A stretch of DNA of 64,000 nucleotides, from the NCBI GenBank assembly GCA_030432635.1, contig JAUIMB010000011.1:54124-118123 (forward strand), read 5' to 3'. The notes beneath the pieces are model-generated. The model was not told where the DNA came from. It searched no databases and was given only the letters and a program-made list of their open reading frames with translations. Positions 1-64,000 of the stretch are shown here, one piece after another; within the stretch, counting starts at the first letter, position 1, and the number at the start of each line of letters is the position of its first letter. Position numbers and translations under genes: made by a program. Source of the DNA: Bacteroidia bacterium (lineage in GTDB: Bacteria; Bacteroidota; Bacteroidia; Flavobacteriales; Flavobacteriaceae).

Positions 1-272
1 CGTTCTAGAACGATACTATTCTCTGCAGATTTTATGACACTGGAATTGACAATATGCTTGCGATTGAAGATTTTGGTCTTACGATATTGTTGTCCGAACA
101 AATAATAAATTACCAATCCGAAAAACGGAAACAATGCTAGAACAAGAATATAGGATATGGTTTTGGTCGGACTAATATTCTTCAATAAAATCGTAAAAAT
201 GGCAGACAATGCCAACAGATAATTGATGACAACTAAAACCGTCCAAAAATGTTCCTGTATGTAATCAATCAT
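1..272 (-). CDS. cls: Cardiolipin synthase, N-terminal part (runs off the window)
   Basis: Manual translation from ATG at 272 gives MIDYIQEHFWTVLVVINYLLALSAIFTILLKNISPTKTISYILVLALFPFFGLVIYYLFGQQYRK, the typical two-helix PLD_N of Cls. It is coupled TAATG to the upstream stop. Confidence 0.8.
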   Translation of the reverse strand, partial: MIDYIQEHFWTVLVVINYLLALSAIFTILLKNISPTKTISYILVLALFPFFGLVIYYLFGQQYRKTKIFNRKHIVNSSVIKSAENSIVLE

Positions 273-1264
273 TAAGGTTTTACTGTATAATAACCTTCCT
301 TAGGAATTGCGATGGTATAATTCTTTCTAGATTTATTGTTGAGATGTGGCTCTCGCAACCATGGATTGTGGATTTTTAATATTTTATAATTAATCCCAAA
401 TTTTTCAGCAAACTTTGTGAAGTCGGTTACAGCCGTATCAACTTCTACATTATACGTAGGAATATGAGTGTATAAGTCCTTATCCGTAAAATTAAAGCCA
501 TACTTTTTTGGGTGATTCAATATTTCCTTGAGCGCTACAATTCGAAACACATAACGACCTGTTTCCTCACCTAACAATAAATCATAATAATTAGAAACAC
601 CTTGCTCACTCAATCGTCTGGAAACACCTGCATTTCCAGCATTATAAGCTGCAGCAGCTAGAGTCCAGGAACCTAATTGCTGTTTAGCACGTTTTAGATA
701 TTCACAGGCCACTTCTGTTGCCATTTCCAAATGATAACGTTCGTCGACATTACTATTGATTTCCAAACCATTTTCTCGACCTGTGGTTTTCATAATTTGC
801 CAAACACCTCTTGCACCAGCAGGAGAAACGGCATTGGTGAGACCGCTCTCGATGACTGCTAGATATTTGAAATCTTCGGGAACACCATTTTTCTTGAGTA
901 TAGGCTCAATAATTGGAAAGTATTTCGACGCACGTTTAAACATTAAAAGTCCATTACTTTGCCAATACGTATTGACCAACAACTCTCGGTCCATACGCTC
1001 CAAAATATCTGGATTTTCAAGTGGCATTGCTTCTCCAGCGAAATTTAAACTTTCAGGAACAGACAAGGCATAAACGTTGTAATCATTAAAATCACTAATC
1101 TTTTTTTGAGGTTGTGTTGTAGCCGTTTTATCCGATACTTTTTCGGCTTGAACAGCGTAGATAAACAAACCGCAAACGCAAATCAGACCGATTGCGGCTA
1201 AAATATTCTTTAAAGTAGACATGGTTCTTTTTTTTCTAAATGTATAAAATTTATGCTTTTTCAC
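272..1264 (-). CDS. Lytic murein transglycosylase (SLT domain, MltD-like); start may be 1222
   Basis: Motifs YLAVIESG, SPAGARGVWQIM and AAAAYNAG; N-terminal membrane anchor; C-terminal LysM-like NPWLR segment. Confidence 0.9.
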   Translation of the reverse strand: MKKHKFYTFRKKRTMSTLKNILAAIGLICVCGLFIYAVQAEKVSDKTATTQPQKKISDFNDYNVYALSVPESLNFAGEAMPLENPDILERMDRELLVNTYWQSNGLLMFKRASKYFPIIEPILKKNGVPEDFKYLAVIESGLTNAVSPAGARGVWQIMKTTGRENGLEINSNVDERYHLEMATEVACEYLKRAKQQLGSWTLAAAAYNAGNAGVSRRLSEQGVSNYYDLLLGEETGRYVFRIVALKEILNHPKKYGFNFTDKDLYTHIPTYNVEVDTAVTDFTKFAEKFGINYKILKIHNPWLREPHLNNKSRKNYTIAIPKEGYYTVKP

Positions 1265-1931
1265 AAGCGTCTTTCAATATTAGTTTTGGCAGGTTTTCAT
1301 TAAACCACTTGTATTTATTAATGATCATGATATGTGTACCGCCTTTAATCACAATACAATTGCCAACGCAAGAATGCGGAAAAACCATATCCTTATCACC
1401 ATGGATATAAATCGCTTTGTCATTGGGTTGGTCTTGATCCCATTCTATGACATTCTTAATTGCCCAATCTAAATAACGCTTATCATTAACCGAAAGGTAT
1501 TTTTTATACAGTTCCACACGTTTAGTTATCGTTTCTCCCAAGGCATATTTTGCCAAGACGTCAATATTGGCAACAAGTTGGGTTGGAAGCAGTTTATAGG
1601 CTTTGGTAAATTTCATCATCCTCATGCGCTTGGGCAATTCGTGCTTTGACTTTACGCTTGAGACTACAATTAATCTTCGACACGTCATGTACTTACTCAT
1701 TTCCTGAACCAAAATACCTCCAAAAGAGACACCCAAAAGCACTACATTATCATGCGTAATATGTGCAATCATTCGTTTGGCATAATGCGCTATACTTTCA
1801 TTCTTTTCTGGTATGAACCATTCCAACCAATGAATTTGAAATTGGTCTTCAGGTAAGTTTATGTGCTCAAAAATGGTTGGATTTGCAGCCATTCCTGGCA
1901 TTAAATACACATGTATCAGATCTTGTTGCAT
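1251..1931 (-). CDS. Alpha/beta hydrolase
   Basis: PGM oxyanion motif, GVSFGG nucleophile elbow, HGDKD and GGTH motifs. Confidence 0.85.
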   Translation of the reverse strand: MQQDLIHVYLMPGMAANPTIFEHINLPEDQFQIHWLEWFIPEKNESIAHYAKRMIAHITHDNVVLLGVSFGGILVQEMSKYMTCRRLIVVSSVKSKHELPKRMRMMKFTKAYKLLPTQLVANIDVLAKYALGETITKRVELYKKYLSVNDKRYLDWAIKNVIEWDQDQPNDKAIYIHGDKDMVFPHSCVGNCIVIKGGTHIMIINKYKWFNENLPKLILKDACEKA

Positions 1932-1975
1932 ATGATAATGAAGTAATTAGGCTTTAATATATGTGATATTTTTCG

Positions 1976-1983
1976 TAAATTTG
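1976..1983 (+). promoter_or_regulatory. Bacteroidota sigma-70 -7 element (TAAATTTG)
   Basis: Exact TAnnTTTG match 65 nt upstream of the ORF at 2048. Confidence 0.6.
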
Positions 1984-2047
1984 CATTGCAAACTATATTA
2001 TAGCTAGTTTCCCCTACCGACCATTGAATTAAATACACATTTTTATT

Positions 2048-2344
2048 ATGATTGATGCTGCTGAACTTACAGACAATGATTTTTTACGCCAATTCGAATT
2101 AAAAGTAGATGACGGACTTGCAAAAATCGAGTATTCCCTTCAAGATCGAAAAATCTTTTTAACAAAATTAATTATTCCTGAGCGTATTTCAAGTGAGAAT
2201 TTTGAAGAAGAATTTTTAACACTTGTTTTTGAAAATATAGCAGAGCGAAATATCAGTGTAGTACCTACCAGTCCTGAAATTGCAAAATTCATTAGGCGAC
2301 ACAGAAAATATAAGAAAATGTTGCCTGTTGGCATAAGAATATAA
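2048..2344 (+). CDS. Small GNAT-like N-acetyltransferase (YjdJ / Acetyltransf_CG type)
   Basis: 98 aa with the pattern RQFEL..DDGLAKIEY...KIFLTKL.....VVPTSP typical of this family. Confidence 0.75.
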   Translation: MIDAAELTDNDFLRQFELKVDDGLAKIEYSLQDRKIFLTKLIIPERISSENFEEEFLTLVFENIAERNISVVPTSPEIAKFIRRHRKYKKMLPVGIRI

Positions 2345-2345
2345 C

Positions 2346-2382
2346 ATAAAAAAATCCGAAGTTAGACTTCGGATTTTTTTAT
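2346..2382. terminator. Bidirectional intrinsic terminator
   Basis: ataaaaaaatccgaag-ttaga-cttcggatttttttat between convergent genes. Confidence 0.85.
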
Positions 2383-2474
2383 CTTTTCCCTTAACGTGAA
2401 ATATTCGTCTTCTTCTTGCAGACAATCATTCTACATTGTTTTCCGACGACCATAAGTGGACCATAAGTGGTACT

Positions 2475-2858
2475 TTAGTAATATTCCTCGTAGTTTTCTG
2501 AGATCTTAACATAGGTCACACCATCTCCCACATCAACCAACTCTTCATCATCAACAAACTGATACGACTTGAATACGTCACCATCATCAAATACAGTAAC
2601 AGTTTGATTTTCAATAGTCCAAGTTATAGGGTTAGCAGATGACACGATCCCTCCAGAATGATGGGTCTTTGTCAAAATCGTTAATCCTGTGTTATCGTTT
2701 CCGAAAACTAATTTATAACTGTCCATCGACTCTTGACCTTGGACATTATATTCCCATACTCCCAACACATTGTACGACACATTAACTTGATCATCATCTT
2801 TAGAACAAGAAGTGATCAATACAGCAAGTACAATAATTAAGGTTTTGACGTATTTCAT
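2475..2858 (-). CDS. Hypothetical lipoprotein (lipocalin-like beta fold possible)
   Basis: Lipobox LITSC followed by SKDDD; LGVWE motif. Confidence 0.65.
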   Translation of the reverse strand: MKYVKTLIIVLAVLITSCSKDDDQVNVSYNVLGVWEYNVQGQESMDSYKLVFGNDNTGLTILTKTHHSGGIVSSANPITWTIENQTVTVFDDGDVFKSYQFVDDEELVDVGDGVTYVKISENYEEYY

Positions 2859-2924
2859 GATGTTTAAATTACAATCAAACTTAAGGCTTTGTTTAGAACA
2901 ACAATAAGCTAATCGACAAACACC

Positions 2925-4289
2925 TTAAATCTTAGCTGAATTCAATATTGCATCTTCGATTGTTGATGCCTTTTCAACAAACTCGAACCTTACTAATCCA
3001 TCTTGATCAATGCTGGTCAGTTTTACAACGTGAAGCGTATTCACCAATTCAGGATTCCAAAACGTTTTGACCTTAACATAATTTTCGGTAAACCCATGAA
3101 TAAAGCCTTCTTTATTTTCGCCTTCAAAAAGTACAGTTCTTGTTGTGCCCAATTGACTTTCATAAAATGCGCGACGCTTTTTAACCGATAAGCCTCGTAA
3201 CATTTTACTGCGTTTTGACCTTATATTTTTCGGTACTGGATTTGGCATTTCTGCGGCAAGCGTGTTATCACGCTCAGAATAGGTAAAGACATGTAAATAG
3301 GAAATGTCCAATTCGTTCAGAAAATTATAGGTCTCCAAAAAATGGGTTTCTGATTCACCTGGAAATCCAACAATAACATCAACGCCAATACAGGCATGAG
3401 GCATTTTGTCTTTGATTTGCTTAACGCGATCAACGTATAATTCTTTCATATAGCGACGACGCATTAACTTTAAAAGGTCATTGCTTCCACTTTGCAATGG
3501 AATGTGAAAATGCGGTACAAAAGATTGGCTTTGCGCCACAAAATCGATGGTCTCGTTTTTTAGCAAATTAGGTTCTATGGAAGAAATCCGTAAGCGTTCA
3601 ATACCATCGACCTTGTCTAAAGCCTGAACGAGCTCAAAAAAAGTATGCTCATGCTTTTTGTTTCCAAACTCTCCTTTGCCATAATCTCCTATATTCACAC
3701 CTGTCAGCACAATTTCCTTGATACCTTTTCCTGAAATTTCCTTGGCATTCTGAAGGACATTTTCTAAGGTATCGCTACGAGAAATCCCTCTTGCCAACGG
3801 AATCGTACAATAGGTACATTTATAATCACAGCCATCCTGAACCTTAAGGAATGCTCGAGTTCGATCACCTATTGAATAACTTCCAACATAAAAATCGGCT
3901 TCCTCAATTTCACAGGAATGCACTTCTCCCATATCATTTTTCGACAAGTCATTGAGGTAATCGGTAATCTTGAATTTCTCGGTTGCTCCTAACACCAAAT
4001 CCACACCTTCAACATCGGCCAATTCCTCAGGCTTTAACTGTGCATAACAACCAACAGCAGCAACAAAGGCTTCAGGGTTGATCTTTTGTGCTTGCTTGAC
4101 AATAGACTTGAAACGTTTGTCTGCATTTTCGGTGACCGAACACGTATTGACGACATAGATATCGGCTTTTTCACTGAAGTCCACACGATCAAAACCTTCC
4201 GAAGAAAACTGTCTCGCAATCGTTGAAGTTTCAGAAAAATTAAGCTTACAACCTAAGGTATAAAATGCGACTTTTTTATTCATATCCAA
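2925..4289 (-). CDS. mtaB: tRNA t6A37 methylthiotransferase (radical SAM)
   Basis: TLGCKLNFSET, VVNTCSVT and QDGCDYKCTYC (CxxxCxxC) motifs; C-terminal TRAM-like region. Confidence 0.93.
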   Translation of the reverse strand: MDMNKKVAFYTLGCKLNFSETSTIARQFSSEGFDRVDFSEKADIYVVNTCSVTENADKRFKSIVKQAQKINPEAFVAAVGCYAQLKPEELADVEGVDLVLGATEKFKITDYLNDLSKNDMGEVHSCEIEEADFYVGSYSIGDRTRAFLKVQDGCDYKCTYCTIPLARGISRSDTLENVLQNAKEISGKGIKEIVLTGVNIGDYGKGEFGNKKHEHTFFELVQALDKVDGIERLRISSIEPNLLKNETIDFVAQSQSFVPHFHIPLQSGSNDLLKLMRRRYMKELYVDRVKQIKDKMPHACIGVDVIVGFPGESETHFLETYNFLNELDISYLHVFTYSERDNTLAAEMPNPVPKNIRSKRSKMLRGLSVKKRRAFYESQLGTTRTVLFEGENKEGFIHGFTENYVKVKTFWNPELVNTLHVVKLTSIDQDGLVRFEFVEKASTIEDAILNSAKI

Positions 4290-4347
4290 TTAATTTCCGA
4301 TAGCACAGAAATCTATTTATATTTACTCGTTTCAAATATAGAGAGGG

Positions 4348-4355
4348 CAAATTTA
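4348..4355 (-). promoter_or_regulatory. -7 element (TAAATTTG) for mtaB
   Basis: caaattta on the + strand, 59 nt upstream of the start. Confidence 0.6.
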
Positions 4356-4421
4356 CGTAATTGTTAGACTTTTCACAATGTATTCGAACCTTCAACGTTT
4401 AATATCAATAATTTATAAAAC

Positions 4422-5573
4422 ATGTCTAAGGCCAAATTAAGAATTCAAGAGGTCATCTCCTTTCTTAAAAATAAAGATACTGTTCTTGGTTTCCGAAAAT
4501 TAATGGATTGTGTGATCGACACACAGGATTTGGACTTATATAATGAGGTTATTGCATTAACCGATTGGAAAGCACAGTTTCCTGATCAAGAGGATGAGTT
4601 CATTAAACGCTCCCTTGAAATTTTAGATCGCGCTGCCAAAGTTCCTCTTACTGAATACGAGACCAACAACCCAATAGTAATCGGCAAGGAACTTGTTAAA
4701 AGCTATGGTAGAAATCGTTTCAAGCTTGGTCCTATTTCCATAAATATAAGGAAAGGGGAAGTCTACGGACTGGTTGGAGAAAACGGTAATGGAAAGACTA
4801 CGCTACTTCGGGTTTTAGCAAAAGAACTAAAGCATAATGAAGGTCAGCTCGATTTTAGATTTGATACGTCTTACAACACGAATTATGACTTGAGAACCAA
4901 TTTGGTTTACATTCCGCAGCGTACGCAAAAGTGGTATGGCAGTTTGAAGGACAATTTAAAATTCGTGCTTTCCAACTATGGTATTCCACCCGAAGAAAAT
5001 GAAACCAGAGTGCTTATGATGATCGCTCGTTTTGGCCTATGGAACTACAAACATCTTAAATGGAACGAACTGTCTTCAGGTTACAAAATGCGCTTCGAAC
5101 TGGCCAGAACATTACTTCGTCAACCTGAACTGCTTTTGCTTGATGAACCCTTGGCCAATTTGGATGTCTTGGCGCAACAAGTGATCTTGGAGGATTTAAA
5201 ATCGATGTGCAATTCAATCAACAATCCGATTGCTATGATTTTAAGTTCTCAACAGCTGTACGAAGTTGAAAAGATTTCAGATAAAGTCATCTACCTCAAG
5301 GATGGTAAGTACAAAGACAATACATCGCCTATTGACAATCAAAACAACCAATTGATCGTAGAGATTGAATGCGATGCAGAAAGGCAAGTTTTATTATCGC
5401 TTTTCAAATCTATTCAATTGGAAAAACTCATCTATAATGGCGGAATTTATGTTGCCTATTTTAATAACGACACAACATTTGCGATGGTACTGGAACAACT
5501 TGGAGTCCATAAAATTAACGTGACATATACTAGAAATATTAGCGAATCGACCAGACGCTTTTTTGTGTCTTAA
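4422..5573 (+). CDS. ABC ATP-binding protein with ~80-aa N-terminal helical extension
   Basis: Walker A GENGNGKTT, signature LSSGYK, Walker B LLLLDEP, H-loop replaced by SSQ. Confidence 0.85.
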   Translation: MSKAKLRIQEVISFLKNKDTVLGFRKLMDCVIDTQDLDLYNEVIALTDWKAQFPDQEDEFIKRSLEILDRAAKVPLTEYETNNPIVIGKELVKSYGRNRFKLGPISINIRKGEVYGLVGENGNGKTTLLRVLAKELKHNEGQLDFRFDTSYNTNYDLRTNLVYIPQRTQKWYGSLKDNLKFVLSNYGIPPEENETRVLMMIARFGLWNYKHLKWNELSSGYKMRFELARTLLRQPELLLLDEPLANLDVLAQQVILEDLKSMCNSINNPIAMILSSQQLYEVEKISDKVIYLKDGKYKDNTSPIDNQNNQLIVEIECDAERQVLLSLFKSIQLEKLIYNGGIYVAYFNNDTTFAMVLEQLGVHKINVTYTRNISESTRRFFVS

Positions 5574-7381
5574 TGCTCAACGTAATGAAAACATTTATTC
5601 ATAAAATCAATCAATATCTACTCGAACGCTTTCCTACTATTTGGAATACGAGATTGGTCTGGATGCTTTTGGCTGCACTACTATTACATGCCGTGTTTTT
5701 TGTGTTTGGTGTTTTCACCTTGTCCAATCCAGAAATGCTTCATGAGCGTTATGTGAGCATGATCTTCTTCGAAAATGGCTCAGTATTCTTGTCGTCAATT
5801 ATCTCTGTGTTATTGATTGTTGGTTGGCTGATATATATGTTTAAGAACAATGCGTTCAAAAACTTCTACCCAACTACCAAGACCAAGCTATTTGGGCAGT
5901 TTATGTGTTATCTGTTGATTGTATTTAGTTGTACCACCTTTTATTTATCGTATAGCTACGGAATAAAGGCCTTTATTGCCTCAACCTATCCTGTCGACAT
6001 GGTCAACAAGCAGATTGAAGTGGCCAATGATGCTGCCTTGTTTTTTTCTGAAAGTATATCAGATTATACCATAGACAAACGTCGTTACCCAGAACGGTTT
6101 GATGAACTATACTGTGAAACCCAAGAAATATTCATTGACAAGGACCAAGCGCACATCATGTTTTTGGACAAAGCATTTCAGTACTACACCTTATCGACCA
6201 AATCTGTGCCATTGTCTGAAGACAACTATCCTTATGGGAGTACTGAAAATCCGAAAGACAGCATCCTGAAAGGCTATTTGTACTCTAAAGTCAAGGACTC
6301 GCTACGTATTTATTATTATAAGGATTCTGTGGTTGATGTAACACCTCTAATTAAAACGAAAAACCCTAGTTATTATAATGCCTCATCTACGTTTTACATA
6401 TCCATTTACGATACGTTGAACACCAATTACAACAGCTATGACTATAACTATGATTATTATCCAGCAGATACTGAATATGATTATGGTTACAGTCCTAAAT
6501 TCAACTTACGTCATAAGCTGCGGAACAAAAGAAACAATGCTCTATTAAACCGCAACAGCAAGAACGAAATTAAAGGGCTCCTGAAAGACTTCCTGGAGTT
6601 TTCAGAACAATACCAAATAGACCACAACATCACGGCAGACCAGTGGCTGGATTTGGTTTATCATCCTGAAGCATTTGAGGTCAAGCACTTCATTAGGACA
6701 GAACCAAAGCATAAGTTTGATTATACGTCAACAGCCGTTGAGAGAACACCTTACGAGCAATATTACGTGGATCATGTTTCCGATTTTCATTATGACCATC
6801 ATACGTTGCGTATTGTGTTTGAAAACTTAGAAGACATCAATAATAGCAATCCGCTTTTTGAAAGCATTCATTTTTTCATTTGGTTTAGCTTTTTATTCAC
6901 CTGTTTAGTATTTATGTTCAGGGTCACTGGACTCAAGCCGTTATTATTCAGTATTATTACTGTTGGTCTATTGACATTATTAGTGACTCTGTTTGCTGCC
7001 TTGACATTCTACTTGATTCAAGATCACTATAATAATGCTGATTACTTTATATGTTATTTGATTTTAGGTATAGGTACGATTATTTTGTTGATTCCTTTGG
7101 TATTTATTGAACGTGTTAAAAAAATAATTGTCGCCATTTGCATGAATATTTCGCTGATCGGGTTTCCACTGTATATGCTCTTAATCCTAGGTATCATAAC
7201 CATGCACCAAAATGATGCTTGTCGTGAAGACTTGGATTATTATGAAGGCTATTATCAATGTGATACTGTGCTTAGTTATTTGGATTTTAATTGGAGTTAT
7301 GTGCTGTTTTTCGCTGGAATAATCTTTATCTTTCTCTACACTAAAGTTATAAAACATTGGAAATCACTTCCCGAAGGATAA
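5573..7381 (+). CDS. Multi-pass membrane protein, probable ABC permease partner with a large soluble loop
   Basis: TAATG coupling to the ATPase; about 3 N-terminal and 5 C-terminal hydrophobic segments around a Tyr-rich loop. Confidence 0.6.
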   Translation: MLNVMKTFIHKINQYLLERFPTIWNTRLVWMLLAALLLHAVFFVFGVFTLSNPEMLHERYVSMIFFENGSVFLSSIISVLLIVGWLIYMFKNNAFKNFYPTTKTKLFGQFMCYLLIVFSCTTFYLSYSYGIKAFIASTYPVDMVNKQIEVANDAALFFSESISDYTIDKRRYPERFDELYCETQEIFIDKDQAHIMFLDKAFQYYTLSTKSVPLSEDNYPYGSTENPKDSILKGYLYSKVKDSLRIYYYKDSVVDVTPLIKTKNPSYYNASSTFYISIYDTLNTNYNSYDYNYDYYPADTEYDYGYSPKFNLRHKLRNKRNNALLNRNSKNEIKGLLKDFLEFSEQYQIDHNITADQWLDLVYHPEAFEVKHFIRTEPKHKFDYTSTAVERTPYEQYYVDHVSDFHYDHHTLRIVFENLEDINNSNPLFESIHFFIWFSFLFTCLVFMFRVTGLKPLLFSIITVGLLTLLVTLFAALTFYLIQDHYNNADYFICYLILGIGTIILLIPLVFIERVKKIIVAICMNISLIGFPLYMLLILGIITMHQNDACREDLDYYEGYYQCDTVLSYLDFNWSYVLFFAGIIFIFLYTKVIKHWKSLPEG

Positions 7382-7386
7382 CTAGC

Positions 7387-8991
7387 ATGAAACCCATGAA
7401 AAAATACGCTATAATCTATTTCGTAATGGTCCTGATTGTCTCCTGTGGAAGGGATAGCAATACTTCAAATGACCATTTGGTATTTAGATATAATGAACAT
7501 AAGAACATTGGGTCATTAGATCCTGCCTTTGCGAAGGACAATGCCGATATTTGGGCTGTTAATCAGCTATTTAACGGATTGGTACAAATGGATGAAAATC
7601 TCGACGTCCAACCTTGTATCGCAAAAAATTGGACCATCTCTGAAGATGCGCTCACCTACTCTTTTGCGCTTCGAAATGATGTTGCATTTCATAAGCATGA
7701 ATTATTTGGCGCAGACTCTACAAGAATGGTCACAGCTGAAGATTTTGAATATAGCCTGTTCAGATTATGTGATCATAAAACAGCATCACCTGGAAGTTGG
7801 GTCGTTAATAACCTTTGGGATATTAGAGCTAAAAAAGACTCCTTAAAAATCATTCTTAAGTCCCCAGACCCATCTTTCATAGGAAAACTTACCATGAAAT
7901 ACTGCGCTGTAGTACCAAAGGAAATTGTCGAACATTACCAAAGTGATTTTCGTTCAAATCCGATTGGCACTGGACCGTTTCAGTTTAAACGTTGGGAAGA
8001 AAATCTAAAACTGGTATTCCGAAAAAACAAGCAGTATTTTGAACATGATTCTAATGGAAATCCTTTACCTTATCTCGAAGCAGTTGCCATTACGTTCTTA
8101 CCTGATAAGCAAAGTGAATTTCTTCAATTTGCCCAAGGAAACATCGATTTTGTATCTGGTTTGGATGCTTCCTATAAGGATGAAATCTTAACAGCAACAG
8201 GGAATTTACGTAATTCCTATGCTAAGGATGTCAATATGATTCGTGGTCCATATCTCAATACCGAATATTTGGCCTTTTTCATGGATTCTGAACTTACCGA
8301 AATACAATCCCAAACCTTACGTCAAGCCATCAATTATGGTTTTGACAAGCAGAAAATGATGACCTATTTGCGAAATGGCATTGGAATTCCTGCGCATGGT
8401 GGTTTCATTCCCAAAGGATTACCAGGTTATGATGCTTCCATAGGTTATAGTTTTCAACCTGAAAAAGCCAAAGCCCTCGTCAAGCAGTTTAAAGCAGAAA
8501 CCGGAATTTCCAATCCGGAAATCACCATCACAACAACGAGCAACTACTTGAGCTTTTGTGAATTCATCCAAAGAGAACTTCAAAAAATTGATCTTCTGGT
8601 CAATGTAGATGTCATTCCTGCTGCTACATTAAGAGATGCCAAAGCCAACGGTAAATTAGACTTTTTTCGTGCGAGTTGGGTTGCCGATTATCCTGATGCT
8701 GAAAATTACCTGTCGCTCTACTCAAGTAAAAACTTTGCACCAAATGGTCCAAATTATACGCATTTCAAAAGTCAATTATTTGACAATTGGTATCAAGAAG
8801 CATTGACCATTACAGATACCAAGCAACGTGAAAAGTTATATACAAAAATGGACAGTCTGGTCATGACCCAAACTCCTGTTGTGCCATTATTTTATGATGA
8901 AGTCGTAAGGTTTACGAGAAAAAATGTTTCAGGCTTAGGTATTAACCCTATCAACCTTTTGGATTTAAAACGTGTTAAAAAAACGTATTAA
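7387..8991 (+). CDS. ABC substrate-binding lipoprotein, family 5 (peptide/nickel type); ORF track starts at 7357
   Basis: Lipobox IVSC; SLDPA, QLFNGLV, PIGTGPF and WVADYPDAENYL motifs. Confidence 0.88.
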   Translation: MKPMKKYAIIYFVMVLIVSCGRDSNTSNDHLVFRYNEHKNIGSLDPAFAKDNADIWAVNQLFNGLVQMDENLDVQPCIAKNWTISEDALTYSFALRNDVAFHKHELFGADSTRMVTAEDFEYSLFRLCDHKTASPGSWVVNNLWDIRAKKDSLKIILKSPDPSFIGKLTMKYCAVVPKEIVEHYQSDFRSNPIGTGPFQFKRWEENLKLVFRKNKQYFEHDSNGNPLPYLEAVAITFLPDKQSEFLQFAQGNIDFVSGLDASYKDEILTATGNLRNSYAKDVNMIRGPYLNTEYLAFFMDSELTEIQSQTLRQAINYGFDKQKMMTYLRNGIGIPAHGGFIPKGLPGYDASIGYSFQPEKAKALVKQFKAETGISNPEITITTTSNYLSFCEFIQRELQKIDLLVNVDVIPAATLRDAKANGKLDFFRASWVADYPDAENYLSLYSSKNFAPNGPNYTHFKSQLFDNWYQEALTITDTKQREKLYTKMDSLVMTQTPVVPLFYDEVVRFTRKNVSGLGINPINLLDLKRVKKTY

Positions 8992-9687
8992 TTAGTTTTC
9001 AACCAACTTGTCCCTCTTCTCATGTACCAATCCTAAGATGATCAAAAACTGTGATAAGCCATAAAAAAACATGGTAACTACTTCTTGAAATGTAAACCTG
9101 TAATAAAAATTGCTCAATACAGCAGAAGTATCTGCAACCAAAAGCAGTAACATTCCTAACATTACCAATTGATAACTTCGTTTATTTACAGCTTGCTTTC
9201 TCAAAAATGCAAATTGAAGTGCTATTAAGGTAACAAACAAAAACACCAACACTGGAATCAGTGAATCACCTAAGTTTTCCATAGTTAAATTAAGTATGAT
9301 AAACATGTAAATAAGGTACAATGACACAAACGGAATTGAACTCACCAATTTAAAATCCCTTTCATTTGAAAACCGGAAAACGTAAAACATCTTAGCCAAA
9401 ATAAAGAATAAACTGCCAGCCATAAGAACAACTGGTTCTGCCTTAAAAAGTGTCATGATATTGGCAAGCATAAAACAAGACAGCGCTAAAATCAAAAAAA
9501 TGAATTTATTGCTGGAGCTCTCATTGTCATTTGACGCATAAAAGGCAATTAGCAATATGATCAATACAGGCTTTGTGGTTAGCCTAATTAGTTCGGCATC
9601 AATCCAAATCATGAAGGACAAGTCCAAAAACAGGATTGCAAAATATAAAATAGCAAAATGCAAAACGTTGTTAAGGACACGCTTCAT
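8992..9687 (-). CDS. YhhN/lysoplasmalogenase-family membrane protein
   Basis: TKP motif, multiple TM segments, GMLLLLVADT, final FYGLSQFLI. Confidence 0.7.
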   Translation of the reverse strand: MKRVLNNVLHFAILYFAILFLDLSFMIWIDAELIRLTTKPVLIILLIAFYASNDNESSSNKFIFLILALSCFMLANIMTLFKAEPVVLMAGSLFFILAKMFYVFRFSNERDFKLVSSIPFVSLYLIYMFIILNLTMENLGDSLIPVLVFLFVTLIALQFAFLRKQAVNKRSYQLVMLGMLLLLVADTSAVLSNFYYRFTFQEVVTMFFYGLSQFLIILGLVHEKRDKLVEN

Positions 9688-9726
9688 TGAAAGTGTTATT
9701 AATTAATAGCCACTTAAATTTACGAA

Positions 9727-10626
9727 TTATTCCTTTACAAAATAATAGATATCGTCTTCACCTTTTCCCCTTGGTCGTCTGGAAGAAAAGTAGCCTTCTG
9801 TACCATCTTCATTGACAATGTAACAGAAATCATCACTTCTCGTATTAAAAGGTTCTGGCAGCAACTTAGGCTTTTCGGTTTCAGGATTTCCATTGAGATC
9901 ATAGCTATAGATATCCAATCCACCTACGCCTCCTACACGATCTGAAGCAAAATAAAGCACATTGTCTTTGCTCACGAATGGAAACATATCCCTTCTTGGG
10001 GAATTGATGGTCTTTCCAAGGTTTGTCACCTCTCCATATGTATTATCTCCAAGGATATCCACTTTGAATAAATCGGTTTGACCATGAGCACCATGAGCAT
10101 TTGAAGTGAAGTACAATGTTGAACCATCTGGACTTAAAACAGCATGACCATAATTATACTTGGCTAAGCAAAACGGAAGAGGCTCAAAATTGGTCCAACC
10201 TTTTCCTTCAATATATTCGCCTCGCTGGATATTAAGGTTTATGGATTTTAATTTTCCCTTGTAGGACGTACGACGCTTTTTAAAATTGGTGGTGATGTAC
10301 ATGTACTTACCATCAGGACTAAATCCTGCACTAGAGGTATTGAAGATAAAATCTTCTGATTTAATGAATTGCTTTGAATTGATAATCTCACCATCTTCTG
10401 TCCTTTGCCCTTCAAACATGGTATAAATCAGTCGCTTATCATGATCGCGTCGCGCTCTATTTCTGTTATCTAGCATATAAGACGTATAATAGACCTTATC
10501 ACCTTTGTAAAATACGACACCATATTGACTTTTATCGTCGTTAATTTTTAGGTTTTTTACGGAATAGCTTTGGGCAAACCCGAAATTAATTGTCAATACA
10601 AGTAGTATACTGCAACTTAACTTCAT
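9727..10626 (-). CDS. Secreted PD40/TolB-like beta-propeller protein (ORF track start 10659)
   Basis: Signal peptide MKLSCS...FAQ; repeats FSPDGKYMY, LSPDGSTLYFTS, NLGKTINSPRRDMFPF, LYFASDRVGGVGGLDIY, DDIYYF. Confidence 0.8.
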   Translation of the reverse strand: MKLSCSILLVLTINFGFAQSYSVKNLKINDDKSQYGVVFYKGDKVYYTSYMLDNRNRARRDHDKRLIYTMFEGQRTEDGEIINSKQFIKSEDFIFNTSSAGFSPDGKYMYITTNFKKRRTSYKGKLKSINLNIQRGEYIEGKGWTNFEPLPFCLAKYNYGHAVLSPDGSTLYFTSNAHGAHGQTDLFKVDILGDNTYGEVTNLGKTINSPRRDMFPFVSKDNVLYFASDRVGGVGGLDIYSYDLNGNPETEKPKLLPEPFNTRSDDFCYIVNEDGTEGYFSSRRPRGKGEDDIYYFVKE

Positions 10627-10643
10627 AATATGATAATTAGTGA

Positions 10644-11819
10644 TTAATCTTTTCTCCATTGTTTAGTGATTTCAAAAACGTGCTCTAAAATGGATTTATC
10701 CGATTCTGAAAATTCAACATTACGTCGTTTCATAACGACTTCGGCTACTTCAAATGCCTTTTTTGTTAAATAGGTTGTCATTCCTGAATGTCCTCCCCAA
10801 GAAAAACTTGGCACGAAGTTTCTAGGAAATCCACTTCCAAACACATTTGCACTTACACCAACAACCGTACCAGTATTAAACATAGTGTTTATACCACATT
10901 TACTATGGTCTCCCATCATAAGTCCACAAAATTGCAAGCCAGTTTTAGCAAAACTTTCTGTTTGGTAATTCCAAAGTCGTACTTCGGCATAATTATTTTT
11001 TAAATTGGAAGTATTGGTATCAGCACCTAGATTGCACCATTCACCAATGACAGAATTTCCCAAAAAACCATCATGGCCTTTATTGGAATACCCAAAAATC
11101 ACTGAATTACTGACTTCTCCTCCAACCTTACTGTGTGGTCCAATGGTTGTTGGCCCATAGATCTTTGCTCCCATTTTTACAGTTGCGCCTTCACATAAGG
11201 CAAATGGACCACGTATGATACTACCTTCCATGATCTGTGCTTGTTTTCCAATATAAATTGGTCCAGTTGTAGCATTTAATGTAGTAAATTCGAGTACTGC
11301 GCCTTCTTCAATAAATACATTATGCGCTCCCAATACATTGTTAGATTCAGATATAGACTGAGACACCCTGTTTTCAGTAAGCAATTCAAAATCAGCTTGC
11401 ATTGCAGCACCATTATTCGCGAAAATATCCCAAGTGTGCTCTATTTTGATAATAGCTTCATCGTACTCTATGGCTTGATAGCTCTCAAAGTCAACTTCTT
11501 CCTGAGTGTTTGATGTATAAAAAGCAATCACGTCCTCATCATGAAAAATGGCTTGATTGGATTCGAGGTTTTTGATCATATCGACCAATCGCTTATTAGG
11601 CAAAAAGGAAGCGTTGATCATGATATTACTATCCAACTCAACCATTGGATATACATCAGACAGATAATCTTCTGTGAGTGTCGTCGTTGTGCTACCAAGA
11701 TGTTTTTCCCATTTTTCCCTAATGGTCAAAATGCCAATTCTGATATCGGCAACAGGTCGTGTAAATGTGAATGGCAATAAGTTATTGCGGCATGGTCCAT
11801 CAAAAAGGATATAATTCAT
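10644..11819 (-). CDS. GlmU-family putative sugar nucleotidyltransferase with hexapeptide repeats
   Basis: LLPFTFTRPVADIRIGILTIREKW N-terminus and a left-handed beta-helix region. Confidence 0.85.
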   Translation of the reverse strand: MNYILFDGPCRNNLLPFTFTRPVADIRIGILTIREKWEKHLGSTTTTLTEDYLSDVYPMVELDSNIMINASFLPNKRLVDMIKNLESNQAIFHDEDVIAFYTSNTQEEVDFESYQAIEYDEAIIKIEHTWDIFANNGAAMQADFELLTENRVSQSISESNNVLGAHNVFIEEGAVLEFTTLNATTGPIYIGKQAQIMEGSIIRGPFALCEGATVKMGAKIYGPTTIGPHSKVGGEVSNSVIFGYSNKGHDGFLGNSVIGEWCNLGADTNTSNLKNNYAEVRLWNYQTESFAKTGLQFCGLMMGDHSKCGINTMFNTGTVVGVSANVFGSGFPRNFVPSFSWGGHSGMTTYLTKKAFEVAEVVMKRRNVEFSESDKSILEHVFEITKQWRKD

Positions 11820-11905
11820 CTCAAAGTTTGAAGTTAAAATTACAAGATATTTGGTAAAAGCTCACTAAAGTTTATACTATCAAATGTAGACTAATTGCTG
11901 AAAAC

Positions 11906-11936
11906 AAAAAAGCCTTCAAGAAAATTCCTGAAGGCT
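11906..11936 (-). terminator. Intrinsic terminator of rpmE2
   Basis: Stem agccttca/tgaaggct with an adjacent A6 run (U-tract on the minus strand). Confidence 0.75.
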
Positions 11937-11958
11937 CTGTAGTGTGATATAACCAAGC

Positions 11959-12210
11959 TTATTTCTTAAACTTAGCATATTTATTTTTAAACTTATCAAT
12001 ACGTCCAGCTGTATCCACCAATTTGGATTTACCAGTATAGTATGGATGTGACGTTCTAGAAATTTCCAATTTTACAACTGGGTATTCCACACCATCAACA
12101 TCAATCGTTTCATTTGTCTCAGCAGTAGACTTAGTTAAAAACACATCATCATTTGACATATCCTTAAACGCTACCAATCTATAATTTTCTGGATGTATAC
12201 CTTTTTTCAT
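11959..12210 (-). CDS. rpmE2: 50S ribosomal protein L31 type B
   Basis: MKKGIHPENYR...SHPYYTGK...AGRIDKF; no Zn-binding cysteines. Confidence 0.97.
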   Translation of the reverse strand: MKKGIHPENYRLVAFKDMSNDDVFLTKSTAETNETIDVDGVEYPVVKLEISRTSHPYYTGKSKLVDTAGRIDKFKNKYAKFKK

Positions 12211-12247
12211 CTCTTTAATCTTTAATTTCCTTACTATTTTGGAGGTG

Positions 12248-12255
12248 CAAATTTA
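12248..12255 (-). promoter_or_regulatory. -7 element (TAAATTTG) for rpmE2
   Basis: caaattta on the + strand, 38 nt upstream of the start. Confidence 0.65.
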
Positions 12256-12370
12256 AGTAATTTTTGTAAATTACCAATAAATTATTTTATTTTTTCAATT
12301 GTACAAATATGTAACATTTCACGATGAATCTATACTAACCAATCATATTAACTAAACAATTAACTCAATT

Positions 12371-12886
12371 ATGGAACAACAACCAACCTCACCAGGCAAA
12401 TTCGGCTTAAATTACGGCATCATTCTAGGTGTAGTAATGATTGCAATCTCAGTAATAACTTACGTAACCGGAATGGCTCTTGAAGGTACGCAATGGCCTC
12501 AGTATTTATACTACATCATTTTTCCTGTTGTGATTTTTTATGCCATCAGTAAATATAAAGCTCACAACGCCAACACCTTGACTGTGGGAAGCGCAATTAA
12601 ATTAGGTGTCATCATTGGTGTGATAAGCGCAATTGTTTATATCGCTTATTTTCTGTTATTCACATATGTAATTGACCCAGAGTTTATGGGACAAATGATG
12701 GAAGTTGCCGAAGAAAACATGCTAGAGCAAAATCCAAATATGAGTCAAGAGCAAATGGATCAAACTTTAAAGTTTATGAAAATGTTTCAAAACCCAGGTA
12801 TTATCAGTGCGTTTTGGATTGGTATGAGTGCACTATTTGGTTTGATATGGTCATTGATTGCAGGTTTGGTGATGAAAAGCAACTAA
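12371..12886 (+). CDS. DUF4199-like membrane protein
   Basis: KFGLNYG start, 4 TM segments, YVIDPEF motif; usual position upstream of the GT2 gene. Confidence 0.7.
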   Translation: MEQQPTSPGKFGLNYGIILGVVMIAISVITYVTGMALEGTQWPQYLYYIIFPVVIFYAISKYKAHNANTLTVGSAIKLGVIIGVISAIVYIAYFLLFTYVIDPEFMGQMMEVAEENMLEQNPNMSQEQMDQTLKFMKMFQNPGIISAFWIGMSALFGLIWSLIAGLVMKSN

Positions 12887-12943
12887 GTTATTGCTTTAAA
12901 TAATTTCAGTACTTTTGAAATACTAATTTTTCAAAATCGCTAA

Positions 12944-13891
12944 ATGAACATATCAGTAGTCATACCACTACTCAACGAACAAGACTCATTAACAGAATTA
13001 CACGATTGGATTGCAAAGGTCATGCAGTCCAATCGTTTTTCGTATGAGATTATCTTTATAGATGACGGTAGTTCTGATGGCTCTTGGGCAACCATAATGC
13101 AATTGTCGCAAAAGGATGATAACGTCAAAGGCATTCGGTTTTTGAAAAACTTCGGAAAATCACAAGCACTTCATGCTGGATTTGCCAAGGCTGAAGGCGA
13201 CGTCGTGATTACTATGGATGCAGATCTACAAGACAATCCTGAGGAAATCCCAGAACTTTACAATATGATTGTTGTCGACAAGTTCGATCTTGTGTCTGGC
13301 TGGAAAAAGAAGCGCTACGATTCGGTCATTGCCAAGAACTTGCCTTCAAAATTATTCAATTGGGCCGCACGAAAAACCTCAGGTGTAAAATTACACGACT
13401 TTAATTGTGGACTAAAAGCCTATAACAAAGCGGTTATCAAAAACATTGATGTTAATGGTGAAATGCATCGCTACATTCCCGTTCTTGCCAAAAATGCAGG
13501 ATTTAGCAACATAGGTGAAAAGATTGTTCAACATCAAGCTCGAAAATATGGTGAGACCAAGTTTGGTATGAATCGATTTTTGCATGGGTTTCTGGACTTA
13601 ATCACCATTTGGTTCTTATCCAGATTTGGAAAACGACCAATGCACTTATTTGGCGCCTTGGGTGTCCTTATGTTTGGCATTGGATTTATATTTGCCCTTT
13701 ATCTTGGTATCGACAAACTATTTTTAAACCCAACTGGACGATTGATTACGGAACGCCCTCAATTTTACATTGCACTTGCCACCATGATTTTAGGCTCCCA
13801 ATTTTTCGTTGCTGGCTTTTTAGGTGAAATCATATTGCGCTCCAAACGTGGCTCTCAAAGATATTTGATCAAACAAGAACTCAATCTTTGA
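12944..13891 (+). CDS. Glycosyltransferase family 2 (polyprenol-phosphate glycosyltransferase, ArnC/DPM1-like)
   Basis: SVVIPLLNE, IDDGSSDGS, NFGKSQAL and ITMDADLQD motifs; two C-terminal TM segments. Confidence 0.92.
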   Translation: MNISVVIPLLNEQDSLTELHDWIAKVMQSNRFSYEIIFIDDGSSDGSWATIMQLSQKDDNVKGIRFLKNFGKSQALHAGFAKAEGDVVITMDADLQDNPEEIPELYNMIVVDKFDLVSGWKKKRYDSVIAKNLPSKLFNWAARKTSGVKLHDFNCGLKAYNKAVIKNIDVNGEMHRYIPVLAKNAGFSNIGEKIVQHQARKYGETKFGMNRFLHGFLDLITIWFLSRFGKRPMHLFGALGVLMFGIGFIFALYLGIDKLFLNPTGRLITERPQFYIALATMILGSQFFVAGFLGEIILRSKRGSQRYLIKQELNL

Positions 13892-13990
13892 ACACCTAAA
13901 ATCGCGATAACTTCAGTCTTCAAATTAACCATTCCTTAATCCTTTTAGAATTATGGAAATATGTACTTTTGCAATACAATTTAAGCTTTT

Positions 13991-15721
13991 ATGATACCAA
14001 TAGAACCGCAATTATTAGAGCGCATAAATACTTGGCTCACACCAACATTTGATCAAGATACCCAAGATAAGATAAGGCACATGATTGCCAACAACACCAA
14101 AGAACTCGAGGAGAGCTTTTACAAAGATCTTGAGTTTGGAACAGGAGGCATGCGTGGTATTATGGGAATTGGCACCAATCGCATTAACAAATTTACACTG
14201 GGTAAAAACACCCAAGGGTTGAGCAACTACCTCAAAACACAATTTCCTTCAGAAACGATTAAGGTGGCTATTGCCTATGACTGTAGACATAACAGTAAAC
14301 AATTGGCAAAACTAGTGGCTGATGTATTTTCTGCAAATGATATCATGGTTTTTTTATTCGAAGACTTAAGACCAACTCCTGAATTATCCTTTGCATTAAA
14401 ACATCTTAATTGTCATTGCGGAATTGTTTTAACCGCATCCCACAATCCACCAGAATACAATGGTTATAAAGTGTATTGGCAAGATGGTGGGCAACTAGTG
14501 CCTCCTCATGATGCTGAGATCATTTCAGAAATCAATCGATTGGATTATTCCGAAATAAAATTTAAAGCCAACGACGATCTCATTCAATATATTGGAAAGG
14601 ATGTCGATGATGTATTCATTGATAATTCAATTAAAAACGGAAGTTTTGATACCACAACAAAAGCAAAGCAAAATCTCAATATCGTTTTCACGTCTTTACA
14701 TGGCACATCGATTACGGCTATCCCTGAAACCCTTGAACGTGCTGGCTATTCCAATGTTCATGTTGTGGAAGAGCAACGCATGCCAAATGGCGATTTTCCT
14801 ACGGTAAAATCACCTAACCCTGAAGAACCAGAAGCACTCAAAATGGCTATGGAACTCGCCGAAAATGTGGATGGCGATATCGTAATAGGAACTGATCCTG
14901 ATTGCGATCGTTTAGGTGTTGTCGTGAGAAACCTCGATAATGAACTGGTCATACTAAATGGCAACCAAACCATGTTGCTAATGACCGATTTCCTTTTAAA
15001 GCAATGGAAAAACGCAGGGAAAATAAATGGAGAGCAATTTGTCGCCTCTACCATAGTCTCCACTCCAATGATGTCGGTGTTGGCTAATGCCTACAACGTA
15101 GAATGTAAAATCGGACTCACAGGTTTTAAGTGGATCGCAAAAATGATTAAGGACTTCCCTGAACTCGATTTTATAGGTGGTGGTGAAGAAAGTTTTGGTT
15201 TTATGGTTGGTGATTTCGTGCGTGATAAAGATGCTGTAACATCTACACTTTTAGCATGCGAGATTGCAGCTCAAGCAAAGGCAAAAGGATCATCAATGTA
15301 TCAAGAGTTGATTCAGCTATATGTTGAGCACGGATTTTATAAGGAACGATTGGTTTCACTTACCAAAAAAGGTATTGAAGGCGCTAGGGAAATTAAGCAA
15401 ATGATGATTGATGCACGCGAAAATCCTTTAAAGGAAGTGAATGGCTCTAAAGTGACTCGAATTGAAGACTACCAATTATCAACCGTAAAAGATCTTTTTA
15501 CCCAAAAGGAAAGTAAGATAGATATCCCAAAATCCAATGTATTGATATACTACACCGAAGATGGTAGTAAAATTGCATTGCGACCAAGTGGAACGGAACC
15601 TAAGATAAAATTCTATATCAGTGTTAATACATCACTAGACAATATGTCAGCATTTCAAACTACGGAACAAGAATTGGAGCGTCGTATTGACAACATCCTT
15701 AAGGATATGAACCTCAATTAA
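13991..15721 (+). CDS. pgm: Phosphoglucomutase/phosphomannomutase
   Basis: [25 protein letters not shown] and [10 protein letters not shown] motifs; TACTTTTG promoter at 13964-13971. Confidence 0.92.
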
Positions 15722-17556
15722 TGGATTACATCAAGAAACTTTCACGGTTTATAATTCCGTATAAGAAGTATGCATTCCTGAATATCTTTTTCAATATTCT
15801 GTATGCGCTTTTTGGGACGTTATCGTTCGTTTCCTTGATGCCTATGCTTAAGGTATTACTGAAAACCGCTGAACCCATTTTAAAGAAGCCGTTGGCTTCA
15901 GATTATGATGGGTTTTTGGAATATGGTGACTACCTTGAAAACTATCTCAACTATTTTATCACACAGAAAATTGCTGAAGATGGCCAATACAGTGTCTTAA
16001 TTTTGATGATTTGTATCGTATTGGCTACGTTCCTTCTGAAAAATGCAGCAGGTTACTTTTCAAATTTCTTCTTAGCCTATTTAAGAAATGGAATTCTCAA
16101 GGATATTAGGAATGAGCTTTATGAAAAAACAGTAGAATTGCCTGTATCGTACTTCTCTGAAAAGCGAAAAGGTGACATTATTGCTCGTATTTCTGCAGAT
16201 GTCAATGAAATTCAAAATTCACTTCTTGCTATCCTAGAGTTGCTTGTACGAGAACCATTGACCATTATATTCACAATAATCGTAATGTTTAGCATCAGTT
16301 TGAAGCTTACGATTTTTGTATTTGTTTTTATTCCTATTTCTGGAATCATCATTTCTTGGGTTGGAAAGAGCTTGAAAAAGCATTCCAATCGTGTCCAGCA
16401 GGAAAATGGCGTATTCTTGTCGGTGTTGGATGAAACATTAAACGGATTGAAAGTCATCAAGAGCTTTAATTCCGAATCGCGTTTCATGTCAATATTCAAG
16501 AATTCAACATCACGACTATACAAGTACTCGAATGATTTGGCACATCGACAAAACCTAGCATCACCTACATCGGAGTTTTTGGGCATTGTTGTAATCGCTG
16601 TGATTTTGTTATATGGTGGACGTATGGTTTTGGTTGACAAAACCTTGACGCCTGATGAATTCATTACCTACATGGCGTTGGCATATAATATATTGACACC
16701 TGCCAAAGCGATTAGTAAAGCGAGTTATAAAGTAAAAGCTGGCAATGCTTCAGCAGATCGTGTCCTTGACATCTTAAATACAACGTCTAGTTTAAAAGAT
16801 GATGTCAATGCTAAAACCAAGGAAGATTTCAACACTGAGATTTCGCTGAGCAATGTGTCGTTTAAATATGAAGATGATTTGGTGCTCAAAAATTTCAGCA
16901 TCAAGGTACCCAAAGGGAAAAGTGTCGCATTGGTTGGACAATCAGGTAGCGGCAAATCAACAATTGCCAACTTGGTCACACGCTTTTATGACGTGACCGA
17001 AGGAACAATTTCGATAGATGGCACCAATATCAAAACCTTGACCAAAGCCTCCTTACGTGGTTTGATGGGATTGGTAACCCAAGACTCGATTCTGTTTAAT
17101 GATACGATCAGAAATAATATTTTGATTGGTAAGGAAGACGCTTCGGAAGAAGCTATTATTGAAGCACTTAAAATTGCCAATGCTTGGGAGTTTGTTAAAG
17201 ACCTTCCAAATGGAATTGACACGAATATTGGAGATGCTGGTGGAAAATTATCTGGTGGACAAAAACAACGTCTCAGTATTGCCCGAGCTGTTTTAAAGAA
17301 TCCTCCAATCATGATTTTGGACGAAGCGACCTCTGCATTGGATACCGAAAGCGAGCGTTTGGTGCAAGTGGCTCTCGAGAACATGATGAAAAACCGAACT
17401 TCAATTGTTATTGCGCATCGCTTGTCGACTATTCAAAACGCAGATGAAATTATCGTGATGCAAAAAGGTGAAATTGCTGAGCAAGGCACACACAATGAAC
17501 TCTTGGCAAAAAATGGTGTCTACAAAAAATTGGTGGACATGCAGAGCTTTGAGTAA
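15721..17556 (+). CDS. ABC exporter, permease plus ATPase (MsbA-like)
   Basis: TMD followed by GQSGSGKST, LSGGQKQR, ILDEATSALD and IAHRLST. Confidence 0.92.
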   Translation: MDYIKKLSRFIIPYKKYAFLNIFFNILYALFGTLSFVSLMPMLKVLLKTAEPILKKPLASDYDGFLEYGDYLENYLNYFITQKIAEDGQYSVLILMICIVLATFLLKNAAGYFSNFFLAYLRNGILKDIRNELYEKTVELPVSYFSEKRKGDIIARISADVNEIQNSLLAILELLVREPLTIIFTIIVMFSISLKLTIFVFVFIPISGIIISWVGKSLKKHSNRVQQENGVFLSVLDETLNGLKVIKSFNSESRFMSIFKNSTSRLYKYSNDLAHRQNLASPTSEFLGIVVIAVILLYGGRMVLVDKTLTPDEFITYMALAYNILTPAKAISKASYKVKAGNASADRVLDILNTTSSLKDDVNAKTKEDFNTEISLSNVSFKYEDDLVLKNFSIKVPKGKSVALVGQSGSGKSTIANLVTRFYDVTEGTISIDGTNIKTLTKASLRGLMGLVTQDSILFNDTIRNNILIGKEDASEEAIIEALKIANAWEFVKDLPNGIDTNIGDAGGKLSGGQKQRLSIARAVLKNPPIMILDEATSALDTESERLVQVALENMMKNRTSIVIAHRLSTIQNADEIIVMQKGEIAEQGTHNELLAKNGVYKKLVDMQSFE

Positions 17557-18618
17557 TTATCGAATGCGTTGAATTTCAAAATAAGTCTTTCCAGTAAAAT
17601 TGTCTATCTCAACACCATTAGGACCATTCGATGCGTCATTGGGTTGATAGTTCTGAACAAATATTTCCACATAGTCGTTCACATTTAAATAAAAGGTGCA
17701 ATTAATCGAACGGCTAACATCACCAACACTATAGTGGTTAGCTGAAGACTCTTGAAGCAGCACGTTATTGACGTACACAGCAATTCCATAATATTGCGTA
17801 TTATTTTGAAATGCAGTATGAAATCCTGCGTTGATTGTATAATACCCAGCATTATTCGCAACAAATCTATTATTAGCCACCGAAAACTCAGTATTGGTAT
17901 CATATAGTACCGTATCAAAGGTAATCTTCTGCCAACCTGTGGTGTTTAGAATTTGATTTGCTGCAAGATTTACTCTACATAAGGAAAACGTATTGCTGTC
18001 TTTATCCACCCATGAAACGACACCTGCACCATCTGTTTCCATAATTTGATTAGCAGTACCACGACTTTCTGGCAAAATATAATTATCTGTAACCGTCTGA
18101 CCGATAGACACCTTTCCTCCCAAAAAATAGCCAGAATAAATATCATTGTTGGCTGCGGTACCATTGACACTACTGTAAATACCGTAAACATTACCTGTAT
18201 TGCCAGCATTGGTGATATCGGCATAAAAACCATAACTGTTACTATTAATACCAGTAGCCTGACCTATAAAACTGTACATACCAAACATATCGGTTGTACC
18301 AGCACCAGAATTTGGCTTATATACTTCACTATAAACACCATAACGTGTTGCTGTTCCTGCGCCTGAAACATTGCTAAAAATACCATATTTGGAAGCCGTT
18401 AATGAAGGACGACTCGAATTGGTAAGATGAAGGCTATATGTATTTTGCTGTGCTGTGGAGGTACTATTAAGTTCTACCTCAACTCCCTTGCGCTCTGATG
18501 TTGCAGTAGCTTCGGTTACCACGTGCAACTGGGCTGTAGGTGTTGTCGTCCCAATACCTACCTGAGCATTGATCAACATAGGCAAGCTTCCCATAATAAA
18601 GAAAAGAATCTGTTTCAT
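17557..18618 (-). CDS. Secreted fibre-like protein with C-terminal C1q/TNF-like domain
   Basis: Signal peptide plus QVGIGTTTP motif; G/Y/S-rich repeats (YGIFS, YGVYS, FGMYS, YGFYA, YGIYS); C-terminal ITFDTVLYD...FVANNAGYYTINA...LNVNDYVEIFV pattern. Confidence 0.6.
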   Translation of the reverse strand: MKQILFFIMGSLPMLINAQVGIGTTTPTAQLHVVTEATATSERKGVEVELNSTSTAQQNTYSLHLTNSSRPSLTASKYGIFSNVSGAGTATRYGVYSEVYKPNSGAGTTDMFGMYSFIGQATGINSNSYGFYADITNAGNTGNVYGIYSSVNGTAANNDIYSGYFLGGKVSIGQTVTDNYILPESRGTANQIMETDGAGVVSWVDKDSNTFSLCRVNLAANQILNTTGWQKITFDTVLYDTNTEFSVANNRFVANNAGYYTINAGFHTAFQNNTQYYGIAVYVNNVLLQESSANHYSVGDVSRSINCTFYLNVNDYVEIFVQNYQPNDASNGPNGVEIDNFTGKTYFEIQRIR

Positions 18619-18716
18619 ACTGATTTACGATTAAACAAAAAATCAAGTTCATTAAGATAAGGTATTTTGAAATAAAATCATAACCTGCTGAAACAAAAAG
18701 GGATGGAGTCATCAAT

Positions 18717-18801
18717 AAAAAAAAGGATGTAACTTACGTCAACATCCTTTTGTTCCTATCACCATATTTGGGGACGATGGCAATAGTTAAGTAGGTTAGG
18801 C
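18717..18801 (-). ncRNA. Candidate small RNA or 5' leader (two hairpins, the second a terminator)
   Basis: Minus-strand TATGTTTG promoter at 18807-18814; 10-bp stem CUAUUGCCAU/AUGGUGAUAG with loop CGUCCCCAAAU; terminator GGAUGU..GAC-GUAA-GUU..ACAUCC-U8. Confidence 0.6.
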
Positions 18802-18848
18802 TGACACAAACATAGATGAAATATTTGATGTATGCAAGAAAAAAATGT

Positions 18849-18878
18849 ATTTCATCGTTATTATTATACATTTCATCG
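18849..18878 (-). promoter_or_regulatory. LytTR-type direct repeat (ATTTCATCG-N12-ATTTCATCG on +)
   Basis: Two identical 9-mers with a 21-bp period, 35-64 nt upstream of the minus-strand -7 element. Confidence 0.65.
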
Positions 18879-18983
18879 ATGTTTTTTGATTCAATATATT
18901 GATTATCATGTATTTAAAATTTTAAAGTTTTTTCATTAAACTTTTCAGTACTTTGAGGTGTCTTATGGAAAACGTATTTTTTA

Positions 18984-19529
18984 TTGGAGAACGAAATTGA
19001 CTTAATACAACGATTGGGTACCGTAACAACTAAGGAAGCTGCCTTTAAAGAATTGCTGGCACTATACAAGGAACGTCTGTATTGGCATATTCGGCATATA
19101 GTAAAGTCTCATGATGATGCCGACGATGTATTGCAAAACACCTTCATTAAAGTTTACAAAAACATTCATAATTTTAAAGGCGACAGTAAACTTTATTCTT
19201 GGCTGTATCGGATCGCAACCAATGAATCCATTACACACATTAACAAGAATAAAAAGCGGTTGAATATTGGCAGTTTTGAAATACACGACCATATGATGAA
19301 TAAACTAAAGGCAGACGTTTATTTTGAAGGTGATGAAATTCAGTTTAAATTACAACAAGCAATAGCTACTTTACCTGAAAAGCAACAATTGGTATTTAAT
19401 ATGAAATATTTTCAGGACATAACATATCGCGACATGTCTGAAGTTCTTGATACAAGTGAAGGAGCGCTCAAAGCTTCTTATCATATCGCAGTAAAAAAAA
19501 TTGAGGCGTATTTAAAACGTGAGGTATGA
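18984..19529 (+). CDS. ECF sigma-70 factor (TTG start)
   Basis: Region 2 DADDVLQNTFIKVY/SWLYRIATN; region 4 LPEKQQLVF...YRDMSEVL. Confidence 0.92.
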   Translation: MENEIDLIQRLGTVTTKEAAFKELLALYKERLYWHIRHIVKSHDDADDVLQNTFIKVYKNIHNFKGDSKLYSWLYRIATNESITHINKNKKRLNIGSFEIHDHMMNKLKADVYFEGDEIQFKLQQAIATLPEKQQLVFNMKYFQDITYRDMSEVLDTSEGALKASYHIAVKKIEAYLKREV

Positions 19530-19620
19530 ATATAAAAACATGTAAATGCAATACCAACCAAGACATCAATAAATAATGCAATAATTAAACCATTTGCTAA
19601 TATTTCTGTCAAATACAATA

Positions 19621-20127
19621 ATGGACAAAAACGAATTACATAACATAAAGAACCCAGGATTTAAAGTACCTAAGGACTATTTTCCCCAAGTTGAGGAGCA
19701 CATCCTTAGCGAAATGGAATTAAAATCGAAGGTCGACACCTCAGGCTTTAATGTACCAGACTCCTATTTTGAAACTATAGACCGAAATATACTGGATTCC
19801 ATTTCAGAAGACAATGAAACAAAGGTCATAAACATTTTATCATGGAGGAAATTGGTTTACACAACTGCTATAGCAGCATCACTAATTTTAATGTTCAACC
19901 TGTTTATGCAACCTTCGGAAACCATTTCTATCGATGACGTAGAAACCGCATCCATAGAACACTATTTAGACAATTCAGAGTTTTCAACTTACGAATTGGC
20001 CTCATTATTAACCGAAGAGGAATTCAACAGCCCTAATTTTATTGAAAACAACATACCTGATAGTTCAATAGAGGATTACCTCATCGAGCATGCCGACCTT
20101 GAAGACTTAATAACAATAGAACAATGA
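19621..20127 (+). CDS. Probable anti-sigma factor (single TM); ORF track start 19594
   Basis: Duplicated F(K/N)VP..YF motif and a single TM (YTTAIAASLILMF); directly after the sigma gene. Confidence 0.65.
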   Translation: MDKNELHNIKNPGFKVPKDYFPQVEEHILSEMELKSKVDTSGFNVPDSYFETIDRNILDSISEDNETKVINILSWRKLVYTTAIAASLILMFNLFMQPSETISIDDVETASIEHYLDNSEFSTYELASLLTEEEFNSPNFIENNIPDSSIEDYLIEHADLEDLITIEQ

Positions 20128-20573
20128 TCAAAAAGACACTTATCACCTTTTGCGTATTCATTATGTGCCTGACATCATTTGCACAAAAAGAAGAACGACA
20201 AGAGCGACTTAAAGCCTACAAAATAGCATTCATTACCGAAAAACTGAATCTCACTGAAGATGAAGCCCAAAAATTTTGGCCAATCTATAATGCCCATGAA
20301 AAAGAAGTTGAGATGCTTCGCCATAATGCGCGTGAAAAACGTCGCAATCTCAATATCAGGGAACTTTCTGAAAGTGAAGCATTAACTGCACTTGAAGATA
20401 TGATGGCATTTGAAAAGGAACAGCTCAATCATCGTGAAGACCTGATCGAAAACCTAAAAAACATCATTCCCGCAATTAAGATTATCAAATTGCAGCTTGC
20501 TGAAAAAGCGTTCAATCAGCGTATGCTAGAAGAGTTCAAAAATAGACGTGAGAAATTCAAAAGACGAAACTAA
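20124..20573 (+). CDS. Spy/CpxP-like periplasmic helical protein (sensor of ECF sigma)
   Basis: Signal peptide; KIAFITEKLNLTEDEAQKFWPIYN motif. Confidence 0.75.
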   Translation: MIKKTLITFCVFIMCLTSFAQKEERQERLKAYKIAFITEKLNLTEDEAQKFWPIYNAHEKEVEMLRHNAREKRRNLNIRELSESEALTALEDMMAFEKEQLNHREDLIENLKNIIPAIKIIKLQLAEKAFNQRMLEEFKNRREKFKRRN

Positions 20574-20709
20574 CTTAAACTATAGCCAATATCCCAGAAC
20601 TATACTATAGTAATCGTACGCTTTTTATCATCCCAATAAATTTACCCAAAATCGGGTATTGCACAGTAAACACTTCTTTGTACCTTTATAATCAATCAAT
20701 TAGCTAATT

Positions 20710-23700
20710 ATGAAAGGGACATATATCGGCAAACTATTGGGCAGTTTCAAAAAATTCAATATTTCCACATCATTATTTTCAACATTTCTCCTACTCACCA
20801 TAGCTATGGGAGCCATTGGAAACATTTTCGATGTGAAGAACCATCTTACCCATCCGCAATTTACAGAGCATATCAGTAAATCTTGGTTTTTGGAAACCAC
20901 TGATAAATGCGATCTTTTCTTGTACAAACTGTTTTTTATAATTGACTTCATTTGGGCTCCTTTACTGTTATGGATTCTTTTTAAAATTATCAAATGGAAA
21001 ACCAAAACAGTCCTAAAGGGCTTAAAATGGGTGCCTGTGCTTTTTGCAATTTTAGCTATCGCAAGCCTTGTATTCGATTATATTGAAAACATCAAGTACC
21101 TTACAACATACCAGTATCCTAAAGATATTGCCATATTAAAGATCGCTTGCTATGCTTCCGCAGTATTCATATTTACGGTTGTATGCTTATTGAATTTTAA
21201 AACAAAATGGTTTATCATTCTTAGAAATTTTGTCCGTTCATCATGGATTAGCTTGCTTATACTTTTCGTATTGGGAATGGCGCTCCCAAAAGTGCCTCAA
21301 TTCAATTCGGTTATTGTAGATCTTTATTATCGTCCTATACAATTCTCTTTTGTTTTTTTGGCTTTGTTCGCACCTTTATATGCCATAGTACTGTCCCATT
21401 ACCCTAGCTATATATCGCTCTCTGCGCTAAACCAAATTTCCGTTAGACATTGGCGAATGACTGATAAATTTTGGCTATTTGGAACCATATGGTATAAGGA
21501 AAGACCGCATAAAGGAAAGGAAGATGTATACAAATCTTATCAAAGTGTCGTAGGGTATCTCAGAAGGTCACTTGGAATTTTGTTCTACTCAGCTATTTTC
21601 TTCCTTTTGGCTTTTACGGCTGATACCAATTTTGACTGTGGACTAAAGTTTGCGCCATTTACAATGGTATTGATTATTTTCCTATTACTTTTCCTAAATT
21701 ATCATAGAAACAAATATGCCACTTGGGAAAAAACAAACAAACCGTTTCTGAATATCCTTTCGCAGCAAGAGGCAATGGACATTTATAAAAGTGACGTATC
21801 ATCGAAACAAACACCAACTCCAGATGCTTCATTATTCTCGATTAACAAACCTATTAAAGCTTATGTTTTATGGGTTTCAATTTCGGTTGCACTTCTCATA
21901 TGGCTTTTCATTTCTCTTTATATGACCAATAAGGATGATCCTTACAGTTGGTTCAATGTTATTTTAAGCTTATCATGTCTTGTGGCACAATCTATAAGCT
22001 ATGTTTATTACAGAACCTATAGAAGTGCCTTCAAGTACGTGTTTTTCGACCCTAACCAAAAAGCTATATTCTACGCTTTTGGCATTGTTGGCTATGATGC
22101 TGACAGATACCAAGAATACAAATCATTGATTACGGAAGTTTTCAAGAATTATGATTTCAAGAACGGAAGCAAACTTTTAAGGTTTTTTTCAAAATTGAGG
22201 TTTTTTGAATTCAGTTTCGGTTCTCTCAGTAACCACATTGTCTTTTTAAAGCGAATCATATACTTAGGCTTCTTAAATGCCATTGTTCTTTTGGTACTGA
22301 ACTACTTCAATTTATATACTGTAGCACTTAATTCTACCCTTATCATTCTGTCTTACTTCTTTTTATTCTATGGAATTTTTGTGATTATCATCAAGCATAT
22401 TATCTACTATTCGAAATCAGAGGAGGTTTTTGCAAGAAACAACAAAATAAAGTTCAAGAATTCAATGTTGGCATTTGGGTTAATGCTATTCGTCCTTATT
22501 GGTTTAGCTAGATTTAATACGGAAACAAAAAGTGAACTATATGTCTTAAAACAAATTGATACATCTGATGAAGTTCCTTTGCGCACCTTTGTAGAACATC
22601 TAGAGTATGGAAATCGTTTTTATATTGGTTGTTATGGAGGTGGTATGAAGGCGAATGCCTGGACCATGACCGTTTTGGATTCGCTTAATAAGGGCTTCAA
22701 TATTATGGAAAAAGCGACATGCCTATCTGGAGCTTCAGGAGGAACCATTGGCTTAACCAACTATACAACCATTTATTCAGAAAACAATACTGAAGCGAAG
22801 CGATCTGAAATTGTACGAAAGATTGCAACAGAGGATATTCTCTCCATTGATTTAACGCATGTTTTGGGAAGGGATCTTGTAGGACATTTGTTTATACCTC
22901 GTACAATATGCGATTTAAAAGGCACAGATCGTTCTACTGCAGCAATGAAGAAATACGCTAAGCTTACTAATTTTTCTCCAAATCATAGTTTTGAAACTTT
23001 AACCTATAGAGGCTATTGGAAGACCATGTATGAAAAGAAAAAACACAAATTGCCCATCCTTATAGCCAATAGTACTAATATTGAAGGTAGACAAGGCATG
23101 GCTGTATCAATCAAAACAAAAGATGAGCAAAGTAGAATCTTATACACAGGTGCTGATGATATTCTCGAACTTGATAATTCAAAAACCTTGTCCTATTTCA
23201 ATGCCACATCTACAACGAACAGGTTTCCGCTCATTAGTCCTGCAGCAACCATTAAAGGCAAAGGACAATACAATGATGGAGGTATTTATGAGAATTCTGG
23301 CTTGCTTTCCGCATACAAACTTTACCAAGCAATTGAATCCATAAATGATACAATTAGTGCCAAAAATGTTTTTGTAAACATTGTGAACGACAAAAATCTC
23401 TTCATTAAGGCCTATATTCAAGACCAATACTCAGCGCTAAAAAACGACTCCTGTTTTGGAGATAATATCAATGAATCAAGTGAAATGAGTGCAATACTAA
23501 AATCTGTTTCCGCAACAGAGATGTTTCCGTCGTACATAAAAGAAAAATTAGAGTATCTATCAGATTATGACAAGTGTGACATTACATTCATCAGTATCTA
23601 TCTACCGCATCGATTTGACCTAGACGATATCAAAACCTTATACAAACCAGAAATTGTTAATGCGATGTGCGTGAATGAACTTGACAGAATAATTACTAAA

Positions 23701-23877
23701 AATAAAGATGATATAAAAGATTGCTATAACCGAAAAGACGACTGCCTACCTATTGTTGAACCCGAATTAAGTCGAGTGATGGCCAAACCTGCTCATGATT
23801 TCATGCTTGCCATGCTCAAGCATCCTTATGTAGAAAAAGATATTGATGAATTAGGCAAGTTATTATCTGAAAATTAA
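20710..23877 (+). CDS. Large polytopic membrane protein with C-terminal patatin-like phospholipase domain
   Basis: More than 10 hydrophobic segments in aa 1-600; then YGGGMKA (Gly-rich loop), SGASGG (GxSxG) and NDGGIYENSG (DGG). Confidence 0.75.
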   Translation: MKGTYIGKLLGSFKKFNISTSLFSTFLLLTIAMGAIGNIFDVKNHLTHPQFTEHISKSWFLETTDKCDLFLYKLFFIIDFIWAPLLLWILFKIIKWKTKTVLKGLKWVPVLFAILAIASLVFDYIENIKYLTTYQYPKDIAILKIACYASAVFIFTVVCLLNFKTKWFIILRNFVRSSWISLLILFVLGMALPKVPQFNSVIVDLYYRPIQFSFVFLALFAPLYAIVLSHYPSYISLSALNQISVRHWRMTDKFWLFGTIWYKERPHKGKEDVYKSYQSVVGYLRRSLGILFYSAIFFLLAFTADTNFDCGLKFAPFTMVLIIFLLLFLNYHRNKYATWEKTNKPFLNILSQQEAMDIYKSDVSSKQTPTPDASLFSINKPIKAYVLWVSISVALLIWLFISLYMTNKDDPYSWFNVILSLSCLVAQSISYVYYRTYRSAFKYVFFDPNQKAIFYAFGIVGYDADRYQEYKSLITEVFKNYDFKNGSKLLRFFSKLRFFEFSFGSLSNHIVFLKRIIYLGFLNAIVLLVLNYFNLYTVALNSTLIILSYFFLFYGIFVIIIKHIIYYSKSEEVFARNNKIKFKNSMLAFGLMLFVLIGLARFNTETKSELYVLKQIDTSDEVPLRTFVEHLEYGNRFYIGCYGGGMKANAWTMTVLDSLNKGFNIMEKATCLSGASGGTIGLTNYTTIYSENNTEAKRSEIVRKIATEDILSIDLTHVLGRDLVGHLFIPRTICDLKGTDRSTAAMKKYAKLTNFSPNHSFETLTYRGYWKTMYEKKKHKLPILIANSTNIEGRQGMAVSIKTKDEQSRILYTGADDILELDNSKTLSYFNATSTTNRFPLISPAATIKGKGQYNDGGIYENSGLLSAYKLYQAIESINDTISAKNVFVNIVNDKNLFIKAYIQDQYSALKNDSCFGDNINESSEMSAILKSVSATEMFPSYIKEKLEYLSDYDKCDITFISIYLPHRFDLDDIKTLYKPEIVNAMCVNELDRIITKNKDDIKDCYNRKDDCLPIVEPELSRVMAKPAHDFMLAMLKHPYVEKDIDELGKLLSEN

Positions 23878-25038
23878 TTTGGAAACACGTCCTTGACCTG
23901 CCGCAAAAGCAACAGAATCATTTAAAAACCTCAGCGTATAAAAAGCCTCATCACTCAAATGTGACCAAGAATTACCCGAATCGGAACTGTAATCTATTCC
24001 TTTAAAACCAACGGTGACCAATTTCGAAGCATTACCATTAGGAACATACTGTACACAACTTCGATAGCCTGGAGCTTGACCATCGGCTACAACATGCCAA
24101 GTCTTTCCTCCATCGTTTGTTCTTATTTTATTGGCATTGTTACCTTCTGGTTTCGTATAGTCGCCTCCAATCGCAAAACCATGTGTTTCATCATAAAAAT
24201 CTAAAGAATACATACCTGTGGTTTCCAAACCTTGAATGATCGGAGTTTCATAAACTTCCCAAGAATTCCCTTTATCTGGTGAGTACAATATGCGACTTGC
24301 CTTTCCTCCTGTGGCTATCCAAGTTTTATCGCCTACCATGGCAATATTGGAGTCACTAGCCGCAAAGGCTGCTTCACCATCTTTAGCCAATGGCAAATTC
24401 TCACAAGGTAATTTTGACCAGGTCTTGCCTCCATCACGAGTAATCACAATACTTAAACAACCATCGGTTGGGTCACCAATGGCCAAACCCTCTTGGTCAT
24501 TCCAGAATTCCATGGCATCATAAAAGGCCTTAGGGTGATTTTCAATATAGACAACCTTGTTTTCTTCCAAATCTAAATCCAGTTTATAAATCAGAGCAGG
24601 ACTTCCAATACTAATTCCATAGGCTCGACGCTTATTAACGGACAGGGCTCTAAAATTCGGAGTAATGGAATCAAAGGCTAAACTTACTGGCAACACTGCG
24701 TCAAAATCATCAGATTCACTGAGATTTAATTGGTCAAAACCTTTAAAAGTATTACTGGGCACTATAGCACCAAACCTACCATCTGATGTTACAAAAGCAG
24801 CACCTTGATACGCTTCTACAACTTCAATCGCTCGAACATTCAATGTAGAGTCTTTAATAATGGTTTCAATTTCCATATACGGAATTGATTGATTGATTAG
24901 TTTTTCATTAGATGAATGTGTTCTATTTCGGATTATAAACAACAAACCGAAAAGCAAAAAAGGTCCAATAAATATGAATAAGGTTTTCCTCATACTATCA
25001 TGATAAATAGCCATTTCATAAGAGCTGAAAAGTATCAT
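23863..25038 (-). CDS. Ycf48/BNR (Asp-box) repeat protein; likely start 24993
   Basis: Repeated T.DGGKTW / S.DKGNSW / S.DSGNSW Asp-boxes; GLAIGDP. Confidence 0.8.
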   Translation of the reverse strand: MILFSSYEMAIYHDSMRKTLFIFIGPFLLFGLLFIIRNRTHSSNEKLINQSIPYMEIETIIKDSTLNVRAIEVVEAYQGAAFVTSDGRFGAIVPSNTFKGFDQLNLSESDDFDAVLPVSLAFDSITPNFRALSVNKRRAYGISIGSPALIYKLDLDLEENKVVYIENHPKAFYDAMEFWNDQEGLAIGDPTDGCLSIVITRDGGKTWSKLPCENLPLAKDGEAAFAASDSNIAMVGDKTWIATGGKASRILYSPDKGNSWEVYETPIIQGLETTGMYSLDFYDETHGFAIGGDYTKPEGNNANKIRTNDGGKTWHVVADGQAPGYRSCVQYVPNGNASKLVTVGFKGIDYSSDSGNSWSHLSDEAFYTLRFLNDSVAFAAGQGRVSKLIFR

Positions 25039-25044
25039 AAAAAT

Positions 25045-25075
25045 AAAAAAAGCTCCGTAATATTACAACGAAGCT
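25045..25075 (-). terminator. Intrinsic terminator ending the CotH operon
   Basis: Minus strand AGCTTCGT-loop-ACGGAGCT-T7. Confidence 0.75.
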
Positions 25076-25119
25076 TTTCAAATGATAAGAAAACTATTAA
25101 TCAAACAGTATCATTATAA

Positions 25120-27882
25120 CTAATTTTTAATAATTCGAAACGTTTTATTCTTATTGACTGTAATCAAATAAATACCATTCGCATAATCTGAAATATTTAT
25201 GTCTACTCTGCCAACTGACCTAAAATTGTTTTGAAAAAGCAGCTGACCTTGCACATTATAAACCAAAACAGAATCGATGTTACTAAATGAACTTTCAATA
25301 ACTAGAATACCGTTTGTTGGATTGGGATACAATTTCAAACTATCTCCAAACACATAATCTTCAACAGAAAGTGTTTCATTATTGATACCAAAAGTAGGAG
25401 CTTGTATAACAAAATCCCCTGTTCCATTAGGGTTTCTTGCATATCCCATATCAGTAACTTGAGCACCAAAAGTAATATCTTCTATAACTGTTCCATTAGT
25501 ATAAGATAAGATAGCGCTTTCACCACCTGCCGAGAATTTTACATCTGCATGTAAACCATCTTGGTCTAGATCTTCATCACACCATACTATCAAGTATTCG
25601 CCTGGCGCAATCGTAATTCCAGAAGGGAAAGGCCAAACCAATAAATCTGTAGGATCATCAGATAAATATAGGTTATCTAAGCTTAAGGTCTCATCACTAT
25701 TATTATACAATTCTAACCAATCTTCATATTCTCCATCTTGATCGGTTACAGTAGTATCATTTGAAGCCATTAATTCATTAATTACTAAATCTCCTGGTGT
25801 TATGGTTGGATATGAATTATCAACGGATTCATTATTTTCTGCAAAAGTTGGTTCTTGAATTACAAAATCTCCTGTTCCATTGGGATTTCTTGCATAACCC
25901 ATATCATCTGTTTGCGAGCCAAAGGTTATATTTTCTATAATAGTTCCATCTGCATAAGATAAAATCGCACTTTCACCACCTGAAGAAAATTTCAAATCGG
26001 CATGTAACCCTGTTTGGTCTAAATCTTTATCACACCAAACTATTAAATATTCGTCTGGCGCAATTGTAATTCCTGCAGGAAACTGCCAGGCTAATAAATC
26101 TGTAGGATCATCGGATAAATACAAATTATCTAAACTTATGGTTTCAGAAGAGTTATTATATAATTCTAACCAATCATCATACTCACCATCTTGATCGGCA
26201 ACTGTTGTGACATTAGATGCCATTAATTCATTTATAACCAAATCACCAATAGGAATAGTTAAATAAGTCGCGTTTATGGTATAAAACTCATGCTCTGCTC
26301 GTGCTGGAGAAAAAGCACCTATATTGTTATTTTCAGCATATATATAGTATTGTGTATATTCTTCAGTAATTGCTAACTCTACACCATATACACCATCATT
26401 TGCGCTTCCATCATTATGATTACCATCATCATACATAAGAGTTTTGGTAAAAGCTTCATGCTGATCGTTTCTGTAACCTAAAAATACGGTATCAGAATTA
26501 GTATTGATGACGTTACTAGTGATAGTTATGGTTGTATCTATCTCTGGACTTGAATTAGATTCTGACACATTACTTATTTCAGGTTGAGTTACTGTAAAAT
26601 CTGATAAAGCAGAAAGATAATTCCCTCTAGCATTCATTAAATTAGTTAAGCCTGAAGCTGTATTCATACCTAGACTATAATCTGTATTTATGTTTCCAAT
26701 GAATTGAGCGTATGAATAAAATTTATTAACATCTGCTTGAACCGCAGCATCAATGATACTTTGAAAGTCATTTGCTAAAGTCAGATAGTTAGAGTTTGTA
26801 ATCTGCTCAGTTAGAATTGTCTTGTAGTGTGCTAAATACATTTTCTTATACCTAGGAACTGCTAAAAGTTTAGACATTAATGGAAAATTATTATCTGTAT
26901 CATGTAACAAGTGATCCATTTGTGCTTTTTGAGTCGTGGTGTTTAAATTTCCTCCTCCTGGTCCTCCTCCGCTTGCGCCAGTCATACTGAAAGTTCCAAA
27001 CGACATATTTAAATCCCAAACAACTGGACTAAAACGTCCATTATTACCTTTATACAAATAATAATTTTGTTTAAATTCTCCGATATAACTATCCAGATTA
27101 ACTAAAACATTATCAAAAGCTAACATCCATAAAGCGCGATCTACGTCTAATACAGTTTCAATATTTGCGATGTCAGTATTTAAAATATTTGTTAGCTCAA
27201 TCAAATCGTCCCAATGTGCATCTGCAACAGTAGGATCTGTTTCATCATCAGATTTAATTTCATAGGCATCTTCATAGCTTGCGCTATTTGTTCCTAAATA
27301 GGCAAGATTCGGATAATCATTTGATCCAGGTCCTGCTCCATCTGGAGGACTACAACTAAAAAAAGCATTATCATTTGATCCAAAATGGTTATTGACAAAC
27401 TTTTTAGAAATAGATTCTACATTAGTATATAGCCCTATTAATGTACCATTAACATACACATTAGCATAATTAGCTAATGGCGCATGCATGTAGTTTCTAG
27501 CAATGTCATAAGCAACAGTCTCTCTAACAAATGAAGGGTCGAATATGACATTTGCTAATTTCAAATCTGTTGTACCTTGATAGTTTTGATCAACGTAGGT
27601 ATCTAACTCTATATGAAATGGATTTTTAGTCTGATTGGGATTGTAAGAGCTGTTTCCCTTATACTTCACACCTACTTGATTAAAAACGGTTCCGTTAATG
27701 GTTACAGAAGTTGCTTCGGTGTAATTGTTGTCTCCAGCTTTTTCTGCATCTAATAGTGCATCCCAGTTACTTTCTGCAAATACAATTTCTATGGTTTGAA
27801 TCGTATTAGTATCATACAACTCTTGTGCATAAATACTACTAGCAAAGAGTAATACTAATAAAAATGTAATTGTTTTTTTCAT
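25120..27882 (-). CDS. CotH-family kinase with two lamin-tail domains and a T9SS type A sorting domain
   Basis: GVKYKGNSSY, NLDSY, NYYLY and WDLNMSFG CotH motifs; two VINELMASN...DWLELYN LTDs; C-terminal LYPNPTNG...KTFRIIKN. Confidence 0.88.
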   Translation of the reverse strand: MKKTITFLLVLLFASSIYAQELYDTNTIQTIEIVFAESNWDALLDAEKAGDNNYTEATSVTINGTVFNQVGVKYKGNSSYNPNQTKNPFHIELDTYVDQNYQGTTDLKLANVIFDPSFVRETVAYDIARNYMHAPLANYANVYVNGTLIGLYTNVESISKKFVNNHFGSNDNAFFSCSPPDGAGPGSNDYPNLAYLGTNSASYEDAYEIKSDDETDPTVADAHWDDLIELTNILNTDIANIETVLDVDRALWMLAFDNVLVNLDSYIGEFKQNYYLYKGNNGRFSPVVWDLNMSFGTFSMTGASGGGPGGGNLNTTTQKAQMDHLLHDTDNNFPLMSKLLAVPRYKKMYLAHYKTILTEQITNSNYLTLANDFQSIIDAAVQADVNKFYSYAQFIGNINTDYSLGMNTASGLTNLMNARGNYLSALSDFTVTQPEISNVSESNSSPEIDTTITITSNVINTNSDTVFLGYRNDQHEAFTKTLMYDDGNHNDGSANDGVYGVELAITEEYTQYYIYAENNNIGAFSPARAEHEFYTINATYLTIPIGDLVINELMASNVTTVADQDGEYDDWLELYNNSSETISLDNLYLSDDPTDLLAWQFPAGITIAPDEYLIVWCDKDLDQTGLHADLKFSSGGESAILSYADGTIIENITFGSQTDDMGYARNPNGTGDFVIQEPTFAENNESVDNSYPTITPGDLVINELMASNDTTVTDQDGEYEDWLELYNNSDETLSLDNLYLSDDPTDLLVWPFPSGITIAPGEYLIVWCDEDLDQDGLHADVKFSAGGESAILSYTNGTVIEDITFGAQVTDMGYARNPNGTGDFVIQAPTFGINNETLSVEDYVFGDSLKLYPNPTNGILVIESSFSNIDSVLVYNVQGQLLFQNNFRSVGRVDINISDYANGIYLITVNKNKTFRIIKN
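25390..26270 (-). repeat. Tandem duplication of the lamin-tail domain (453-bp period)
   Basis: cctgttccatt occurs at 25418 and 25871; the two protein repeats are near-identical. Confidence 0.85.
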
Positions 27883-27889
27883 TTGTGTG

Positions 27890-28567
27890 TTAATTTAAAT
27901 GTTCTTTTTGTAACGTTTTTACATCTGCAATTAATTGTTGTACAGACGTTTTGTTTAATCCGTTATAAATTCCTCTAATGCGTCTTTGTTTATCAATAAG
28001 GACGAAATTTTCAGTATGGAGAAAGTCGTCATCTGTTTTATTTAATCCTAAATCTTCTTCAGCAAAATAGGCTTCACGACCTAAGTCATAAATTTGCTTT
28101 CTGTCACCAGTTACCAAATGCCATTTTTCATTAATAACACCTTTAGTTTCTGCATAACGTTTTAATGTTGAGACAGAATCTGTTTCTGGAGTTACTGAAT
28201 GTGATAATAGCAAAATGTCATCATCATCTATAAATTCGTCTTGTAACACCATCATGTTTGCTGTCATTTTCGGGCAAATACCAGGACAGGTTGTAAAGAA
28301 AAAATCAGCAATATAGATTTTATCTTTAAAGGTTTTCTCGGTGACTTCCTCACCTAATTGATTTACTAAGCTAAACTTTGGGATTTTGTGAATGATATCT
28401 GCTTCTTCTCCATTTGGATCTAACCAATGAGGTGTAAATGTTGCCTCCTTATAAAATGGCAGTGCTGAAACTCTACTCGTTTTTTCAGAAGTTGAAGACT
28501 CTTTACATCCTGCAAAGCATAACATCAAAAAAGAAACCATTATATATTTAATATTGCACATTCTCAT
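27890..28567 (-). CDS. Sco1/SenC-family copper chaperone lipoprotein (ORF track start 28594)
   Basis: FFTTCPGICP (CxxxC), conserved His in FLHTENF, lipobox FAGC. Confidence 0.9.
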   Translation of the reverse strand: MRMCNIKYIMVSFLMLCFAGCKESSTSEKTSRVSALPFYKEATFTPHWLDPNGEEADIIHKIPKFSLVNQLGEEVTEKTFKDKIYIADFFFTTCPGICPKMTANMMVLQDEFIDDDDILLLSHSVTPETDSVSTLKRYAETKGVINEKWHLVTGDRKQIYDLGREAYFAEEDLGLNKTDDDFLHTENFVLIDKQRRIRGIYNGLNKTSVQQLIADVKTLQKEHLN

Positions 28568-29150
28568 CTTCCAATTGATAACATAAATTCGCACGTTTTA
28601 ATCCGAAAATCCGTCCGTTTTTAGCCTCGTAATTATTATAAATTTTTCCATTTTCACGCCATGCCTTTTGCATGCCTTCTTCTTTTCCGTTCACAATTGT
28701 CATTTCTTTAAACTTAGCTCCAGATTTGTACCATTGTTTCTGTATTCCGTTTACAATGCCATTAGTATAGTTGGCCTCAGAGCGTAAATTGCCGTTTTTC
28801 CACCATGATTTTGCTTTTCCATGTTGTAATCCGTTAGCATAATAAGCCTCAAAGCTTAAGCTTCCATCTGGGAACCATTTTTGATATATTCCATGACGCT
28901 TACCATTAACAAATTGAATAGATTCCACTTTAAAATTTTCACTATAGTATCTAACTGAAGTACCATTAAAGGGCTGATTTTGATAATACATCAATCCTAA
29001 ATTAGGTTTCAACTCTAATTCAACCTTATTAATTACCATCTCATTTTCAGTAGTATTAACAACTTCAGTATAAGCCATAAATTTCTGTTCTTCTTTTTGA
29101 CAAGAAGACATAACTAACAGACTTATGATAAAAGTTGTTTTACTGAATAT
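28548..29150 (-). CDS. MORN-variant repeat (YwqK-like) lipoprotein; first in-frame ATG at 29111, a complete signal needs a start at 29150
   Basis: Repeats NGKRHG.YQKW..DG, NGLQHG..KSW.KNG, NGKEEG.QKAW.ENG; upstream in-frame IFSKTTFIISLLVMSSC. Confidence 0.8.
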   Translation of the reverse strand: MFSKTTFIISLLVMSSCQKEEQKFMAYTEVVNTTENEMVINKVELELKPNLGLMYYQNQPFNGTSVRYYSENFKVESIQFVNGKRHGIYQKWFPDGSLSFEAYYANGLQHGKAKSWWKNGNLRSEANYTNGIVNGIQKQWYKSGAKFKEMTIVNGKEEGMQKAWRENGKIYNNYEAKNGRIFGLKRANLCYQLEDENVQY

Positions 29151-30237
29151 TGCTTGGAGTGCCTTGATAATCGCCTGGGAATAAAATATAAAACTGATTT
29201 AAGTATAGATCATTTTGAATATGATAATGGTATTCACCATCAGGGTTATGAGGTGTTGGGCCAAAATGACCTCCTGAAGCGTCTAAATCTGTTGGATATT
29301 CATTTGAAGGATAATCTCTACGTCCATAAAGAAAGAATCCATCTGCGATGATTCCAATTAATTCTTGATCGTCGTCTGACCAAGCTTTAGTTTCTAAATG
29401 ATAATGATAACTTTGCGGTCCTGTATGAGCAGCTGTGTAATCTAAAGAACCAACTGCGCCATCCAACGGAATATTTGGACCTTCTTCATCATTATAAATC
29501 ATAGAGCCAGACACTGCAATTCCTATAGGTCCTAATCCTGTCGACGTAGAAGTTGCAGCCAATTGTGGATTTGCTGATACTGTTAATGTATAACTACCAT
29601 TAAAATCATCAATATTACCTGGAGCCATCATTTCATAACTTGTTACAGTTGGCTCAACAAATAATGGATGATTTTCTGCTGCAGCTGGAGTAACCAAAGT
29701 ATTTCCCATTGGATCGATTGCTGTACGCTCTGTTGTGTTAGACCAGTATGGAGACGTATGATTTGGTAATCCGTTACTTTCGATAACCACATTCGAACCA
29801 CTTAACATAATGTCTGTATTATCGGCATCAAACTCTGCAAAAGCAAGATGTAATGAAGTTGTTGTTGAAGCCGTTGAAAAACTAAAAGATGCTGAACTGC
29901 TTCCACCATTTCCATCAGAAGCAACAACAGTTCCGGAATAATTTGTTGAGGGCGTCAAAGCCGTTACATCTAACGTTAAAACCGATAAAGAGGAAGCTAA
30001 TTCAGAGCCTTGTAACGTCACTGTATAAGTCACTGTATCTCCATCAGCATCTGTAGCTTGCGTCCAATTAATACTAGCTGTGGTCTCAGTAATTGAAGTC
30101 ACACTTGCTGTAAAACCAGAAGGTGCTTGATTTGTAGTTTGGCCATTATCCTCATTTCCAGAATCATCACTACTACAAGCAAAAAAAGCTATAGCTACTA
30201 ATAAAAATGTCGTTAGAATTTTTAAATAATTTTTCAT
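29140..30237 (-). CDS. YHYH-domain lipoprotein with an N-terminal FN3-like domain
   Basis: Lipobox FFAC-SSDD; FN3-like segment; HTGPQSYHYHL, ADGFFLYG and GEYHYH motifs. Confidence 0.88.
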   Translation of the reverse strand: MKNYLKILTTFLLVAIAFFACSSDDSGNEDNGQTTNQAPSGFTASVTSITETTASINWTQATDADGDTVTYTVTLQGSELASSLSVLTLDVTALTPSTNYSGTVVASDGNGGSSSASFSFSTASTTTSLHLAFAEFDADNTDIMLSGSNVVIESNGLPNHTSPYWSNTTERTAIDPMGNTLVTPAAAENHPLFVEPTVTSYEMMAPGNIDDFNGSYTLTVSANPQLAATSTSTGLGPIGIAVSGSMIYNDEEGPNIPLDGAVGSLDYTAAHTGPQSYHYHLETKAWSDDDQELIGIIADGFFLYGRRDYPSNEYPTDLDASGGHFGPTPHNPDGEYHYHIQNDLYLNQFYILFPGDYQGTPSNIQ

Positions 30238-30270
30238 TGATTTATGTTTGATTTGTTAATCTTATGACTT

Positions 30271-30298
30271 TAGATGTCCTTTTAAAAAATAACTTGCG
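30271..30298 (-). promoter_or_regulatory. Putative ECF promoter CGCAAGTT-N14-CATCTA (YHYH-MORN-Sco-CotH operon)
   Basis: One of four copies with identical spacing; lies just downstream of an intrinsic terminator. Confidence 0.75.
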
Positions 30299-30317
30299 CT
30301 TAGTAATACTTTATTTC

Positions 30318-30348
30318 AAAAAAAAGCTTCGCAATTTCTCACGAAGCT
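30318..30348 (-). terminator. Intrinsic terminator after EF-hand gene 1
   Basis: AGCTTCG-loop-CGAAGCT-T8 on the minus strand. Confidence 0.8.
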
Positions 30349-30384
30349 CTTTCAACAAAAAACTATTAACCAATCAAATAATTT

Positions 30385-30918
30385 TTATTTATCTTTTTTT
30401 CTACGTTTAGACATTCCTTTTTTATTATAAAAAATTTGCAATTCTTTTAAATCAAGTTCACTGTCTTGATTTGTATCAATTTCATGAAAATTTTTAATTA
30501 AGTCTCGCTTATCCTTTGCTGCAACTTCTAATTCATTTAAAGTACCATCTTTATTATCATCAACTTCTTTTAAAATTTTTTCAGCTGATATTTTCTTTGG
30601 TTTTTTTCTATCGTTTAGTGATGCTTTTAATTCTTCTAAGTCTATTAGCTCATCGCTATTGGTGTCTATTGCGTCAAAATCTTGAGCAATTTTACCTCTT
30701 TCATCGTTTGAAGCTTCTTCTTTATCGATAACACCATCACCATTTGTATCTAGCTTTGAAAATATTTCGGTAGCATCTGGCTTTTTATTTCTTTGTTGAT
30801 CTCCGCCTTGTCCTCTTCCTACTCTTTGTCCACCACCACGATATCCCTGAGCAGACAAACTAATAGAAAACAGTAGTACAACTACAGTAAAAGTCAATTT
30901 CATGTTATTATTTCTCAT
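30385..30918 (-). CDS. Exported EF-hand protein (4 EF-hands)
   Basis: Signal peptide; loops DTNGDGVIDKEE, DTNSDELIDLEE, DDNKDGTLNELE, DTNQDSELDLKE. Confidence 0.9.
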   Translation of the reverse strand: MRNNNMKLTFTVVVLLFSISLSAQGYRGGGQRVGRGQGGDQQRNKKPDATEIFSKLDTNGDGVIDKEEASNDERGKIAQDFDAIDTNSDELIDLEELKASLNDRKKPKKISAEKILKEVDDNKDGTLNELEVAAKDKRDLIKNFHEIDTNQDSELDLKELQIFYNKKGMSKRRKKDK

Positions 30919-30954
30919 ATTATTGTTTTAATTATTCTTTCTTTTTTTTATTAA

Positions 30955-30982
30955 TAGGAAACTTAAGACCATTTTACTTGCT
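30955..30982 (-). promoter_or_regulatory. Degenerate ECF promoter (AGCAAGTA-N14-TTCCTA)
   Basis: CAAGT and CTA at the same register as in the four exact copies; upstream of EF-hand gene 1. Confidence 0.4.
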
Positions 30983-31084
30983 AATCGTAATTTATTTGAT
31001 ATCAACGATGGTTTTTAATATTTCTGAATATTCTCATGATATTTTTAGATTTAAGTGGCTTAGATAATTTCTAACTCTCAAACT

Positions 31085-31113
31085 AAAAAAGCTTCGCAAT
31101 CGCTCACGAAGCT
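31085..31113 (-). terminator. Intrinsic terminator after EF-hand gene 2
   Basis: AGCTTCG-loop-CGAAGCT followed by a T-tract on the minus strand. Confidence 0.8.
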
Positions 31114-31186
31114 TTTCCTACTAACAATAATTAACCAATCAAAATCACTAATTCTTGGACTAACTCAAATTCTTGTTTTCTTAGGT

Positions 31187-31474
31187 CTACTCATTACGTT
31201 CTTTTCTTTTCGGCTTTGGTGCTTTTTTTAATTCTTCTTCAGAAATAAAACCATCTTCATCTGTATCTATTTTAGTAAATTCATCTTTTAACGGTCCTTT
31301 AACTTCATCTTTAGAAAGCTTACCATCTTCATTGGCATCCATTTCCTTTAAAAGTTGTTCAAATGTTGGTGGTTTTTTTCGTTCCTTACCTTGAGGTTGT
31401 CCAAATGAACTATTTGACATAAACAATGCTATTCCAAATACGATAACTACGGTTTTTAATGTGCTACTTTTCAT
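31187..31474 (-). CDS. Exported EF-hand protein (2 EF-hands); ORF track start 31594 is probably too long
   Basis: Signal MKSSTLKTVVIVFGIALF; loops DANEDGKLSKDE and DTDEDGFISEEE; the promoter at 31502-31529 lies inside the extended ORF. Confidence 0.88.
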   Translation of the reverse strand: MKSSTLKTVVIVFGIALFMSNSSFGQPQGKERKKPPTFEQLLKEMDANEDGKLSKDEVKGPLKDEFTKIDTDEDGFISEEELKKAPKPKRKERNE

Positions 31475-31501
31475 AATTAAATTTTTATTATTACATAGGT
31501 T

Positions 31502-31529
31502 TAGATGTAGAAGGCGCTGATAACTTGTG
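31502..31529 (-). promoter_or_regulatory. Putative ECF promoter CACAAGTT-N14-CATCTA
   Basis: Exact motif and spacing, 28 nt upstream of ATG 31474. Confidence 0.75.
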
Positions 31530-31601
31530 CTTTGTTTTGTTAAATAAAACACAAAAAAAAGACCTTCAACAAAACTGAAAGCCTTTATAATCAATTAACA
31601 A

Positions 31602-32105
31602 TTAATCACGTCTAGGTGGATGCCTACGACCATCTTTACCTTGAGGTGGTGGAGGTCTGTTTCCTTGATCTCCCTGACGCAATGCATCCATAAGTATAGT
31701 TTTAAATTTTTCTTTTTGCTTATCATTTGCAATGCCTTGTATCGCTCTAAAATGATAAAATATTTCTTTTTCTTTTTCTTTTTCTTTTTCACAAATTAAT
31801 GATGTCAAAGAATCTATAACGGATTCATTTACAGACTTATCAAACAACGTAGGAAACAAATCATCTTTTAAACTTCTAATCTCATCTGATAAACGCATCA
31901 TAGTTTTATGGTGTTTTTCACTACTAGCATTAAACTGTTCCAACTGCGCTGTATCAAATCCAAGTTCTTTCACGATAAAATCTCTATTTCTATGTGGTTC
32001 TCTTATCTTATTATCGTTTCCGCCTTTCAGGTAGTTGACTAGAAAAAACCCATTGACTATAATAAGAAAAATAAGCAAAACGTATAAAATGGTATTCCTC
32101 TTCAT
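31602..32105 (-). CDS. Spy/CpxP-like (periplasmic heavy-metal-sensor type) protein
   Basis: N-terminal TM, KELGFDTAQLEQF and final QKEKFK helices, His residues (KHHK, FYHF). Confidence 0.7.
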   Translation of the reverse strand: MKRNTILYVLLIFLIIVNGFFLVNYLKGGNDNKIREPHRNRDFIVKELGFDTAQLEQFNASSEKHHKTMMRLSDEIRSLKDDLFPTLFDKSVNESVIDSLTSLICEKEKEKEKEIFYHFRAIQGIANDKQKEKFKTILMDALRQGDQGNRPPPPQGKDGRRHPPRRD

Positions 32106-32108
32106 GAT

Positions 32109-32420
32109 TTAATTAAATATAGTGGTTTCAGTAGTTGTAGATAAGCCATAAGATTCAGCAAATTGGTTTAAATTCTCATTATAAGTTGATTCTTTAATCT
32201 TGGTAAAAGCAAATACATTTAAAATGATAACGCAAGCTAATGTCGCCAATTGCAATTGAGGCGTAAACCAAGACCAAAGTTTTTGTTTTTCTTCCTTTTT
32301 AACAAATAAACGATCTAAGGTTTTATCTTTAAAAAAAGGAGATACTTTCACTTCTTCGATATGATTAACACTATCAAAAACTGCATCTATCTTATCTTGT
32401 ATGTTCTTATTTGTTTTCAT
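32109..32420 (-). CDS. Probable anti-sigma factor (single TM)
   Basis: VKVSPFFKDKTL motif and TM LQLATLACVIILNVFAF; directly after the ECF sigma gene. Confidence 0.65.
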   Translation of the reverse strand: MKTNKNIQDKIDAVFDSVNHIEEVKVSPFFKDKTLDRLFVKKEEKQKLWSWFTPQLQLATLACVIILNVFAFTKIKESTYNENLNQFAESYGLSTTTETTIFN

Positions 32421-32431
32421 TGTTATTTATT

Positions 32432-32459
32432 TAGATGTTTTTTCTTGAAAAAACTTGTA
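32432..32459 (-). promoter_or_regulatory. Putative ECF promoter TACAAGTT-N14-CATCTA
   Basis: Fills the 39-bp gap between the sigma stop codon and the anti-sigma ATG. Confidence 0.75.
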
Positions 32460-33038
32460 CTACTGTTCATTTTTATAAAAATTTCCTAAAGCCTTTTGTA
32501 AATTTTTCTTTGCCCTAAACATTAATGATTCAACCGATGACAAACTCTTTTCGGTGATATCACTAACTTCTTGATAGCTCTTTCCATCAACTTTGTGTAA
32601 TGTAAATACAAGTCGTTGCGCTTCAGGCAAACCATTGATTGCAAAAAAAAGAGTGTCGCTTTTTTCTTTATTTTCTAGAATAATTCCAGGATGGTTCATT
32701 TCGGTGAAATAATTAGTTTTATCAATTTCAAACCCATCTCCAGTTAATGATTGTAAAAAGGCAAAACGCTTTTTAGTGTTACGCTTACGAATAAATTCCA
32801 AACATTTATTAGTCGCAATTCTATATATCCATGTAGAGAGTTTAGATTGGCCCTTAAACTTTGAAATGGAATTAAAGACTTCAACAAAAACCTCTTGTGC
32901 TATATCTTCGGCATCTTCTTTGTTTGGCACGAAAGACAAGCAGGTTCCATATACTTTATGCTGAAAATCATCAAGCAGTTTTGCATAAGCAATTCTACTC
33001 TTGTTTCTCAACTCTTTTATAAATTCGGCTTCCGTCAA
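32460..33038 (-). CDS. ECF sigma-70 factor (TTG start)
   Basis: DAEDIAQEVFVEVF, STWIYRIATNKCL and LPEAQRLVF...SYQEVS...SVESLMFRAKKNL. Confidence 0.92.
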   Translation of the reverse strand: MTEAEFIKELRNKSRIAYAKLLDDFQHKVYGTCLSFVPNKEDAEDIAQEVFVEVFNSISKFKGQSKLSTWIYRIATNKCLEFIRKRNTKKRFAFLQSLTGDGFEIDKTNYFTEMNHPGIILENKEKSDTLFFAINGLPEAQRLVFTLHKVDGKSYQEVSDITEKSLSSVESLMFRAKKNLQKALGNFYKNEQ

Positions 33039-33069
33039 AAATCTAGTTAAATTTTACGATGTACAAATT

Positions 33070-33097
33070 TAGATGCGCTTCAGAATAAAAACTTGCG
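33070..33097 (-). promoter_or_regulatory. Putative autoregulatory ECF promoter CGCAAGTT-N14-CATCTA
   Basis: Exact motif 32 nt upstream of the sigma start. Confidence 0.78.
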
Positions 33098-33156
33098 TTT
33101 TTAATAATCCAAAAAAACAACAGTAGAAATACACACTTAGTAATGCTATGCTAATT

Positions 33157-33759
33157 TTAAATAAATTTGGTGAAACATCTCTTACCTAATAAGACTATAG
33201 GAATCAGCAATAGACTCCACAAATAACTCTTATTAAAACCTTTTGACCGTCTTTCAACCATCGCATCATTTTCAAGGTCAACTGACATTTCATAAGCATT
33301 GTTTTGATTTAAAATCACCTTGCTTGTGGTCCCATTTAAAAAGAGCGAGAAAATCGTTTGATGTTGTCCATTTTCAGAAAACGCCTTGATACTGACGTCC
33401 ATAGTATCAAATTCATTGGGTAGTGTACTTATCACAAACTTCAAATCGGTTTGGTGGCTACCCAATTTTATTCCGCCTTCCAAAAGTTTTATGTCTCTAC
33501 CATTGATACTGAGTTCAAAATTTTCCTTGATATAATTTACGGCTAATTTCTTATATTCTTTATCAAACATGGCTTCTAAATCCTTTTGAGGATATTGCTT
33601 TTTAAGCGCCTTATGTAAGCCGTCTTGGCTTAAATTGATGGTTAGCACGCTCATATGCTCCTTCACTTCTAGATAGTAGAGAGCCGATAAAGGGTTATGA
33701 GCTTCCACTATGTTCAATGAACCAATGAAAACCAAAATCAGGACGAAGAGTTGTCTCAT
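33157..33759 (-). CDS. Exported protein with N-terminal His and a C-terminal TM anchor (DUF6702-like); ORF track start 33795
   Basis: Signal MRQLFV...VEA then mature HNPLS; C-terminal hydrophobic YLWSLLLIPIVLL. Confidence 0.55.
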   Translation of the reverse strand: MRQLFVLILVFIGSLNIVEAHNPLSALYYLEVKEHMSVLTINLSQDGLHKALKKQYPQKDLEAMFDKEYKKLAVNYIKENFELSINGRDIKLLEGGIKLGSHQTDLKFVISTLPNEFDTMDVSIKAFSENGQHQTIFSLFLNGTTSKVILNQNNAYEMSVDLENDAMVERRSKGFNKSYLWSLLLIPIVLLGKRCFTKFI

Positions 33760-33760
33760 A

Positions 33761-34768
33761 TCATTGAAAGGCAAAACTATTGACGGCTGCCACACCTTTT
33801 AAGCATTTTGGAACATTAGGTGCTTCGGTAGTGCTTGCCACATAGTGGTAGATACCATCGGGAAATTCTGATGTGATTGCTTCAATACCTCCACATTCAT
33901 CCAAACCTTCTGGTTCATTTTCGTAGGCATAAATTGGAAATCCATCTTTCGCAAAGCCTATGAGTTTACGACCTGAAACCTGATTGACCAACGTACAGGA
34001 TACATCGTCAATAGTATTGGATTCCAATACCTTATTCATAACTTCCGACACGAAATGCAGATGATAATATCCTGCTGGATCATGATGACCACCACAAGGG
34101 TCAATTGCTGGAATATTTCCTACACCAAGCACTGGTCCGTTCACTACTGAAGGTGGATCTCCATTAATAGGCACACCATCTGTAGAAAGACCAATAAGCT
34201 CAACAGTATCTATATTGTTATTGCTAGTAGCCAATTTTGGCACTGCAGGTATCAAGAAAGTCAATTGTATATTATTATCAGGAACGGCTTCCAAACAAAA
34301 AGAAAAACCGCCTGGATTTGGTGGCCCAGACAAGTCATCGATATATATTTCTCCAGTATTTCCAATAATATCATAACCATCAGCTTCCATAGCATTAAAT
34401 AAAGTGGCCTTTAAAACCTGAAAACCAGGATTCGTCGCACCATCATATATACCCAATCCACCAATATCATTTATGGTTTCAGGGCAAAAAGGACCGCTTT
34501 CCAATGGGTTACTTGAAAAAACCAATCGATAGCACTCGCCTTCCGTTCCATCCTCAAAATCACAATCCACTTTATTATAACTCACTAAAGATGTAGCATT
34601 GAAAAATGCCTCCTGAATCACCTCTTCATTGGTATCAGGAATGTTAGCATTTCCATCGTCATCATTTTCACAAGCTGAAACAACAAGCATTAAAGCCAGT
34701 AATATGACACCATATTTACTGAGAGAGCTTTGAGTCTTCGTGTATATGTTCTTCCAATTCATTTTCAT
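33761..34768 (-). CDS. Second YHYH-domain lipoprotein
   Basis: Lipobox VSAC-ENDDD; DGVPING, DPCGGHHDPAGYYHLH, GFAKDGFPIY, LDECGG and GIYHY motifs. Confidence 0.82.
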   Translation of the reverse strand: MKMNWKNIYTKTQSSLSKYGVILLALMLVVSACENDDDGNANIPDTNEEVIQEAFFNATSLVSYNKVDCDFEDGTEGECYRLVFSSNPLESGPFCPETINDIGGLGIYDGATNPGFQVLKATLFNAMEADGYDIIGNTGEIYIDDLSGPPNPGGFSFCLEAVPDNNIQLTFLIPAVPKLATSNNNIDTVELIGLSTDGVPINGDPPSVVNGPVLGVGNIPAIDPCGGHHDPAGYYHLHFVSEVMNKVLESNTIDDVSCTLVNQVSGRKLIGFAKDGFPIYAYENEPEGLDECGGIEAITSEFPDGIYHYVASTTEAPNVPKCLKGVAAVNSFAFQ

Positions 34769-35020
34769 AAAATTTTAAAATCTTTCATTAAAACCTTACT
34801 AAGGTAATAATACCTATTAAAAGACATATGAATTTGAAAGAAAAATTAAATCAGTGCGACTCGATCTCCCAAAATGAAGACCTTATAACACTTTGAGATA
34901 AAGTCTCAAATATCCCAACTTTTAGTGTACCTTTGCATGCTTTTTAAAAGTTCGCAGTGTATCATCGCAAAATAACATTTTTAAAATGACAACACTGTAA
35001 CTGAATACCGAACACAAGAC

Positions 35021-36238
35021 ATGCGATTACACCGAAATTTATGCTTTGCAGTTATCGACGGACTCACACTCATTTTTAATGAGGAAAAGTATGCTGATAA
35101 AGTGATACAACAACTCCTCAAAAGAGATAAACGTTGGGGAAGTCGTGATCGTGCCTTTGTTGCTGAAACCACGTATGACATTGTACGCTGGAAACGTTTG
35201 TACGCTGAAATTGCTGAAGTAAAAGCTCCTTTTGACAGAGATAACCTATGGCGCATTTTTGCAGTTTGGGCAACGCTTAGAGGTATAAAATTACCTGATT
35301 GGAAGTATTTTGACAATACACCTACTCGAAAAATAAAAGGTCGTTTTGATGAACTGTCCCAAATTAGAAAATTTAAGGAATCCATTCCTGATTGGTTGGA
35401 TGATCTTGGTGTAGCTTCTCTGGGTGAGTCTAAATGGACCAAAGAAATCACTGCATTAAATGAGCAAGCCGATGTCATTTTAAGGGTAAATACACTTAAA
35501 ACATCAAAAGAAAAACTACAATCGCTATTATTCGATGACCAAATCGAAACAGAAAGTATTAAGGGCTATCCAAATGCTCTTCGACTTAAAGAAAGAGCAA
35601 ATGTATTTCAAACGGAAGCCTTTAAAAATGGCTATTTTGAAGTTCAAGATGCGTCGTCTCAATTAGTGGCAGAGTTTTTGAACGTTAAACCAGGAATGCG
35701 TGTTGTTGATGCTTGTGCTGGTGCTGGTGGCAAGGCACTTCACATTGCGTCATTAATGGAAAACAAAGGTCAGGTAATTGCATTGGATATTTATGCCAAC
35801 AAATTGCTAGAGCTTAAACGGCGAGCAAAACGCAACAGTGCATTCAATATTGAAACACGACCGATAGATTCAACAAAAGTGATCAAAAAACTCTATAACA
35901 AAGCTGATCGTGTGCTTATTGACGCACCTTGTTCTGGTTTGGGTGTTTTGAGAAGAAATCCAGATGCAAAATGGAAATTGAAATCTGAATTTATCGAAGA
36001 AATAAAAACTACCCAAAAGGATATTTTACAACAATATTCAAGGATGGTAAAAAATGATGGACAGCTGGTTTATGCAACCTGTTCTATCCTACCTTCTGAA
36101 AATAGGGAACAAATTGATTATTTTTTAACAACCGAAACGGGAAAAGACTTTACTTTTGTAAAAGATAAGACCATTTATGCACATGAATCTGGATTTGACG
36201 GATTTTACATGGCATTGTTAAAGAAAGGAAACATTTAA
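35021..36238 (+). CDS. RsmB/NOP2-family RNA m5C methyltransferase
   Basis: FEVQDASSQL, DACAGAGGK, DAPCSGLG and VYATCS motifs; TACCTTTG promoter at 34928-34935. Confidence 0.92.
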   Translation: MRLHRNLCFAVIDGLTLIFNEEKYADKVIQQLLKRDKRWGSRDRAFVAETTYDIVRWKRLYAEIAEVKAPFDRDNLWRIFAVWATLRGIKLPDWKYFDNTPTRKIKGRFDELSQIRKFKESIPDWLDDLGVASLGESKWTKEITALNEQADVILRVNTLKTSKEKLQSLLFDDQIETESIKGYPNALRLKERANVFQTEAFKNGYFEVQDASSQLVAEFLNVKPGMRVVDACAGAGGKALHIASLMENKGQVIALDIYANKLLELKRRAKRNSAFNIETRPIDSTKVIKKLYNKADRVLIDAPCSGLGVLRRNPDAKWKLKSEFIEEIKTTQKDILQQYSRMVKNDGQLVYATCSILPSENREQIDYFLTTETGKDFTFVKDKTIYAHESGFDGFYMALLKKGNI

Positions 36239-36287
36239 ATATGAACGAAAGTCATCATGACAATTAAATTTGATAACAATTATTAAC

Positions 36288-37370
36288 ATGAAATACATCT
36301 ACTTATTAGTAACAATCCTCACTGTTTATACCGCATCTGCCCAAATTCCAGACGGTTATTATGATTCAGCAACTGGAACAGGATTCACCTTAAAAACACA
36401 GTTGAAAAACATTATTGATGACATCAATGATGGTAATGGTCAGGTATTCCATAGTCCTGTTGGATATAACGACTTATGGGATGTATATGAAACTTCAGAC
36501 GTTAGACCTGATGGCAAGGTTTGGGACATGTACAGTGCTTGTAATTTTACATTTGTAGTTGATCAAGACAACGGATCAGGTGGTGGAAGCGAATGTGATA
36601 AATTCAATAGAGAGCATAGCTTCCCAAGAAGTTGGTTTGGCGACAACTCAGGACTTCCAATTTTTACAGATGCCTTTCACGTGATTCCTGCAGATAAGAA
36701 AGTTAATGGAACTCGTGGCAACTTAGCCTATGGTGAAGTACAATCTGCCAATTACACCACGTTAAACGGATCCCAAATTGGATCGAGCAGTATCACAGGA
36801 CCCACTGGCAATGTGTTTGAACCTGCAGATGAATTCAAAGGTGATATCGCTAGAGGTTACTTTTACATAGCCACGCGTTATGAAGATTTGATTTCAGGAT
36901 GGGAAGCCAATGACACAGATGGAGACAGTATGCTAGATGGTTCGAGTAACCGTGTTTTTGAACAATGGGCTTTAGATATGCTATATGATTGGCATATTCA
37001 AGATCCTGTAAGTCAAAAGGAAATTGACAGAAACAATGCTATTTTTAATGCGCAAGATAACAGGAACCCTTTTATTGATAATCCGCAGTACGTTTTTGAT
37101 ATATGGCAAAGTGTGTTATCTGTTGAGGAATTTGATGCAAATGTTGCCGTCAAAATATTTCCAAATCCAGTAAATGGTAATGAAGTTACCATAATTTCCA
37201 ATAAAGATCTCGTTGCTGAAGTTTATAATGTCTTAGGAAAAAAAGTTAAGGTTCAGAACATTTCAGCCAATCAAAAAAAGCTTAATATCTCTGGCCTATC
37301 CCAAGGTGTTTATTTAATACGTCTTGAATCTGAAAATGGTAGCACAACAAAAAAGCTAGTCAAACAATAG
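36288..37370 (+). CDS. Secreted endonuclease I-family nuclease with T9SS sorting domain (ORF track start 36270)
   Basis: FNREHSFPRSW, DAFHV, KGDIARGYFY.ATRY and GNRNPFID-like motifs; IFPNPVNG CTD; TAAATTTG at 36265-36272. Confidence 0.9.
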   Translation: MKYIYLLVTILTVYTASAQIPDGYYDSATGTGFTLKTQLKNIIDDINDGNGQVFHSPVGYNDLWDVYETSDVRPDGKVWDMYSACNFTFVVDQDNGSGGGSECDKFNREHSFPRSWFGDNSGLPIFTDAFHVIPADKKVNGTRGNLAYGEVQSANYTTLNGSQIGSSSITGPTGNVFEPADEFKGDIARGYFYIATRYEDLISGWEANDTDGDSMLDGSSNRVFEQWALDMLYDWHIQDPVSQKEIDRNNAIFNAQDNRNPFIDNPQYVFDIWQSVLSVEEFDANVAVKIFPNPVNGNEVTIISNKDLVAEVYNVLGKKVKVQNISANQKKLNISGLSQGVYLIRLESENGSTTKKLVKQ

Positions 37371-37385
37371 GCTCGATTTAACTCT

Positions 37386-37416
37386 AAAAAAAGCGACTCA
37401 AAGAGTCGCTTTTTTT
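37386..37416. terminator. Bidirectional intrinsic terminator
   Basis: A7-gcgactc-aaa-gagtcgc-T7 between convergent genes. Confidence 0.88.
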
Positions 37417-37417
37417 A

Positions 37418-38521
37418 TTACATGACAATATCATTTTTCCATTCGTAAGGTTCTGGTATGTCAGTATCATCAATAAGCTGCCTAATATCAATTTCTATAC
37501 CACGGCTCATGTTCGTAATCGGCACATCGTTTGGACCACCCTCAAATGGGTTTTCTGTATTTTCACCAATTGCTTCCATAGTATGGAACACCCAAGCTAA
37601 CAAAGTACTAAATGGAATGGAAAACCAAACAAAATGATGGGCAATAAATTCCTGTATTCTATGCAACGTAGTAGTATGGGATTCGTGATTTTCCAGATCT
37701 GCAATTATATGTGCTCCAATATCTTCAAAACCTTCCATGATCCCAAAAGGCAACAAGATGATGAAAATCCACACAAACATATAATTGAGTGTTGCAAACT
37801 GTCTAGGATAAGGAAAGTTCTTAATACGCTCGCTCTTACCTTGCAAAGTGTAAAATTCAACAAGCATGTTAGAAAGTTCCATATGTCTAAAATCCTCAAT
37901 TAAGCCTTGCTGCTTTAACTCCTTCAAACGTCTCGACTGAACACCGAGAAGCTGTGAAGCACGATTTCCTTTTGCAAAGACCTCCTTAAATTCTTCTTCC
38001 GAAATATACCCATGAATAGCATCTTCAATCATTATGGTATCTTCGCAAACCAGATAATGGTTTTCACGGAATTCACGATTCGATTTTTTTGATTTTACGT
38101 GCATTTCCCATGGTTTATCTACTCGCAATTGATAGCGCAAAGCTGTTAACCAGGCCACATGTCGATGCACCAATTCCTTATGGATATTGTGAAGCTCATC
38201 ATCAGAAATACGTGTTGCAGCATGATCATTATTGATAAAATCCTTGACCATAATCGTCCATGATCTCGAGGCATTAACTATGCCTCCCCAAATTTTTCTT
38301 GCTTCCCACAACCTATCATATGAGGCATTATTCTTAAAGCTAACAATGAACGCAACTGCTGTACCCAATACACCCAATGGCAACCATGGTAAATGCAACC
38401 ATTTAAGTCCGAGTAGATCAAAAAGAATAACTGGAATGGTTGATAGTATCAAGAATAAAAAAATATGACGACGCGTCCATTTGATTACGCCTTTAATTGG
38501 AAAAATCCTTCTGGTGTACAT
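37418..38521 (-). CDS. Bestrophin-family anion channel (ORF track start 38563)
   Basis: FKNNASYDRLWEARKIWG, ERIKNFPYP and ENPFEG..NDVP motifs. Confidence 0.88.
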   Translation of the reverse strand: MYTRRIFPIKGVIKWTRRHIFLFLILSTIPVILFDLLGLKWLHLPWLPLGVLGTAVAFIVSFKNNASYDRLWEARKIWGGIVNASRSWTIMVKDFINNDHAATRISDDELHNIHKELVHRHVAWLTALRYQLRVDKPWEMHVKSKKSNREFRENHYLVCEDTIMIEDAIHGYISEEEFKEVFAKGNRASQLLGVQSRRLKELKQQGLIEDFRHMELSNMLVEFYTLQGKSERIKNFPYPRQFATLNYMFVWIFIILLPFGIMEGFEDIGAHIIADLENHESHTTTLHRIQEFIAHHFVWFSIPFSTLLAWVFHTMEAIGENTENPFEGGPNDVPITNMSRGIEIDIRQLIDDTDIPEPYEWKNDIVM

Positions 38522-38678
38522 AAAAATTGAATTAGTTCTTTTAAAAGTAAAAAATCTAATCAATACATTGGTTGAACAATGTGAATTATTTAGTGGATAA
38601 CTACAAATTTTGAGGTTTAAAATAGCGAAAAGTTATATCTAAAAAACGTAAATTTGGACTTTTAAAAGCGACCTTAAA

Positions 38679-41600
38679 ATGATTCATTTCTTCGGAAACC
38701 AAAACAGCAAGGTTTTTGCTGTTCAAGCAACAAAAGAATTATCAACTGAAACCATTTCTAAACTGACATGGCTTTTTGGCAACCAACCTAAAATAGAACA
38801 AGCATCGATTGATGCTTTTTTTGTTGGTCCAAGAGCAGCCATGATCACGCCTTGGAGTACCAATGCTGTTGAAATAACACAAAACATGGGCATCTCTGGC
38901 ATCCTTAGAATTGAAGAATTTGAATCCGTTTCAGAAACATTCAAGGATTTCGATCCAATGCTCTCTGAAAAATTTAAGCGTTTAGACCAAGACATCTTTG
39001 CAATTGACATCAAACCTGAACCCATACTTAACATCGCAGATATATCAGCGTATAACGAAGAAGAAGGTTTGGCGCTTAGTGATGAAGAAGTAGATTATCT
39101 TAACGATGTTTCAAAACGTATTGGAAGGCCATTGACTGACTCTGAGGTTTTTGGATTTTCCCAAGTCAATTCCGAACATTGTCGACATAAAATTTTCAAT
39201 GGAACCTTTATCATTGATGGTGAAGAAAAGCCGACATCACTTTTTAAAATGATTAAGGAAACTTCAAAACAAAACCCTAACGATATTGTCTCAGCTTACA
39301 AAGACAATGTAGCATTTATAAAGGGTCCTATTGTAGAACAGTTTGCACCCAAACGTGCTGACGTTCCTGAATACTATGAAACCAAGGATTTTGAGTCTGT
39401 GATTTCCTTGAAAGCCGAAACACATAATTTTCCAACAACGGTAGAACCATTTAATGGTGCTGCCACAGGTTCTGGTGGAGAAATTAGAGATCGATTGGCA
39501 GGAGGAAAAGGCTCTATTCCATTGGCTGGAACTGCGGTATATATGACATCGTATTCAAGACTGGAATCCGACAGGCCTTGGGAACAAAAATTCGAAGCAC
39601 GTAAGTGGCTGTATCAAACTCCAATTGATATCTTAGTAAAAGCTTCCAATGGTGCATCAGATTTTGGAAATAAGTTTGGTCAACCACTTATTTGTGGTTC
39701 TGTATTGACTTTTGAGCACGATGAAACCCATGATGTCACTCTGAATTCTGTCGAAGGGTATCAACCTCGAAAACTTGGCTACGACAAAGTCATTATGCAA
39801 GCTGGTGGCATTGGCTACGGAAAAGCAGACCAAGCCATAAAAGACATACCAAAAACAGGTGACAAAGTGATTATTCTTGGAGGTGAAAACTATCGTATAG
39901 GAATGGGTGGAGCAGCAGTATCTTCGGCTGATACTGGTGAATTTTCAACTGGAATTGAATTAAATGCAGTACAACGGTCTAATCCTGAAATGCAAAAACG
40001 TGCTGCAAATGCAGTACGAGGTATGGTAGAGAGTGACGAGAATCCTATTGTTTCCATTCACGATCATGGTGCTGGTGGTCATCTAAATTGTTTGAGCGAA
40101 CTTGTTGAAGACACAGGTGGACAAATTGATTTGGATAAACTTCCCGTTGGTGATCCAACGCTATCAGACAAAGAGATTATTGGCAATGAATCCCAAGAGC
40201 GTATGGGACTTGTTATTGCTGAAGAACATCTGGACGCACTTCATAAAATTGCAGAAAGGGAACGCTCGCCTATTTATGATGTAGGCGAAGTCACAGGTGA
40301 TCACAGATTCACTTTTGAATCTAAAACCAATGGAAACAAACCCATGGACCTTGCCATGAGTGATATGTTTGGAAGTTCCCCAAAAACTATCATGACCGAT
40401 AAAACCATTGATAGAAAATATGAAGCGATCACCTATCACACTGACGCAATCTATGATTACTTGGATCAAGTCTTACAACTTGAGGCTGTAGCTTGTAAAG
40501 ACTGGCTAACTAACAAAGTAGATAGGTGTGTTGGTGGAAAAGTCGCCAAACAGCAATGCGTCGGAACATTACAATTACCATTAAATAATGTTGGTGTAAT
40601 GGCTTTGGATTTTAATGGCAAGGAAGGCATTGCAACATCTATTGGCCACGCTCCTATTTCTGGTTTGATAAATCCTAAAGCAGGAAGCAGAAACAGTATC
40701 ACAGAAGCTTTGACGAATATCATTTGGGCACCTCTCAAAGATGGTTTGCAATCGGTTTCTTTATCTGCCAATTGGATGTGGCCATGTAAAAACGAAGGTG
40801 AAGATGCAAGGTTATACCAAGCTGTTCAGGCCATTTCTGAGTTTGCCATCGATTTAGGGATTAATGTGCCTACAGGTAAGGACTCCTTATCCATGAAACA
40901 GAAGTATCCTGAAGGTGATGTCATTTCACCTGGTACTGTTATTATTTCTGCAGCTGCGAATTGTAATGATATTGCAAACGTTATTGAACCTGTATTTCAA
41001 AAAAATGCTGGATCAATATACTACATCAATATTTCTCAAGATGCGTTCAAGCTTGGAGGCAGCTCGTTCGCTCAAATTTTGAACAAAATAGGGAATGATG
41101 TTCCAAGCGTTCAAAGTGCAAACTATACAAAAACCGTTTTCAACACTATTCAAGACCTGATCAAATCTGGAAAAATAGTTGCAGGACATGATGTGGCTTC
41201 TGGTGGTTTGATTACTACATTATTAGAACTTTGCTTTGCTGAAAATGAACTTGGGGCAGCTTTGGATATTAGTGAACTCAAAGAAACGGATTCCTTAAAA
41301 GTGCTCTTTGCTGAAAATCCAGGAATCGTTTTTCAATCAAACGATGATTCTGTGGAACAAGTGCTCACTGAGGCCAATATTGAATTCTTCAATATTGGAA
41401 AAGTGACACAGTCAGACGTATTAAGTATCATTAATCATGATGAAGTCTTCACCATGACTGTCTCTCGATTGAGAGATGTGTGGTATCGAACCTCTTTCCT
41501 ACTCGATCAAAAACAAACGAGTAATGGCTTAGCTCAAGATCGTTTTGAAAACTATAAAAATCAGCCTTTACAGTTTAAATTTCCAAAGCATTTTACAGGT

Positions 41601-42497
41601 AAATTAGCCAATGTCATTCAGAGCGAACGCGAAGAATCTGAGATTGCCACGTCGCAAGCTCCTCGCAATGACAGTTCAATGTCAGGTCGAGCGCAGTCAA
41701 GACCTCTTGACAACCTCTCGACTGCGCTCGAGGAGACAAGAGTAAGACCTAAAGCAGCCATCCTACGTGAAAAAGGAAGCAACTCTGAACGCGAAATGGC
41801 AAATGCCATGTACCTTGCTGGTTTTGATGTCAAAGACGTCCATATGACCGATTTGATTTCTGGTCGTGAGACCTTGGAAGACATTCAGTTTTTAGGTGCG
41901 GTTGGTGGATTTTCGAACTCTGATGTGTTAGGCTCTGCAAAAGGTTGGGCTGGTGCCATTAAATACAACGAGAATGCAAATAAAGCCATCAAGAAATTCT
42001 TCGAAAGAAGCGACACCTTATCAGTTGGAATCTGTAATGGCTGTCAGCTCTGGATGGAATTGGATCTAATCAATCCTGATCACGAGACGCATGGAAAAAT
42101 GGTCCATAATGATTCACATAAACATGAGAGCGCTTTTACTTCAGTGACCATTCAGGAGAATCGCTCTGTGATGTTGTCTTCACTTGCAGGAAGCACGTTA
42201 GGCGTTTGGATATCACATGGTGAAGGGAAATTTGATCTTCCATATGATGAGAGCAGCTATGACATCGTTGCCAAGTATGGCTATGCCGAATATCCATCAA
42301 ACCCTAATGGTTCAGATTATAATACTGCCATGATGTGTGATGCTTCCGGTAGGCATTTAGTGACGATGCCACATATAGAACGTTCAACATTTCAGTGGAA
42401 TTGGGCCAATTACCCTAAAGGAAGAAAAGATGATGTATCACCTTGGCTTGAAGCTTTTGTGAATGCTCGTAAATGGATAGAAAAAACAACTAATTAA
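38679..42497 (+). CDS. purL: Phosphoribosylformylglycinamidine synthase (large fused form)
   Basis: NSEHCRHKIFN, KAETHNFPT, IHDHGAGG, GICNGCQ and SHGEG motifs; TAAATTTG promoter at 38649-38656. Confidence 0.97.
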   Translation: MIHFFGNQNSKVFAVQATKELSTETISKLTWLFGNQPKIEQASIDAFFVGPRAAMITPWSTNAVEITQNMGISGILRIEEFESVSETFKDFDPMLSEKFKRLDQDIFAIDIKPEPILNIADISAYNEEEGLALSDEEVDYLNDVSKRIGRPLTDSEVFGFSQVNSEHCRHKIFNGTFIIDGEEKPTSLFKMIKETSKQNPNDIVSAYKDNVAFIKGPIVEQFAPKRADVPEYYETKDFESVISLKAETHNFPTTVEPFNGAATGSGGEIRDRLAGGKGSIPLAGTAVYMTSYSRLESDRPWEQKFEARKWLYQTPIDILVKASNGASDFGNKFGQPLICGSVLTFEHDETHDVTLNSVEGYQPRKLGYDKVIMQAGGIGYGKADQAIKDIPKTGDKVIILGGENYRIGMGGAAVSSADTGEFSTGIELNAVQRSNPEMQKRAANAVRGMVESDENPIVSIHDHGAGGHLNCLSELVEDTGGQIDLDKLPVGDPTLSDKEIIGNESQERMGLVIAEEHLDALHKIAERERSPIYDVGEVTGDHRFTFESKTNGNKPMDLAMSDMFGSSPKTIMTDKTIDRKYEAITYHTDAIYDYLDQVLQLEAVACKDWLTNKVDRCVGGKVAKQQCVGTLQLPLNNVGVMALDFNGKEGIATSIGHAPISGLINPKAGSRNSITEALTNIIWAPLKDGLQSVSLSANWMWPCKNEGEDARLYQAVQAISEFAIDLGINVPTGKDSLSMKQKYPEGDVISPGTVIISAAANCNDIANVIEPVFQKNAGSIYYINISQDAFKLGGSSFAQILNKIGNDVPSVQSANYTKTVFNTIQDLIKSGKIVAGHDVASGGLITTLLELCFAENELGAALDISELKETDSLKVLFAENPGIVFQSNDDSVEQVLTEANIEFFNIGKVTQSDVLSIINHDEVFTMTVSRLRDVWYRTSFLLDQKQTSNGLAQDRFENYKNQPLQFKFPKHFTGKLANVIQSEREESEIATSQAPRNDSSMSGRAQSRPLDNLSTALEETRVRPKAAILREKGSNSEREMANAMYLAGFDVKDVHMTDLISGRETLEDIQFLGAVGGFSNSDVLGSAKGWAGAIKYNENANKAIKKFFERSDTLSVGICNGCQLWMELDLINPDHETHGKMVHNDSHKHESAFTSVTIQENRSVMLSSLAGSTLGVWISHGEGKFDLPYDESSYDIVAKYGYAEYPSNPNGSDYNTAMMCDASGRHLVTMPHIERSTFQWNWANYPKGRKDDVSPWLEAFVNARKWIEKTTN
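39735..39758 (+). repeat. REP-like GTC-initial element inside purL
   Basis: GTCACTCTGAATTCTGTCGAAGGG, read in frame as VTLNSVEG. Confidence 0.55.
41613..41737. repeat. Cluster of four REP-like palindromic units (two inverted pairs) in frame within purL
   Basis: GTCATTCAGAGCGAACGCGAAGAATCT; revcomp of GTCATTGCGAGGAGCTTGCGACGTGGCAATCTC; GTCAGGTCGAGCGCAGTCAAGACCT; revcomp of GTCTCCTCGAGCGCAGTCGAGAGGT. Confidence 0.8.
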
Positions 42498-43228
42498 CGT
42501 AGCAATTTTTCCAAAAACTCTTGTTTATTTCGCCTAGACACAGGTAGTTTTTTTCCGTTTTCCAAAACGACATAACCACCATCATTCTTATTGAATTTTG
42601 TAATATAATCGAGATTCACCAAATGGGATTGGTGGATTCTAAAAAAACCAAAATCACTGAGCATCGTGTCGTATTCCTTGATTGTTTTTGAAACAACAAT
42701 ACGCTTATCGTTAGCCAGGAAAATAGAAGTATAGTTGTCATCAGCTTCACAATGCACAATCTGGTTGAGTTTTACAAGTTCAATGCCTTCGGAAGTAGGA
42801 AAGGCTATTTTCTTGATACTGCTCTGATTTCCTAATAACACTTCCAGTTTATTATGAATACCTTTGAGGCCAATTTCCTTTTGATACTTCTCAATGGCTT
42901 CTATCAATTCTTGCGGATTTATAGGTTTCAACAAATAAGCAATCGCGCTAATTTGAAATGCCTTGATGGCATAAGCACTGTATGCGGTTACAAAAATGAC
43001 ACTGAATTGAATGTCATCAAAAGATTCCAATAATTTAAATCCTGTTCCATCAGTCATCTCTATATCGAGAAACACCAATTCGGGTTGCTTATCCTTAATC
43101 AATTCGATTCCGGTTGCAACACCATCTGCCTCTCCTAAAACCTCTACAGTCTTGCAATATTTCTGCAAAAAATTGGAGAGTGTTTTCCGACTCTTTTTTT
43201 CGTTATCAATTATGACACTTTTGATCAT
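42494..43228 (-). CDS. LytTR-family response regulator
   Basis: REC domain (LVFLDIEM, FVTAY, YLLKP) plus LytTR domain (EADDNYT, FFRIHQSHLVN, LPVSRR). Confidence 0.93.
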   Translation of the reverse strand: MIKSVIIDNEKKSRKTLSNFLQKYCKTVEVLGEADGVATGIELIKDKQPELVFLDIEMTDGTGFKLLESFDDIQFSVIFVTAYSAYAIKAFQISAIAYLLKPINPQELIEAIEKYQKEIGLKGIHNKLEVLLGNQSSIKKIAFPTSEGIELVKLNQIVHCEADDNYTSIFLANDKRIVVSKTIKEYDTMLSDFGFFRIHQSHLVNLDYITKFNKNDGGYVVLENGKKLPVSRRNKQEFLEKLLR

Positions 43229-45195
43229 ATCAAGTCTTGGGTATAAGGCATTTCAATGTTAACTTTGGTACCTGAAGCCACCTGGCTTTCATAGAGATCA
43301 TCAATCCTAATATGATACTTTTCATTGGTGGTTTCAGAATAGCTTGCCAAACGTTCTTGGGTTAATTTTAATGCTAATGAGACATGTTCGCGATTTGGGG
43401 AAGTTTCTTTTTTGGCTGCAGCTATTCTACCGATTCCATTATCTGTAATCTCACAAACTAAAACGCCATATCCTGAACCCTTTTGAATGGTCTTTTTTAT
43501 ACTAATTATTATGCTAACCTTACCTTCAGATGGTTTAGGCTCCAATCCGTGTAAGATAGCATTTTCAACAAAAGGTTGCAACAGCATAGGAGGAATCATT
43601 ACCATTGATTCATCTATACCATTGGTATCAAAAGTATATTCGAAACGTTCTTCAAAACGCAATTGTTCTAAGTTCAAATAAGACTCCAAAGCATTTAGGT
43701 CGTCTTTTATAAGGATAAACTCTTGTTGTGAATGCTCTAATATTTGACGCATTAAATGGGAAAATCGCGACAAATAAATCTCTGAATCCATGGTATTATT
43801 TTCAGACACATAGCTCTGTATGGAATTCAAGGCATTGAAAATAAAATGCGGATTCATTTGTGAGCGTAGCAAACGTTGCTCTAACTCATAACGCTTACTT
43901 TTTATTTTATGGTGCTGGTTTAACTTTTTGAATGTATTGCTTCGCCAAACGAAATATAGCAATATCAAAAGTAATCCTGAAAACACAAGGAAAAACAACT
44001 TGGTATTTCGTTGCTTTTCAATTTCAAGCGCTTGTTGTTCCAATTTCAAGTCCTGTATTTCTAGTTCTTTATCTTTCTGGGCAACGTCAAATTCTGTAAG
44101 TAACTCTAAGGATTTCAATTCAGATTTTTCATTATAAATTGAATCTTTCAACACCACCAATTCATCATAATACGTTAAGGCTTCCTCAGTCCGATTTGCA
44201 GCCTTCAATGCGTCGATTAAATTGGAAAGCGCTCCTAAATAGCTATTATTTGCCCCAATATTCTTATAGTTTTGGGCCGAAGTTTTAAAGTAGTCGATAG
44301 CTGCATTATAACGATTTTGAATGGAAGCAATATTTCCAAGTTTTAAGTTAGCCCTTGCTACTCCTTCAGCATCATTAAACGTGTGTGCTAAGGCTTCTGT
44401 TTGAAGGTAAAGTTCCTTAGCCTTTCCATAGTGCTTGTCATGTTCAAAATAGATATTTCCCAATTGCAAAGTGGCTACACGAAGTAAACGCTTAAAGTTA
44501 TGTGTTTCAGCTTTTTGTTTCCCTTCCTCCAAAAACAGTCTTGCCTCCTCAAAATGATCAAGACGTTGATGGCAAATCCCAATATTTATGGTTGCAGAAG
44601 TATAGGGATGAAATGCCTCAAGCTTTTGAAAGATAGTTTTTGCCTTTTCGCTATAAATTATAGCTTGTTGATACTCTTCCAAATTCATGTAGATTCTTGC
44701 AAAAGTGGCTAATGTAATGGCCTGAAGTCGTTCATTCTTTTGGGCTTCAAAAATGACCAGAGCTTTGTTGTAAAACGCTATCGCAATGTCATATTGCTCC
44801 TTAATAACATAGGCGTTTCCGATATTTCCGTATGCAGAAGCGATATAGGATGAGTCCTGAATTTTGAGCGCTATGTCCAAACTTTTATTTTGATAATATA
44901 AAATGGAATCCGCTTCAGATGTTTCATTAAAGCTCATCCCTATATAACTCAGCAGTTTGCATGTTTCCTTCTCATTTTCAAGTTCTCTGGAAAGTTTCAA
45001 GGCCATGCGATATAGACTATCTGACTTTGATGGGCTTTTGTAAAAGTAATAATCTCCTAAAGCACCAAGTGCCTTAAGCCGATCTTCAGACGCATTGGAC
45101 ATTGCTTTAATAGTGAGACTATCAATGTTTTGAGCCTGTAGTTGAACATCAAAAAGAAGACCAATAATGAATATGCACTTAAGAAACAGCTTCAT
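43225..45195 (-). CDS. TPR-containing sensor histidine kinase (LytS/YehU, His_kinase type)
   Basis: Signal peptide, TPR helices, a TM, then LRSQMNPHFIFNALNSI, PFVENAILHG and DNGIGR. Confidence 0.92.
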   Translation of the reverse strand: MKLFLKCIFIIGLLFDVQLQAQNIDSLTIKAMSNASEDRLKALGALGDYYFYKSPSKSDSLYRMALKLSRELENEKETCKLLSYIGMSFNETSEADSILYYQNKSLDIALKIQDSSYIASAYGNIGNAYVIKEQYDIAIAFYNKALVIFEAQKNERLQAITLATFARIYMNLEEYQQAIIYSEKAKTIFQKLEAFHPYTSATINIGICHQRLDHFEEARLFLEEGKQKAETHNFKRLLRVATLQLGNIYFEHDKHYGKAKELYLQTEALAHTFNDAEGVARANLKLGNIASIQNRYNAAIDYFKTSAQNYKNIGANNSYLGALSNLIDALKAANRTEEALTYYDELVVLKDSIYNEKSELKSLELLTEFDVAQKDKELEIQDLKLEQQALEIEKQRNTKLFFLVFSGLLLILLYFVWRSNTFKKLNQHHKIKSKRYELEQRLLRSQMNPHFIFNALNSIQSYVSENNTMDSEIYLSRFSHLMRQILEHSQQEFILIKDDLNALESYLNLEQLRFEERFEYTFDTNGIDESMVMIPPMLLQPFVENAILHGLEPKPSEGKVSIIISIKKTIQKGSGYGVLVCEITDNGIGRIAAAKKETSPNREHVSLALKLTQERLASYSETTNEKYHIRIDDLYESQVASGTKVNIEMPYTQDLI

Positions 45196-45212
45196 CTTTT
45201 AAAATTAGGAAA

Positions 45213-47537
45213 TTAATCTTTGTTTTCTAATTTTTCAATACGCTCGAGAAGGTGTTGGACCAACAAATTGGTTTGTTCTTGCGATTTTTGAAGGGACGCT
45301 AATTGTTGTTGTTGTGCATCAATAATTTGTTGTTGTTCTTGAATGGCTTTGATAGCGACGACACCAAAACCAGCATAGTTTAATCCTAAATAATCGTCTT
45401 CAGTTTCTCCGACCAACTCAGGAAATAATGGCTGAATATCCTGTGCCATAAATCCGATTGTCTTCTTGGCTCGCGTATCTTGATCTTTATACAAATAGCG
45501 GTAGGCTTTTAATTGATTGACCTTTTCCAATACCGATTCTATTTCAGTGATGTCCTTCTTCATTCGCTTGTCTGACGTCACGACATAAACACCAGTTCCC
45601 GCTGTAATGTAAGCCCTTCTGGTCCCATTTTCATCGAAGGAGAAATGCAACCCAGAATGATAAATATTCCAGTTGTTTGAACCAGCACTGAAACCCATAC
45701 CTCCTGTTCCACCGACAAAACTATTGGATTGCACCAAATGCACGTCAAAACTAGGCGAGTTTGTTAGAAATCCCAACCTATCGTTCCCAGCATCAGTATA
45801 GAACAAATTCGGGTTAGAATCGCCTTCTATTCTAAAGTCAAAATCCTGACCCAGTTCATTAATCACACTAGTATTACTGCTATTTAACTGATGTTGCAAA
45901 GCACCATCCTTATATATCTCAAAAACACCATCATCTCCAGTTCCACCATCGTACAATCGCGCAATTGTAGTGCCAGTGGTACTGCCATCATTCCAATAGG
46001 TATCATCTCCAAAATAAATTAGACCAGAGTTTCTAACTTCAAAATGATTTGTTCCATTGTCTTGTACACTAAAATCTCCAGAGGCATTCAAATCAAAGAT
46101 CATATCATAAGTGCCTTGAGAAATTGTAGTTGATTGATTTAGGGCTCCACCCAAAACAATATCATCTGAATTTGCTGTTATACCATTATTTGCAACTACG
46201 TTAATATTTGCTGTGCCAGTTGTAGCGCTTCCAATCAAACCATCGCCTGCAGTTACTGCAGTGATATCTCCAGTAGAGAGGAAAACACTATTTCCATCTT
46301 CAATAGAAAGTGAACCTGAAGTCGCATTGTATGTTATGGTTTGATCATCTGATCCGATTGCAGTATCATCAACCCAATTGACATTTCCAGAACCATCAGT
46401 TTGCATAATTTGATTTGAAGTACCCCTTGCTGTTGGAAGCACATAATAATCTGGCGTTGAAGTTGAAAAATAAGTAGTCCCAACTGCCAATTTACCGCGA
46501 AAAAAACCTGCAAAGGATGTTCCCGTTGTTCTAAGAACTTCAGAATAAACACCTACTTGCGGGCCAACATATAAAGGGTCAATTATATTATAACTAGCAA
46601 TTCCCTCTCTAAAACTGTTACCAGATATTGAATTAACAATTCCATAGGTATTACAGGAGTTAAAACCTTCAACCTGGTTATCGATGCCTCGCGCTGTGGA
46701 ATTATCTGATCTAATTATATTTTGAATTCCGATTGGAACACCTCCAATCAAATTATTAGAAACACCTATTTTAAGAATAGGATATGTATATGGCATTTCA
46801 TTATGAAGTCCTATTGATTGTATAGCGTTCGCATTTTCAAAGTTATTATATACACCATATTTAGTACCCGAACCTGTGCCATTAACTCCAAGATTATTGT
46901 AAGTTCCATACATTTCAAAACTTCCTGAACTAGCATAGATATCATTGTAGGTACCAAAAATTCTTTCAGAACCCGAAACTTCAGTTCTAATACCATAATG
47001 CTCACCTGTTCCTACACTCAAATTTTCTACATATACTCCATATTGACTTGCGTTAGATGAGTTAGTCATTCTTACATTTAAGGCTCGCTCTTGTGTGTCT
47101 TCTAAAACCTCCAAAGCGTAATCTGCTGTATTCTTACCAATAGCAATATTTCCTAATGTATAAATATCATCATTAATACTATTAGGAGCGTTTGTAGTGC
47201 CTTCGCCATAAAAATCATGATCAGTATCTGTCGAAGAGGTACTTAAATGTTCCCATTGCACTCCGTTAAAGTAATAATAACCCATTCCATGTCCACCCAG
47301 CACTCCAGAATTGGTGTTATATATCAACAATCCTGTTGCTGCCGTGTTTGTGCCATCAAGCATCGTAACTGTCACATCGGCAAGGTGAACACGAGGTATC
47401 AATATGCCTTTATCTATTGAAGTAATATCCAAAACTGAAGAAAGATTAGGACTTGTGGTTCCGATACCCACTTGAGAGAAGGATTTTGTAAAGGATACCA
47501 GAAGACAAAACAGAAAGAGAACTTTTAAACGTATCAT
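45213..47537 (-). CDS. Secreted tail-fibre-like protein with C-terminal Peptidase_S74-type intramolecular chaperone
   Basis: SQVGIGTTSP start; YGVY.N repeats; SDKRMKKDI...IGFMAQD...FPELV...LNYAGFGVVAIKAIQE followed by a coiled coil. Confidence 0.85.
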   Translation of the reverse strand: MIRLKVLFLFCLLVSFTKSFSQVGIGTTSPNLSSVLDITSIDKGILIPRVHLADVTVTMLDGTNTAATGLLIYNTNSGVLGGHGMGYYYFNGVQWEHLSTSSTDTDHDFYGEGTTNAPNSINDDIYTLGNIAIGKNTADYALEVLEDTQERALNVRMTNSSNASQYGVYVENLSVGTGEHYGIRTEVSGSERIFGTYNDIYASSGSFEMYGTYNNLGVNGTGSGTKYGVYNNFENANAIQSIGLHNEMPYTYPILKIGVSNNLIGGVPIGIQNIIRSDNSTARGIDNQVEGFNSCNTYGIVNSISGNSFREGIASYNIIDPLYVGPQVGVYSEVLRTTGTSFAGFFRGKLAVGTTYFSTSTPDYYVLPTARGTSNQIMQTDGSGNVNWVDDTAIGSDDQTITYNATSGSLSIEDGNSVFLSTGDITAVTAGDGLIGSATTGTANINVVANNGITANSDDIVLGGALNQSTTISQGTYDMIFDLNASGDFSVQDNGTNHFEVRNSGLIYFGDDTYWNDGSTTGTTIARLYDGGTGDDGVFEIYKDGALQHQLNSSNTSVINELGQDFDFRIEGDSNPNLFYTDAGNDRLGFLTNSPSFDVHLVQSNSFVGGTGGMGFSAGSNNWNIYHSGLHFSFDENGTRRAYITAGTGVYVVTSDKRMKKDITEIESVLEKVNQLKAYRYLYKDQDTRAKKTIGFMAQDIQPLFPELVGETEDDYLGLNYAGFGVVAIKAIQEQQQIIDAQQQQLASLQKSQEQTNLLVQHLLERIEKLENKD

Positions 47538-47725
47538 GATGTCATTACTTATGGTTCATTATAAAATTACCTTCAGCTAGGCATCTTTGAAATAAGGCTT
47601 TAGTATCTGGTCGGTTTCACCAAGAATTAGGTATTTCGAGCAGAAATAAAAATATCAGGGTTTCTAAAGAGTATTTGCGATATCTTCAATTATTGACTAT
47701 TTTGCATATCCATATAAGACACCCT

Positions 47726-49498
47726 ATGACAGACATTACTCGCCTTTTTGACTTTCCATATTATCAACTTGAGCATAAACCTAGCGATTCTGCTTTGGTT
47801 ACAAAATACAATGGCAAATGGACACCTATGTCAACAAAAGAGTACATTGACAAAGCTAATGCAATTAGTAGAGCACTATTAAAACTAGGTGTTCAAAAAA
47901 ACGATAAAATAGCTGTCATTTCATCATCTAACCGAACCGAATGGAACATTATGGATATTGGTGTTCTTCAAGTTGGCGCACAGAACATTCCTATCTATCC
48001 AACGATCTGCGCAGAAGATTATGAATACGTCTTAAATCATAGCGAATCGATATTCTGCTTTGTTTCTGATGTAGAGGTTCTAGAAAAAGTTAGGAAAGTC
48101 CAAGCCAATACCAAGATAAAAGAGGTATATTCTTTTGACCATATTGAAGGCTGCAAACATTATTCTGAACTTTTCGAATTGGGTAAAGATGAGAGCAATC
48201 AGGCAGAAGTGGAATCTAGAAAAGACGCTGTTAAATCAAGTGACTTGGCAACTATCATCTATACTTCTGGCACCACAGGCAAACCCAAGGGTGTAATGCT
48301 TTCACATTGGAATATAACGAGTAATGCTTTGGATGCTTCTGAACGTTTACCCAAAATTGATGGTGAGACACGAGTGTTGAGTTTTCTGCCGATTTGCCAT
48401 ATTTTCGAACGCGTGCTTATTTACATATATCAATATGCAGGTACATCCATATATTTTGCAGAAGCCATTGACAAAATTGGAGACAATGCCAAGGAAATAA
48501 AACCTAATTTAATGAGTGTTGTTCCTCGTTTATTGGAAAAAGTCTTTGACAAAATCATGCTTAAGGGCGAAGATTTATCAGGCATCAAAAAAGCGCTGTT
48601 CTTTTGGGCTGTAAGACTTGGTGAACAATGGCAACCTTATGGTTTAAATGGCTCTTGGTATGAATTCAAACTTAAAATAGCCAACAAGCTCATTTTTAGC
48701 AAATGGAGAGAAGCACTTGGTGGCGAACTGAAAACCATGGTCTCAGGAAGTGCCGCATTGCAACCAAGATTAGCGAGAATATTTGCTGCTGCCAAGATGC
48801 AAGTTATGGAAGGCTACGGTTTAACCGAAACTTCGCCAGTAATTTCTGTTGGCATGTATCGAAACAGTCATTATAAAGTTGGTACGGTTGGTAAGGCTAT
48901 TCGTAATGTAGAAGTTAAAATTGCCGACGATGGTGAAATCCTAATCAAGGGTCCCAATGTTATGATGGGCTACTATAAAGACCCACAAAAAACTGCTGAA
49001 GTAATGACTGGTGATTATTTTCATACAGGTGACAAAGGCGAAGTGGATCATGAAGGTTTTTTGAAAATAACAGGACGTAAGAAAGAAATGTTCAAGACTT
49101 CTGGAGGTAAATATGTAATTCCACCGTTGTTAGAAAATGAAATGAAACAATCATTGTTTATTGAACAAATTATGGTTGTTGGAGAAGGCGAAAAAATGCC
49201 AGCCGCCATTATTCAGCCTAATTTTGAATTCATAAGGGACTGGATCGAGCTGAAAGGACATAATATTGGCACTTCTGAAAAGGACATTGCAACTTCAGAC
49301 ATTGTAATTAAACGCATTCAAAAAGAAGTCGATAAATACAATAAACATTTCGGTAAGTGGGAACAAATCAAGCGCTTTGAACTCACACCTGAGGCTTGGA
49401 CTATTGATGGTGGACAACTCACTCCTACGATGAAGATGAAACGTTCGGTCATAAAAGACATTTATAAGGATTTGTACGACAAAATTTACAGAGCGTAA
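47726..49498 (+). CDS. fadD: Long-chain fatty acid-CoA ligase (ORF track start 47675)
   Basis: IIYTSGTTGKPKGVM, EGYGLTETSP and TGRKKEMFKTSGGKY motifs. Confidence 0.9.
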   Translation: MTDITRLFDFPYYQLEHKPSDSALVTKYNGKWTPMSTKEYIDKANAISRALLKLGVQKNDKIAVISSSNRTEWNIMDIGVLQVGAQNIPIYPTICAEDYEYVLNHSESIFCFVSDVEVLEKVRKVQANTKIKEVYSFDHIEGCKHYSELFELGKDESNQAEVESRKDAVKSSDLATIIYTSGTTGKPKGVMLSHWNITSNALDASERLPKIDGETRVLSFLPICHIFERVLIYIYQYAGTSIYFAEAIDKIGDNAKEIKPNLMSVVPRLLEKVFDKIMLKGEDLSGIKKALFFWAVRLGEQWQPYGLNGSWYEFKLKIANKLIFSKWREALGGELKTMVSGSAALQPRLARIFAAAKMQVMEGYGLTETSPVISVGMYRNSHYKVGTVGKAIRNVEVKIADDGEILIKGPNVMMGYYKDPQKTAEVMTGDYFHTGDKGEVDHEGFLKITGRKKEMFKTSGGKYVIPPLLENEMKQSLFIEQIMVVGEGEKMPAAIIQPNFEFIRDWIELKGHNIGTSEKDIATSDIVIKRIQKEVDKYNKHFGKWEQIKRFELTPEAWTIDGGQLTPTMKMKRSVIKDIYKDLYDKIYRA

Positions 49499-49620
49499 TA
49501 AAATTAGGGGATTACAACCACTTTTACTACTTTCTTAAGCCCTTTTTCAACCTTCGTATTTTAGGGATATTTCTGTACACCTTCTAGTTTTGTGATATGA
49601 ATCTTTAAAAATCATCAATC

Positions 49621-50040
49621 ATGAAAAAATCAATTTATCTCCTAGTTTATTTATTTTTATTTACATCTGTATGTCAAGCACAGATCCACAATCAACATAG
49701 CTGCAACGCTGTATCATTAAATCGAACGATAGAATTAAACGGAAGTTCGGATCAAGAAAGTATTATTATCGATGTTCCAAAAGGCACAAGCAAAATGCAT
49801 GTTAGCATCAATAGTATCATAAAATCTGGCTATCTAACCGTTGAACTTTATGACCCAAAAGGGAATAAAAAGGGCAATTTTTCAATCGAAAGTCAGTTAA
49901 ACAGTACAAAAAAGAAAGATCAAGTGTGTGGTCAAATGCAAAAACACATTGAAGACCCCTTAAAAGGAAAATGGATAGTACTATTGGTACCAAATAAAGT
50001 TATTGGTGACATTTCAATCTGCACTTCCCTTCATGAGTAG
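49621..50040 (+). CDS. Hypothetical secreted beta-sandwich protein
   Basis: Signal peptide ending CQAQ; pattern LTVELYDPKG...GKWIV. Confidence 0.6.
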   Translation: MKKSIYLLVYLFLFTSVCQAQIHNQHSCNAVSLNRTIELNGSSDQESIIIDVPKGTSKMHVSINSIIKSGYLTVELYDPKGNKKGNFSIESQLNSTKKKDQVCGQMQKHIEDPLKGKWIVLLVPNKVIGDISICTSLHE

Positions 50041-51079
50041 CCATAAAATCAATATTCATCACATTAATTTTAGTTTCATTTGGCTATTGGGATTTGGCTT
50101 GTTTGCATCCAACCAATACTGTTTTTCTCAATCAGAATCAAAAAACGAACTAAGGCAATCAATCCGTGGTAAACTGCAGTTGGACTCAATTTGGGAACCT
50201 GTGGTTTACCTATCCCATATTAGAACATTTAATGACATGTACACCATGTCAAATCAAATTATTATTGCTGAGACCAAGGTCGATAGTATAGGTCGATTTC
50301 ATTTTTCAACTGAAGCATTTCCAAAGGAAGATAATCTATATAGGATACATCTTTCAAAAAAAGAAGCTCCTGCTGCATCTTTAATCATTGGAGGCAAGGA
50401 AGAAAACCACATGTTTCTTATCGCAAATAGAAATTCCAGTATCTCTATTTCCAACACCTCTAAAAATAGACTGTTTTTTGACTGCAAGATAGAAGGTTCG
50501 CAACCAAATGTGGATTTTCAAATAATACATGGTATGGTCAATGGTGATTTTCAAAATGAGCCAGAAAATAATTTAAGGAAAGCATTCATCAATAAGACCG
50601 TTTATGACAATTTAAGACATGTGGCAGATACGGCTTCGCATCCAATAGTCTCGCTTTATGCCTTAATGAATAGTGAATTTGAGACAACATATCTAGAACA
50701 CAAACATTTTTATGAAGATTACTTAGAAAAATGGAAGGGTGAAAATTCCCGTTATTTTAAGGAACTTCGAACTAAGTTTCCCGAGGAACCTTCTAATTCA
50801 AAACTTTGGATACTGGTTTCAGCTGCCTTCTTCTTTGTATTGGGCTACATTATCAATCAGCTGTTTAGCACTAAAAGAAAGCAAGTCAATACTCATCTCA
50901 AAGCACTTAGCGTACAAGAACAAAAAGTTTATGTTTTACTTGAAGGCGGTAAATCCAATAAGGAGATTTCCGAAGAGCTTAATATTGGAATAAGCACTAC
51001 CAAATCACATGTAAGCTCAATTTACAGTAAGCTAAATGTCAAATCTCGTAAAGACATTGTCAATCTCAACAAGTTATAA
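50003..51079 (+). CDS. Membrane-spanning regulator with C-terminal LuxR-type HTH (start probably 50033)
   Basis: Signal/TM, ~240-aa extracytoplasmic region, TM, then LSVQEQKVY..LEGGKSNKEISEELNIGISTTKSHVSSIYSKL. Confidence 0.82.
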   Translation: MVTFQSALPFMSSHKINIHHINFSFIWLLGFGLFASNQYCFSQSESKNELRQSIRGKLQLDSIWEPVVYLSHIRTFNDMYTMSNQIIIAETKVDSIGRFHFSTEAFPKEDNLYRIHLSKKEAPAASLIIGGKEENHMFLIANRNSSISISNTSKNRLFFDCKIEGSQPNVDFQIIHGMVNGDFQNEPENNLRKAFINKTVYDNLRHVADTASHPIVSLYALMNSEFETTYLEHKHFYEDYLEKWKGENSRYFKELRTKFPEEPSNSKLWILVSAAFFFVLGYIINQLFSTKRKQVNTHLKALSVQEQKVYVLLEGGKSNKEISEELNIGISTTKSHVSSIYSKLNVKSRKDIVNLNKL

Positions 51080-51153
51080 TTCGTTACCTATTGTTTAGCA
51101 ATGGTTTAAGTTATTTATTATCTTTAGAAACACTAACTAATCAATAATCGATT

Positions 51154-51552
51154 ATGAATACAAAAACATTTCTCATTGCTGGTATCCTTGGTGGAATCGT
51201 AGACTGGCTTTTAGGTTGGCTTTTATATGGCATTTTACTTATCGACTACTTTCCACAACCTGAACAGTCAACTAAAACAATGGTTTGCATTTTCTTGGGA
51301 TGCTTAACTTTTGGATTGTTCATTTCCTACATTTACAACAAATGGGCACATATATCAACAGCGCTAACTGGAGCAACGGCTGGTATTGTTATAGGTTTGT
51401 TCATGGCACTTAACGCAAGTTTCTTCAATGTGGCCTTGGTGAAAGGCGTCACCTATGGAATGTTTGCTTTAGATGTGACCGTTTCCGTGGTACTTGCGTC
51501 CATTGTAGGTGCTGTTGTAGGTGCCATAAGTGGCAAACTGAACAAAAGCTAG
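51154..51552 (+). CDS. Small four-TM hypothetical membrane protein
   Basis: Four Gly-rich hydrophobic segments. Confidence 0.6.
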   Translation: MNTKTFLIAGILGGIVDWLLGWLLYGILLIDYFPQPEQSTKTMVCIFLGCLTFGLFISYIYNKWAHISTALTGATAGIVIGLFMALNASFFNVALVKGVTYGMFALDVTVSVVLASIVGAVVGAISGKLNKS

Positions 51553-51619
51553 ACGTACTCGATACACCGCATACCATTTTTACAGGCAGTATACGGTATA
51601 CTTCCTGGTCTCAGGTCAT

Positions 51620-51673
51620 AAAATACTATGCACGCATAATTTTTTACAATTTATTATGCGTGCATAGTATTTT
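51620..51673. promoter_or_regulatory. Perfect 21-bp inverted repeat made of two quasi-palindromic MarR-type operators
   Basis: AAAATACTATGCACGCATAAT-N12-ATTATGCGTGCATAGTATTTT immediately upstream of the TATATTTG element at 51678-51685. Confidence 0.7.
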
Positions 51674-51695
51674 TTAGTATATTTGATTTTCAAAA

Positions 51696-52160
51696 TTGCT
51701 AAAGATGAAAGACAAAACCATCGATTATGTTCTCAGAACCACATGGTTAGCGGTCAACAAGATGTATAATGAAGAGGCTGCACAATTCGGTACGACGATG
51801 GCAACTGGTTTTGCTTTGCTGAGTATTGATCCTGAACACGGGACACCTTCAACATCCCTTGGACCAAAAATGGGCATGGAAGCCACTAGTCTATCCAGAA
51901 CCTTGAAAACCATGGAAGAAAAAGGTCTAATTGAACGCAAACCCAATCCGGAAGACGGTCGTGGTGTACTTATTCACTTAACTGAATTTGGGAGGGAAAA
52001 ACGAGCTTATTCTAGGGAAAAAGTGTTAACCTTCAATGAAACCATAAGGGAAAATGTGTCTTCCGAAGAACTTGAGCATTTCTATAAAGTTTCTGAAGTC
52101 ATTAACAACATGATCTCCAACAAACAGATATACAACAAAAAAGAACATACTTTAAAATAA
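51696..52160 (+). CDS. MarR-family transcriptional regulator
   Basis: wHTH motif SLSRTLKTMEEKGLIERKPNPEDGRGVLIHLTEFG; heads the beta-oxidation operon. Confidence 0.9.
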   Translation: MLKMKDKTIDYVLRTTWLAVNKMYNEEAAQFGTTMATGFALLSIDPEHGTPSTSLGPKMGMEATSLSRTLKTMEEKGLIERKPNPEDGRGVLIHLTEFGREKRAYSREKVLTFNETIRENVSSEELEHFYKVSEVINNMISNKQIYNKKEHTLK

Positions 52161-52161
52161 C

Positions 52162-54570
52162 ATGAGTAAACGTAGAATTAACAAAATAGCCATTATTGGA
52201 TCAGGAATCATGGGAAGTGGAATTGCTTGCCATTTTGCAAATATTGGTGTCGATGTACTGCTTTTGGATATTGTTCCAAGAGAACTCAACGACAATGAAA
52301 AGGCTAAAGGACTAACTTTAGATGATAAAGTTGTAAGGAACCGTTTAGTAAATGAGGCACTTAATGCTTCAATAAAATCTAAACCTGCTCCTCTTTACCA
52401 CCCTTCGTTTAGAAATAGAATCACCACTGGTAATCTCGAGGATGATATTGAGAATGTAAAGGATGTGGATTGGATTATGGAAGTCGTTGTTGAACGCCTG
52501 GATATAAAACAACAGGTATTTGAAAAGTTGGAACAATATCGAACGCCTGGAACTTTAATTACATCAAATACTTCAGGTATACCAATTAAGTTTATGAGTG
52601 AGGGACGAAGTGAAGATTTCCAGAAACATTTCTGCGGTACACATTTCTTCAATCCTGCACGCTACTTAAAATTATTCGAAATTATTCCTGGTCCAAAAAC
52701 GGATGCTTCGGTATTGGAGTTCTTAAATGGTTATGGTGAACAATTCCTCGGAAAAACTTCCGTTGTCGCAAAAGACACTCCTGCTTTTATTGGTAATAGG
52801 ATTGGAATTTTCAGCATCATGAGCCTGTTTCATACCGTTAAGGATTTAGATTTAACCATTGAAGAAGTTGATAAGTTATCTGGTCCAGTGATTGGTCGAC
52901 CAAAATCAGCAACCTTCAGAACCGTTGATGTCGTTGGTCTTGATACCTTAGTTCATGTGGCCAATGGTATCCGCGAAAATTGTCCAAACGATGAACGTCA
53001 TGAATTATTCCAACTTCCTGATTTCATCAATACTATGATGAAAAACAAATGGTTAGGAAGTAAAACCGGACAAGGATTTTATAAAAAATCGGTATCGAAA
53101 GATGGTCAAAAAGACATTCTGTCTCTAGATCTAAATACCTTAGAATATAGGGAAAAACAACGTGCCAAATTCGCCACGTTGGAATTGACCAAAACCATAG
53201 ATAAGGTTGTCGATCGTTTCAAAGTACTGGTTAAAGGAAAAGATAAGGCTGGTGAATTCTACAGAAAGAGTTTTGCGGCACTATTTGCCTATGTCTCAAA
53301 TAGAATTCCAGAAATCACCGATGACCTTTATAAAATAGATGATGCCATGAAAGCTGGTTTCGGTTGGGAGCATGGACCATTCCAAATTTGGGATGCGATT
53401 GGTGTTGAAGAAGGTATAGAAATGATGAAAGCTGAAGGATTAGAACCTAATGCATGGGTCAAAGACATGCTTGCGTCTGGAAGCTCTTCTTTTTATTCCG
53501 TAAAAAATGGTGCAACATTTGCCTATAACATTCCAACGAAAACGCAAGAAAAAATTCCTGGTCAGGATAGCTTTATCATTTTAGATAACATTAGAACATC
53601 CAATGAGGTATTTAAAAATTCTGGTGTTGTTATTGAAGATCTAGGAGATGGTATTTTAAATGTAGAATTCCAATCTAAAATGAATACCATTGGTGGTGAT
53701 GTTTTAGCTGGATTAAACAAAGCCATTGACCTTGCTGAAAAAGACTTCGACGGACTTGTAGTTGGAAATCAAGCCGCTAATTTCTCGGTTGGCGCAAATA
53801 TCGGAATGATATTTATGATGGCTGCCGAACAGGAATATGATGAATTGAATATGGCCATAAAGTATTTCCAAGATACTATGATGCGTATGCGCTACTCCTC
53901 TATCCCAACAATTGCTGCACCTCATGGTATGGCCTTAGGTGGTGGGTGCGAATTGTCCATGCATGCAGATAAAGTAGTAGCTGCTGCCGAAACTTACATC
54001 GGACTTGTCGAGTTTGGTGTTGGAGTCATTCCTGGTGGTGGAGGTTCAAAGGAAATGGCACTCAGAGCACAAGATACGTTTAGAAAAGGTGATGTCGAAT
54101 TAAACGTACTTCAAGACTATTTCTTAACTATTGGTATGGCAAAAGTAGCTACGTCAGCTTATGAAGCATTTGATCTTGGGATCCTCCAAAAAGGCAAGGA
54201 CATCGTTGTAGTAAACAAAGATCGCCAAATCGCTACAGCAAAAGCACATGCAAGACTTATGGCTGATGCTGGTTACACAAAACCTGTGAAACGTAAAGAC
54301 GTAAAAGTCTTAGGCAAACAAGCATTAGGTATGTTCCTGGTAGGTACAGATGCTATGGAAGCGAGCCACTACATCAGTGAACACGATCAAAAGATTGCTA
54401 ATAAGTTAGCTTATGTCATGGCAGGTGGTGATTTATCTGAACCTACTTTAGTAAGTGAACAATATTTACTCGATTTAGAGCGTGAAGCATTTTTGTCACT
54501 TTGTACAGAACGAAAAACGCTGGAACGCATACAACATATGTTGAAAACAGGAAAACCATTACGCAATTAG
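52162..54570 (+). CDS. fadN: 3-hydroxyacyl-CoA dehydrogenase/enoyl-CoA hydratase (FadN type)
   Basis: GSGIMGSGIA, TSNTSG, GTHFFNP and ALGGGCE motifs; HAD-first domain order. Confidence 0.9.
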   Translation: MSKRRINKIAIIGSGIMGSGIACHFANIGVDVLLLDIVPRELNDNEKAKGLTLDDKVVRNRLVNEALNASIKSKPAPLYHPSFRNRITTGNLEDDIENVKDVDWIMEVVVERLDIKQQVFEKLEQYRTPGTLITSNTSGIPIKFMSEGRSEDFQKHFCGTHFFNPARYLKLFEIIPGPKTDASVLEFLNGYGEQFLGKTSVVAKDTPAFIGNRIGIFSIMSLFHTVKDLDLTIEEVDKLSGPVIGRPKSATFRTVDVVGLDTLVHVANGIRENCPNDERHELFQLPDFINTMMKNKWLGSKTGQGFYKKSVSKDGQKDILSLDLNTLEYREKQRAKFATLELTKTIDKVVDRFKVLVKGKDKAGEFYRKSFAALFAYVSNRIPEITDDLYKIDDAMKAGFGWEHGPFQIWDAIGVEEGIEMMKAEGLEPNAWVKDMLASGSSSFYSVKNGATFAYNIPTKTQEKIPGQDSFIILDNIRTSNEVFKNSGVVIEDLGDGILNVEFQSKMNTIGGDVLAGLNKAIDLAEKDFDGLVVGNQAANFSVGANIGMIFMMAAEQEYDELNMAIKYFQDTMMRMRYSSIPTIAAPHGMALGGGCELSMHADKVVAAAETYIGLVEFGVGVIPGGGGSKEMALRAQDTFRKGDVELNVLQDYFLTIGMAKVATSAYEAFDLGILQKGKDIVVVNKDRQIATAKAHARLMADAGYTKPVKRKDVKVLGKQALGMFLVGTDAMEASHYISEHDQKIANKLAYVMAGGDLSEPTLVSEQYLLDLEREAFLSLCTERKTLERIQHMLKTGKPLRN

Positions 54571-54638
54571 AATATAGAACCAAGACACGGGAACAAAGAC
54601 CTTCTTTACTCTTGACTCTAAAAATCTTAAGAAAAAAA

Positions 54639-55829
54639 ATGAAACAAGCATATATAGTAAAAGCATACAGAACAGCAGTTGGAAAAGCACCAAAAGGTGT
54701 ATTCCGTTTTAAGAGAGCTGACGAATTAGGCGCTGAAACCATTCAGCATATGATGAAGGAACTTCCAAATCTCGATGTGTCAAGAATTGATGATGTCATC
54801 GTAGGAAATGCCATGCCTGAAGGGTCACAAGGTTTAAATATGGGTCGATTTATATCACTTATTGGATTAAATAGTGTCGACGTTCCTGGTGTGACCGTAA
54901 ACCGTTTCTGTTCTTCAGGAATTGAAACTATCGGTATTGCTACTGCAAAAATTCAAGCTGGAATGGCAGATTGTATTATAGCTGGAGGTTCTGAAAGCAT
55001 GAGTTCGGTGCCCATGACAGGATTCAAACCAGAATTGAACTATGATACGGTTAAAGCTGGTCACGAAGAGTATTATTGGGGAATGGGAAATACAGCCGAA
55101 GCTGTTGCAAATCAATTTAAAGTCTCTCGTGAAGATCAAGATGAATTTGCTTACAATTCACACATGAAAGCTTTAAAGGCCCAAGCTGAAAATCGATTTC
55201 AAGATCAAATTGTTCCTATAACTGTAGAACAAACCTACATCGATGATAATGGTAAAAAGGCAACAAAGTCCTACACAGTTACCAAAGATGAAGGTCCAAG
55301 AAAAGGTACGAATCTTGAAGCCTTGGCAAAACTCAGACCTGTGTTCGCCCAAGGCGGAAGTGTTACTGCTGGGAATTCCTCACAAATGAGTGATGGTGCT
55401 GCTTTTGTGATGGTTATGAGTGAAGACCTTGTGAAAGAGTTAAACATCGAGCCAATTGCACGCTTAGTGAGTTATGCGGCTGCAGGTGTTGAACCTCGAA
55501 TTATGGGTATTGGACCTGTTAAAGCGATTCCAAAAGCTCTAGATCAAGCAGGATTAAAGCAAAACGACCTTGCGTTAATAGAGTTAAACGAAGCATTTGC
55601 ATCACAATCATTGGCTGTAATTAGAGAACTGGACCTAAATCCGGATATCATTAATGTCAATGGTGGTGCTATTGCCTTAGGTCACCCTTTAGGTTGTACT
55701 GGAGCTAAACTATCAGTACAATTGTTTGATGAAATGCGCAAACGCAATATGAAAGGCCAATATGGAGCCGTAACCATGTGTGTTGGAACTGGACAAGGGG
55801 CTTGCGGTATTTTTGAATTCTTAAATTAA
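54639..55829 (+). CDS. fadA: Acetyl-CoA C-acyltransferase (thiolase); ORF track start 54501 is probably too long
   Basis: NRFCSSG, ELNEAFA, GGAIALGHPLG and MCVGTGQG motifs; MKQAYIV start. Confidence 0.93.
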   Translation: MKQAYIVKAYRTAVGKAPKGVFRFKRADELGAETIQHMMKELPNLDVSRIDDVIVGNAMPEGSQGLNMGRFISLIGLNSVDVPGVTVNRFCSSGIETIGIATAKIQAGMADCIIAGGSESMSSVPMTGFKPELNYDTVKAGHEEYYWGMGNTAEAVANQFKVSREDQDEFAYNSHMKALKAQAENRFQDQIVPITVEQTYIDDNGKKATKSYTVTKDEGPRKGTNLEALAKLRPVFAQGGSVTAGNSSQMSDGAAFVMVMSEDLVKELNIEPIARLVSYAAAGVEPRIMGIGPVKAIPKALDQAGLKQNDLALIELNEAFASQSLAVIRELDLNPDIINVNGGAIALGHPLGCTGAKLSVQLFDEMRKRNMKGQYGAVTMCVGTGQGACGIFEFLN

Positions 55830-55944
55830 TCTGAATTACAAGTATTGAGAATTGATCTTTTCTGATACTTCAATCATAAACAAACACAAAAAATGTAGCA
55901 TTGGGTCTTAATACTCACTACCAAACACTTAATACTATAAAACA

Positions 55945-57753
55945 ATGGAAGCAATTGAAAAAGACATTCTTCGTGGAGGCCAGTTTCTAGTTAAGGAAAC
56001 TAAATGTGAAGACGTCTTCACTCCTGAAGATTTTTCGGAAGAACAACGTATGATGAAAGAAGCGGTTATGGAATTTAATGACCGTGAAATCATCCCTAAC
56101 AAAGATCGTTTTGAAGCGAAGGATTATGCCTTGACCGAAGACTGCATGCGTAAAGCTGGAGAACTCGGTTTTTTAGGGGTTGCTGTTCCTGAAGCTTATG
56201 GCGGATTAGGAATGGGATTTGTTTCAACCTGTTTAACCTGTGACTATATTTCTAGTGGAACAGGATCATTCAGTACTGCTTTTGGAGCACACACAGGCAT
56301 TGGAACCATGCCAATTACGCTTTACGGAACTGAAGAACAAAAGCAAAAATATGTCCCAAAATTAGCTACTGGTGAATGGTTTGGTGCATATTGCTTAACT
56401 GAACCTGGTGCTGGATCTGATGCCAATTCTGGTAAAACGACTGCCGAACTTTCTGCCGATGGAAAGTCCTATAAAATCAACGGACAAAAAATGTGGATAT
56501 CAAATGCAGGTTTCTGTAGTTTGATGATTGTTTTTGCACGTATCGAGGATGATAAAAACATCACTGGTTTTATCGTAGAATTCGATCCAGAAAGTCCAAA
56601 TGGCATTACCTTAGGTGAAGAAGAACATAAACTAGGAATTCGTGCAAGTTCGACACGACAAGTATTTTTTAATGATACGGTTGTCCCTGTTGAAAATATG
56701 CTAGCTGGTCGTGGTGAAGGCTTTAAAATTGCAATGAATGCGCTAAACGTTGGTCGTATTAAACTTGCAGCTGCTTGTTTGGATTCACAACGTCGTATCT
56801 TAACCACAGCAGTAAACTACGCTAATGAACGTAAGCAATTCAAAACACCTATTGCCGATTTTGGTGCTATAAAAATGAAATTGGCCAAAATGGCTACAGA
56901 TGCGTATGCTGGTGAATCGGCAACTTACAGAGCTGCAAAGAACATTGAAGATCGCATTGCTATTCGAGAAGCCTCAGGAAACTCACATCAGGAAGCCGAA
57001 CTTAAAGGTGTCGAGGAATATGCCATTGAATGTTCTATCTTGAAAGTGGCCGTTTCTGAGGATGTCCAAAATGCTTCAGATGAAGGTATCCAAATTTTTG
57101 GAGGTATGGGATTCTCTGAAGAAACACCTATGGAAGCCGCTTGGAGAGATGCACGAATTGCACGTATTTATGAAGGTACTAACGAAATCAATCGTATGCT
57201 TTCTGTTGGAATGTTGGTAAAGAAAGCCATGAAAGGCCATGTCGATCTATTAGGTCCTGCAATGAAGGTACAGGAAGAACTCATGGGTATTCCTTCTTTT
57301 GAAACACCTGATTATTCATCTTTGTTTTCTGAAGAAAAAGCCATGATTGAAAAACTTAAAAAAGTGTTCTTAATGGTAGCAGGAGCAGCAGTTCAAAAAT
57401 TTGGACCAGATATGGAAAAGCACCAACAATTATTAGTCGCTGCAGCTGATATCTTAATTGAAATATATATGGCTGAATCGACCATTTTAAGAACAGAAAA
57501 AAATGCCAAACGCTTTGGTGAAGATGCTCAAAAAGTTCAAATCGCCATGTCTAAATTATACCTCTATAATGCGATAAATATTGTTGAGGATAAAGGAAAG
57601 GAAAGTATCATTTCCTTTGCTGAAGGTGATGAGCAACGTATGATGCTTATGGGACTTAAACGTTTCACCAAGTATCAGAATTATCCTGACATCGTCGATT
57701 TAAGAAATGAAATCGCAGAAAAAGTTAAAGAAGAAAACAAATATTGTTTCTAA
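55945..57753 (+). CDS. fadE: Acyl-CoA dehydrogenase (FadE-like, long form)
   Basis: YCLTEPGAGSDA, KMWISNAG, QIFGGMG and RIYEGTNEINR motifs. Confidence 0.92.
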   Translation: MEAIEKDILRGGQFLVKETKCEDVFTPEDFSEEQRMMKEAVMEFNDREIIPNKDRFEAKDYALTEDCMRKAGELGFLGVAVPEAYGGLGMGFVSTCLTCDYISSGTGSFSTAFGAHTGIGTMPITLYGTEEQKQKYVPKLATGEWFGAYCLTEPGAGSDANSGKTTAELSADGKSYKINGQKMWISNAGFCSLMIVFARIEDDKNITGFIVEFDPESPNGITLGEEEHKLGIRASSTRQVFFNDTVVPVENMLAGRGEGFKIAMNALNVGRIKLAAACLDSQRRILTTAVNYANERKQFKTPIADFGAIKMKLAKMATDAYAGESATYRAAKNIEDRIAIREASGNSHQEAELKGVEEYAIECSILKVAVSEDVQNASDEGIQIFGGMGFSEETPMEAAWRDARIARIYEGTNEINRMLSVGMLVKKAMKGHVDLLGPAMKVQEELMGIPSFETPDYSSLFSEEKAMIEKLKKVFLMVAGAAVQKFGPDMEKHQQLLVAAADILIEIYMAESTILRTEKNAKRFGEDAQKVQIAMSKLYLYNAINIVEDKGKESIISFAEGDEQRMMLMGLKRFTKYQNYPDIVDLRNEIAEKVKEENKYCF

Positions 57754-57882
57754 TACATTTTAAGTTGATCTGTCTGTCGAGAGATGTGGTAATTACGCCA
57801 TAATAAACTGCGTCTTTCGATACTGACAGAACATGATTTGTTTAGACTAATTCAACCCGAAAACTCGGGACACTAAACAAGT

Positions 57883-57916
57883 AAAGCCAATCCAGACTAA
57901 CGGGATTGGCTTTTTT
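57883..57916. terminator. Bidirectional intrinsic terminator
   Basis: aaagccaatcc-loop-ggattggctttttt between convergent genes. Confidence 0.85.
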
Positions 57917-57924
57917 ATGACATT

Positions 57925-59364
57925 TTATTCCTTATTGAGGATATGGATCAATTCTTTTTTATCCCTAATTTCCAATAAGCCATTGTACAAGGCTTTGACT
58001 ATTTGACTCTGATGTTCTTTATCATTCAATCGACTTTTATCTCCAACATTGGAAAGGAATCCTAATTCCATCAAAACACCTGGACACTCAATATGCTTCA
58101 ACATATAAAAATTCGCGGTTTTCATTTTGGCTTCACTTACAACCTGTCGTTCTAATTGTTCATTAATCAATAGCCATCCATAGCCCAAAGAGGCCTTTTC
58201 ATTCTGGTTTTCATTAGATACGTAGGCTTCGACACCATGTATACTCACATCTTCAGTAGTGTTGCAATGTAAACTTAGCATCAAGTCTGCCTGTTGTGCA
58301 TTTACTAACTTCACGCGATCTTTTAGAGACATAAACGCATCGTCAGTTCTAAGTGTGATAATCTTGATTTTGTCATCGCTTAATTGTGATAGTTGGTTGG
58401 ATATTGATAATACAATATCCTTTTCATTAAGATGGCCTGGATCCTTTCCTCCATGTGCAGCGTCTACTACAACGATTAAAGGTTCTTTGATGTCTTTGAA
58501 CGAACTGAACATAAATATTCCAAAGAATAAGACCAATGCTAGAAGTACCTTTAAAATTCGTGATTGTACAGATGATTTTGTTTGATGTAACATAGTAATT
58601 CGATTTTTGATTTGAATGAAATTGAAACCGCTAGTTAGAGGAACGCGGTGTTCCTTGTGACTATGGTTGATAATAATTTGAGAATAATTATCAATATTAA
58701 CTCCTGAATCCACAGTGCACGAATCGGCAATGAATTCATGGTTTTGAAGCATTGCCTTTTTATAAAACCAAATGAAAGGGTTGAACCAAAACACACATAT
58801 CAATAGTTCGACCAAGAGTACATCAAGCGTATGATATTGACGACTGTGAACGGATTCGTGTTGAAGAATCGGATCAGAATTTTTAACCTCTATAATATGT
58901 TCAGCATTGACAAAGACATAATTAAAAAAACTTGAAGCTTGTTCGGCATTGTTGTCATTGATGATTTTCAATTGGCCTAACTTGGCATGATCTTGCCTAG
59001 TGCGCTTCATAATATCAAATAAATTCTTGATAAATCGAATGAGTAAAACCAAAGTAATCATAAGATACGCATACCATAATATTCGAAGTATGGTGTGTAG
59101 TGATGTATGATTGTTAGAAACCATTATACCATCTACAGCTTCATGATGTACCGTCTCAATTCCTGATGGCTCGAAAGAAATTTGCGTAATACTTGGCATG
59201 GTTTCAAACCATTCAAATTGTAAAATTGGTGCGAGTAAACTAAGAAACAATGTACCCAACAAAAAGAATCGGTTAAATTGAAATGTCTTCTGTTGTTTCA
59301 AAAGGAAACGATATACGAGATAGGAACTTCCCAAACTCGTCATTGTATAAAAAATATAATCCAT
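57925..59364 (-). CDS. BlaR1-like M56 peptidase fused to an N-acetylmuramoyl-L-alanine amidase (Amidase_3) domain
   Basis: HESVH (HExxH), FWFNP and HEFIAD; after a TM come VVDAAHGGKDPG, EKDI, SLHCN and MELGFLSN. Confidence 0.88.
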   Translation of the reverse strand: MDYIFYTMTSLGSSYLVYRFLLKQQKTFQFNRFFLLGTLFLSLLAPILQFEWFETMPSITQISFEPSGIETVHHEAVDGIMVSNNHTSLHTILRILWYAYLMITLVLLIRFIKNLFDIMKRTRQDHAKLGQLKIINDNNAEQASSFFNYVFVNAEHIIEVKNSDPILQHESVHSRQYHTLDVLLVELLICVFWFNPFIWFYKKAMLQNHEFIADSCTVDSGVNIDNYSQIIINHSHKEHRVPLTSGFNFIQIKNRITMLHQTKSSVQSRILKVLLALVLFFGIFMFSSFKDIKEPLIVVVDAAHGGKDPGHLNEKDIVLSISNQLSQLSDDKIKIITLRTDDAFMSLKDRVKLVNAQQADLMLSLHCNTTEDVSIHGVEAYVSNENQNEKASLGYGWLLINEQLERQVVSEAKMKTANFYMLKHIECPGVLMELGFLSNVGDKSRLNDKEHQSQIVKALYNGLLEIRDKKELIHILNKE

Positions 59365-59747
59365 TACTTAGATTTCTTTTGATTCATCTTTTCCTGAAGC
59401 AGCTCTTGTAATTCCCGCAATTCTTCCATACTTAAATCGGCATTTTTTGTAAAAAAAGAGGCAAATTGTGATTTGGAATCATTAAAAAAATGCTGAATCA
59501 TACCATTAACTTGCGTTTTGAAATAATCATTCTTTTTCAAAACTGGAAAGTACTGCTTATCACGACCCAAACGCTCAAATCCGATATAATCCTTATCGCA
59601 CATACGTTTTAATAGTGTTGAAATGGTCGTATATGCTGGTCTCGGCTCTGGGAACTGCTCTACAATATCTTTCATAAATCCTTTTTTAAGAATCCATAGA
59701 TATTTCATGATCTGCAACTCTGACTTATTTAATTGTTTTATATCCAC
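59364..59747 (-). CDS. BlaI/MecI/CopY-family repressor (GTG start)
   Basis: ELQIMKYLW, PAYTTISTLLKRM and ASFFTK...LS.EEL motifs. Confidence 0.92.
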   Translation of the reverse strand: MDIKQLNKSELQIMKYLWILKKGFMKDIVEQFPEPRPAYTTISTLLKRMCDKDYIGFERLGRDKQYFPVLKKNDYFKTQVNGMIQHFFNDSKSQFASFFTKNADLSMEELRELQELLQEKMNQKKSK

Positions 59748-59761
59748 AAATATAGTTTTAC

Positions 59762-59777
59762 TACTACAAATGTAGTA
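59762..59777. promoter_or_regulatory. BlaI-type operator palindrome TACTACA-AA-TGTAGTA
   Basis: Perfect 7-2-7 palindrome containing TACA-NN-TGTA, 15 nt upstream of the blaI-like start. Confidence 0.8.
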
Positions 59778-59852
59778 ATAAAATCGAATTAAGCAAATCT
59801 TTGGGTGGATTTCATCTTAAAACTTTTTTATCTTTATCCTAAATCATCACTT

Positions 59853-61115
59853 ATGAAAGCAACTATCTCTCTTCTATTTGTTCTTTGCTCTTCAGTTCTA
59901 CTTGCTCAAAACCAAGTCAACACCGAAGTGTTTTTATTTGATTTAGAAGTCAACAGTTCTAGCATTGAACTCAGCAACCCAAAAAACCTATCAAATAATG
60001 AAGGCTACGACAATCAACCGTCGTTTCTTAATGATCGGTATATCATTTTTGCTTCCAATAGAAACAATCAAACCGATATTGCTAAATACGATATGCGTTA
60101 CGATTCAAAATCGTGGTTAAATTTTACTGAAGGTGGTGAATATACACCACTTAAAATCCCAAATAAAAATGAAATTTCTGCAGTGCGATTAGATCCTGAT
60201 GGCAAACAGCGCTTATATGCCTACAATATGAGCAACGGTGAATCTAGAGAATTAATCAAGGACTTGGTGGTTGCCTATTATACTTGGGCAGATGACCATA
60301 CCATCGTATCAGCTGTTATTGAAGGTGATGATCTTAACCTTTATGCTTCGGATCTTCAATCGGGAACAAACCGAAAATATGCGACCAAAGTGGGACGATC
60401 ATTCCACAACATTCCAAATTCTAATCTCGTCAGTTATATTTCCAAAGCCACTGATACATGGCAAATCAAATCACTAAATCCTTCAACTGGAGATACCAAA
60501 GTCATTGCAAACACCATGGAAGATGTTGAGGATATTTGCTGGCTGGATAGCAAAACCATTCTTTCCGGAAAAGACAATAGTCTATACAAATTAACCCTCA
60601 ACAAAGACAACAACTGGAAGGTTGTTACCAACTTGGGAACCCAAGGAATTACAAAAATCACACGTTTAGCAACAAATCCTGAAGCTACCCAATTGTTAAT
60701 CGCAGGCGATGTAGATGCTTCAGAAGTCACTGACACCTCAGAGGATACAAATTCTGAAGACAACAATACACAAAACACTACCGAAACTACTGACGTTGAA
60801 GCCGTCATTCAAAGAAACCTTGAAGCTTACAACGCTCAAAATCTTGAAGCATTTATGGCCGACTATGCCGAAGATGTAAAATTATATGCATATCCAAACA
60901 CCTTACAAACTGAAGGAAAAGAAGCCATGCGAAAAAGTTATAAGGACTGGTTTGATCGTGTGGAGACCTTAAACGCTACAATCAAAAAACGTATTGTCAT
61001 TGGCAATAAAGTCATTGATGAGGAAATGGTGGAAGCCAACGGACAAACATTTCATGCGGTTGCCATTTATGAAGTTGTAGATGGAAAAATAGCCAAGGTT
61101 ACGTTCATTCAGTAA
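59853..61115 (+). CDS. Secreted TolB-like beta-propeller fused to a C-terminal SnoaL/NTF2-like domain (ORF track start 59805)
   Basis: Signal peptide; NNEGYDNQPSF and DPDGKQRL repeats; acidic linker; AYNAQNLEAFMADYAEDV...GNKVIDEE...AVAIYEVVDGKIAKV. Confidence 0.8.
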   Translation: MKATISLLFVLCSSVLLAQNQVNTEVFLFDLEVNSSSIELSNPKNLSNNEGYDNQPSFLNDRYIIFASNRNNQTDIAKYDMRYDSKSWLNFTEGGEYTPLKIPNKNEISAVRLDPDGKQRLYAYNMSNGESRELIKDLVVAYYTWADDHTIVSAVIEGDDLNLYASDLQSGTNRKYATKVGRSFHNIPNSNLVSYISKATDTWQIKSLNPSTGDTKVIANTMEDVEDICWLDSKTILSGKDNSLYKLTLNKDNNWKVVTNLGTQGITKITRLATNPEATQLLIAGDVDASEVTDTSEDTNSEDNNTQNTTETTDVEAVIQRNLEAYNAQNLEAFMADYAEDVKLYAYPNTLQTEGKEAMRKSYKDWFDRVETLNATIKKRIVIGNKVIDEEMVEANGQTFHAVAIYEVVDGKIAKVTFIQ

Positions 61116-61427
61116 AAAATTATCGGATATCATTTCTTTCGTTTTAGGTACCAGTATTGATTTCATCAATGTAAAAGACTTGCCGTGTGCTTTTTGTTTA
61201 TGGTTATTTCTAAACATGGAAAGTTTGTTTTTTTCACTAACTTTAGCAAAGACATTCCCCAAATATTTTGTCGACACAAAATTAGCTACATATGATTAGT
61301 CCAAATATACTTGGGAACCCTTATATTTTAACTCCTCTGCAGGTCTTTATCTTTTTTTCTGAGGAATGTTCAGCACAACTTGGAATCATATTCGAATAAA
61401 TACTAAAAATCTAAACCACGAAGCAAT

Positions 61428-63977
61428 TTGGAGTTGAAGGAAACCATCAAAAAACTTAAACTGGAGCTCGAACAAAAAAACCGAGAGCTAGAAATTGAAG
61501 TTGCTTTAGAACACTTAAGAGCGGCATCAATGAGGATGCAAAAAACTAATGATCTTTCCGATGTTGTGGTCGTTTATTTTGAGCAATTGAAACTACTCAA
61601 CATAGAATTTATTCAATCGTGGATTACAATTTTTCATGTAGAGGAAGGCTACGTAAGTGTATGGTTTTCTCCATTAAGAGGAATCCACAAATCACCAGCT
61701 CATTTTAAAATACCAAGTGCCCTCTTCGAGAATACAAGTATAAAATCATGGAAAGCTGGAGAACCATTTTCTTATATCTCAATGTCTTCAAAAGATCAGG
61801 TCGATCAGTTCATGCAGATTTGCGATGAAATTACAGACACTAATTACTTCATGACAACTCAAAACAAGTTAAAACTTGAACGTTTTGAAATGTTGGACGC
61901 CAATAATAAATATGGTTGTATTAGCAAATCCAATATCATAGAAGCTAGTGAAGAGGAAAAAGCTATTTTACTTCGTTTTTCAAAAGTTTTTGAACAAACC
62001 TATACACGATTTCTAGACCTTCAAAAGGTTGAAAAGCAAGTCAAGGAAGCCCAAATAGAAGCTGCACTCGAAAAGGTTCGAACCGTAGCCTTGAGTCTAA
62101 CAAGTTCTGAAGACATGCTCGACATTGCAAAGGTGCTTTACGAACAGCTATTTGGTTTGGGTTTTACGCACATACGAAACGCCATCATAGATGTTCACGT
62201 TGATGATGATAATTTTATAGATTATGATTATTCGGCAGAACTTAAAGGGACCGTTACCAAAATGAGTTATAGTGATGATCCTTCGCTCGAAGAACAATTC
62301 CGACAGGTCGTAGCTTCAAAAGATGAATTATTTGAACTCATTCTAGAAGGCAATGAATTACAAGGTCTTATTGATATGCGCTTGAAAAACGGTGAAGCCG
62401 AAGATCCACGACTTCTAGAAATTGACCAACTCACCTACTACATGTATTCCTTCGGAAATGGAGCTATTGGTATTTCCAATTTCGGACTTTTATCTTCTGA
62501 AGAAAAAGCGATTCTAAAACGCTTTAGAAATGTATTCACCTTTGCCTATAACCGTTATAGTGAATTGGCACAAAAGGAAGCTCAAGCACGCGAGGTAAGA
62601 CTCGAAGCTGCTCTCGAAAAAGTAAGAAGCACTGCCTTAAGCTTAAAAAAGTCGGATGACATGTTAGAGATTGCCAAGGAGCTGTATGTTCAATTACTCG
62701 GACTTGGTTTTGACAACATTCGCAACGCTATCATTGATATCCATAATGACGAAGATGAAACGTTTTGGGATTATGATTATTCGCATGAGATGTCTGGAAC
62801 TGTGACCTTAATGTCCTATTATGACGACCCAATTATTGAAGAACAGGTTCGGCAAATAGAATCTAGCAACGATGCTTTTTTTGAAATCATTCTAGAAGGA
62901 CAGACTTTACAGGACCTCATCGATGTGCGTCGAAACAATGGTGAAGCAGACGATCCTCGATTACTAAATATCGATCAGCTGAGTTATAATTTGTATTCCT
63001 TCGGAAATGGAGCTATTGGAATTTCAAACTTTGGTGTTTTAAATAATGAAGAAAAAGACATTTTAAAACGGTTTAGAAATGTATTTACTTTCGCCTATCA
63101 ACGGTTTATAGACCTTCAGGAAAAAGAAATACGATCTCAGCAACTCGAAGAGGAAAAACAACGACTTGAAATTACACTGGCCGACCTTCAGGAGACCCAA
63201 CAACAGCTCATACAATCAGAAAAAATGGCATCCCTTGGTGAACTCACTGCTGGTATTGCACACGAAATCCAAAACCCACTGAACTTCGTCAATAACTTTT
63301 CCGAAGTGAGTCAGGAGTTAATAGCTGAAATGCTTGAAGAACTAAACAATGGCGACATGGAAGAAGTTAAAGCTATCATGGATGACGTGATTCAGAATTT
63401 AGAAAAAATAAACCATCATGGTAAGCGTGCCGATGGCATTGTAAAAGGCATGTTACAACATAGTCGTGCTAGTGGCAATAAAAAGGAGCCTACAGATATT
63501 AATGCTTTGGCAGATGAATATTTGCGATTGGCTTACCATGGTTTACGTGCCAAAGACAAATCATTTAACGCTGCACTCGACACACATTTTGACGATAATA
63601 TTAAAACCATAAAAATTGTACCTCAAGATATTGGTCGTGTAGTTTTAAACCTCATCACCAACGCTTTTTATGCCTGTAACGAGAAAAAGAAACTACAAAT
63701 CGATGGTTATGAACCAATGGTTTCGGTAAAAACGGAAAAACATAAGGATCGCATTACCATTTCGGTTAAGGATAACGGTAATGGCATTACTCAAAAGGTA
63801 TTGGATAAAATTTTCCAACCTTTTTTCACTACTAAGCCTACTGGACAAGGCACAGGATTGGGTTTATCATTAAGTTACGACATTATCAAAGCGCATGGTG
63901 GAAGCATTGATGTTAACACCAAAGAAAATGAAGGTACAGAGTTCATTATTTCATTACCAACCAACAACAACCAATGA
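61428..63977 (+). CDS. Cytoplasmic sensor histidine kinase with three tandem GAF-like repeats (TTG start)
   Basis: Repeated E(A)ALE(K/H)(V/L)R units; H-box GIAHEIQNPLNFVNNF, NAFYA, DNGNG, FFTTKPTGQGTGLGL; no TM segment. Confidence 0.9.
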   Translation: MELKETIKKLKLELEQKNRELEIEVALEHLRAASMRMQKTNDLSDVVVVYFEQLKLLNIEFIQSWITIFHVEEGYVSVWFSPLRGIHKSPAHFKIPSALFENTSIKSWKAGEPFSYISMSSKDQVDQFMQICDEITDTNYFMTTQNKLKLERFEMLDANNKYGCISKSNIIEASEEEKAILLRFSKVFEQTYTRFLDLQKVEKQVKEAQIEAALEKVRTVALSLTSSEDMLDIAKVLYEQLFGLGFTHIRNAIIDVHVDDDNFIDYDYSAELKGTVTKMSYSDDPSLEEQFRQVVASKDELFELILEGNELQGLIDMRLKNGEAEDPRLLEIDQLTYYMYSFGNGAIGISNFGLLSSEEKAILKRFRNVFTFAYNRYSELAQKEAQAREVRLEAALEKVRSTALSLKKSDDMLEIAKELYVQLLGLGFDNIRNAIIDIHNDEDETFWDYDYSHEMSGTVTLMSYYDDPIIEEQVRQIESSNDAFFEIILEGQTLQDLIDVRRNNGEADDPRLLNIDQLSYNLYSFGNGAIGISNFGVLNNEEKDILKRFRNVFTFAYQRFIDLQEKEIRSQQLEEEKQRLEITLADLQETQQQLIQSEKMASLGELTAGIAHEIQNPLNFVNNFSEVSQELIAEMLEELNNGDMEEVKAIMDDVIQNLEKINHHGKRADGIVKGMLQHSRASGNKKEPTDINALADEYLRLAYHGLRAKDKSFNAALDTHFDDNIKTIKIVPQDIGRVVLNLITNAFYACNEKKKLQIDGYEPMVSVKTEKHKDRITISVKDNGNGITQKVLDKIFQPFFTTKPTGQGTGLGLSLSYDIIKAHGGSIDVNTKENEGTEFIISLPTNNNQ

Positions 63978-64000
63978 AACTATCCAAAAAACAAGAAATC
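63974..64000 (+). CDS. Start of the next coupled ORF (MKLSKKQEI...), truncated by the window
   Basis: ATGA overlap with the kinase stop codon. Confidence 0.45.

Follow-up and report, generated by a model that had tools for sequence, protein, structure and literature searches.

The window, by which we mean the whole 64,000-nt stretch of Flavobacteriaceae DNA analyzed here, carries on its minus strand a predicted small RNA gene that we call sRNA-1 (Table 1). On one side it is flanked by a divergent ECF sigma factor gene, which belongs to an operon in the order sigma factor, 177-aa protein and Spy-CpxP-like protein and which is also found beside sRNA-1 in 28 loci of other genera by synteny. On the other side lie a gene for a 353-aa secreted protein ("fibre") and, beyond it, a gene for an MsbA-like ABC exporter whose best NCBIfam match, MsbA_lipidA at 508 bits, is under the 602-bit cut-off of that model. 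The convergent MsbA-like gene is the next gene in 19 of 19 same-genus loci and in 28 loci of other genera; among all of these and the present genome, the 353-aa gene sits between it and sRNA-1 in this genome only.

Table 1. Features of the sRNA-1 locus, in window coordinates.
Feature	Position	Strand	Basis
Predicted small RNA sRNA-1, about 86 nt, from A18802 to the end of U8	18717..18802	-	Fold and covariance model; start inferred from promoter geometry
Stem-loop 1: 10-bp stem with two G-U pairs, 11-nt loop	18756..18786	-	Fold and covariation
Intrinsic terminator: A-tract, imperfect 9-bp stem, GUAA loop, U8	18717..18751	-	Sequence and fold
Motif A, UAACCUACUUA, unpaired segment of the 5' tail; complementary at all 11 nt to the Rfp13 hairpin loop UAAGUAGGUUA	18788..18798	-	Conservation and complementarity
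Motif B, CCCCAAAU, segment of the stem-loop 1 loop; complementary at all 8 nt to the single-stranded linker of Rfp13, AUUUGGGG	18766..18773	-	Conservation and complementarity
-7 promoter element TATGTTTG, consensus TAnnTTTG	18807..18814	-	Read from sequence
-33 promoter element TTCTTG (TTG at 18837-18835)	18835..18840	-	Read from sequence
Proximal direct repeat CGATGAAATACA	18846..18857	-	Sequence and conservation
Distal direct repeat CGATGAAATGTA, candidate transcription-factor half-site	18867..18878	-	Sequence and conservation
ECF sigma factor gene, divergent, constant neighbor of sRNA-1	18984..19529	+	Pfam Sigma70_r2 and r4_2; NCBIfam ECF superfamily
353-aa secreted-protein gene ("fibre"), outside the sRNA-1 unit	17557..18618	-	No Pfam or NCBIfam match
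MsbA-like ABC exporter gene, convergent neighbor in all relatives	15721..17556	+	Pfam ABC_membrane and ABC_tran; tblastn synteny

An earlier note on this DNA had described a -7 element, a stem with two G-U pairs that presents a C-rich loop, and a terminator with U8, and all of these could be read directly from the minus-strand sequence where Table 1 places them. The minimum free energy fold of 18802-18712 contains both hairpins at -23.7 kcal/mol (z = -3.8, with none of 200 shuffles as good), against a z of only -1.6 for the opposite strand. In stem 1, positions 18786-18777 pair with 18765-18756 and present the loop CGUCCCCAAAU (18776-18766), and the strand is fixed because the two G-U pairs form on the minus strand only. 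Building a covariance model from homologues had been proposed as a check, and in that model both helices covary, within the genus as well as across 29 genera. Within the genus, 94% of helix cells are paired and none of 500 shuffles reaches the covariation score. Across the 29 genera, in an alignment that was fitted to the covariance model, 20 of the 23 pairs change on both sides and 94.5% of cells are paired, with 0 of 500 shuffles reaching the score and slid controls pairing 42-64% of cells. All 10 pairs of stem 1 are altered on both sides in this larger comparison (93.9% of cells paired), and the terminator stem shows many compensatory changes at both depths.

The statement that the unit holds no ORF stood in part. 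There is no conserved frame in sRNA-1, since relatives carry 1-nt and 5-nt indels and no conserved start codon was found across their alignments, but a 45-aa ORF (18871-18734) does overlap the unit. This ORF starts upstream of the sRNA-1 promoter, and a coding reading of it was rejected on the indels and on the position of that promoter.

The promoter has the layout TTG-N20-TATGTTTG, and the 20 nt between the TTG and the -7 box are the usual sigma-A spacing of Bacteroidota. This spacer also fits the published sigma-A layout for the phylum, in which the box lies at -12 to -5 (PMC9723704). Because the -7 box was taken as -12 to -5, the start is placed at A18802 and the length at about 86 nt; transcription itself is predicted here from sequence comparison. 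The TTG/TAnnTTTG promoter is kept in 20 genus sequences and about 28 other genera, the -33 element being TTTTTCTTG without variation in the genus alignment and the -7 box being retained in 20 of 20 genus sequences and reading TAtgTTTG or TAaGTTTA where other genera have it. A generic promoter and terminator scan, the consensus of which is of E. coli type and not that of Bacteroidota, missed both ends of the gene, the terminator presumably because its stem is bulged and contains G-U pairs.

Upstream of the promoter are two 12-nt direct repeats, 21 bp apart and kept in every genus examined. Within the genus the distal repeat keeps the form aTCGATnAAgTGtA, and other genera have it too; the proximal repeat ends 5 nt before TTCTTG, or 8 nt before the TTG. 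In this genome the tandem-repeat motif CGATnAAnTGyA also occurs at about 25 other intergenic sites. The earlier note had suggested activation by a LytTR regulator, and a pair of 12-nt repeats at 21 bp would fit the geometry of such a promoter. The genome has 23 LytTR-domain genes, none of which adjoins the sRNA-1 locus. The one in the window (within the ORF at 42494-43228) is 24 kb from sRNA-1 and, given about 25 motif sites and 23 such genes, has no special claim on it.

The earlier note had not recognized the RNA as a named family, and an Rfam scan of the whole window at gathering thresholds likewise gave no matches; a permissive scan over 18500-19100, with Flavo-1 and RsaE included, gave nothing above 23 bits. 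In this genome our covariance model of sRNA-1 (R1) scores 84.6 bits at G000:C4:72839-72925(-), corresponding to 18716-18802 of the window, and a paralogue search found this one copy. By BLAST, the sRNA-1 block is present in 23 of 24 same-genus genomes, with conservation ceasing at the end of the terminator, and R1 has a single full-length match in 33 of 39 Psychroserpens genomes. More widely, R1 places sRNA-1 in about 41 of 150 sampled Flavobacteriaceae genera, a count that overstates independence because genera are related by descent. Gaetbulibacter, Mangrovimonas, Gelidibacter and Aquaticitalea are among the carriers. The other families of the order that were searched, 17 in number and represented by 110 genomes, gave no match. 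All 10 strong matches and 18 of 20 weak ones lie within the gap between the sigma factor and MsbA-like genes; the remaining two weak matches (L117 and L125) lack this synteny and were rejected as false positives. The list of transcribed regions of Flavobacterium psychrophilum (PMC9723704 supplement) includes no RNA with motif A. The conservation of promoter, terminator, covariation and synteny bears out the proposal of an independent, non-coding, promoter-to-terminator small RNA gene, and these comparisons make it very likely that the RNA of about 86 nt is a real and undescribed small RNA gene of many marine Flavobacteriaceae.

While the stem is rewritten by compensatory changes across the 29 genera, two unpaired segments stay fixed, namely AACCUACU, the core of motif A in the tail, and CCCCAA in the loop, and outside the helices motifs A and B are the only conserved parts of the molecule. 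CCCCAA is without change in 28 of the 29 genera. The C-rich loop that had drawn attention in the earlier note is thus one of two conserved unpaired motifs; that note mentioned neither the other one, in the 5' tail, nor that both are complementary to Rfp13. Some genera have a third C-rich copy in the terminator loop, giving up to three C-rich motifs per molecule.

Rfp13 (THC0290_N_0129) is a tandem small RNA, detected as a transcript in F. psychrophilum and "induced under iron depletion", with an array signal that rises to about 17 on a log2 scale (PMC9723704, Guerin et al. 2021). In the genome studied here, the complement of a motif A 10-mer occurs only 10 times, and two of these occurrences are tandem genes at G000:C20:317274-317557 that match Rfp13 as printed in supplement 9 of that paper (PMC9723704). 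Each tandem gene also bears the complement of motif B, 13 nt downstream of that of motif A. In both sRNA-1 and Rfp13 these perfectly complementary segments, of 11 nt and 8 nt, are unpaired, and exact complements of both motifs together occur only in Rfp13-type RNAs and, at one mRNA start on C32, on the antisense strand. Pairing is also retained where sRNA-1 varies between lineages: AAAU to AAGU variants of the loop still pair through G-U, as does the variant CCCCAAGUCUA, and the lineage-specific flanks AACCUACUUAUGUU and GCCCCAAAUCUA allow pairing with Rfp13 over 14 nt and 12 nt, respectively.

Duplex energies were calculated segment by segment, since full-length RNAduplex ignored intramolecular structure and returned a meaningless long duplex. 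Both Rfp13 copies have the exact complement of motif A. The tail duplex is -15.3 to -16.3 kcal/mol, and the loop duplex is -12.5 kcal/mol here, compared with a family mean of -17.1. Over the 29 genera, which are related by descent, the tail duplex averages -14.7 kcal/mol, and p <= 0.01 against shuffled Rfp13 segments is reached by the tail in 21 genera and by the loop in 18. In this genome the corresponding values are p = 0.013 for the tail and p = 0.14 for the loop, and Rfp13 ranks 92nd of about 470,000 genome windows by summed duplex energy with sRNA-1. The cofold of the two RNAs, which is without loop-to-linear pairing, gives a ddG of -11.1 kcal/mol (z = -1.1, equaled by 14 of 150 shuffles). 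Relaxed patterns for the motif pair gave 13 occurrences against about 6 expected, mostly chance matches. For this genome, the energies of pairing are no better than moderate. Because both of its exposed motifs are complementary to segments of Rfp13, sRNA-1 probably binds that RNA.

The distribution and likely targets of Rfp13 bear on what such binding might do. Rfp13 was found in 123 of the 150 sampled genera, including every genus with sRNA-1, and its first 44 nt show no change among 60 Psychroserpens copies and hardly any among 56 copies drawn from 28 genera. Literature searches found no paper on the function of Rfp13 or on an Rfp13 sponge, and searches with sequence strings of sRNA-1 and Rfp13 returned unrelated papers only. 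Targets of Rfp13 were ranked by energy, a run-length scan that allowed G-U pairs having been too permissive and dominated by chance matches. In this ranking the best seed matches outside its own loci are translation-initiation regions. The 5' UTR of a Fer4_19 gene keeps AACCCCAAA-N-AUCUACUU-AUG in 22 genera, with a cofold ddG of -16.5 kcal/mol for Rfp13 at this site (2 of 150 shuffles as good), and a gene for a type IX secretion cargo reaches -27.7 kcal/mol (0 of 150). By these comparisons the seeds of Rfp13 look functional, and since a 4Fe-4S protein mRNA carries one of its conserved sites, Rfp13 may act like the iron-sparing RNAs RyhB and FsrA.

Our leading explanation, which we hold with a little less than even confidence, is that sRNA-1 acts in trans by pairing with Rfp13, for which it is probably a decoy. 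It would be made as an RNA of about 86 nt (minus strand, 18802-18717) from its own sigma-A-type promoter to its intrinsic terminator, with the two upstream direct repeats serving a putative activator. Its working parts would be the unpaired UAACCUACUUA of the 5' tail and CCCCAAAU of the hairpin loop, predicted to base-pair with two exposed and invariant segments of the Rfp13 family, the loop AUAAGUAGGUUAAG and the linker AGAUUUGGGGC. Rfp13 appears to use the same two segments on the translation-initiation regions of mRNAs, among them those for a 4Fe-4S protein and for proteins linked to type IX secretion. As a decoy or sponge, sRNA-1 would titrate Rfp13 and relieve these targets; both the pairing in the cell and this direction of effect are what we infer from the comparisons.

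Several features complicate the picture. The motifs run in the order A-B on sRNA-1 and their complements in the order A'-B' on Rfp13, both 5' to 3', and thus no single continuous antiparallel duplex can form; the predicted mRNA sites of Rfp13 run B then A, and there a continuous duplex with Rfp13 is possible. A helix of eight base pairs would put strain on an 11-nt loop. As Rfp13 never varies, intermolecular compensatory change with sRNA-1 cannot be scored, and a partner other than Rfp13 could explain the conservation of motifs A and B. Encoded in one copy, an sRNA-1 decoy might fall short of titrating Rfp13, a multi-copy RNA with the array signal given above.

A broader proposal, to which we give a tentative place well short of even confidence, is that sRNA-1 and Rfp13 form a small RNA/anti-small RNA pair in Bacteroidota. 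Rfp13, multi-copy and induced by iron starvation, would silence the mRNAs of an Fe-S protein and of cell-surface and type IX secretion proteins through its two-part seed, and sRNA-1, with its gene next to an envelope-stress ECF sigma operon, would be the dedicated decoy by which a second signal, acting through the shared tandem-repeat site of the promoter, releases these targets. We know of no earlier pair of this kind in Bacteroidota.

Of the other explanations, direct regulation of mRNAs survives best, although it seems unlikely to us. The C-rich loop and the 5' tail would then be seeds for G-rich or otherwise complementary stretches of mRNAs, as in RoxS/RsaE, and the match to Rfp13 would be a coincidence or a secondary interaction. 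Seed regions are usually recognized by just such a pair of conserved, unpaired motifs. Several coding-region windows rank above Rfp13 by energy, and within G000:C5:32866-32890 lies a stretch that complements 13 nt of this genome's sRNA-1 loop without mismatch (loop duplex -23.6 kcal/mol). However, the top windows are G-rich coding sequence without common position or function, the 13-nt match relies on loop flanks that vary between species, and no conserved mRNA partner of sRNA-1 was found among the genome matches ranked. The confinement of both exact complements together to Rfp13-type RNAs and the antisense strand at C32 also argues against it.

The complementarity that supports a decoy is identical if sRNA-1 is instead a target of Rfp13, with its stability or its own activity altered, or if both RNAs act jointly on shared mRNAs. 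Sequence alone fits target and decoy equally; Rfp13 has several copies and is probably far more abundant than sRNA-1, and sRNA-1 bears the same motifs as the predicted mRNA targets of Rfp13. We nevertheless consider this improbable, for a target would require sRNA-1 to have a second function, yet it has no conserved segment outside the helices other than motifs A and B. Motifs that recur in mRNA 5' regions, and C-rich repeats that number up to three per molecule in some genera and resemble those of protein-titrating RNAs, could also be sites for an RNA-binding protein that recognizes mRNA leaders as well. We give this little credence: an exactly complementary and invariant Rfp13 in every carrier genome accounts for the motifs without a protein, and no candidate protein is linked to the locus.

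Very little credence is due to the idea that the segment has no RNA function and is a DNA-level control region of the sigma operon joined to the terminator of the convergent MsbA-like gene. The direct repeats do face the sigma gene, in the orientation commonest at other sites of the motif. In relatives the hairpin follows the stop codon of the convergent gene at 30-70 nt and is flanked by T-runs on both sides, and the terminator probably also ends the MsbA-like gene there. Such a region would not explain why all 10 pairs of stem 1 covary with G-U pairs on the minus strand only, or why a canonical, correctly placed -33/-7 promoter is kept in every genus, and stem-loop 1 is at least 200 nt from the start codon of the sigma gene. 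Finally, the suggestion in the earlier note of a cis-acting leader or attenuator of the 353-aa gene is almost certainly wrong: the terminator does lie about 100 nt upstream of that gene and on the same strand here, as the note had it, but the gene occupies this position in none of the 19 genus and 28 other-genus loci, where relatives have the convergent MsbA-like gene, and conservation ends with the terminator.

Flavobacteriaceae play a major part in breaking down organic matter in the sea, and some of them are pathogens of fish. Their post-transcriptional control is poorly known; to our knowledge Hfq, ProQ and CsrA are absent from Bacteroidota, and Rfp18 is the sole flavobacterial small RNA that we know to have a tested phenotype. 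With sRNA-1 there is now a further small RNA family, one that is well supported and constant in its genomic position, and also a concrete candidate partner for Rfp13, an RNA that scarcely varies among the more than 120 sampled genera that have it. If the pairing is true, it would give entry into a family-wide regulatory circuit, and if the two RNAs are indeed a regulatory pair, iron status would be linked to the state of the envelope in a phylum without the classical RNA chaperones. Should the pairing fail, sRNA-1 would remain a solid candidate for Rfam.

Among known RNAs of Bacteroidota, Flavo-1 (RF01705), GibS, MasB and Rfp18 share with sRNA-1 a non-coding, promoter-to-terminator layout. Flavo-1 occurs elsewhere in this genome (G000:C32:7585-7653, 45.2 bits) without a match to sRNA-1, and no similarity of GibS, MasB or Rfp18 to sRNA-1 was found by Rfam scan and supplement text search, the comparisons made for these three. 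In E. coli, MicA, RybB and MicL are envelope-stress small RNAs linked to ECF sigma factors. The sRNA-1 gene is similarly tied to an operon of an ECF sigma factor and a Spy-CpxP-like protein and to a gene for an outer-membrane lipid exporter, and its predicted downstream network would likewise consist of surface and secreted proteins. Unlike these RNAs, sRNA-1 has a housekeeping TTG/TAnnTTTG promoter and not an ECF-type one, and its link to the sigma factor is positional only.

RoxS/RsaE of Firmicutes (Rfam RsaE) resemble sRNA-1 in having C-rich motifs in hairpin loops, sometimes several and including the terminator loop. Their pairing sites are Shine-Dalgarno regions, and most mRNAs of Flavobacteriaceae have none. 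No Rfam match between RsaE and sRNA-1 appeared at any threshold tried, and sRNA-1 differs in its second motif, AACCUACUUA, which is not C-rich and is equally conserved. Rfp13 and Rfp15 of F. psychrophilum (PMC9723704), like sRNA-1, have one hairpin and a terminator, a similar size and their own promoter. Rfp13 shares its genomes with sRNA-1 as the proposed partner and is not a homologue: its model, R2, matches only the two C20 copies in this genome, R1 has no Rfp13 match, and the motifs of the two RNAs are complementary and not similar. Rfp13 also differs in being multi-copy, nearly invariant and detected as a transcript, and in its wider spread (123 of 150 genera, compared with about 41 for sRNA-1).

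A known system close to the predicted one is that of RosA, in which the iron-linked small RNA is FsrA. In Bacillus subtilis RosA acts as a sponge for the small RNAs RoxS and FsrA (Durand et al. 2021; PMC8216469), as established by in vivo crosslinking and genetics, whereas the pairing of sRNA-1 with Rfp13 is predicted only. The two belong to different phyla and have no sequence or structural homology, and the roles are distributed differently, the C-rich RNA being the presumed decoy and the G-rich Rfp13 the presumed regulator in our case. RosA and, by prediction, sRNA-1 are alike as stand-alone small RNAs that pair with the seeds of another small RNA, and both systems would set a C-rich side against a G-rich side with an iron-linked small RNA involved.

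Judging from sequence comparison, which establishes its gene, structure, synteny and complementarity to another RNA, sRNA-1 is a real small RNA family of Flavobacteriaceae, and no earlier description of it was found in Rfam or in the literature searched. The -7 box, the 10-bp stem with its G-U pairs and loop, and the GUAA/U8 terminator are all present on the minus strand where the earlier note had placed them. Because the flavobacterial sigma-A box spans -12 to -5 (PMC9723704), the RNA is expected to start at A18802 and to measure ~86 nt. Its minimum free energy fold recovers both hairpins at -23.7 kcal/mol (z = -3.8), a value equalled by 0 of 200 shuffles; the opposite strand folds on a par with chance (z = -1.6). 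The claim that it belongs to no named family agrees with Rfam, which gave zero matches for the whole window at gathering thresholds and in a permissive scan of the sRNA-1 region.

Coordinates of features at the sRNA-1 locus (window) and elsewhere (G000, source genome; C, contigs; L, extracted loci; G084 and G060, genomes of other genera)
Feature	Location	Strand	Remark
-33 element TTG	window 18837-18835	minus	20 nt upstream of -7 box
-7 box TATGTTTG	window 18814-18807	minus	sequence reading
Stem, 10 bp	window 18786-18777 with 18765-18756	minus	includes two G-U pairs
Loop CGUCCCCAAAU	window 18776-18766	minus	loop of 10-bp stem
Terminator hairpin	window 18751-18717	minus	GUAA loop, U8
Distal direct repeat CGATGAAATGTA	window 18878-18867	minus	
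Proximal direct repeat CGATGAAATACA	window 18857-18846	minus	
Inverted repeat TGATAATCAAT	window ~18905-18925		
TTAAAC-N18-GTCTTA	window 18936-18965	plus	upstream of ECF sigma gene
353-aa 'fibre' gene	window 17557-18618	minus	
Tandem Rfp13 units	G000:C20:317274-317557 (L132:1273-1557)	minus	
Degenerate Rfp13-like modules	G000:C20:328716-328866	minus	
~125-nt element	G000:C36:106335-106462 (L200:1336-1463)	minus	
Flavo-1 RNA	G000:C32:7585-7653 (L128:1085-1153)	minus	
123-aa type IX secretion cargo protein	C19:64015-64386		predicted Rfp13 target, energy ranking
Cargo-gene initiation region	G000:C19:63975-64386 (L134:1376-1787)	plus	
75-aa Fer4_19 protein, 4Fe-4S mono-cluster	C13:215582-215809		predicted Rfp13 target, energy ranking
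Fer4_19 5' UTR	G000:C13:215537-215809 (L198:1538-1810); L231-L252	plus	
MAM-domain giant protein	C19:10173-15920		predicted Rfp13 target, energy ranking
PorP/SprF protein	C12:27886-28887		predicted Rfp13 target, energy ranking
Lipoprotein	C32:37827-38264		motif scan for tail complement, not energy ranking
Other tandem CGATnAAnTGyA sites (examples)	G000:C19:15975-16006, C19:63919-63950, C40:1195-1226, C30:128858-128890, C12:295264-295295		
Complement of sRNA-1 loop	G000:C5:32866-32890	plus	
R1-negative locus, G084	L262, G084:C5:113827-117360		
R1-negative locus, G060	L265, G060:C3:128722-132252		

BLAST places the sRNA-1 block in 23 of 24 genomes of its genus, Psychroserpens, at 71-80% identity, with matches that stop at the terminator (about window 18721-18715). 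In a 20-species alignment the promoter and the 5' tail AGCCUAACCUACUUA are invariant and the loop UGUCCCCAAAU nearly so. Both helices change in a compensatory manner within the genus (94.3% of cells paired, nine pairs changed on both sides, a covariation score reached by 0 of 500 shuffles). The covariance model that the earlier note had called for, R1, finds one full-length match scoring 75 bits or more in 33 of the 39 genus genomes, two matches in one contaminated genus assembly, matches in 41 of the 150 Flavobacteriaceae genera sampled (E <= 1e-4) and zero among 110 genomes from 17 other families of the same order. Over 29 genera most of the stem sequence has been exchanged (e.g., UAUUACCAU/AUGGUAAUA for UGUUGUUAG/CUAACAAUG), with 10 of 10 stem pairs changed on both sides; in this alignment, which was fitted to the covariance model, 94.5% of cells are paired versus 42-64% in slid controls, with a score that 0 of 500 shuffles attain. 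The only fixed stretches outside the helices are the tail AACCUACU and the loop CCCCAA(A/G)U.

Ten sites in the genome match the complement of the tail motif exactly, and two of them are tandem ~75-nt promoter-to-terminator units adjoining a sod-like gene. In each unit the complement of the loop motif lies 13 nt downstream of that of the tail motif, and the predicted structure of both is a hairpin and then a terminator (z about -4), with hairpin loop AUAAGUAGGUUAAG and single-stranded linker AGAUUUGGGGC. The same loop and linker belong to Rfp13, a small RNA of Flavobacterium psychrophilum that supplement 9 of PMC9723704 lists with the remark "induced under iron depletion"; the targets given in that paper are computational only. 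Rfp13 matches no Rfam family. Its own model, R2, recovers it from 123 of the 150 Flavobacteriaceae genera sampled, at 1-6 copies each. It is also present in 39/39 Psychroserpens genomes and in every genus with sRNA-1. The first 44 nt do not vary among 60 genus copies and hardly vary among 56 copies taken from 28 other genera. The contig that bears the tandem Rfp13 units also has degenerate Rfp13-like modules (GUAGUAGGUUGUGGUAGAUUUGGGGCAAAAAAG and a weaker second) beside a tandem CGATnAAnTGyA site. A third conserved non-coding element, of ~125 nt and ending in a terminator, shows 74-92% identity in 39/39 Psychroserpens genomes; it begins with GUAGUAGGUUAGGUAUUUGGGGU, an Rfp13-like two-part module whose complementarity to sRNA-1 is slightly better than that of Rfp13, and may belong to the same network as a further small RNA. 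The genome also holds a Flavo-1 RNA (Rfam RF01705; 45.2 bits versus a gathering score of 42).

In this genome the predicted duplexes with Rfp13 are of moderate energy: -15.3 to -16.3 kcal/mol for the 11 nt paired by the sRNA-1 tail and -12.5 kcal/mol for the 8 nt paired by its loop. Rfp13 ranks 92nd among about 470,000 windows by summed duplex energy, dinucleotide shuffles give p = 0.013 for the tail and p = 0.14 for the loop, and the cofold, a method that cannot represent a hairpin loop paired to a linear strand, gives a ddG of -11.1 kcal/mol (z = -1.1). The comparative argument is stronger than these energies: across 29 genera the unpaired positions that stay fixed in sRNA-1 coincide exactly with those pairing with Rfp13, and the variable flanks of the motifs tend to lengthen the pairing (14 nt with AACCUACUUAUGUU, 12 nt with GCCCCAAAUCUA, 11 nt including one G-U with CCCCAAGUCUA). 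Mean duplex energies are -14.7 kcal/mol for the tail and -17.1 kcal/mol for the loop, with p <= 0.01 against shuffles in 21 and 18, respectively, of these 29 genera, which are related by descent; the terminator loop provides a third C-rich site (-13 to -18.5 kcal/mol) in about nine genera. By an estimate from match counts, both exact complements within 40 nt are expected ~0.02 times by chance in the genome. Since Rfp13 never varies, no intermolecular compensatory change can be scored, and the motifs follow the same 5'-to-3' order on both RNAs, so that the two helices cannot stack as one antiparallel duplex. We infer that sRNA-1 is transcribed, that it pairs inside cells and in which direction it acts: tail and loop would pair in trans with Rfp13, on which sRNA-1 would act most likely as a decoy, a reading that we favor tentatively. 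Direct regulation of mRNAs by sRNA-1 is conceivable, if unlikely. A 13-nt perfect complement of this genome's own sRNA-1 loop (AUAUUUGGGGACG; about 0.1 expected by chance) lies in apparent coding sequence, and could be a direct target or a coincidence.

When the genome is ranked against the two Rfp13 segments, translation-initiation regions come top after Rfp13's own loci. Both motifs of sRNA-1 recur in the candidate mRNAs, in the order loop motif then tail motif around the AUG, which makes a single antiparallel duplex with Rfp13 possible. The best predicted target in the genome is the cargo-gene initiation region, with pairing over 15 + 11 nt and a cofold ddG of -27.7 kcal/mol that 0 of 150 shuffles match; 65 nt upstream of the cargo gene's start codon there is a tandem CGATnAAnTGyA site. 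For Fer4_19 the cofold ddG is -16.5 kcal/mol (2 of 150 shuffles as good), and AACCCCAAA-N-AUCUACUU-AUG, which complements the two Rfp13 seeds in antiparallel order, is kept in 22 genera while the rest of the leader diverges. This conserved site, together with the induction by iron depletion, suggests that Rfp13 is an iron-sparing small RNA repressing an Fe-S protein. Because the predicted target mRNAs share its two motifs, sRNA-1 has the appearance of a non-coding RNA that bears Rfp13 target sites. That it is itself a target of Rfp13 is decidedly unlikely, and that it serves to bind a protein is less likely still.

The two direct repeats upstream of the promoter are spaced by 21 bp and conserved in all genera examined; the gap from the end of the proximal one to the -33 element is 5 nt when counted to TTCTTG and 8 nt when counted to TTG. 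CGATnAAnTGyA direct repeats 20-21 bp apart form a genome-wide motif, with 25 of the best 28 tandem sites intergenic; those next to sRNA-1 point towards the divergent sigma gene as well, the orientation that is commonest at other sites. sRNA-1 and two predicted Rfp13 targets are preceded by such tandem sites, the Rfp13 copies by weaker sequences resembling half-sites and, in other genera, Fer4_19 genes by ATCGAT-containing sequences. As for the LytTR activation proposed earlier, the genome has 23 LytTR-domain genes, one within the ORF at window 42494-43228; the repeats suit a LytTR protein in geometry, but are tied neither to that gene nor to the LytTR class. That the locus consists of DNA-level elements only is very improbable.

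The gene after sRNA-1 is convergent in 19/19 genus loci. In other genera, 10 of 10 strong and 18 of 20 weak R1 matches sit between two constant neighbors, a divergent operon (ECF sigma factor, 177-aa protein and Spy/CpxP-like protein) and a convergent MsbA-like ABC exporter gene; the two other weak matches fall outside this gap and were rejected as false positives. Among five R1-negative genera, one (G084) has a clear homologue at the same locus, one (G060) two tandem divergent copies with direct repeats at each, one a divergent RNA and two the terminator alone. Thus, the family is wider than 41 of 150 genera, since some R1-negative genera still have the RNA at this locus. The element upstream of the sigma gene, which the genus keeps as AAAC...GTCTAA, is similar to an autoregulated promoter of the ECF type (AAC at -35, GTC at -10). 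Between it and the direct repeats, a short inverted repeat whose arms vary compensatorily among species (CTGTAAAACAG, CTAACGATTAG) would be a small hairpin or else a site for a protein. The "fibre" gene, whose signal-peptide product matches nothing in Pfam or NCBIfam, is wedged between sRNA-1 and the exporter gene in this genome only and therefore looks like a recent insertion. For the same reason the leader or attenuator of this gene suggested in the earlier note is excluded as a conserved role, and sRNA-1 as its leader is scarcely credible; in relatives, the convergent exporter gene probably shares the terminator. The kind of element is already known, in small RNAs and small-RNA sponges, and sRNA-1 joins it as a member.

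Follow-up and report, generated by a model that had tools for sequence, protein, structure and literature searches.

An ECF sigma factor triad and a YHYH-MORN-Sco lipoprotein unit in a widely conserved, undescribed gene set of a marine flavobacterium

Eleven consecutive genes on the minus strand of the window (the whole stretch of DNA that was analysed, 64,000 nucleotides) raise the question of whether their products belong to one system and what such a system would do. The host is a marine flavobacterium (Psychroserpens) with a genome of 3.5 Mb. The row had been described in the initial annotation, and the ORF check and Pfam searches bear it out, with reading frames at the positions given below and the domains matched, except for the start of the MORN gene. 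The genes, in the order in which they are read and with one downstream neighbour, are:

33761..34768, minus strand: YHYH335, a Cys-rich YHYH lipoprotein of a second YHYH subfamily (Pfam YHYH, E 7e-20)
33157..33759, minus strand: exported protein with N-terminal His and C-terminal membrane anchor (DUF6702-like)
32460..33038, minus strand: ECF sigma factor (Pfam Sigma70_r2 and r4_2; TIGR02937 sigma70-ECF, E 1.6e-29)
32109..32420, minus strand: putative single-pass anti-sigma factor, 103 aa (by position and one membrane helix)
31602..32105, minus strand: Spy/CnrX-like periplasmic protein, 167 aa, with N-terminal membrane anchor (by orthologue profile)
31187..31474, minus strand: exported EF-hand protein, two loops, 95 aa (Pfam EF-hand families)
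30385..30918, minus strand: exported EF-hand protein, four loops, 177 aa (Pfam)
29140..30237, minus strand: fn3-YHYH lipoprotein, the core YHYH (Pfam fn3 and YHYH)
28548..29111 as called from ATG, frame open to about 29150, minus strand: MORN_2-repeat protein (Pfam MORN_2)
27890..28561 (ORF with the Pfam match, 27890..28594), minus strand: Sco lipoprotein of a dedicated subfamily (Pfam SCO1/SenC, E 2e-25)
25120..27882, minus strand: CotH-LTD-LTD-T9SS protein (Pfam CotH, E 3e-47, two LTD and Por_Secre_tail; NCBIfam)
23863..25038, minus strand: BNR/Ycf48-like protein (Pfam PSII_BNR)

The gene neighbourhood recurs across genera, and the arrangement exceeds chance. YHYH, MORN and Sco lie side by side in 50 of the 52 well-flanked loci, which were gathered via one YHYH subfamily and come from related genomes that are not independent samples, and in 19-20 of 20 loci of the family. 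The core is often preceded by the ECF sigma factor, the anti-sigma factor and the sensor, and a compact six-gene unit (sigma, a protein of ~100 aa, one of ~160 aa, YHYH, MORN and Sco) is present also in Saprospiraceae, Flammeovirgaceae, Owenweeksia and Balneolaceae. CotH is found in ~10 of the 52 loci and EF-hand genes in ~19, and both are absent from the compact units outside Flavobacteriaceae; in a Lewinella locus CotH lies directly behind the triad. A single protein contains both YHYH and EF-hand domains in at least 10 loci. Fusion proteins of relatives combine a His-rich stretch, a YHYH domain and EF-hands, and relatives carry sulfatase and di-haem peroxidase genes as further additions. 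Hence the eleven genes are not the single fixed machine at first envisaged; they consist of a conserved core (sigma, anti-sigma and Spy/CnrX-like sensor plus YHYH-MORN-Sco) and of additions that vary by lineage, namely the EF-hand proteins, CotH and the pair of YHYH335 with the N-terminal-His protein. The BNR/Ycf48-like gene lies directly after Sco in nine of the loci and in others, is absent outside Flavobacteriaceae and has no promoter motif; it is a conserved downstream neighbour within that family only and probably lies outside the regulon.

The genes share a promoter-like motif, CAAGTT-N14-CATCTA, of which the 3.5-Mb genome holds exactly four copies, none of them outside the cluster and each on the same strand as the genes (the reversed pattern, taken as control, gave 1 + 1). 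One copy each lies in front of the genes for the sigma factor, the anti-sigma factor and an EF-hand protein, and the fourth in front of the fn3-YHYH-MORN-Sco-CotH operon:

33070..33095, minus strand: motif P1, 31 nt before the start codon of the sigma gene; position kept in 9 relatives
32432..32457, minus strand: motif P2, 11 nt before the start codon of the anti-sigma gene; position kept in 13 relatives
31502..31527, minus strand: motif P3, 27 nt before the small EF-hand gene; position kept in 13 relatives
30271..30296, minus strand: motif P4, 33 nt before fn3-YHYH; position kept in 14 relatives

In 15 related loci all exact copies (56 of 56) sit 4-120 nt upstream of regulon-family genes, those of YHYH, anti-sigma, EF-hand, sigma, CotH and YHYH335. 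The consensus is C-R-CAAGTTTT-N12-R-CATCTAAA, and positions that flank the motif, outside the search pattern, are likewise conserved (83 instances). In this genome no intact copy lies upstream of the YHYH335/N-terminal-His pair, nor upstream of the four-loop EF-hand gene, which has a decayed copy only; four orthologues of the latter carry the exact motif, EF-hand genes account for 16 instances, and CotH orthologues have a copy of their own in three loci. In about half of all YHYH-MORN-Sco loci an adjacent sigma factor and the motif are both missing. Since the shared motif is confined to the cluster and kept in other genera, and since gene order is conserved, the genes probably occur and are regulated together as one unit that has an ECF triad of its own, as the initial annotation had proposed; the motif would be the promoter of the cluster's own sigma factor.

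The triad resembles the CnrYXH/NccYXH nickel-cobalt system of Cupriavidus metallidurans (PMC6851896) in its three-part layout, presumably autoregulated from its own promoters, and in its parts: an ECF sigma factor, a single-pass anti-sigma factor of about 100 aa with a short cytoplasmic domain and an anchored Spy/CnrX-fold protein of about 150 aa. In the cluster, however, the sigma gene comes first, and no similarity of the 103-aa protein to CnrY is detectable. Because this protein has no Pfam or PDB match, its anti-sigma role is put forward as putative, from its position and single membrane helix only; its placement and architecture hold from order to order, and the alignment contains an invariant Asn in the membrane helix. 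The 167-aa protein, for which Pfam gave no match, is the candidate sensor by its sequence relationships. Its orthologue profile retrieved Spy (E 7e-5), NccX (E 1.2e-3) and CnrX (E 5e-3) from the PDB, and the match to NccX is full-length (21-147), membrane helix included; a Saprospiraceae orthologue weakly matches PF13801 Metal_resist. Its earlier description as Spy/CpxP-like agrees with Spy as best match, and both LTXXQ-like segments are present; whereas Spy, CpxP and ZraP are soluble chaperones induced by Cpx, Bae and Zra, the 167-aa protein is membrane-anchored and encoded within a sigma/anti-sigma operon, as CnrX is. From the metal ligands of CnrX, H42, H46, E63, H119 and M123 (PMC6851896), only the H119 position is kept in the profile alignment and the other four are not; the family has instead a near-invariant His of its own (His65), besides an invariant Asn18 in the membrane helix. 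A further difference from cnr is that no transporter or efflux pump, whether RND pump or other exporter, belongs to the gene set, which contributes only exported binding proteins and lipoproteins.

The core YHYH contains two LD..GH...YHYH motifs, has no Cys beyond the lipobox and keeps D266, H271, H278, H280, D299 and D319 invariant, among them a three-His-plus-Asp set. Its AF2 model is confident (pLDDT 88, pTM 0.86) and has no fold neighbour in the PDB (best E 0.87, TM 0.11 or less), which suggests a protein with a new fold. YHYH has been predicted to be a Zn-dependent hydrolase with a three-His-plus-Asp Zn site, on the basis of fusions to phage tail and lectin domains (PMC7824862), and N-Zinclopedia likewise predicts a three-His site.

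The Sco lipoprotein has the CPGIC (CxxxC) motif and the downstream His193, together with a subfamily-specific N-terminal motif, LP[YF]Y.EA.F.P.W. The genome encodes five Sco-family genes, and the cluster copy is a paralogue apart from the cytochrome-oxidase-linked one, a separate gene that sits with CyoE, COX3 and DUF420 on contig C15. Sco1/SenC, with PCuAC, delivers copper to the CuA site of cytochrome c oxidase. The cluster Sco has in common with it the thioredoxin fold, CxxxC and distal His, the envelope lipid anchor and a gene beside the presumed client, but its neighbours are YHYH and a MORN lipoprotein, and PCuAC is absent. With a core YHYH free of Cys, a Sco that is not the cox copy and adjacency in nearly all loci, it is reasonable to suppose, as in the initial annotation, that Sco may metallate YHYH. 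As for the MORN protein, the MORN_2 repeats stand and orthologues carry lipoprotein signals, while the ATG-called ORF (MSSC...) has no signal peptide; the frame upstream of that ATG is open and resembles a lipoprotein signal, and contains no ATG, GTG or TTG.

Among the lineage-specific members, YHYH335 has other residues in the alignment in place of H324 and H339, two His of the second motif that are otherwise nearly invariant, and it is paired with the N-terminal-His protein in eight loci. The latter would be cleaved at ...VEA|HNPL, so that the mature protein begins with His, and this H22 as well as H103 and H134 are invariant in 56 homologues. It scores 19.5 bits against DUF6702, below the 24-bit cut-off, and some homologues carry PF20420; the best PDB fold matches of its AF2 model (pLDDT 92) are Cu-bound Ang-1 (9gce, E 5.5e-6), ZrgA and PA4063. 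Structural relatives of this protein handle Zn, Ni or Cu. Metal binding by DUF6702 has been shown experimentally (PMC12537917). The 200-aa protein shares the N-terminal His and the modelled resemblance with DUF6702/Ang-1 'anglerase', ZrgA of Vibrio cholerae and PA4063 of Pseudomonas aeruginosa, but differs in its sub-threshold Pfam score, its C-terminal membrane anchor and its partner, which is neither a HupE/UreJ permease nor a Zur-regulated ABC importer but a Cys-rich YHYH lipoprotein. In the 95-aa EF-hand protein, whose annotated 95-aa form is on record, both loops match the 12-residue pattern. The CotH protein, starting 7 nt past Sco, also has a choice-of-anchor X domain and aligns with B. 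cereus CotH (5jd9, E 2e-5), the CotH domain lying well above the Pfam cut-off. Mutation of two Asp inactivates B. subtilis CotH (PMC7821199), and the two residues aligned to this catalytic pair are retained. Unlike the Bacillus spore-coat kinase, it comes from a non-spore-former, is T9SS-exported, has two lamin-tail domains fused to it and is presumably under ECF control.

Three other readings of the gene set were weighed. The cluster could be an envelope-remodelling regulon, in which YHYH is a Zn-dependent hydrolase of peptidoglycan or surface polysaccharide, MORN_2 keeps it in check or in position, on the model of YwqK-type immunity proteins, and Sco is a thiol-disulfide oxidoreductase or general redox guard and not a copper donor. 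The predicted Zn site, whose His triad and Asp are identical and invariant in the core YHYH, the fused fn3 domain and the sulfatase and di-haem peroxidase additions of relatives speak in its favour. However, the Sco that almost always adjoins YHYH has intact Cu-binding residues, YHYH offers no Cys to an oxidoreductase, its fold is similar to no solved hydrolase in the PDB search, and the other members (EF-hand proteins, N-terminal-His binder, His-rich tracts) bind metals and include no wall enzyme; we consider this reading unlikely, though the strongest of the three. A calcium-centred surface-matrix or biomineralisation machine, in which the secreted CotH kinase phosphorylates EF-hand or His-rich proteins in the manner of Fam20C and builds or hardens a calcium-containing surface layer, with YHYH and Sco as auxiliaries, is very improbable. 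The motif-bearing EF-hand genes, the kept Asp pair and T9SS export of CotH, and the strong CotH matches of short CotH lipoproteins in relatives are in line with it; but CotH and EF-hand genes are in the minority and missing from the compact units outside Flavobacteriaceae, and therefore cannot be the centre of the system, and the ORF listing contains no substrate-like Ser-rich repeat protein.

It is also conceivable, if rather improbable, that there is no single system, and that independent modules (the ECF triad with EF-hand proteins, the YHYH-MORN-Sco operon, the CotH surface protein and the YHYH/N-terminal-His pair) are joined by family-level synteny. Plain synteny of this kind occurs in the region, as RsmB and the BNR protein demonstrate; the triad is missing from half of the YHYH-MORN-Sco loci, the CotH, EF-hand and N-terminal-His genes are each in a minority of loci, and the last pair lacks the motif here. 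Against this stand a motif that the genome has only in this cluster and that lies in front of members of every module, the recurrence of the six-gene unit in other orders and another phylum within different surroundings, the YHYH-EF-hand fusions and the position of CotH behind the Lewinella triad.

The gene set is real, widely conserved and undescribed; the searchable literature yielded no functional description, in agreement with the initial annotation, and YHYH was still termed uncharacterised in a preprint of October 2026. The functional interpretation given at the outset is partly supported, and the job of the set we can only infer. We propose, with a probability of roughly 0.55, a self-contained, CnrYXH-like metal-responsive envelope ECF regulon in which Sco serves the metal centre of YHYH. 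In the model, the ECF sigma factor, the 103-aa anti-sigma and the membrane-anchored Spy/CnrX-fold protein would form a sensing module of CnrH-CnrY-CnrX layout. The Spy/CnrX-like protein would detect a signal in the periplasm, most probably a metal ion, and relay it to the anti-sigma factor, possibly via the membrane helices of both proteins, each with its invariant Asn. The sigma factor, then freed, would transcribe from the four near-identical promoters its own gene, the anti-sigma/sensor pair, the small EF-hand protein and the fn3-YHYH-MORN-Sco-CotH operon. The conserved output would be the three-lipoprotein unit, in which the Sco paralogue would most probably supply or maintain the copper of the three-His-plus-Asp centre of YHYH, for which the published prediction is a Zn site (PMC7824862), and the MORN lipoprotein may act as adaptor. 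The EF-hand proteins, the DUF6702-like N-terminal-His binder with the second YHYH and the T9SS-exported CotH kinase would be additions that individual lineages have made to this regulon.

The eleven open reading frames that the initial annotation placed on the minus strand between 25120 and 34768 are present as claimed, and most of their labels were upheld by Pfam and NCBIfam: a CotH-LTD-LTD-T9SS protein, SCO1/SenC, MORN_2, an fn3-YHYH protein, two EF-hand proteins, an ECF sigma factor and a second YHYH protein. The CotH protein also carries a choice-of-anchor X domain beside its two LTD domains and the T9SS sorting domain. The sigma factor (group IV, ECF; about 190 amino acids) contains regions 2 and 4 only, recognized by Pfam Sigma70_r2 and r4_2, and scores 102.7 bits with TIGR02937 (cut-off 42.9). 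In a scan of species-representative genomes, the nearest named relative as judged by the anchor gene is Psychroserpens mesophilus (88% identity). As had been supposed, literature searches found no published functional description of the gene set; none was found on YHYH combined with copper biology or flavobacteria either, and an F. psychrophilum transcriptome paper holds nothing on it. The genes to which the following paragraphs return are:

27890-28561, minus strand: cluster Sco
29140-30237, minus strand: fn3-YHYH lipoprotein (core YHYH)
31602-32105, minus strand: 167-amino-acid Spy/CnrX-like protein (sensor candidate)
32109-32420, minus strand: 103-amino-acid putative anti-sigma factor
33157-33759, minus strand: DUF6702-like exported protein (N-His protein)
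33761-34768, minus strand: second, Cys-rich YHYH lipoprotein (YHYH335), paired with the N-His protein

The 3.5-Mb genome contains exactly four copies of a promoter-like motif, CAAGTT-N14-CATCTA, every one of them inside the cluster and on the gene strand; the reversed pattern, used as a control for this count, has two sites in the genome. The four copies are located as follows:

P1: 31 nt upstream of the sigma start codon
P2: 11 nt upstream of the anti-sigma start codon
P3: 27 nt upstream of the two-loop EF-hand start codon
P4: 33 nt upstream of the fn3-YHYH start codon

At all four sites transcripts would begin a few nucleotides downstream of CATCTAAA. P4 is followed by YHYH, a 28-nt gap, MORN, an overlap, Sco, a 7-nt gap and CotH, and because of this spacing the four genes probably form one transcript. 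A GC-rich hairpin and then a T-run (approximately 31088-31117) come directly after the small EF-hand gene, which is therefore probably transcribed alone, so that the four-loop EF-hand gene needs a promoter of its own; in this genome the motif copy of the latter gene has decayed. No copy is found here upstream of the YHYH335/N-His pair.

The arrangement is maintained in relatives. Fifty-six exact copies were counted over 15 related loci, and each sits 4-120 nt upstream of a member of the same gene families, distributed as listed here.

Exact motif copies in 15 related loci, by downstream gene
YHYH: 14
Anti-sigma: 13
Small EF-hand: 13
Sigma: 9
Large EF-hand: 3
Long CotH: 3
YHYH335-type: 1

Conservation across 83 distinct motif instances extends to positions outside the search pattern: the motif is preceded by C at -2 and a purine at -1, CAAGTT is followed by a T-run, and CATCTA has a purine in front of it and AA behind it. 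Allowing one mismatch gives 20 extra sites genome-wide, roughly the chance expectation, and none of the 20 combines the extended consensus with a position ahead of an exported-protein gene. Only one of these sites, at 17015-17040 on the minus strand, falls within the window in addition to P1-P4; the extended consensus is missing there, and the match is probably due to chance. The regulon appears limited to the cluster locus, the motif scan having found no members elsewhere in the genome. The motif can be traced only among loci whose sigma factors are about 60% or more identical, and by eye no shared motif was found in the sigma-gene upstream regions of the Saprospiraceae and Balneolaceae units. 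That the genes make up one predicted regulon and a conserved module is well supported. A BNR/Ycf48-like gene and RsmB were rejected as regulon members, since they display family-level synteny only and no motif; the BNR/Ycf48-like protein (23863-25038) lies directly after Sco in many Flavobacteriaceae, the long CotH gene separating the two here and in a few relatives.

A YHYH-domain homologue is present in 21 of 80 other family genomes sampled, and the order YHYH-MORN-Sco is kept in 19-20 of the 20 loci retrieved around these homologues. A wider scan of species-representative genomes gave 584 relatives and returned 80 loci, of which the 52 with 4 kb or more of flanking sequence on either side were counted. 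The co-occurrence anticipated by the initial annotation was borne out for Sco and MORN, while the small EF-hand and CotH genes accompany YHYH in a minority of loci only.

Genes adjacent to YHYH in 52 well-flanked loci; the loci were gathered via one YHYH subfamily, and related genomes do not count as independent samples
Sco: 50
MORN: 50
ECF sigma (33% identity or more): 25
Small EF-hand: 19
Spy-like (detectable): 15
CotH kinase domain: 10
YHYH335: 6
N-His: 5

Gene maps reveal a compact unit, formed by sigma, a protein of about 100 amino acids, another of about 160, YHYH, MORN and Sco, in Saprospiraceae (Flavilitoribacter, Portibacter, Lewinella), Flammeovirgaceae, Owenweeksia and Balneolaceae, the last a separate phylum according to NCBI. 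Because the unit recurs across these groups, we take the core to be six genes. In Psychroserpens it is interrupted by the EF-hand genes and extended by CotH and the YHYH335/N-His pair. Relatives occasionally add di-haem CCP/MauG peroxidases, sulfatases, short CotH lipoproteins or His-YHYH-EF-hand fusions. No other gene family, transporters included, is found repeatedly next to the core among 100 related loci; the cluster itself has no transporter. Peroxidases of the di-haem CCP/MauG type lie in or beside the regulon in other genera, with an exact motif copy in one of the compared loci (L037:11557-13038) and accompanied by a sulfatase in the other (L054:10632-13354).

The YHYH domain (PF14240) scores 43.4 bits in the core protein and 72.3 bits in YHYH335 (cut-off 25), and since the match of the former spans only part of the Pfam model, core YHYH represents a divergent subfamily. 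The domain is organized around two LD..GH...YHYH motifs. In the alignment D266, H271, H278, H280, D299 and D319 are invariant in both subfamilies and H324, H337 and H339 nearly so, the equivalents of H324 and H339 being missing from the YHYH335 of the window. Core YHYH has no cysteine other than that of the lipobox. Its confident AlphaFold model (pLDDT 88, pTM 0.86) found no neighbour in a Foldseek search of the PDB (best E 0.87, TM 0.11 or less), in agreement with a preprint in which the family is called uncharacterised and one YHYH protein, with a predicted three-His site, figures among the novel-fold candidates. A single-sequence search reaches about 530 family clusters at 50% identity, and the family occurs in bacteria, phages and algae. 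Relatives encode lipoproteins of ~370 amino acids in which a His-rich tract (HSHEEHSH...) is joined to a canonical YHYH domain of full length (E 1e-52) and to a C-terminal pair of EF-hands. One lies in L057, another of the compared loci (8816-9925, plus strand), and others in L056, L073, L095, L107, L132, L043 and L052, some with their own motif copy. Such fusions tie YHYH to EF-hand proteins regardless of gene order.

The cluster Sco matches Pfam SCO1/SenC with 89.5 bits (cut-off 22.8) and has CPGIC at residue 103 and a His at 193. The genome holds five Sco-family genes, and a copy on another contig adjoins CyoE, two COX3 genes and DUF420. A separate Sco thus lies in the cox assembly cluster, which makes the cluster Sco a dedicated paralogue; for the same reason a role of the latter in cytochrome c oxidase CuA assembly was rejected. 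No cox genes were found near any of 100 YHYH loci. Ahead of the thioredoxin domain, 67 of 91 orthologues of the cluster Sco contain the N-terminal motif LP[YF]Y.EA.F.P.W, absent from the two other paralogues examined, the cox-linked Sco and the one on contig C40. The latter (L135:5033-5743) is the closest paralogue, 52% identical, flanked by feoB and by the gene for a T9SS-exported M1 peptidase, an enzyme type reported to be often encoded next to DUF6702 genes (PMC12537917).

For the MORN protein the family label was confirmed by MORN_2, but its lipoprotein signal has no canonical start codon in this genome, while its orthologues have complete lipoprotein signals. A signal-like sequence, ...KTTFIISLLVMSSC, is present at 29109-29150 (minus strand) in an open frame overlapping the end of the YHYH gene; this upstream frame has no ATG, GTG or TTG, the only such start lying three codons ahead of the Cys. 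In this strain, translation would begin at a rare start codon, ATA or ATT, or else the protein would be signal-less.

The signalling half of the system resembles CnrYXH in its predicted architecture. The Spy/CpxP-like label of the 167-residue protein has no Pfam match, but a profile of 24 orthologues (A4) retrieves from the PDB Spy (E 7e-5), NccX (E 1.2e-3) and CnrX (E 5e-3), weakly and over the full length; the NccX match covers residues 21-147 and includes the N-terminal membrane helix. CnrX binds metal through His42, His46, Glu63, His119 and Met123 (PMC6851896). Four of these five ligand positions are lost and only the His119 equivalent is kept, whereas the sensor family has its own, different near-invariant His. 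The anti-sigma label is based solely on position and topology: the 103-residue protein matches nothing in Pfam or the PDB, its profile finding neither CnrY nor any other anti-sigma there, although size and topology are like those of CnrY class II anti-sigma factors (alignment A6). An invariant Asn is present across orders in the membrane helix of each protein, N68 in the putative anti-sigma and N18 in the sensor, which suggests that the two helices may touch within the membrane via Asn. The output half has no characterised counterpart. The CnrYXH regulon encodes efflux (CnrCBA, CnrT), whereas the YHYH regulon is without an efflux pump.

As to the remaining exported proteins, the N-terminal-His description stands insofar as His22, which signal-peptide cleavage would leave at the N-terminus, shows no variation among 56 sequences; the same holds for His103 and His134. 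The DUF6702 (PF20420) score of 19.5-20.1 bits stays just below the cut-off of 24. PF20420 is detected in about 10 of 120 homologues, one of them named DUF6702 family protein. The model (pLDDT 92) is a beta-sandwich whose best fold match is Cu-bound Ang-1, followed by ZrgA and PA4063, all periplasmic metal-binding proteins, and tight in vitro binding of Ni, Co and Cu is on record for DUF6702 itself (PMC12537917). Both EF-hand proteins match several EF-hand Pfam models above cut-offs, with two and four 12-residue loops of the DxDxDG type ending in Glu. The CotH domain (Pfam, 162 bits) aligns with B. cereus CotH (5jd9), and D264 and D290 of the cluster protein are aligned to the Asp pair of B. 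cereus, whose members stand 23 residues apart, as they do in B. subtilis. Mutation of D228 and D251 abolishes the kinase activity of B. subtilis CotH (PMC7821199), and by numbering transfer over that spacing we infer that the pair corresponds to these catalytic residues. Residues 851-920 form a T9SS type A sorting domain (PF18962 and TIGR04183, above cut-offs). A short CotH lipoprotein of about 475 amino acids (Pfam CotH E 2.5e-72 in the L048 orthologue), followed by a 250-amino-acid membrane protein for which there is no Pfam family, is encoded at L056:5918-7339 and 7437-8198 (plus strand), and the pair is also seen in L057, L073, L095 and L107.

The best-supported reading of the mechanism is a CnrYXH-like module (PMC6851896). 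A periplasmic signal at the Spy/CnrX-like protein would free sigma from the small anti-sigma, and the freed sigma would direct transcription of its own operon and of a set of exported proteins. All output proteins with a recognisable feature are predicted to bind metal or calcium, and the fixed neighbour of YHYH is a non-cox Sco; on these grounds Sco would supply or maintain copper at the His centre of YHYH, the MORN lipoprotein acting as adaptor. We infer the identity of the metal, the direction of the process (buffering, acquisition or enzyme maturation) and its chemistry. The main rival, a published prediction, makes YHYH a Zn-dependent hydrolase (PMC7824862). Less likely is that separate modules are joined by synteny alone. 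A surface machine centred on calcium and the kinase is also less likely, CotH and EF-hand genes being missing from most loci.

We regard the system as most likely an ECF-controlled envelope metal regulon with an output built on an uncharacterised new-fold protein. To the complete reading we assign only about one chance in five: YHYH would be a new-fold envelope metalloenzyme or metal relay, Sco would load copper via MORN into a three-His-plus-Asp centre, possibly paired with the second three-His motif, the CnrX-like sensor would induce the system, and CotH would modify EF-hand or His-rich proteins in some lineages. On that reading YHYH would represent a new class of copper proteins with its own maturation pathway, spanning Bacteroidota and Balneolota and with kin on phage tails and in diatoms.

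With a sigma factor of its own and four clear-cut putative promoters, a dedicated Sco paralogue and MORN as constant partner, YHYH gains a genetic handle, so that culturable marine flavobacteria could be used to test directly which metal it contains, which partners it has and which signal induces it. The cluster also provides a bacterial context outside spores for seeking substrates of a secreted CotH kinase. The regulon would show CnrX-type sensing driving binding proteins rather than efflux pumps. If Sco does load YHYH, the role of Sco would widen from cytochrome oxidase to a second class of client.

Follow-up and report, generated by a model that had tools for sequence, protein, structure and literature searches.

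Within the window, a stretch of 64,000 nucleotides from a Flavobacteriaceae contig (JAUIMB010000011.1) that was analysed at its full length, the gene of an ECF sigma factor is followed on the minus strand by genes for two membrane proteins, two secreted EF-hand proteins and a presumed operon, with copies of a two-box motif lying among them. Read along the minus strand, the features are as follows.

33067..33098, minus strand, motif copy P1 (core 33070-33095), ahead of the sigma gene, 31 nt before the TTG at 33038, 34.4 bits
32460..33038, minus strand, ECF sigma factor of 192 aa with a TTG start, Sigma70_r2 (PF04542) and Sigma70_r4_2 (PF08281)
32429..32460, minus strand, motif copy P2 (core 32432-32457), within the 39 nt that separate the sigma stop from the +1 gene, 11 nt ahead of the ATG at 32420, 29.6 bits
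32109..32420, minus strand, +1 gene, a 103-aa single-pass membrane protein, presumed anti-sigma factor
31602..32105, minus strand, +2 gene, a 167-aa membrane-anchored periplasmic protein, CnrX/Spy-like (PF13801, E=0.022)
31558..31586, minus strand, terminator-like hairpin with U8 after the +2 gene
31499..31530, minus strand, motif copy P3 (core 31502-31527), ahead of EF-hand 2, 27 nt before the ATG at 31474, 21.5 bits
31187..31474, minus strand, EF-hand 2, a 95-aa secreted EF-hand protein
~31087..31116, minus strand, terminator hairpin (13 bp) and U-run after EF-hand 2, z = -2.96 for the stretch
30955..30982, minus strand, degenerate copy before EF-hand 1, excluded from the promoter count
30385..30918, minus strand, EF-hand 1, a 177-aa secreted EF-hand protein
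~30320..30353, minus strand, terminator hairpin (15 bp) and U8 after EF-hand 1, z = -4.71
30268..30299, minus strand, motif copy P4 (core 30271-30296), ahead of the YHYH operon, 33 nt before the ATG at 30237, 35.0 bits
23863..30237, minus strand, presumed P4 operon, from Pfam matches and short gaps or overlaps between genes
29140-30237, minus strand, YHYH-fn3, P4 operon
28548-29111, minus strand, MORN, P4 operon
27890-28594, minus strand, SCO1/SenC, P4 operon
25120-27882, minus strand, CotH-LTD with a T9SS sorting tail, P4 operon
23863-25038, minus strand, BNR, probable member of the P4 operon

The sigma factor is of the ECF (group 4) type, with regions 2 and 4 only and a score over the family cut-off (102.7 bits against TIGR02937, where the cut-off is 42.9), and the solved structures nearest to it are those of E. 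coli RpoE, AlgU and SigW. Both genes that follow it, +1 and +2, are present in all 80 loci compared. The +1 protein has no Pfam or NCBIfam match and no detectable similarity to any anti-sigma family, and among the 120 homologues listed of 224 there is no name but 'hypothetical protein'. Its structure model, which is weak (pLDDT 67.7), has a pair of short helices at the N-terminus and a single long one, and a fold search with this model gave no informative match. For the +2 protein a profile search against the PDB gave Spy (8e-4) and CnrX (1.3), whilst the top 13 Foldseek matches of its AF2 model (pLDDT 74.6) are all CnrX, with a target TM-score of 0.74-0.82 and E from 4.5e-3, and it is predicted to have the four-helix hooked-hairpin fold of CnrX. 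The metal site of CnrX may have been lost, because the +2 protein has only one invariant histidine, H65, with an HHxxM stretch that is common and not fixed.

Further along the strand, the preliminary description had placed terminators ahead of the copies at 30271 and 30955, and hairpins with U-runs are indeed found there, after EF-hand 1 and EF-hand 2 respectively. The start that it had chosen for EF-hand 2, at 31474, is backed by the lengths of the orthologues, which are mostly 90-101 aa, and by the spacing between motif and start, the orthologues starting 27-28 nt past the motif. Neither the motif nor a terminator lies between the genes of the P4 operon.

The motif is CAAGTT-N14-CATCTA, two boxes with a total length of 26 bases. 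Four exact minus-strand copies had been reported, and all four are present with the bases 5' of CAAGTT (CG, TA, CA and CG) as earlier written; all are intergenic and correctly oriented, as had also been claimed, lying 11-33 nt ahead of a start codon. The boxes are identical between the copies and the spacers and flanks are not, and the extended form is CRCAAGTTTT-N10-RCATCTAAA. A genome-wide scan for further copies, which had been proposed as a check, found these four as the only strict matches on both strands of the whole 3.5 Mb assembly, all at the sigma locus, and relaxing the spacer to 13-15 nt still gave the same four. With a weight matrix the four copies score 21.5-35 bits, and the next-best site scores 6.1 bits in the window and 13.8 bits in the genome.

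Such copies might be alike simply by chance or through recent local duplication, without any regulatory role. EF-hand 2 and EF-hand 1 have terminators and 3' regions that are clear paralogues of each other, the two terminators being similar in sequence, and therefore local duplication has occurred in the locus. However, the shuffled window gives an expectation of 0.02 strict matches per window against the 4 observed, and the spacers and flanks diverge around identical boxes. The same boxes are found in 79 of 80 orthologous Flavobacteriaceae loci from many different genera, with one to five strict copies in each, all on the sigma strand; cultivable relatives with the locus are found in Psychroserpens, Olleya, Winogradskyella, Algibacter and Lacinutrix. 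Already contradicted by these loci, an origin by chance or duplication is hardly credible.

Conservation across the orthologous loci extends beyond the bases that the search imposed: of 268 sites, 250 have C at -1, all have R at 0 and about 255 have AA behind the -10 box, and the spacer is variable. The distance from the motif to the gene is fixed for each gene class, these being sigma, +1, EF-hand, YHYH, CotH, VTC and related genes. It is apparent that the positions are not equally conserved. At the P2 position, anchored on the sigma stop codon only, a strict site is found in 68 of 76 loci (71 with one mismatch at most), and the motif stands before the +1 gene in 78 of the 80 loci. At the P1 position 44 of the 80 loci have a strict site and about 6 others a site with a single mismatch, and in about 25 the site upstream of sigma is absent; the earlier expectation that the motif would be conserved upstream of orthologous sigma genes holds for the 44 and fails for these 25 or so. 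The arrangement of P3, with the motif before EF-hand 2, recurs in 54 loci at a median distance of 28 nt, and that of P4, with YHYH genes after the motif, in at least 37 at a median of 33 nt. Elsewhere, genes for CotH, VTC, Cthe_2159 and BNR have their own copy of the motif in other genera.

Read as an ECF-type promoter, the motif has AAG at -35, 16 nt and then CATCTA at -10 (AAG-N16-CATCTA). This geometry is that of ECF promoters, for which the usual cores are AAC at -35 and CGTCTA at -10, with 16-17 nt between AAC-like and CGT-like boxes. The G in place of C at -35 is a deviation from this core that speaks against the promoter reading, and to our knowledge nearly all described ECF promoters have the C (AAC) at this place.

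The motif could instead be bound as an operator by some DNA-binding regulator other than a sigma factor, with the genes read from ordinary sigma-A promoters, and at P1 a Bacteroidetes-type -7 box, TAAATTTG, does overlap the -10 half of the motif. An operator is nevertheless highly improbable given the form and placing of the motif, which is asymmetric, being neither a palindrome nor a direct repeat, and which is strictly co-oriented with the genes downstream (299 sites of at least 10 bits on the sigma strand and 0 on the opposite in the weight-matrix scan of the orthologous loci). Its spacing to the start codons is promoter-like, at 11-35 nt across these loci, no regulator gene besides that of the sigma factor is conserved in the locus, and distant relatives have the canonical ECF CGTC at -10. 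A sigma-A reading of the motif itself was rejected, the TAnnTTTG overlap of P1 recurring in only 2 of the 44 orthologous sites upstream of sigma.

If the motif is an ECF-type promoter, it might still be recognised by another ECF sigma factor encoded elsewhere, with the locus as its target, and at first look the genome has some two dozen candidate matches to the sigma-70 family. This is very unlikely in view of the distribution of the motif. In a sample of 201 genomes of the family, one genome per genus, an orthologue of the sigma factor is present in 26, and in 22 of these a strict copy lies on the same strand no more than 5 kb from the sigma gene; three further sigma-bearing genomes (25 of 26 checked) carry a copy with a single mismatch immediately behind the sigma stop codon. 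Among the hits listed, none of the 175 genomes that do not have the orthologue has a motif cluster, and the clusters that occur are always directly beside the sigma gene. Homologues of 42-51% identity still have the copy that adjoins the sigma stop codon, and at E <= 1e-45 this sigma factor has a single match among the genes of the genome. With a relaxed motif, the distant homologues (42-52% identity) give 20 matches on the same strand against 1 on the opposite, and in those across the phylum the -10 box is often CGTC instead of CATC and the site is often directly past the sigma stop.

The motif is therefore very probably a promoter recognised by the ECF sigma factor encoded at 32460-33038, and the proposal that it is the recognition sequence of this sigma is supported by four independent lines of comparison, namely its uniqueness, its conservation, its co-occurrence with the sigma gene and its ECF geometry together with the CGTC of distant homologues. 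Transcription would start about 6-8 nt past CATCTA. Through P1 the sigma factor would then activate its own gene. The unit of P2, which ends at the terminator, would supply the +1 membrane protein together with the CnrX-like +2 protein as negative feedback. P3 would serve the gene of one small secreted EF-hand protein, and P4 the genes for YHYH, MORN, SCO1 and the CotH kinase that bears a T9SS sorting tail, probably with BNR as well. If the proteins work like CnrH/CnrY/CnrX, the +1 protein probably tethers the sigma factor at the membrane, and a signal in the periplasm, which is most likely a metal or another cation, would be sensed by the +2 protein with release of the sigma. We infer that transcription depends on this sigma factor, that the +1 protein is its anti-sigma factor and that the signal is of this kind. 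A start at the usual distance would leave P2 a leader of only ~4-5 nt ahead of the ATG, which counts against the scheme.

ECF sigma factors had been expected to autoregulate, and a copy ahead of the sigma gene is present here and in the 44 loci; it is, however, the less conserved part, the site of the +1 gene being the invariant one, and autoregulation as predicted from these sites is not universal, because about a third of the orthologous loci have no site upstream of sigma. The regulon is local, consisting of four transcription units with no further convincing site in the genome, and the weight-matrix scan found no motif ahead of the YHYH-DUF6702 pair upstream of sigma (33157-34768). In the genome of a relative a strict site away from the locus does precede a YHYH-DUF6702 pair, families that are shared with the module. 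The controlled genes look like a small set of uncharacterised cell-envelope genes, metal- or calcium-related in appearance.

Comparison with known systems places the locus close to several of them. The sigma-E system of E. coli is that of the nearest solved relative, RpoE, and has the promoter consensus GGAACTT-N16-TCAAA, with a layout of boxes as in the motif here, although here AAG replaces AAC as the -35 core and the -10 box reads CATCTAAA. Two sigma-dependent promoters are described for it (PMC8595263), one ahead of the sigma gene and the other, rseA P3, reserved for the anti-sigma operon, and the present locus shares this division. The differences are that P2 lies in an intergenic gap rather than within the sigma gene, that neither partner protein is related to RseA or RseB, that a third of relatives do without P1 and that the regulon has four local units, in contrast to about a hundred genes.

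In the nickel- and cobalt-sensing CnrYXH system of Cupriavidus metallidurans (ECF20 / ECF291) the mechanism is one in which the sigma factor drives the genes of its regulators and also the effector genes beside them (PMC6851896), as would be the case here. Both have an ECF sigma factor, a short single-pass protein and a membrane-anchored periplasmic four-helix protein, and it is with CnrX that the +2 model has its best structural matches; the triad of sigma, +1 and +2 resembles CnrH/CnrY/CnrX, because the +2 model folds like the metal sensor CnrX. This model and the invariance of the +1 site are what is added here to the preliminary description. The two systems differ in gene order (sigma, +1, +2 here and Y-X-H there), in phylum and in their effectors, which are EF-hand, YHYH, SCO1 and CotH proteins here and an RND efflux pump there; in sequence the +2 protein is only marginally similar to CnrX (E=1.3, with PF13801 at E=0.022), and the CnrX ligands His42, His46, Glu63 and His119 are not evidently retained in the +2 protein.

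Compared by their group descriptions, ECF281 and ECF290, which were derived from ECF20 in ECF classification 2.0, have a layout that matches the locus, with a PF13801 protein at +2, a feature only weakly present here. Theirs is a zinc-finger or RskA-like anti-sigma factor at +1, unlike the +1 protein here, in which no anti-sigma domain is recognisable. Bacillus subtilis SigW is also among the best family and structure matches of the sigma factor. Its autoregulated promoter is TGAAAC-N16-CGTATA, with equal spacing between AAC-like and CGT-like cores; the box sequences differ from those here, SigW controls a large regulon and is freed by proteolysis of its anti-sigma factor RsiW.

A broader and more tentative reading, which we hold to be possible rather than probable, is that the constant core of the system is a sigma-dependent promoter for the anti-sigma/sensor pair directly past the sigma stop, paired with a conserved weak TTG start of the sigma gene. 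This would make it a feedback-dominated cation sensor of the CnrX type, widespread in the phylum and controlling an envelope module hitherto unstudied. The promoter after the sigma stop would be kept from Flavobacteriaceae to homologues of ~45% identity in other Bacteroidota. The module would consist of EF-hand proteins that are secreted, YHYH putative metalloproteins, SCO1 and a CotH kinase exported by the T9SS, joined in other genera by VTC and Cthe_2159, and is possibly a system for calcium or metal homeostasis or for surface phosphorylation.

In the literature, searches for the two hexamers returned unrelated primer-type matches only, those for the gene combination returned nothing, and no start-site map was found for any species with this sigma factor. 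The regulatory principle is textbook, ordinary bacterial regulation, and the gain is therefore a well-supported annotation and no new mechanism. A single switch would nevertheless link families that are uncharacterised, namely YHYH, bacterial EF-hand, T9SS-secreted CotH kinase and MORN proteins, with VTC and Cthe_2159 in relatives, and the 32-nt promoter would provide a testable handle on the inducing signal and on the role of the module in marine Flavobacteriaceae. The combination of AAG at -35 with CAT at -10 would be a natural specificity variant that could inform the specificity code of ECF sigma factors and serve as an orthogonal part for Bacteroidota.

A fifth, degenerate copy had been noted before EF-hand 1, and the sequence is present as described; it is mismatched at one base of the -35 box and at three of the -10 box, and AA is absent 3' of it. 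With a score of -19.5 bits (PWM) it is unsupported as a functional site and was rejected as one, being probably decayed or very weak. The closest relative has no site at EF-hand 1, where the gene is directly behind EF-hand 2, and among the orthologues of EF-hand 1 a strong site lies 17-30 nt upstream in 18 of 27.

Four exact copies of CAAGTT-N14-CATCTA are found within positions 30100-33300 (33070-33095, 32432-32457, 31502-31527 and 30271-30296, here P1 to P4), all on the minus strand, which confirms the positions reported in the preliminary description. The copies lie 31 nt before the start of the ECF sigma factor gene, 11 nt before that of the +1 gene, 27 nt before EF-hand 2 and 33 nt before the YHYH gene respectively.

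Genes of the locus (window positions)
32460-33038, minus strand, ECF sigma factor with a TTG start (family search)
32109-32420, minus strand, 103-aa single-pass protein (+1) without family match
31602-32105, minus strand, 167-aa membrane-anchored helical protein (+2)
31187-31474, minus strand, secreted EF-hand protein (EF-hand 2)
30385-30918, minus strand, secreted EF-hand protein (EF-hand 1)
29140-30237, minus strand, YHYH-fn3 protein
28548-29111, minus strand, MORN protein
27890-28594, minus strand, SCO1/SenC protein
25120-27882, minus strand, CotH-LTD protein with a T9SS sorting tail
23863-25038, minus strand, BNR protein

Only 0.02 matches are expected by chance in a shuffled window, and the genome-wide scan proposed earlier, run on both strands of the 3.51 Mb assembly (40 contigs, 36.7% G+C) with spacers of 13-15 nt also allowed, finds no match beyond these four. 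Base composition predicts about 0.8 matches per genome, thus what stands out is not the mere count but the packing of four copies into 2.8 kb of a single strand. The four sites score 21.5-35 bits with a weight matrix, and apart from one weak site of 13.8 bits on contig 9 no other site in the host genome exceeds 12 bits. The need of the downstream units for their own promoters, also argued from the outset, is borne out by the hairpin and following U-run found 3' of the +2 gene, EF-hand 2 and EF-hand 1.

One genome per species was scanned for relatives of the sigma factor, which gave more than 540. The analysis used the 80 loci with the best matches (72-87% identity), which come from Psychroserpens, Algibacter, Winogradskyella, Lacinutrix, Olleya, Mariniflexile, Hyunsoonleella, Tamlana, Bizionia and other Flavobacteriaceae, and the sigma, +1 and +2 genes occur jointly in all 80. 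Of these 80, 79 carry the strict motif, with 1-5 copies per locus, and the copies without exception share the strand of sigma. Across the 268 sites, conservation extends to bases outside the search pattern: position -1 is C in 250 and position 0 is a purine in every one, positions +7 to +9 carry T, and CATCTA is preceded by G or A and followed by AA. The ten central spacer positions carry nearly zero information, and the full consensus is CRCAAGTTTT-N10-RCATCTAAA. When the sites were turned into a weight matrix, it gave 299 sites of at least 10 bits on the sigma strand of the loci against 0 on the opposite strand.

Genes preceded by the motif in the orthologous loci (median distance to start codon)
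+1 gene, 78 loci, 11 nt
Sigma, 44 loci, 30 nt
Small EF-hand, 54 loci, 28 nt
Larger EF-hand, 12 loci, 20 nt
YHYH, at least 37 loci, 33 nt
CotH, 12 loci, 36 nt
VTC-domain protein, 4 loci, 71 nt
Cthe_2159, 2 loci, 81 nt
Lcl_C and BNR proteins, single loci

The invariant site is P2, before the +1 gene; anchored on the sigma stop codon only, the strict motif follows within 52 nt in 68 of 76 loci, and in 71 of 76 if one mismatch is allowed. The expectation that the motif would be conserved upstream of orthologous sigma genes holds only in part, as it is there in 44 of 80 loci and about 25 have no recognisable site. A precedent for a promoter such as P2 is rseA P3 of E. coli, which depends on the sigma factor and serves specifically the operon of the anti-sigma factor (PMC8595263). 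At P1 itself, TAAATTTG at 33064-33071 matches the Bacteroidetes sigma-A -7 box (TAnnTTTG) perfectly and overlaps the -10 half; of the 44 sites found upstream of sigma in orthologous loci just 2 contain one, so this is probably a coincidence. The proposed fifth, degenerate copy before EF-hand 1 (30955-30982) did not hold up, scoring -19.5 bits. In 18 of 27 loci a strong site does lie 17-30 nt upstream of the EF-hand 1 ortholog, and in the closest relative EF-hand 1 sits immediately behind EF-hand 2 without a motif site; the most fitting reading of the copy in the window is a site that has decayed or is very weak.

Motif and sigma factor also occur together among genomes. Across a family sample of 201 genomes, one per genus, 26 carry a sigma ortholog (cut-off E 1e-45), all at E <= 1e-73 with nothing else reaching the cut-off. 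At least one strict copy lies within 5 kb on the sigma strand in 22 of these 26, and all three genomes fetched of the remaining four have a one-mismatch copy directly 3' of the sigma stop. The 175 genomes lacking an ortholog have scattered single matches at about the level of a reversed-pattern control, with no cluster among the matches listed, which are all but two. The majority of strict copies in five further relatives also fall within the sigma locus. Conservation and co-occurrence thus support the earlier proposal that this is the recognition sequence of the sigma factor, tying the module into one regulon, and the comparative support for the motif as the predicted sigma promoter is strong.

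Strict copies are also found outside the sigma locus. One in Mariniflexile (L081:988-1013), far from it, is 25 nt before a YHYH-DUF6702 pair (L081:1039-2031, 2015-2671); both families are also found directly upstream of sigma in the window (33157-34768), there with no motif in front. Another, well-formed, is in Hyunsoonleella (L082:1013-1038), 26 nt before a pair of sulfatase and aldo/keto reductase genes (L082:1065-2375 and L082:2441-3454). It may have joined the regulon in that lineage only, or may be a chance match; the reversed-pattern control yields 0-1 per strand per genome.

Classical ECF promoters are of the AAC-N16-CGT type, and the motif, if read as AAG-N16-CATCTA, has their box spacing. 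The closest solved structures to the sigma factor are E. coli RpoE, AlgU and SigW. The next homologues in a phylum-wide sample are just 42-52% identical, and a relaxed pattern (CAAGTT with at most one change, 14 nt, C[G/A]TC[T/A/C]A) gives 20 matches on the sigma strand against 1 on the other, across 16 of 29 distant loci. Many of these sites have the canonical CGTC, which makes CATCTA a form of the common ECF -10 element that is particular to one clade, and several again lie directly after the sigma stop; the CAAGTT box appears to characterise a Bacteroidota-wide group. One distant group of 43-49% identity (L094-L096, L099, L101, L103, L107) has the motif at about 650-840 and sigma at about 1495, which places the motif some 660 nt or more upstream; this promoter would then read another gene before it reaches sigma.

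In the PDB, a profile of the +2 protein matches Spy at E=8e-4 and CnrX only marginally, and the top 13 structural matches of its AlphaFold model (pLDDT 74.6) are all CnrX (target TM-score 0.74-0.82). On these matches the ECF sigma factor, the short single-pass +1 protein and the CnrX-like +2 protein would resemble the CnrH/CnrY/CnrX triad of nickel sensing, in which metal-bound CnrX releases the sigma factor from CnrY (PMC6851896). The +1 protein would then be the anti-sigma factor; a family search and a fold search of its weak model gave no match, and the 120 homologues listed are all named hypothetical protein. The +2 protein has only one invariant histidine, and its ligand could thus be something other than nickel or cobalt. 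In the ECF classification of PMC7826278, a heavy-metal resistance protein at +2 accompanies groups ECF281 and ECF290.

The predicted regulon products are secreted or envelope proteins, including EF-hand calcium binders, YHYH proteins, a SCO1 copper-chaperone-like protein and a CotH-type kinase with a type IX export signal. The YHYH family is uncharacterised, with a three-histidine zinc-type site predicted in one member (bioRxiv 10.64898/2026.10.18.759936). Taken with the CnrX-like sensor, these families suggest that the regulon may respond to a cation or metal in the envelope. The system is a well-conserved new instance of ECF regulation of a known type, and the motif is possibly already catalogued in ECF Hub for this subgroup; the main value is that several uncharacterised envelope protein families are tied to one predicted switch.

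The sigma start is TTG at 33036-33038 and in 72 of 76 orthologous loci (position 6001 of L001-L080), with an in-frame ATG nearby in only 3, and this conserved weak start may hold the level of sigma under that of its presumed anti-sigma factor. EF-hand 2 (31085-31150) and EF-hand 1 (30316-30375) are followed by 3' regions and terminator hairpins of near-identical sequence (GATTGGTTAAT...GCTTCGTGAG..ATTGCGAAGCTTTTTT), which suggests a local duplication of an EF-hand gene along with its terminator. The weak contig 9 site (95320-95351, minus strand; L119:1321-1352), with CGCAACC as -35 and GCATCTATAA as -10, is intergenic and 14 nt before a 153-aa lipoprotein gene (L119:845-1306, minus strand) without a match in a Pfam search, possibly a weak extra regulon member. 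Finally, at EF-hand 2, YHYH and some +1-gene sites (window 30258-30263 and 32423-32427; L002-L022 and other loci) the -10 box is followed, about 8-13 nt (range 8-14) downstream, by a conserved ATAAC(A) that could indicate where transcription starts or be part of the leader.

Follow-up and report, generated by a model that had tools for sequence, protein, structure and literature searches.

The purL gene of this flavobacterial genome, which encodes a large single-chain FGAM synthase, carries four short GTC-headed hairpin repeats, arranged as two inverted doublets (A and B), in frame at the hinge that leads into the glutaminase domain. We propose that these are gene-less doublets of a kind of repeat that elsewhere accompanies a small GIY-YIG gene, and that they add 38 residues to the PurL hinge as a tolerated passenger, a reading to which we assign a probability of roughly 0.8. 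A and B are two related families of short GTC-headed hairpin repeats. The part worth following is the recurrent occupation of this one hinge across genera.

In the window, by which we mean the whole stretch of 64,000 nucleotides analyzed, purL is an intact open reading frame on the forward strand (38679 to 42497; 1272 aa) whose product matches solved PurL/PFAS structures. The insert (41612 to 41738, forward strand) lies between the codons for HFTGK (41589 to 41603), the last conserved residues before the hinge in an alignment of 43 PurL fragments, and those for RPKAAILREKG (41745 to 41777), identified by alignment and structure match as the first conserved strand of the glutaminase domain. Doublet A (41612 to 41673) is composed of the forward unit A1 (41612 to 41642; TGTCATTC...GAATCTGAG), which has copies with 93 to 96% identity elsewhere in the genome, and its inverted partner A2 on the minus strand (41643 to 41673), the reverse complement of which starts with TGTCATTGCGAGG. 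A 6-nt junction, GTTCAA (41674 to 41679), leads to doublet B (41680 to 41738). Here, the forward unit B1 (41680 to 41705) reads TGTCAGG, then the core TCGAGCGCAGTCAAGA with one mismatch to the family core, then CCT, and its inverted partner B2 on the minus strand (41713 to 41738) reads, in reverse complement, TGTCTCC, the exact core and GGT. The two B units are separated by a 7-nt loop (41706 to 41712), and the loop region is identical in all B alleles of the PurL hinge. The four units are 26 to 31 nt long, and all of them have the TGTC head at the outer end of their doublet.

A GC-rich cassette of four GTC-initial units in two inverted pairs, read without stops inside purL, had been described at this place in a first-pass annotation made from the letters alone. 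We confirmed its location and make-up and corrected its length, which is 127 bp and not the 125 bp given there. The insert has a GC content of 53.5%, compared with 39.6% in the remainder of purL and 36.7% in the genome as a whole, and it reads in frame as ...HFTGKLANVIQSEREESEIATSQAPRNDSSMSGRAQSRPLDNLSTALEETRVRPKAAILREKG within the intact 1272-residue frame. The strong mRNA hairpins also expected in that annotation are predicted for doublet B (-28.5 kcal/mol, z = -3.47, with none of 200 shuffles folding better) but not for doublet A, whose palindrome is weak (-15.2 kcal/mol, z = -0.69); single A or B units were unremarkable in RNA folding. Neither pattern appeared in 100 shuffles of the window. 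The genome is a 3.5-Mb draft of 40 contigs that is 99.9% complete, and the glutaminase domain was matched only once in it, so that the purL gene with the insert is the working copy.

The hinge comparison drew on 38 PurL genes from the genus plus five outgroup genera. The usual hinge of the genus has 10 residues of the form KLPxIDxSKP, its marker residues being 75 nt (25 codons) apart, whereas the hinge in this genome has 48 residues and 189 nt, a gain of 114 nt or 38 codons. This bears out the statement of the first-pass annotation that the linker is much shorter in related PurL proteins. When the solved structures were considered, both flanks aligned and no alignment among the flavobacterial, Salmonella and human PurL proteins ran across the insert. 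The FGAM-synthetase part of human PFAS (9n9w) runs to about residue 1024, and its glutaminase part picks up again at residue 1061; the RPKAAILREKG region aligns to this protein from residue 1061 and to Salmonella PurL chains from about residue 1046. Since the structures align on both sides of the insert and not across it, the insert sits in a variable linker before the first strand of the glutaminase domain. An AlphaFold2 model of the C-terminal 931 residues, based on a 20-sequence alignment of the genus, had a mean pLDDT of 47.5 and was uninformative on the hinge.

We did not recover a clean empty site; removal of doublet A (62 nt, not a multiple of three) breaks the frame. Nor was a clean target duplication found; the direct repeat CAATGTCA is spaced by 68 nt, which again is not a multiple of three. 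The flanking codons, too, differ between the hinges of carriers and empty hinges. The insert-bearing frame is a natural allele, and all carrier frames in other species are likewise open.

Units of both families recur in the genome and in its relatives, mostly between genes and at a modest copy number of about 5 to 20 per family. The 16-nt B core, TCGAGCGCAGTCGAGA, has 12 exact copies and 6 copies with one mismatch in the 3.5-Mb genome, 18 in total, against a chance expectation of about 0.08 by simple arithmetic. The segment is neither present in all relatives nor composed of units that fail to recur, the two points on which the first-pass annotation had made its interpretation depend. Among the B copies, the positions that flank the core covary in pairs (GG..CC, CC..GG, TC..GA), as in a short stem. 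Several B copies form intergenic inverted doublets, both in this genome and in relatives, and the loop of the relatives' intergenic doublets is AT-rich and 8 to 10 nt long; the short loop of the purL type had no copy outside purL in the genomes searched. The genome has about five further sites with A1-like units, two of them doublets built like element A. A generic scan for TGTCA plus a hairpin returned mostly noise. On direct reading, the B core is free of stops in all six frames, so that copies that keep the frame would be translated.

Besides purL, single units lie deep within the long open frames of seven other genes with clear Pfam identities. These encode diphosphomevalonate decarboxylase, LeuRS, MetH, MetRS, RNase R, an alpha-2-macroglobulin (with two units) and a fused MeaB-methylmalonyl-CoA mutase. 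Seven of the 16 B loci (about 44%) are intragenic. The comparison of unit-bearing genes other than purL with their orthologues covered LeuRS and MetRS, and against five relatives both contained hypervariable, unit-derived insertions in the same loops in several species.

Our results support a small GIY-YIG gene, and not RAYT, as the partner of the A and B units. The first-pass annotation had tied GTC/CGTC-tagged REPs to RAYT-type transposases and had named a GIY-YIG gene as the alternative to be sought. The alternative was found, bracketed by B units. The tie to RAYT did not hold: the survey of the CGTC-tagged REP superfamily, including its intragenic members, reports no dedicated transposase (Di Nocera, De Gregorio and Rocco 2013, BMC Genomics 14:522, PMC3733652), and no Y1_Tnp domain was found in this 99.9%-complete genome by a search that detected it in control genomes. 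L106 (contig C5:115485-115724) is the cognate gene of family B; one B unit precedes its start codon (ATG) by 6 nt, and a second, inverted B unit follows the gene. In this genome L106 is frameshifted in an A-run, so family B may be immobile here. B-type units lie on one side or on both in at least 10 of the 14 close homologues of L106 in the genus, and other GIY-YIG clades carry other cognate units. A second GIY-YIG gene, L107 (C5:119729-119950), is bracketed by GTCATTCCTGCGTAGGCAGGAATC units, which are close to the Neisseria NTS, and in the genome G023 an A1-type unit precedes a GIY-YIG gene set among several gene-less doublets. The GIY-YIG proteins match Pfam PF01541; their only PDB matches are the UPF0213 proteins 1zg2 and 1ywl, at an E value of about 1e-3, and NCBIfam gives nothing above cut-off.

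In this reading, the full-length element is a small cassette, a GIY-YIG nuclease gene of about 80 to 105 residues with one unit of an inverted pair at either side, and the doublets in purL are the ends of such a cassette minus the gene. The GIY-YIG enzyme may move or maintain the A and B units. The hinge peptide is probably made and harmless. Most likely, the insert has no function of its own and is a passenger that the protein tolerates; it would persist because extra sequence is accepted at this hinge, where other species have many different inserts.

The PurL hinge is a hotspot for inserts of several kinds. It holds a B doublet only in G004, G023 and G046, an A-type doublet only in G048, and a single B-like unit in G015, with degenerate ones in G044 and G049. 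G009 and G053 have an unrelated insert of 42 to 54 nt that is not a dispersed repeat in their own genomes, and G054 has a palindrome together with seven 15-nt tandem repeats. In other genera, a B doublet was found in G253, G165, Flavivirga amylovorans and two Flavobacteriaceae metagenome bins, and an A-type doublet in G094, G109, G251, Formosa maritima, Algibacter onchidii and bins assigned to Lacinutrix, Winogradskyella and Flavobacteriaceae; a Flaviramulus bin has what appears to be a decayed A allele. Of the genomes seen, only this one combined A and B. The right half that A2 forms here also occurs in the PurL hinges of G048, G094, Formosa, Lacinutrix and Algibacter, and the A-type alleles of G048, G109, G251 and Formosa start with CGTCATT. 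Overall, A or B elements occupy the same hinge in at least 10 other flavobacterial genera. About 13% of the genus carry the hinge insert, and when one genome per genus was sampled, an A or B hinge was found in 5 of 250 genera (about 2%). The copy in G023 has 9 uncompensated changes, and its peptide is altered.

We then considered how similar the shared alleles are. The 59-nt B doublets are 85 to 98% identical among carriers, including between genera. In at least six genera the doublet is found at one and the same codon position, with 93 to 98% identity. Identity reaches 98.3% in each of three pairs, namely this genome (G000) with G253, G004 with G253, and G046 with G165. In the next 600 nt downstream, fourfold sites are only 30 to 54% identical between these carriers, that is, they are saturated. 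The B doublets fall into two subtypes (G000/G004/G253 versus G046/G165) that cut across genera and do not follow species. In a PurL tree built without the hinge, the four B carriers of the genus fall in three clades, and the AU test rejects a topology that holds the B carriers together (p = 6e-5). A windowed comparison showed that the flanks of each carrier resemble those of its own sister species to within 18 to 40 nt of the hinge, with a weak hint of a shared tract downstream of the hinge in G046. Immediately around the insert, the carriers share KLxD..L before it and R or RV, then RP or KP, after it, in contrast to the usual form of the hinge. The remaining members of the genus of G253 have an ordinary hinge or another insert.

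The near-identity of the B doublets, the saturation of the fourfold sites and the failure of the carriers to form one clade together suggest lateral or site-specific spread. Vertical descent with repeated precise loss was rejected, since deletion of the doublet would not regenerate the conserved KLPxIDxSKP. Three options remain for the shared alleles: a very short hinge cassette may have been replaced laterally, a mobile doublet may have inserted site-specifically, or an old allele may have been maintained at the level of its sequence. Decay of the copies in G023 and Flaviramulus speaks against a general constraint on the hinge allele, and the near-identity of the B doublet between genera counts against a long-resident neutral passenger. 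As a route by which the hinge alleles may have become common to several genera, we tentatively consider, at somewhat under even odds, that the doublets are alleles which have passed from species to species, and across genera, into a single specific site, either by homing-like or site-specific insertion tied to hairpin nucleases or by recombination tracts shorter than about 130 nt.

These comparisons also bear on the inference, made from the single sequence, that selfish repeats accumulated successively in a tolerant linker. That selfish palindromic repeats gathered in such a linker is supported by the variety of the inserts and by the dispersed family. Their successive arrival fits the A-only and B-only alleles seen elsewhere, as does recombination between two alleles. 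The repeats do lie in the hinge, yet their local accumulation alone is insufficient as an account, because hinge alleles are common to several genera.

Two other biological explanations were weighed against the passenger reading. If the units were classical REP/BIME elements, mobilized by a RAYT (Y1) transposase like those of Enterobacteria and Pseudomonas, they would have the same doublet, BIME-like form; Y1_Tnp is present in 10 of the 39 genomes of the genus, and the hinge palindrome of G054 belongs to a RAYT-type REP family, different from A and B, that flanks the Y1 transposase gene of that genome. However, Y1_Tnp is absent not only from this genome but also from G015, G023 and G046, all of which carry B units, the heads are TGTC or CGTC and not GTAG, and the A and B units flank GIY-YIG genes and not Y1 genes. 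For this genome the involvement of RAYT is largely refuted, and we regard it as very improbable. Somewhat less remote, although still improbable, is a selected functional module, in which an RNA or DNA hairpin would regulate purL, or the peptide would tune interdomain coupling, under purifying selection. The strength of the B hairpin and the conservation of the B doublet between genera whose fourfold sites are saturated speak for such a module. Against it stand its scarcity in the genus and among the sampled genera, the decay of the G023 copy without compensation and the resemblance of the Flaviramulus hinge to a decayed A allele, as well as the unrelated inserts in the same hinge, the presence of units in at least seven other genes, and sequence subtypes that do not track species.

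An assembly artefact, or a chance GC-rich palindrome within a coding region, has nothing specific in its favor beyond the draft state of the 40-contig genome. Independently assembled genomes of many species contain the same alleles, the reading frame is preserved and the units belong to dispersed families, all of which make this explanation scarcely credible.

We treat the A and B units and their GIY-YIG genes as a variant class that may work like the Ssn system, in which GIY-YIG site-specific ssDNA nucleases (SsnA) are associated with NTS/SRM hairpin repeats (Chenal et al. 2025, Nat Commun 16:2388, PMC11893778). For that system, ssDNA cleavage and an effect on transformation, and only these, were demonstrated (PMC11893778). 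As in the Ssn layout, a small single-domain GIY-YIG gene is bracketed by inverted 20- to 50-nt hairpin repeats with further copies scattered over the genome, and this arrangement was seen for both genes here, for at least 10 of the 14 close homologues in the genus (units on one side or both) and in G023. Similarly, the units start with (C/T)GTCA, those of L107 read GTCATTCC..GGAATC and are NTS-like, and the L106 protein has Y at positions 5, 7 and 17 and E at position 65, near the Y6, Y17 and E64 that were mutated in the published work (PMC11893778). Unlike in the Ssn system, the B core TCGAGCGCAGTCGAGA is a different hairpin, each family has about 5 to 20 copies and not hundreds, and about 44% of the B loci are intragenic, versus 2% reported for NTS in N. 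meningitidis (PMC11893778). The SRM motif HGTCWYN(0-2)YYVSBRHN(0-5)WNVSBRGN(0-2)RNCYNB had no exact match in the genome, versus 3 to 9 in shuffles, and the purL units A1, A2 and B2 match it only with 3 substitutions. Because the published motif finds no match, the units are considered an Ssn-like variant class and not proven members. Nucleases of this class are not known to carry out transposition.

The units also resemble the CGTC-tagged REPs, which have been reported in Bacteroidetes and which occur within genes as singles, dimers and clusters encoding 20 to 82 aa, tRNA synthetase genes included (PMC3733652). Both are short tagged palindromes, often inverted dimers, that lie mostly downstream of genes, and the units here are likewise multicopy and mainly intergenic and form inverted dimers, with a high intragenic share. 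CGTC REPs are stem-loops of 20 to 40 bp with a CGTC end; the units here are 26 to 31 nt long and have a TGTC head in this genome, and homologous A-type hinge alleles of other genera have CGTC. The main text of that survey does not name purL, nor does the survey describe a single element that recurs at the same site in different genera (PMC3733652). With REPIN/RAYT systems (Bertels and Rainey 2011, PMC3116915; Nunvar et al. 2010, PMC2817692), the elements have in common the gene-less inverted doublets and a single-copy nuclease gene flanked by the same units; they differ in that the enzyme is of the GIY-YIG and not of the HUH/Y1 type, the GTAG head is missing and this genome has no RAYT.

In purL, a dispersed palindromic repeat that is missing from the orthologues lies inside an unbroken open reading frame, as is characteristic of an insertion of the type of the Rickettsia palindromic elements (RPE); the same was seen for LeuRS and MetRS. 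The RPE palindromes, described by Ogata and colleagues (2000, Science 290:347) and by Claverie and Ogata (2003), reportedly lie in frame within housekeeping genes and are translated as tolerated extra surface peptides, and copies at shared sites have reportedly been described as vertically inherited. The likeness lies in selfish palindromes in frame within housekeeping genes; unlike RPE, the units here are shorter, and they belong to another phylum and lifestyle, that of a free-living marine flavobacterium.

Since in-frame REP/RPE-type insertions and Ssn-type repeat systems have both been published, the finding is known in kind. It extends the RPE-type phenomenon to free-living marine Flavobacteriaceae and ties it to GIY-YIG hairpin repeats instead of RAYT REPs. 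As a rule for annotation, length variation in the PurL hinge and in the LeuRS and MetRS loops of the family is to be read as repeat-derived. Moreover, the states of the hinge, which may be empty, A, B, A plus B, single unit or decayed, provide a natural series for the study of repeat movement, nuclease action and linker tolerance. If targeted or lateral spread across genera is true, it would represent a new behavior for this class of repeats.

The GTC-headed hairpin units that form the inverted doublets A (A1/A2) and B (B1/B2) in the PurL hinge, the linker between the FGAM-synthetase and glutaminase domains, were also found in other coding sequences. Seven genes of G000, the genome that holds the window, carry single A1- or B-type units in frame (L138 to L144; contigs C30, C37, C40, C20, C22 and C3). 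The hosts are diphosphomevalonate decarboxylase, LeuRS, MetH, MetRS, RNase R, an alpha-2-macroglobulin, which carries a pair of them, and a fusion of MeaB with methylmalonyl-CoA mutase; the peptides usually encoded by the units are SSAVE(T/K), LSTALE, PRAQSS and EILRFALNDN. As seen in the genus relatives, unit-derived insertions of up to approximately 40 residues differ by species in at least two loops of LeuRS (L139 versus L150 to L154) and in one loop of MetRS (L141 versus L145 to L149). In the LeuRS of the relative G046, an A1-like unit adjoins a B-like unit, the same arrangement as in purL of G000.

In addition, purL of G048 (L155, C55:10300-12400) harbors a second in-frame A1-type unit (NVIESDSEES...), together with more extra sequence, at a site that precedes the hinge by approximately 640 codons and corresponds to ...LTFEHDETHD... 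in G000. On the minus strand of the window, an 88-residue ORF starting with ATG (41618-41884) overlaps the purL insert; it is most likely spurious, existing only because the palindromic units are free of stops on both strands.

Two small GIY-YIG genes of G000 lie between units. The first (L106:1-521, contig C5:115300-115820) has a B unit on each side. Its frame terminates, reading from the ATG, with ...KKIKKMERKKEICFS, and the next frame resumes with KKWSAKKK...NATHSNYNPNS, which matches the intact 106-residue orthologue of G044; the gene appears to be frameshifted within a run of A's. The copy in G014 is likewise shortened at the same region. The frameshift could mark the gene as a pseudogene, or it could stem from slippage or from a sequencing error in the homopolymer. 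The second gene (L107:1-551, C5:119600-120150) encodes an intact protein of 104 residues and is flanked on both sides by inverted GTCATTCCTGCGTAGGCAGGAATC units, a type with five copies in the genome that closely resembles NTS, the Neisseria hairpin repeat paired with Ssn GIY-YIG nucleases. The upstream unit gives this gene a false N-terminal extension (MSFLRRQES...).

In G054, a different palindrome, GACAAGTCGCGACTTGTC, flanks a Y1 transposase-like ORF (L157, C51:19300-20600), and two copies lie in frame within the ORF itself. The PurL hinge of this genome (L092) is filled by seven 15-nt tandem repeats (AHTD/ARTD...), followed by a GACAAGTCGCGACTTGTC palindrome.

In G023 (L156, C4:179900-181000), at least three gene-less doublets, each composed of an A1-type unit and a different inverted unit, form an array that flanks a GIY-YIG gene on either side, a compact example of a full cassette beside its gene-less derivatives. 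Moreover, a B-like unit is nested between the arms of an A-type doublet in G000 (C20:225150-225243). This nesting, together with doublet A directly adjoining doublet B in purL, suggests that the units insert into or beside existing units.
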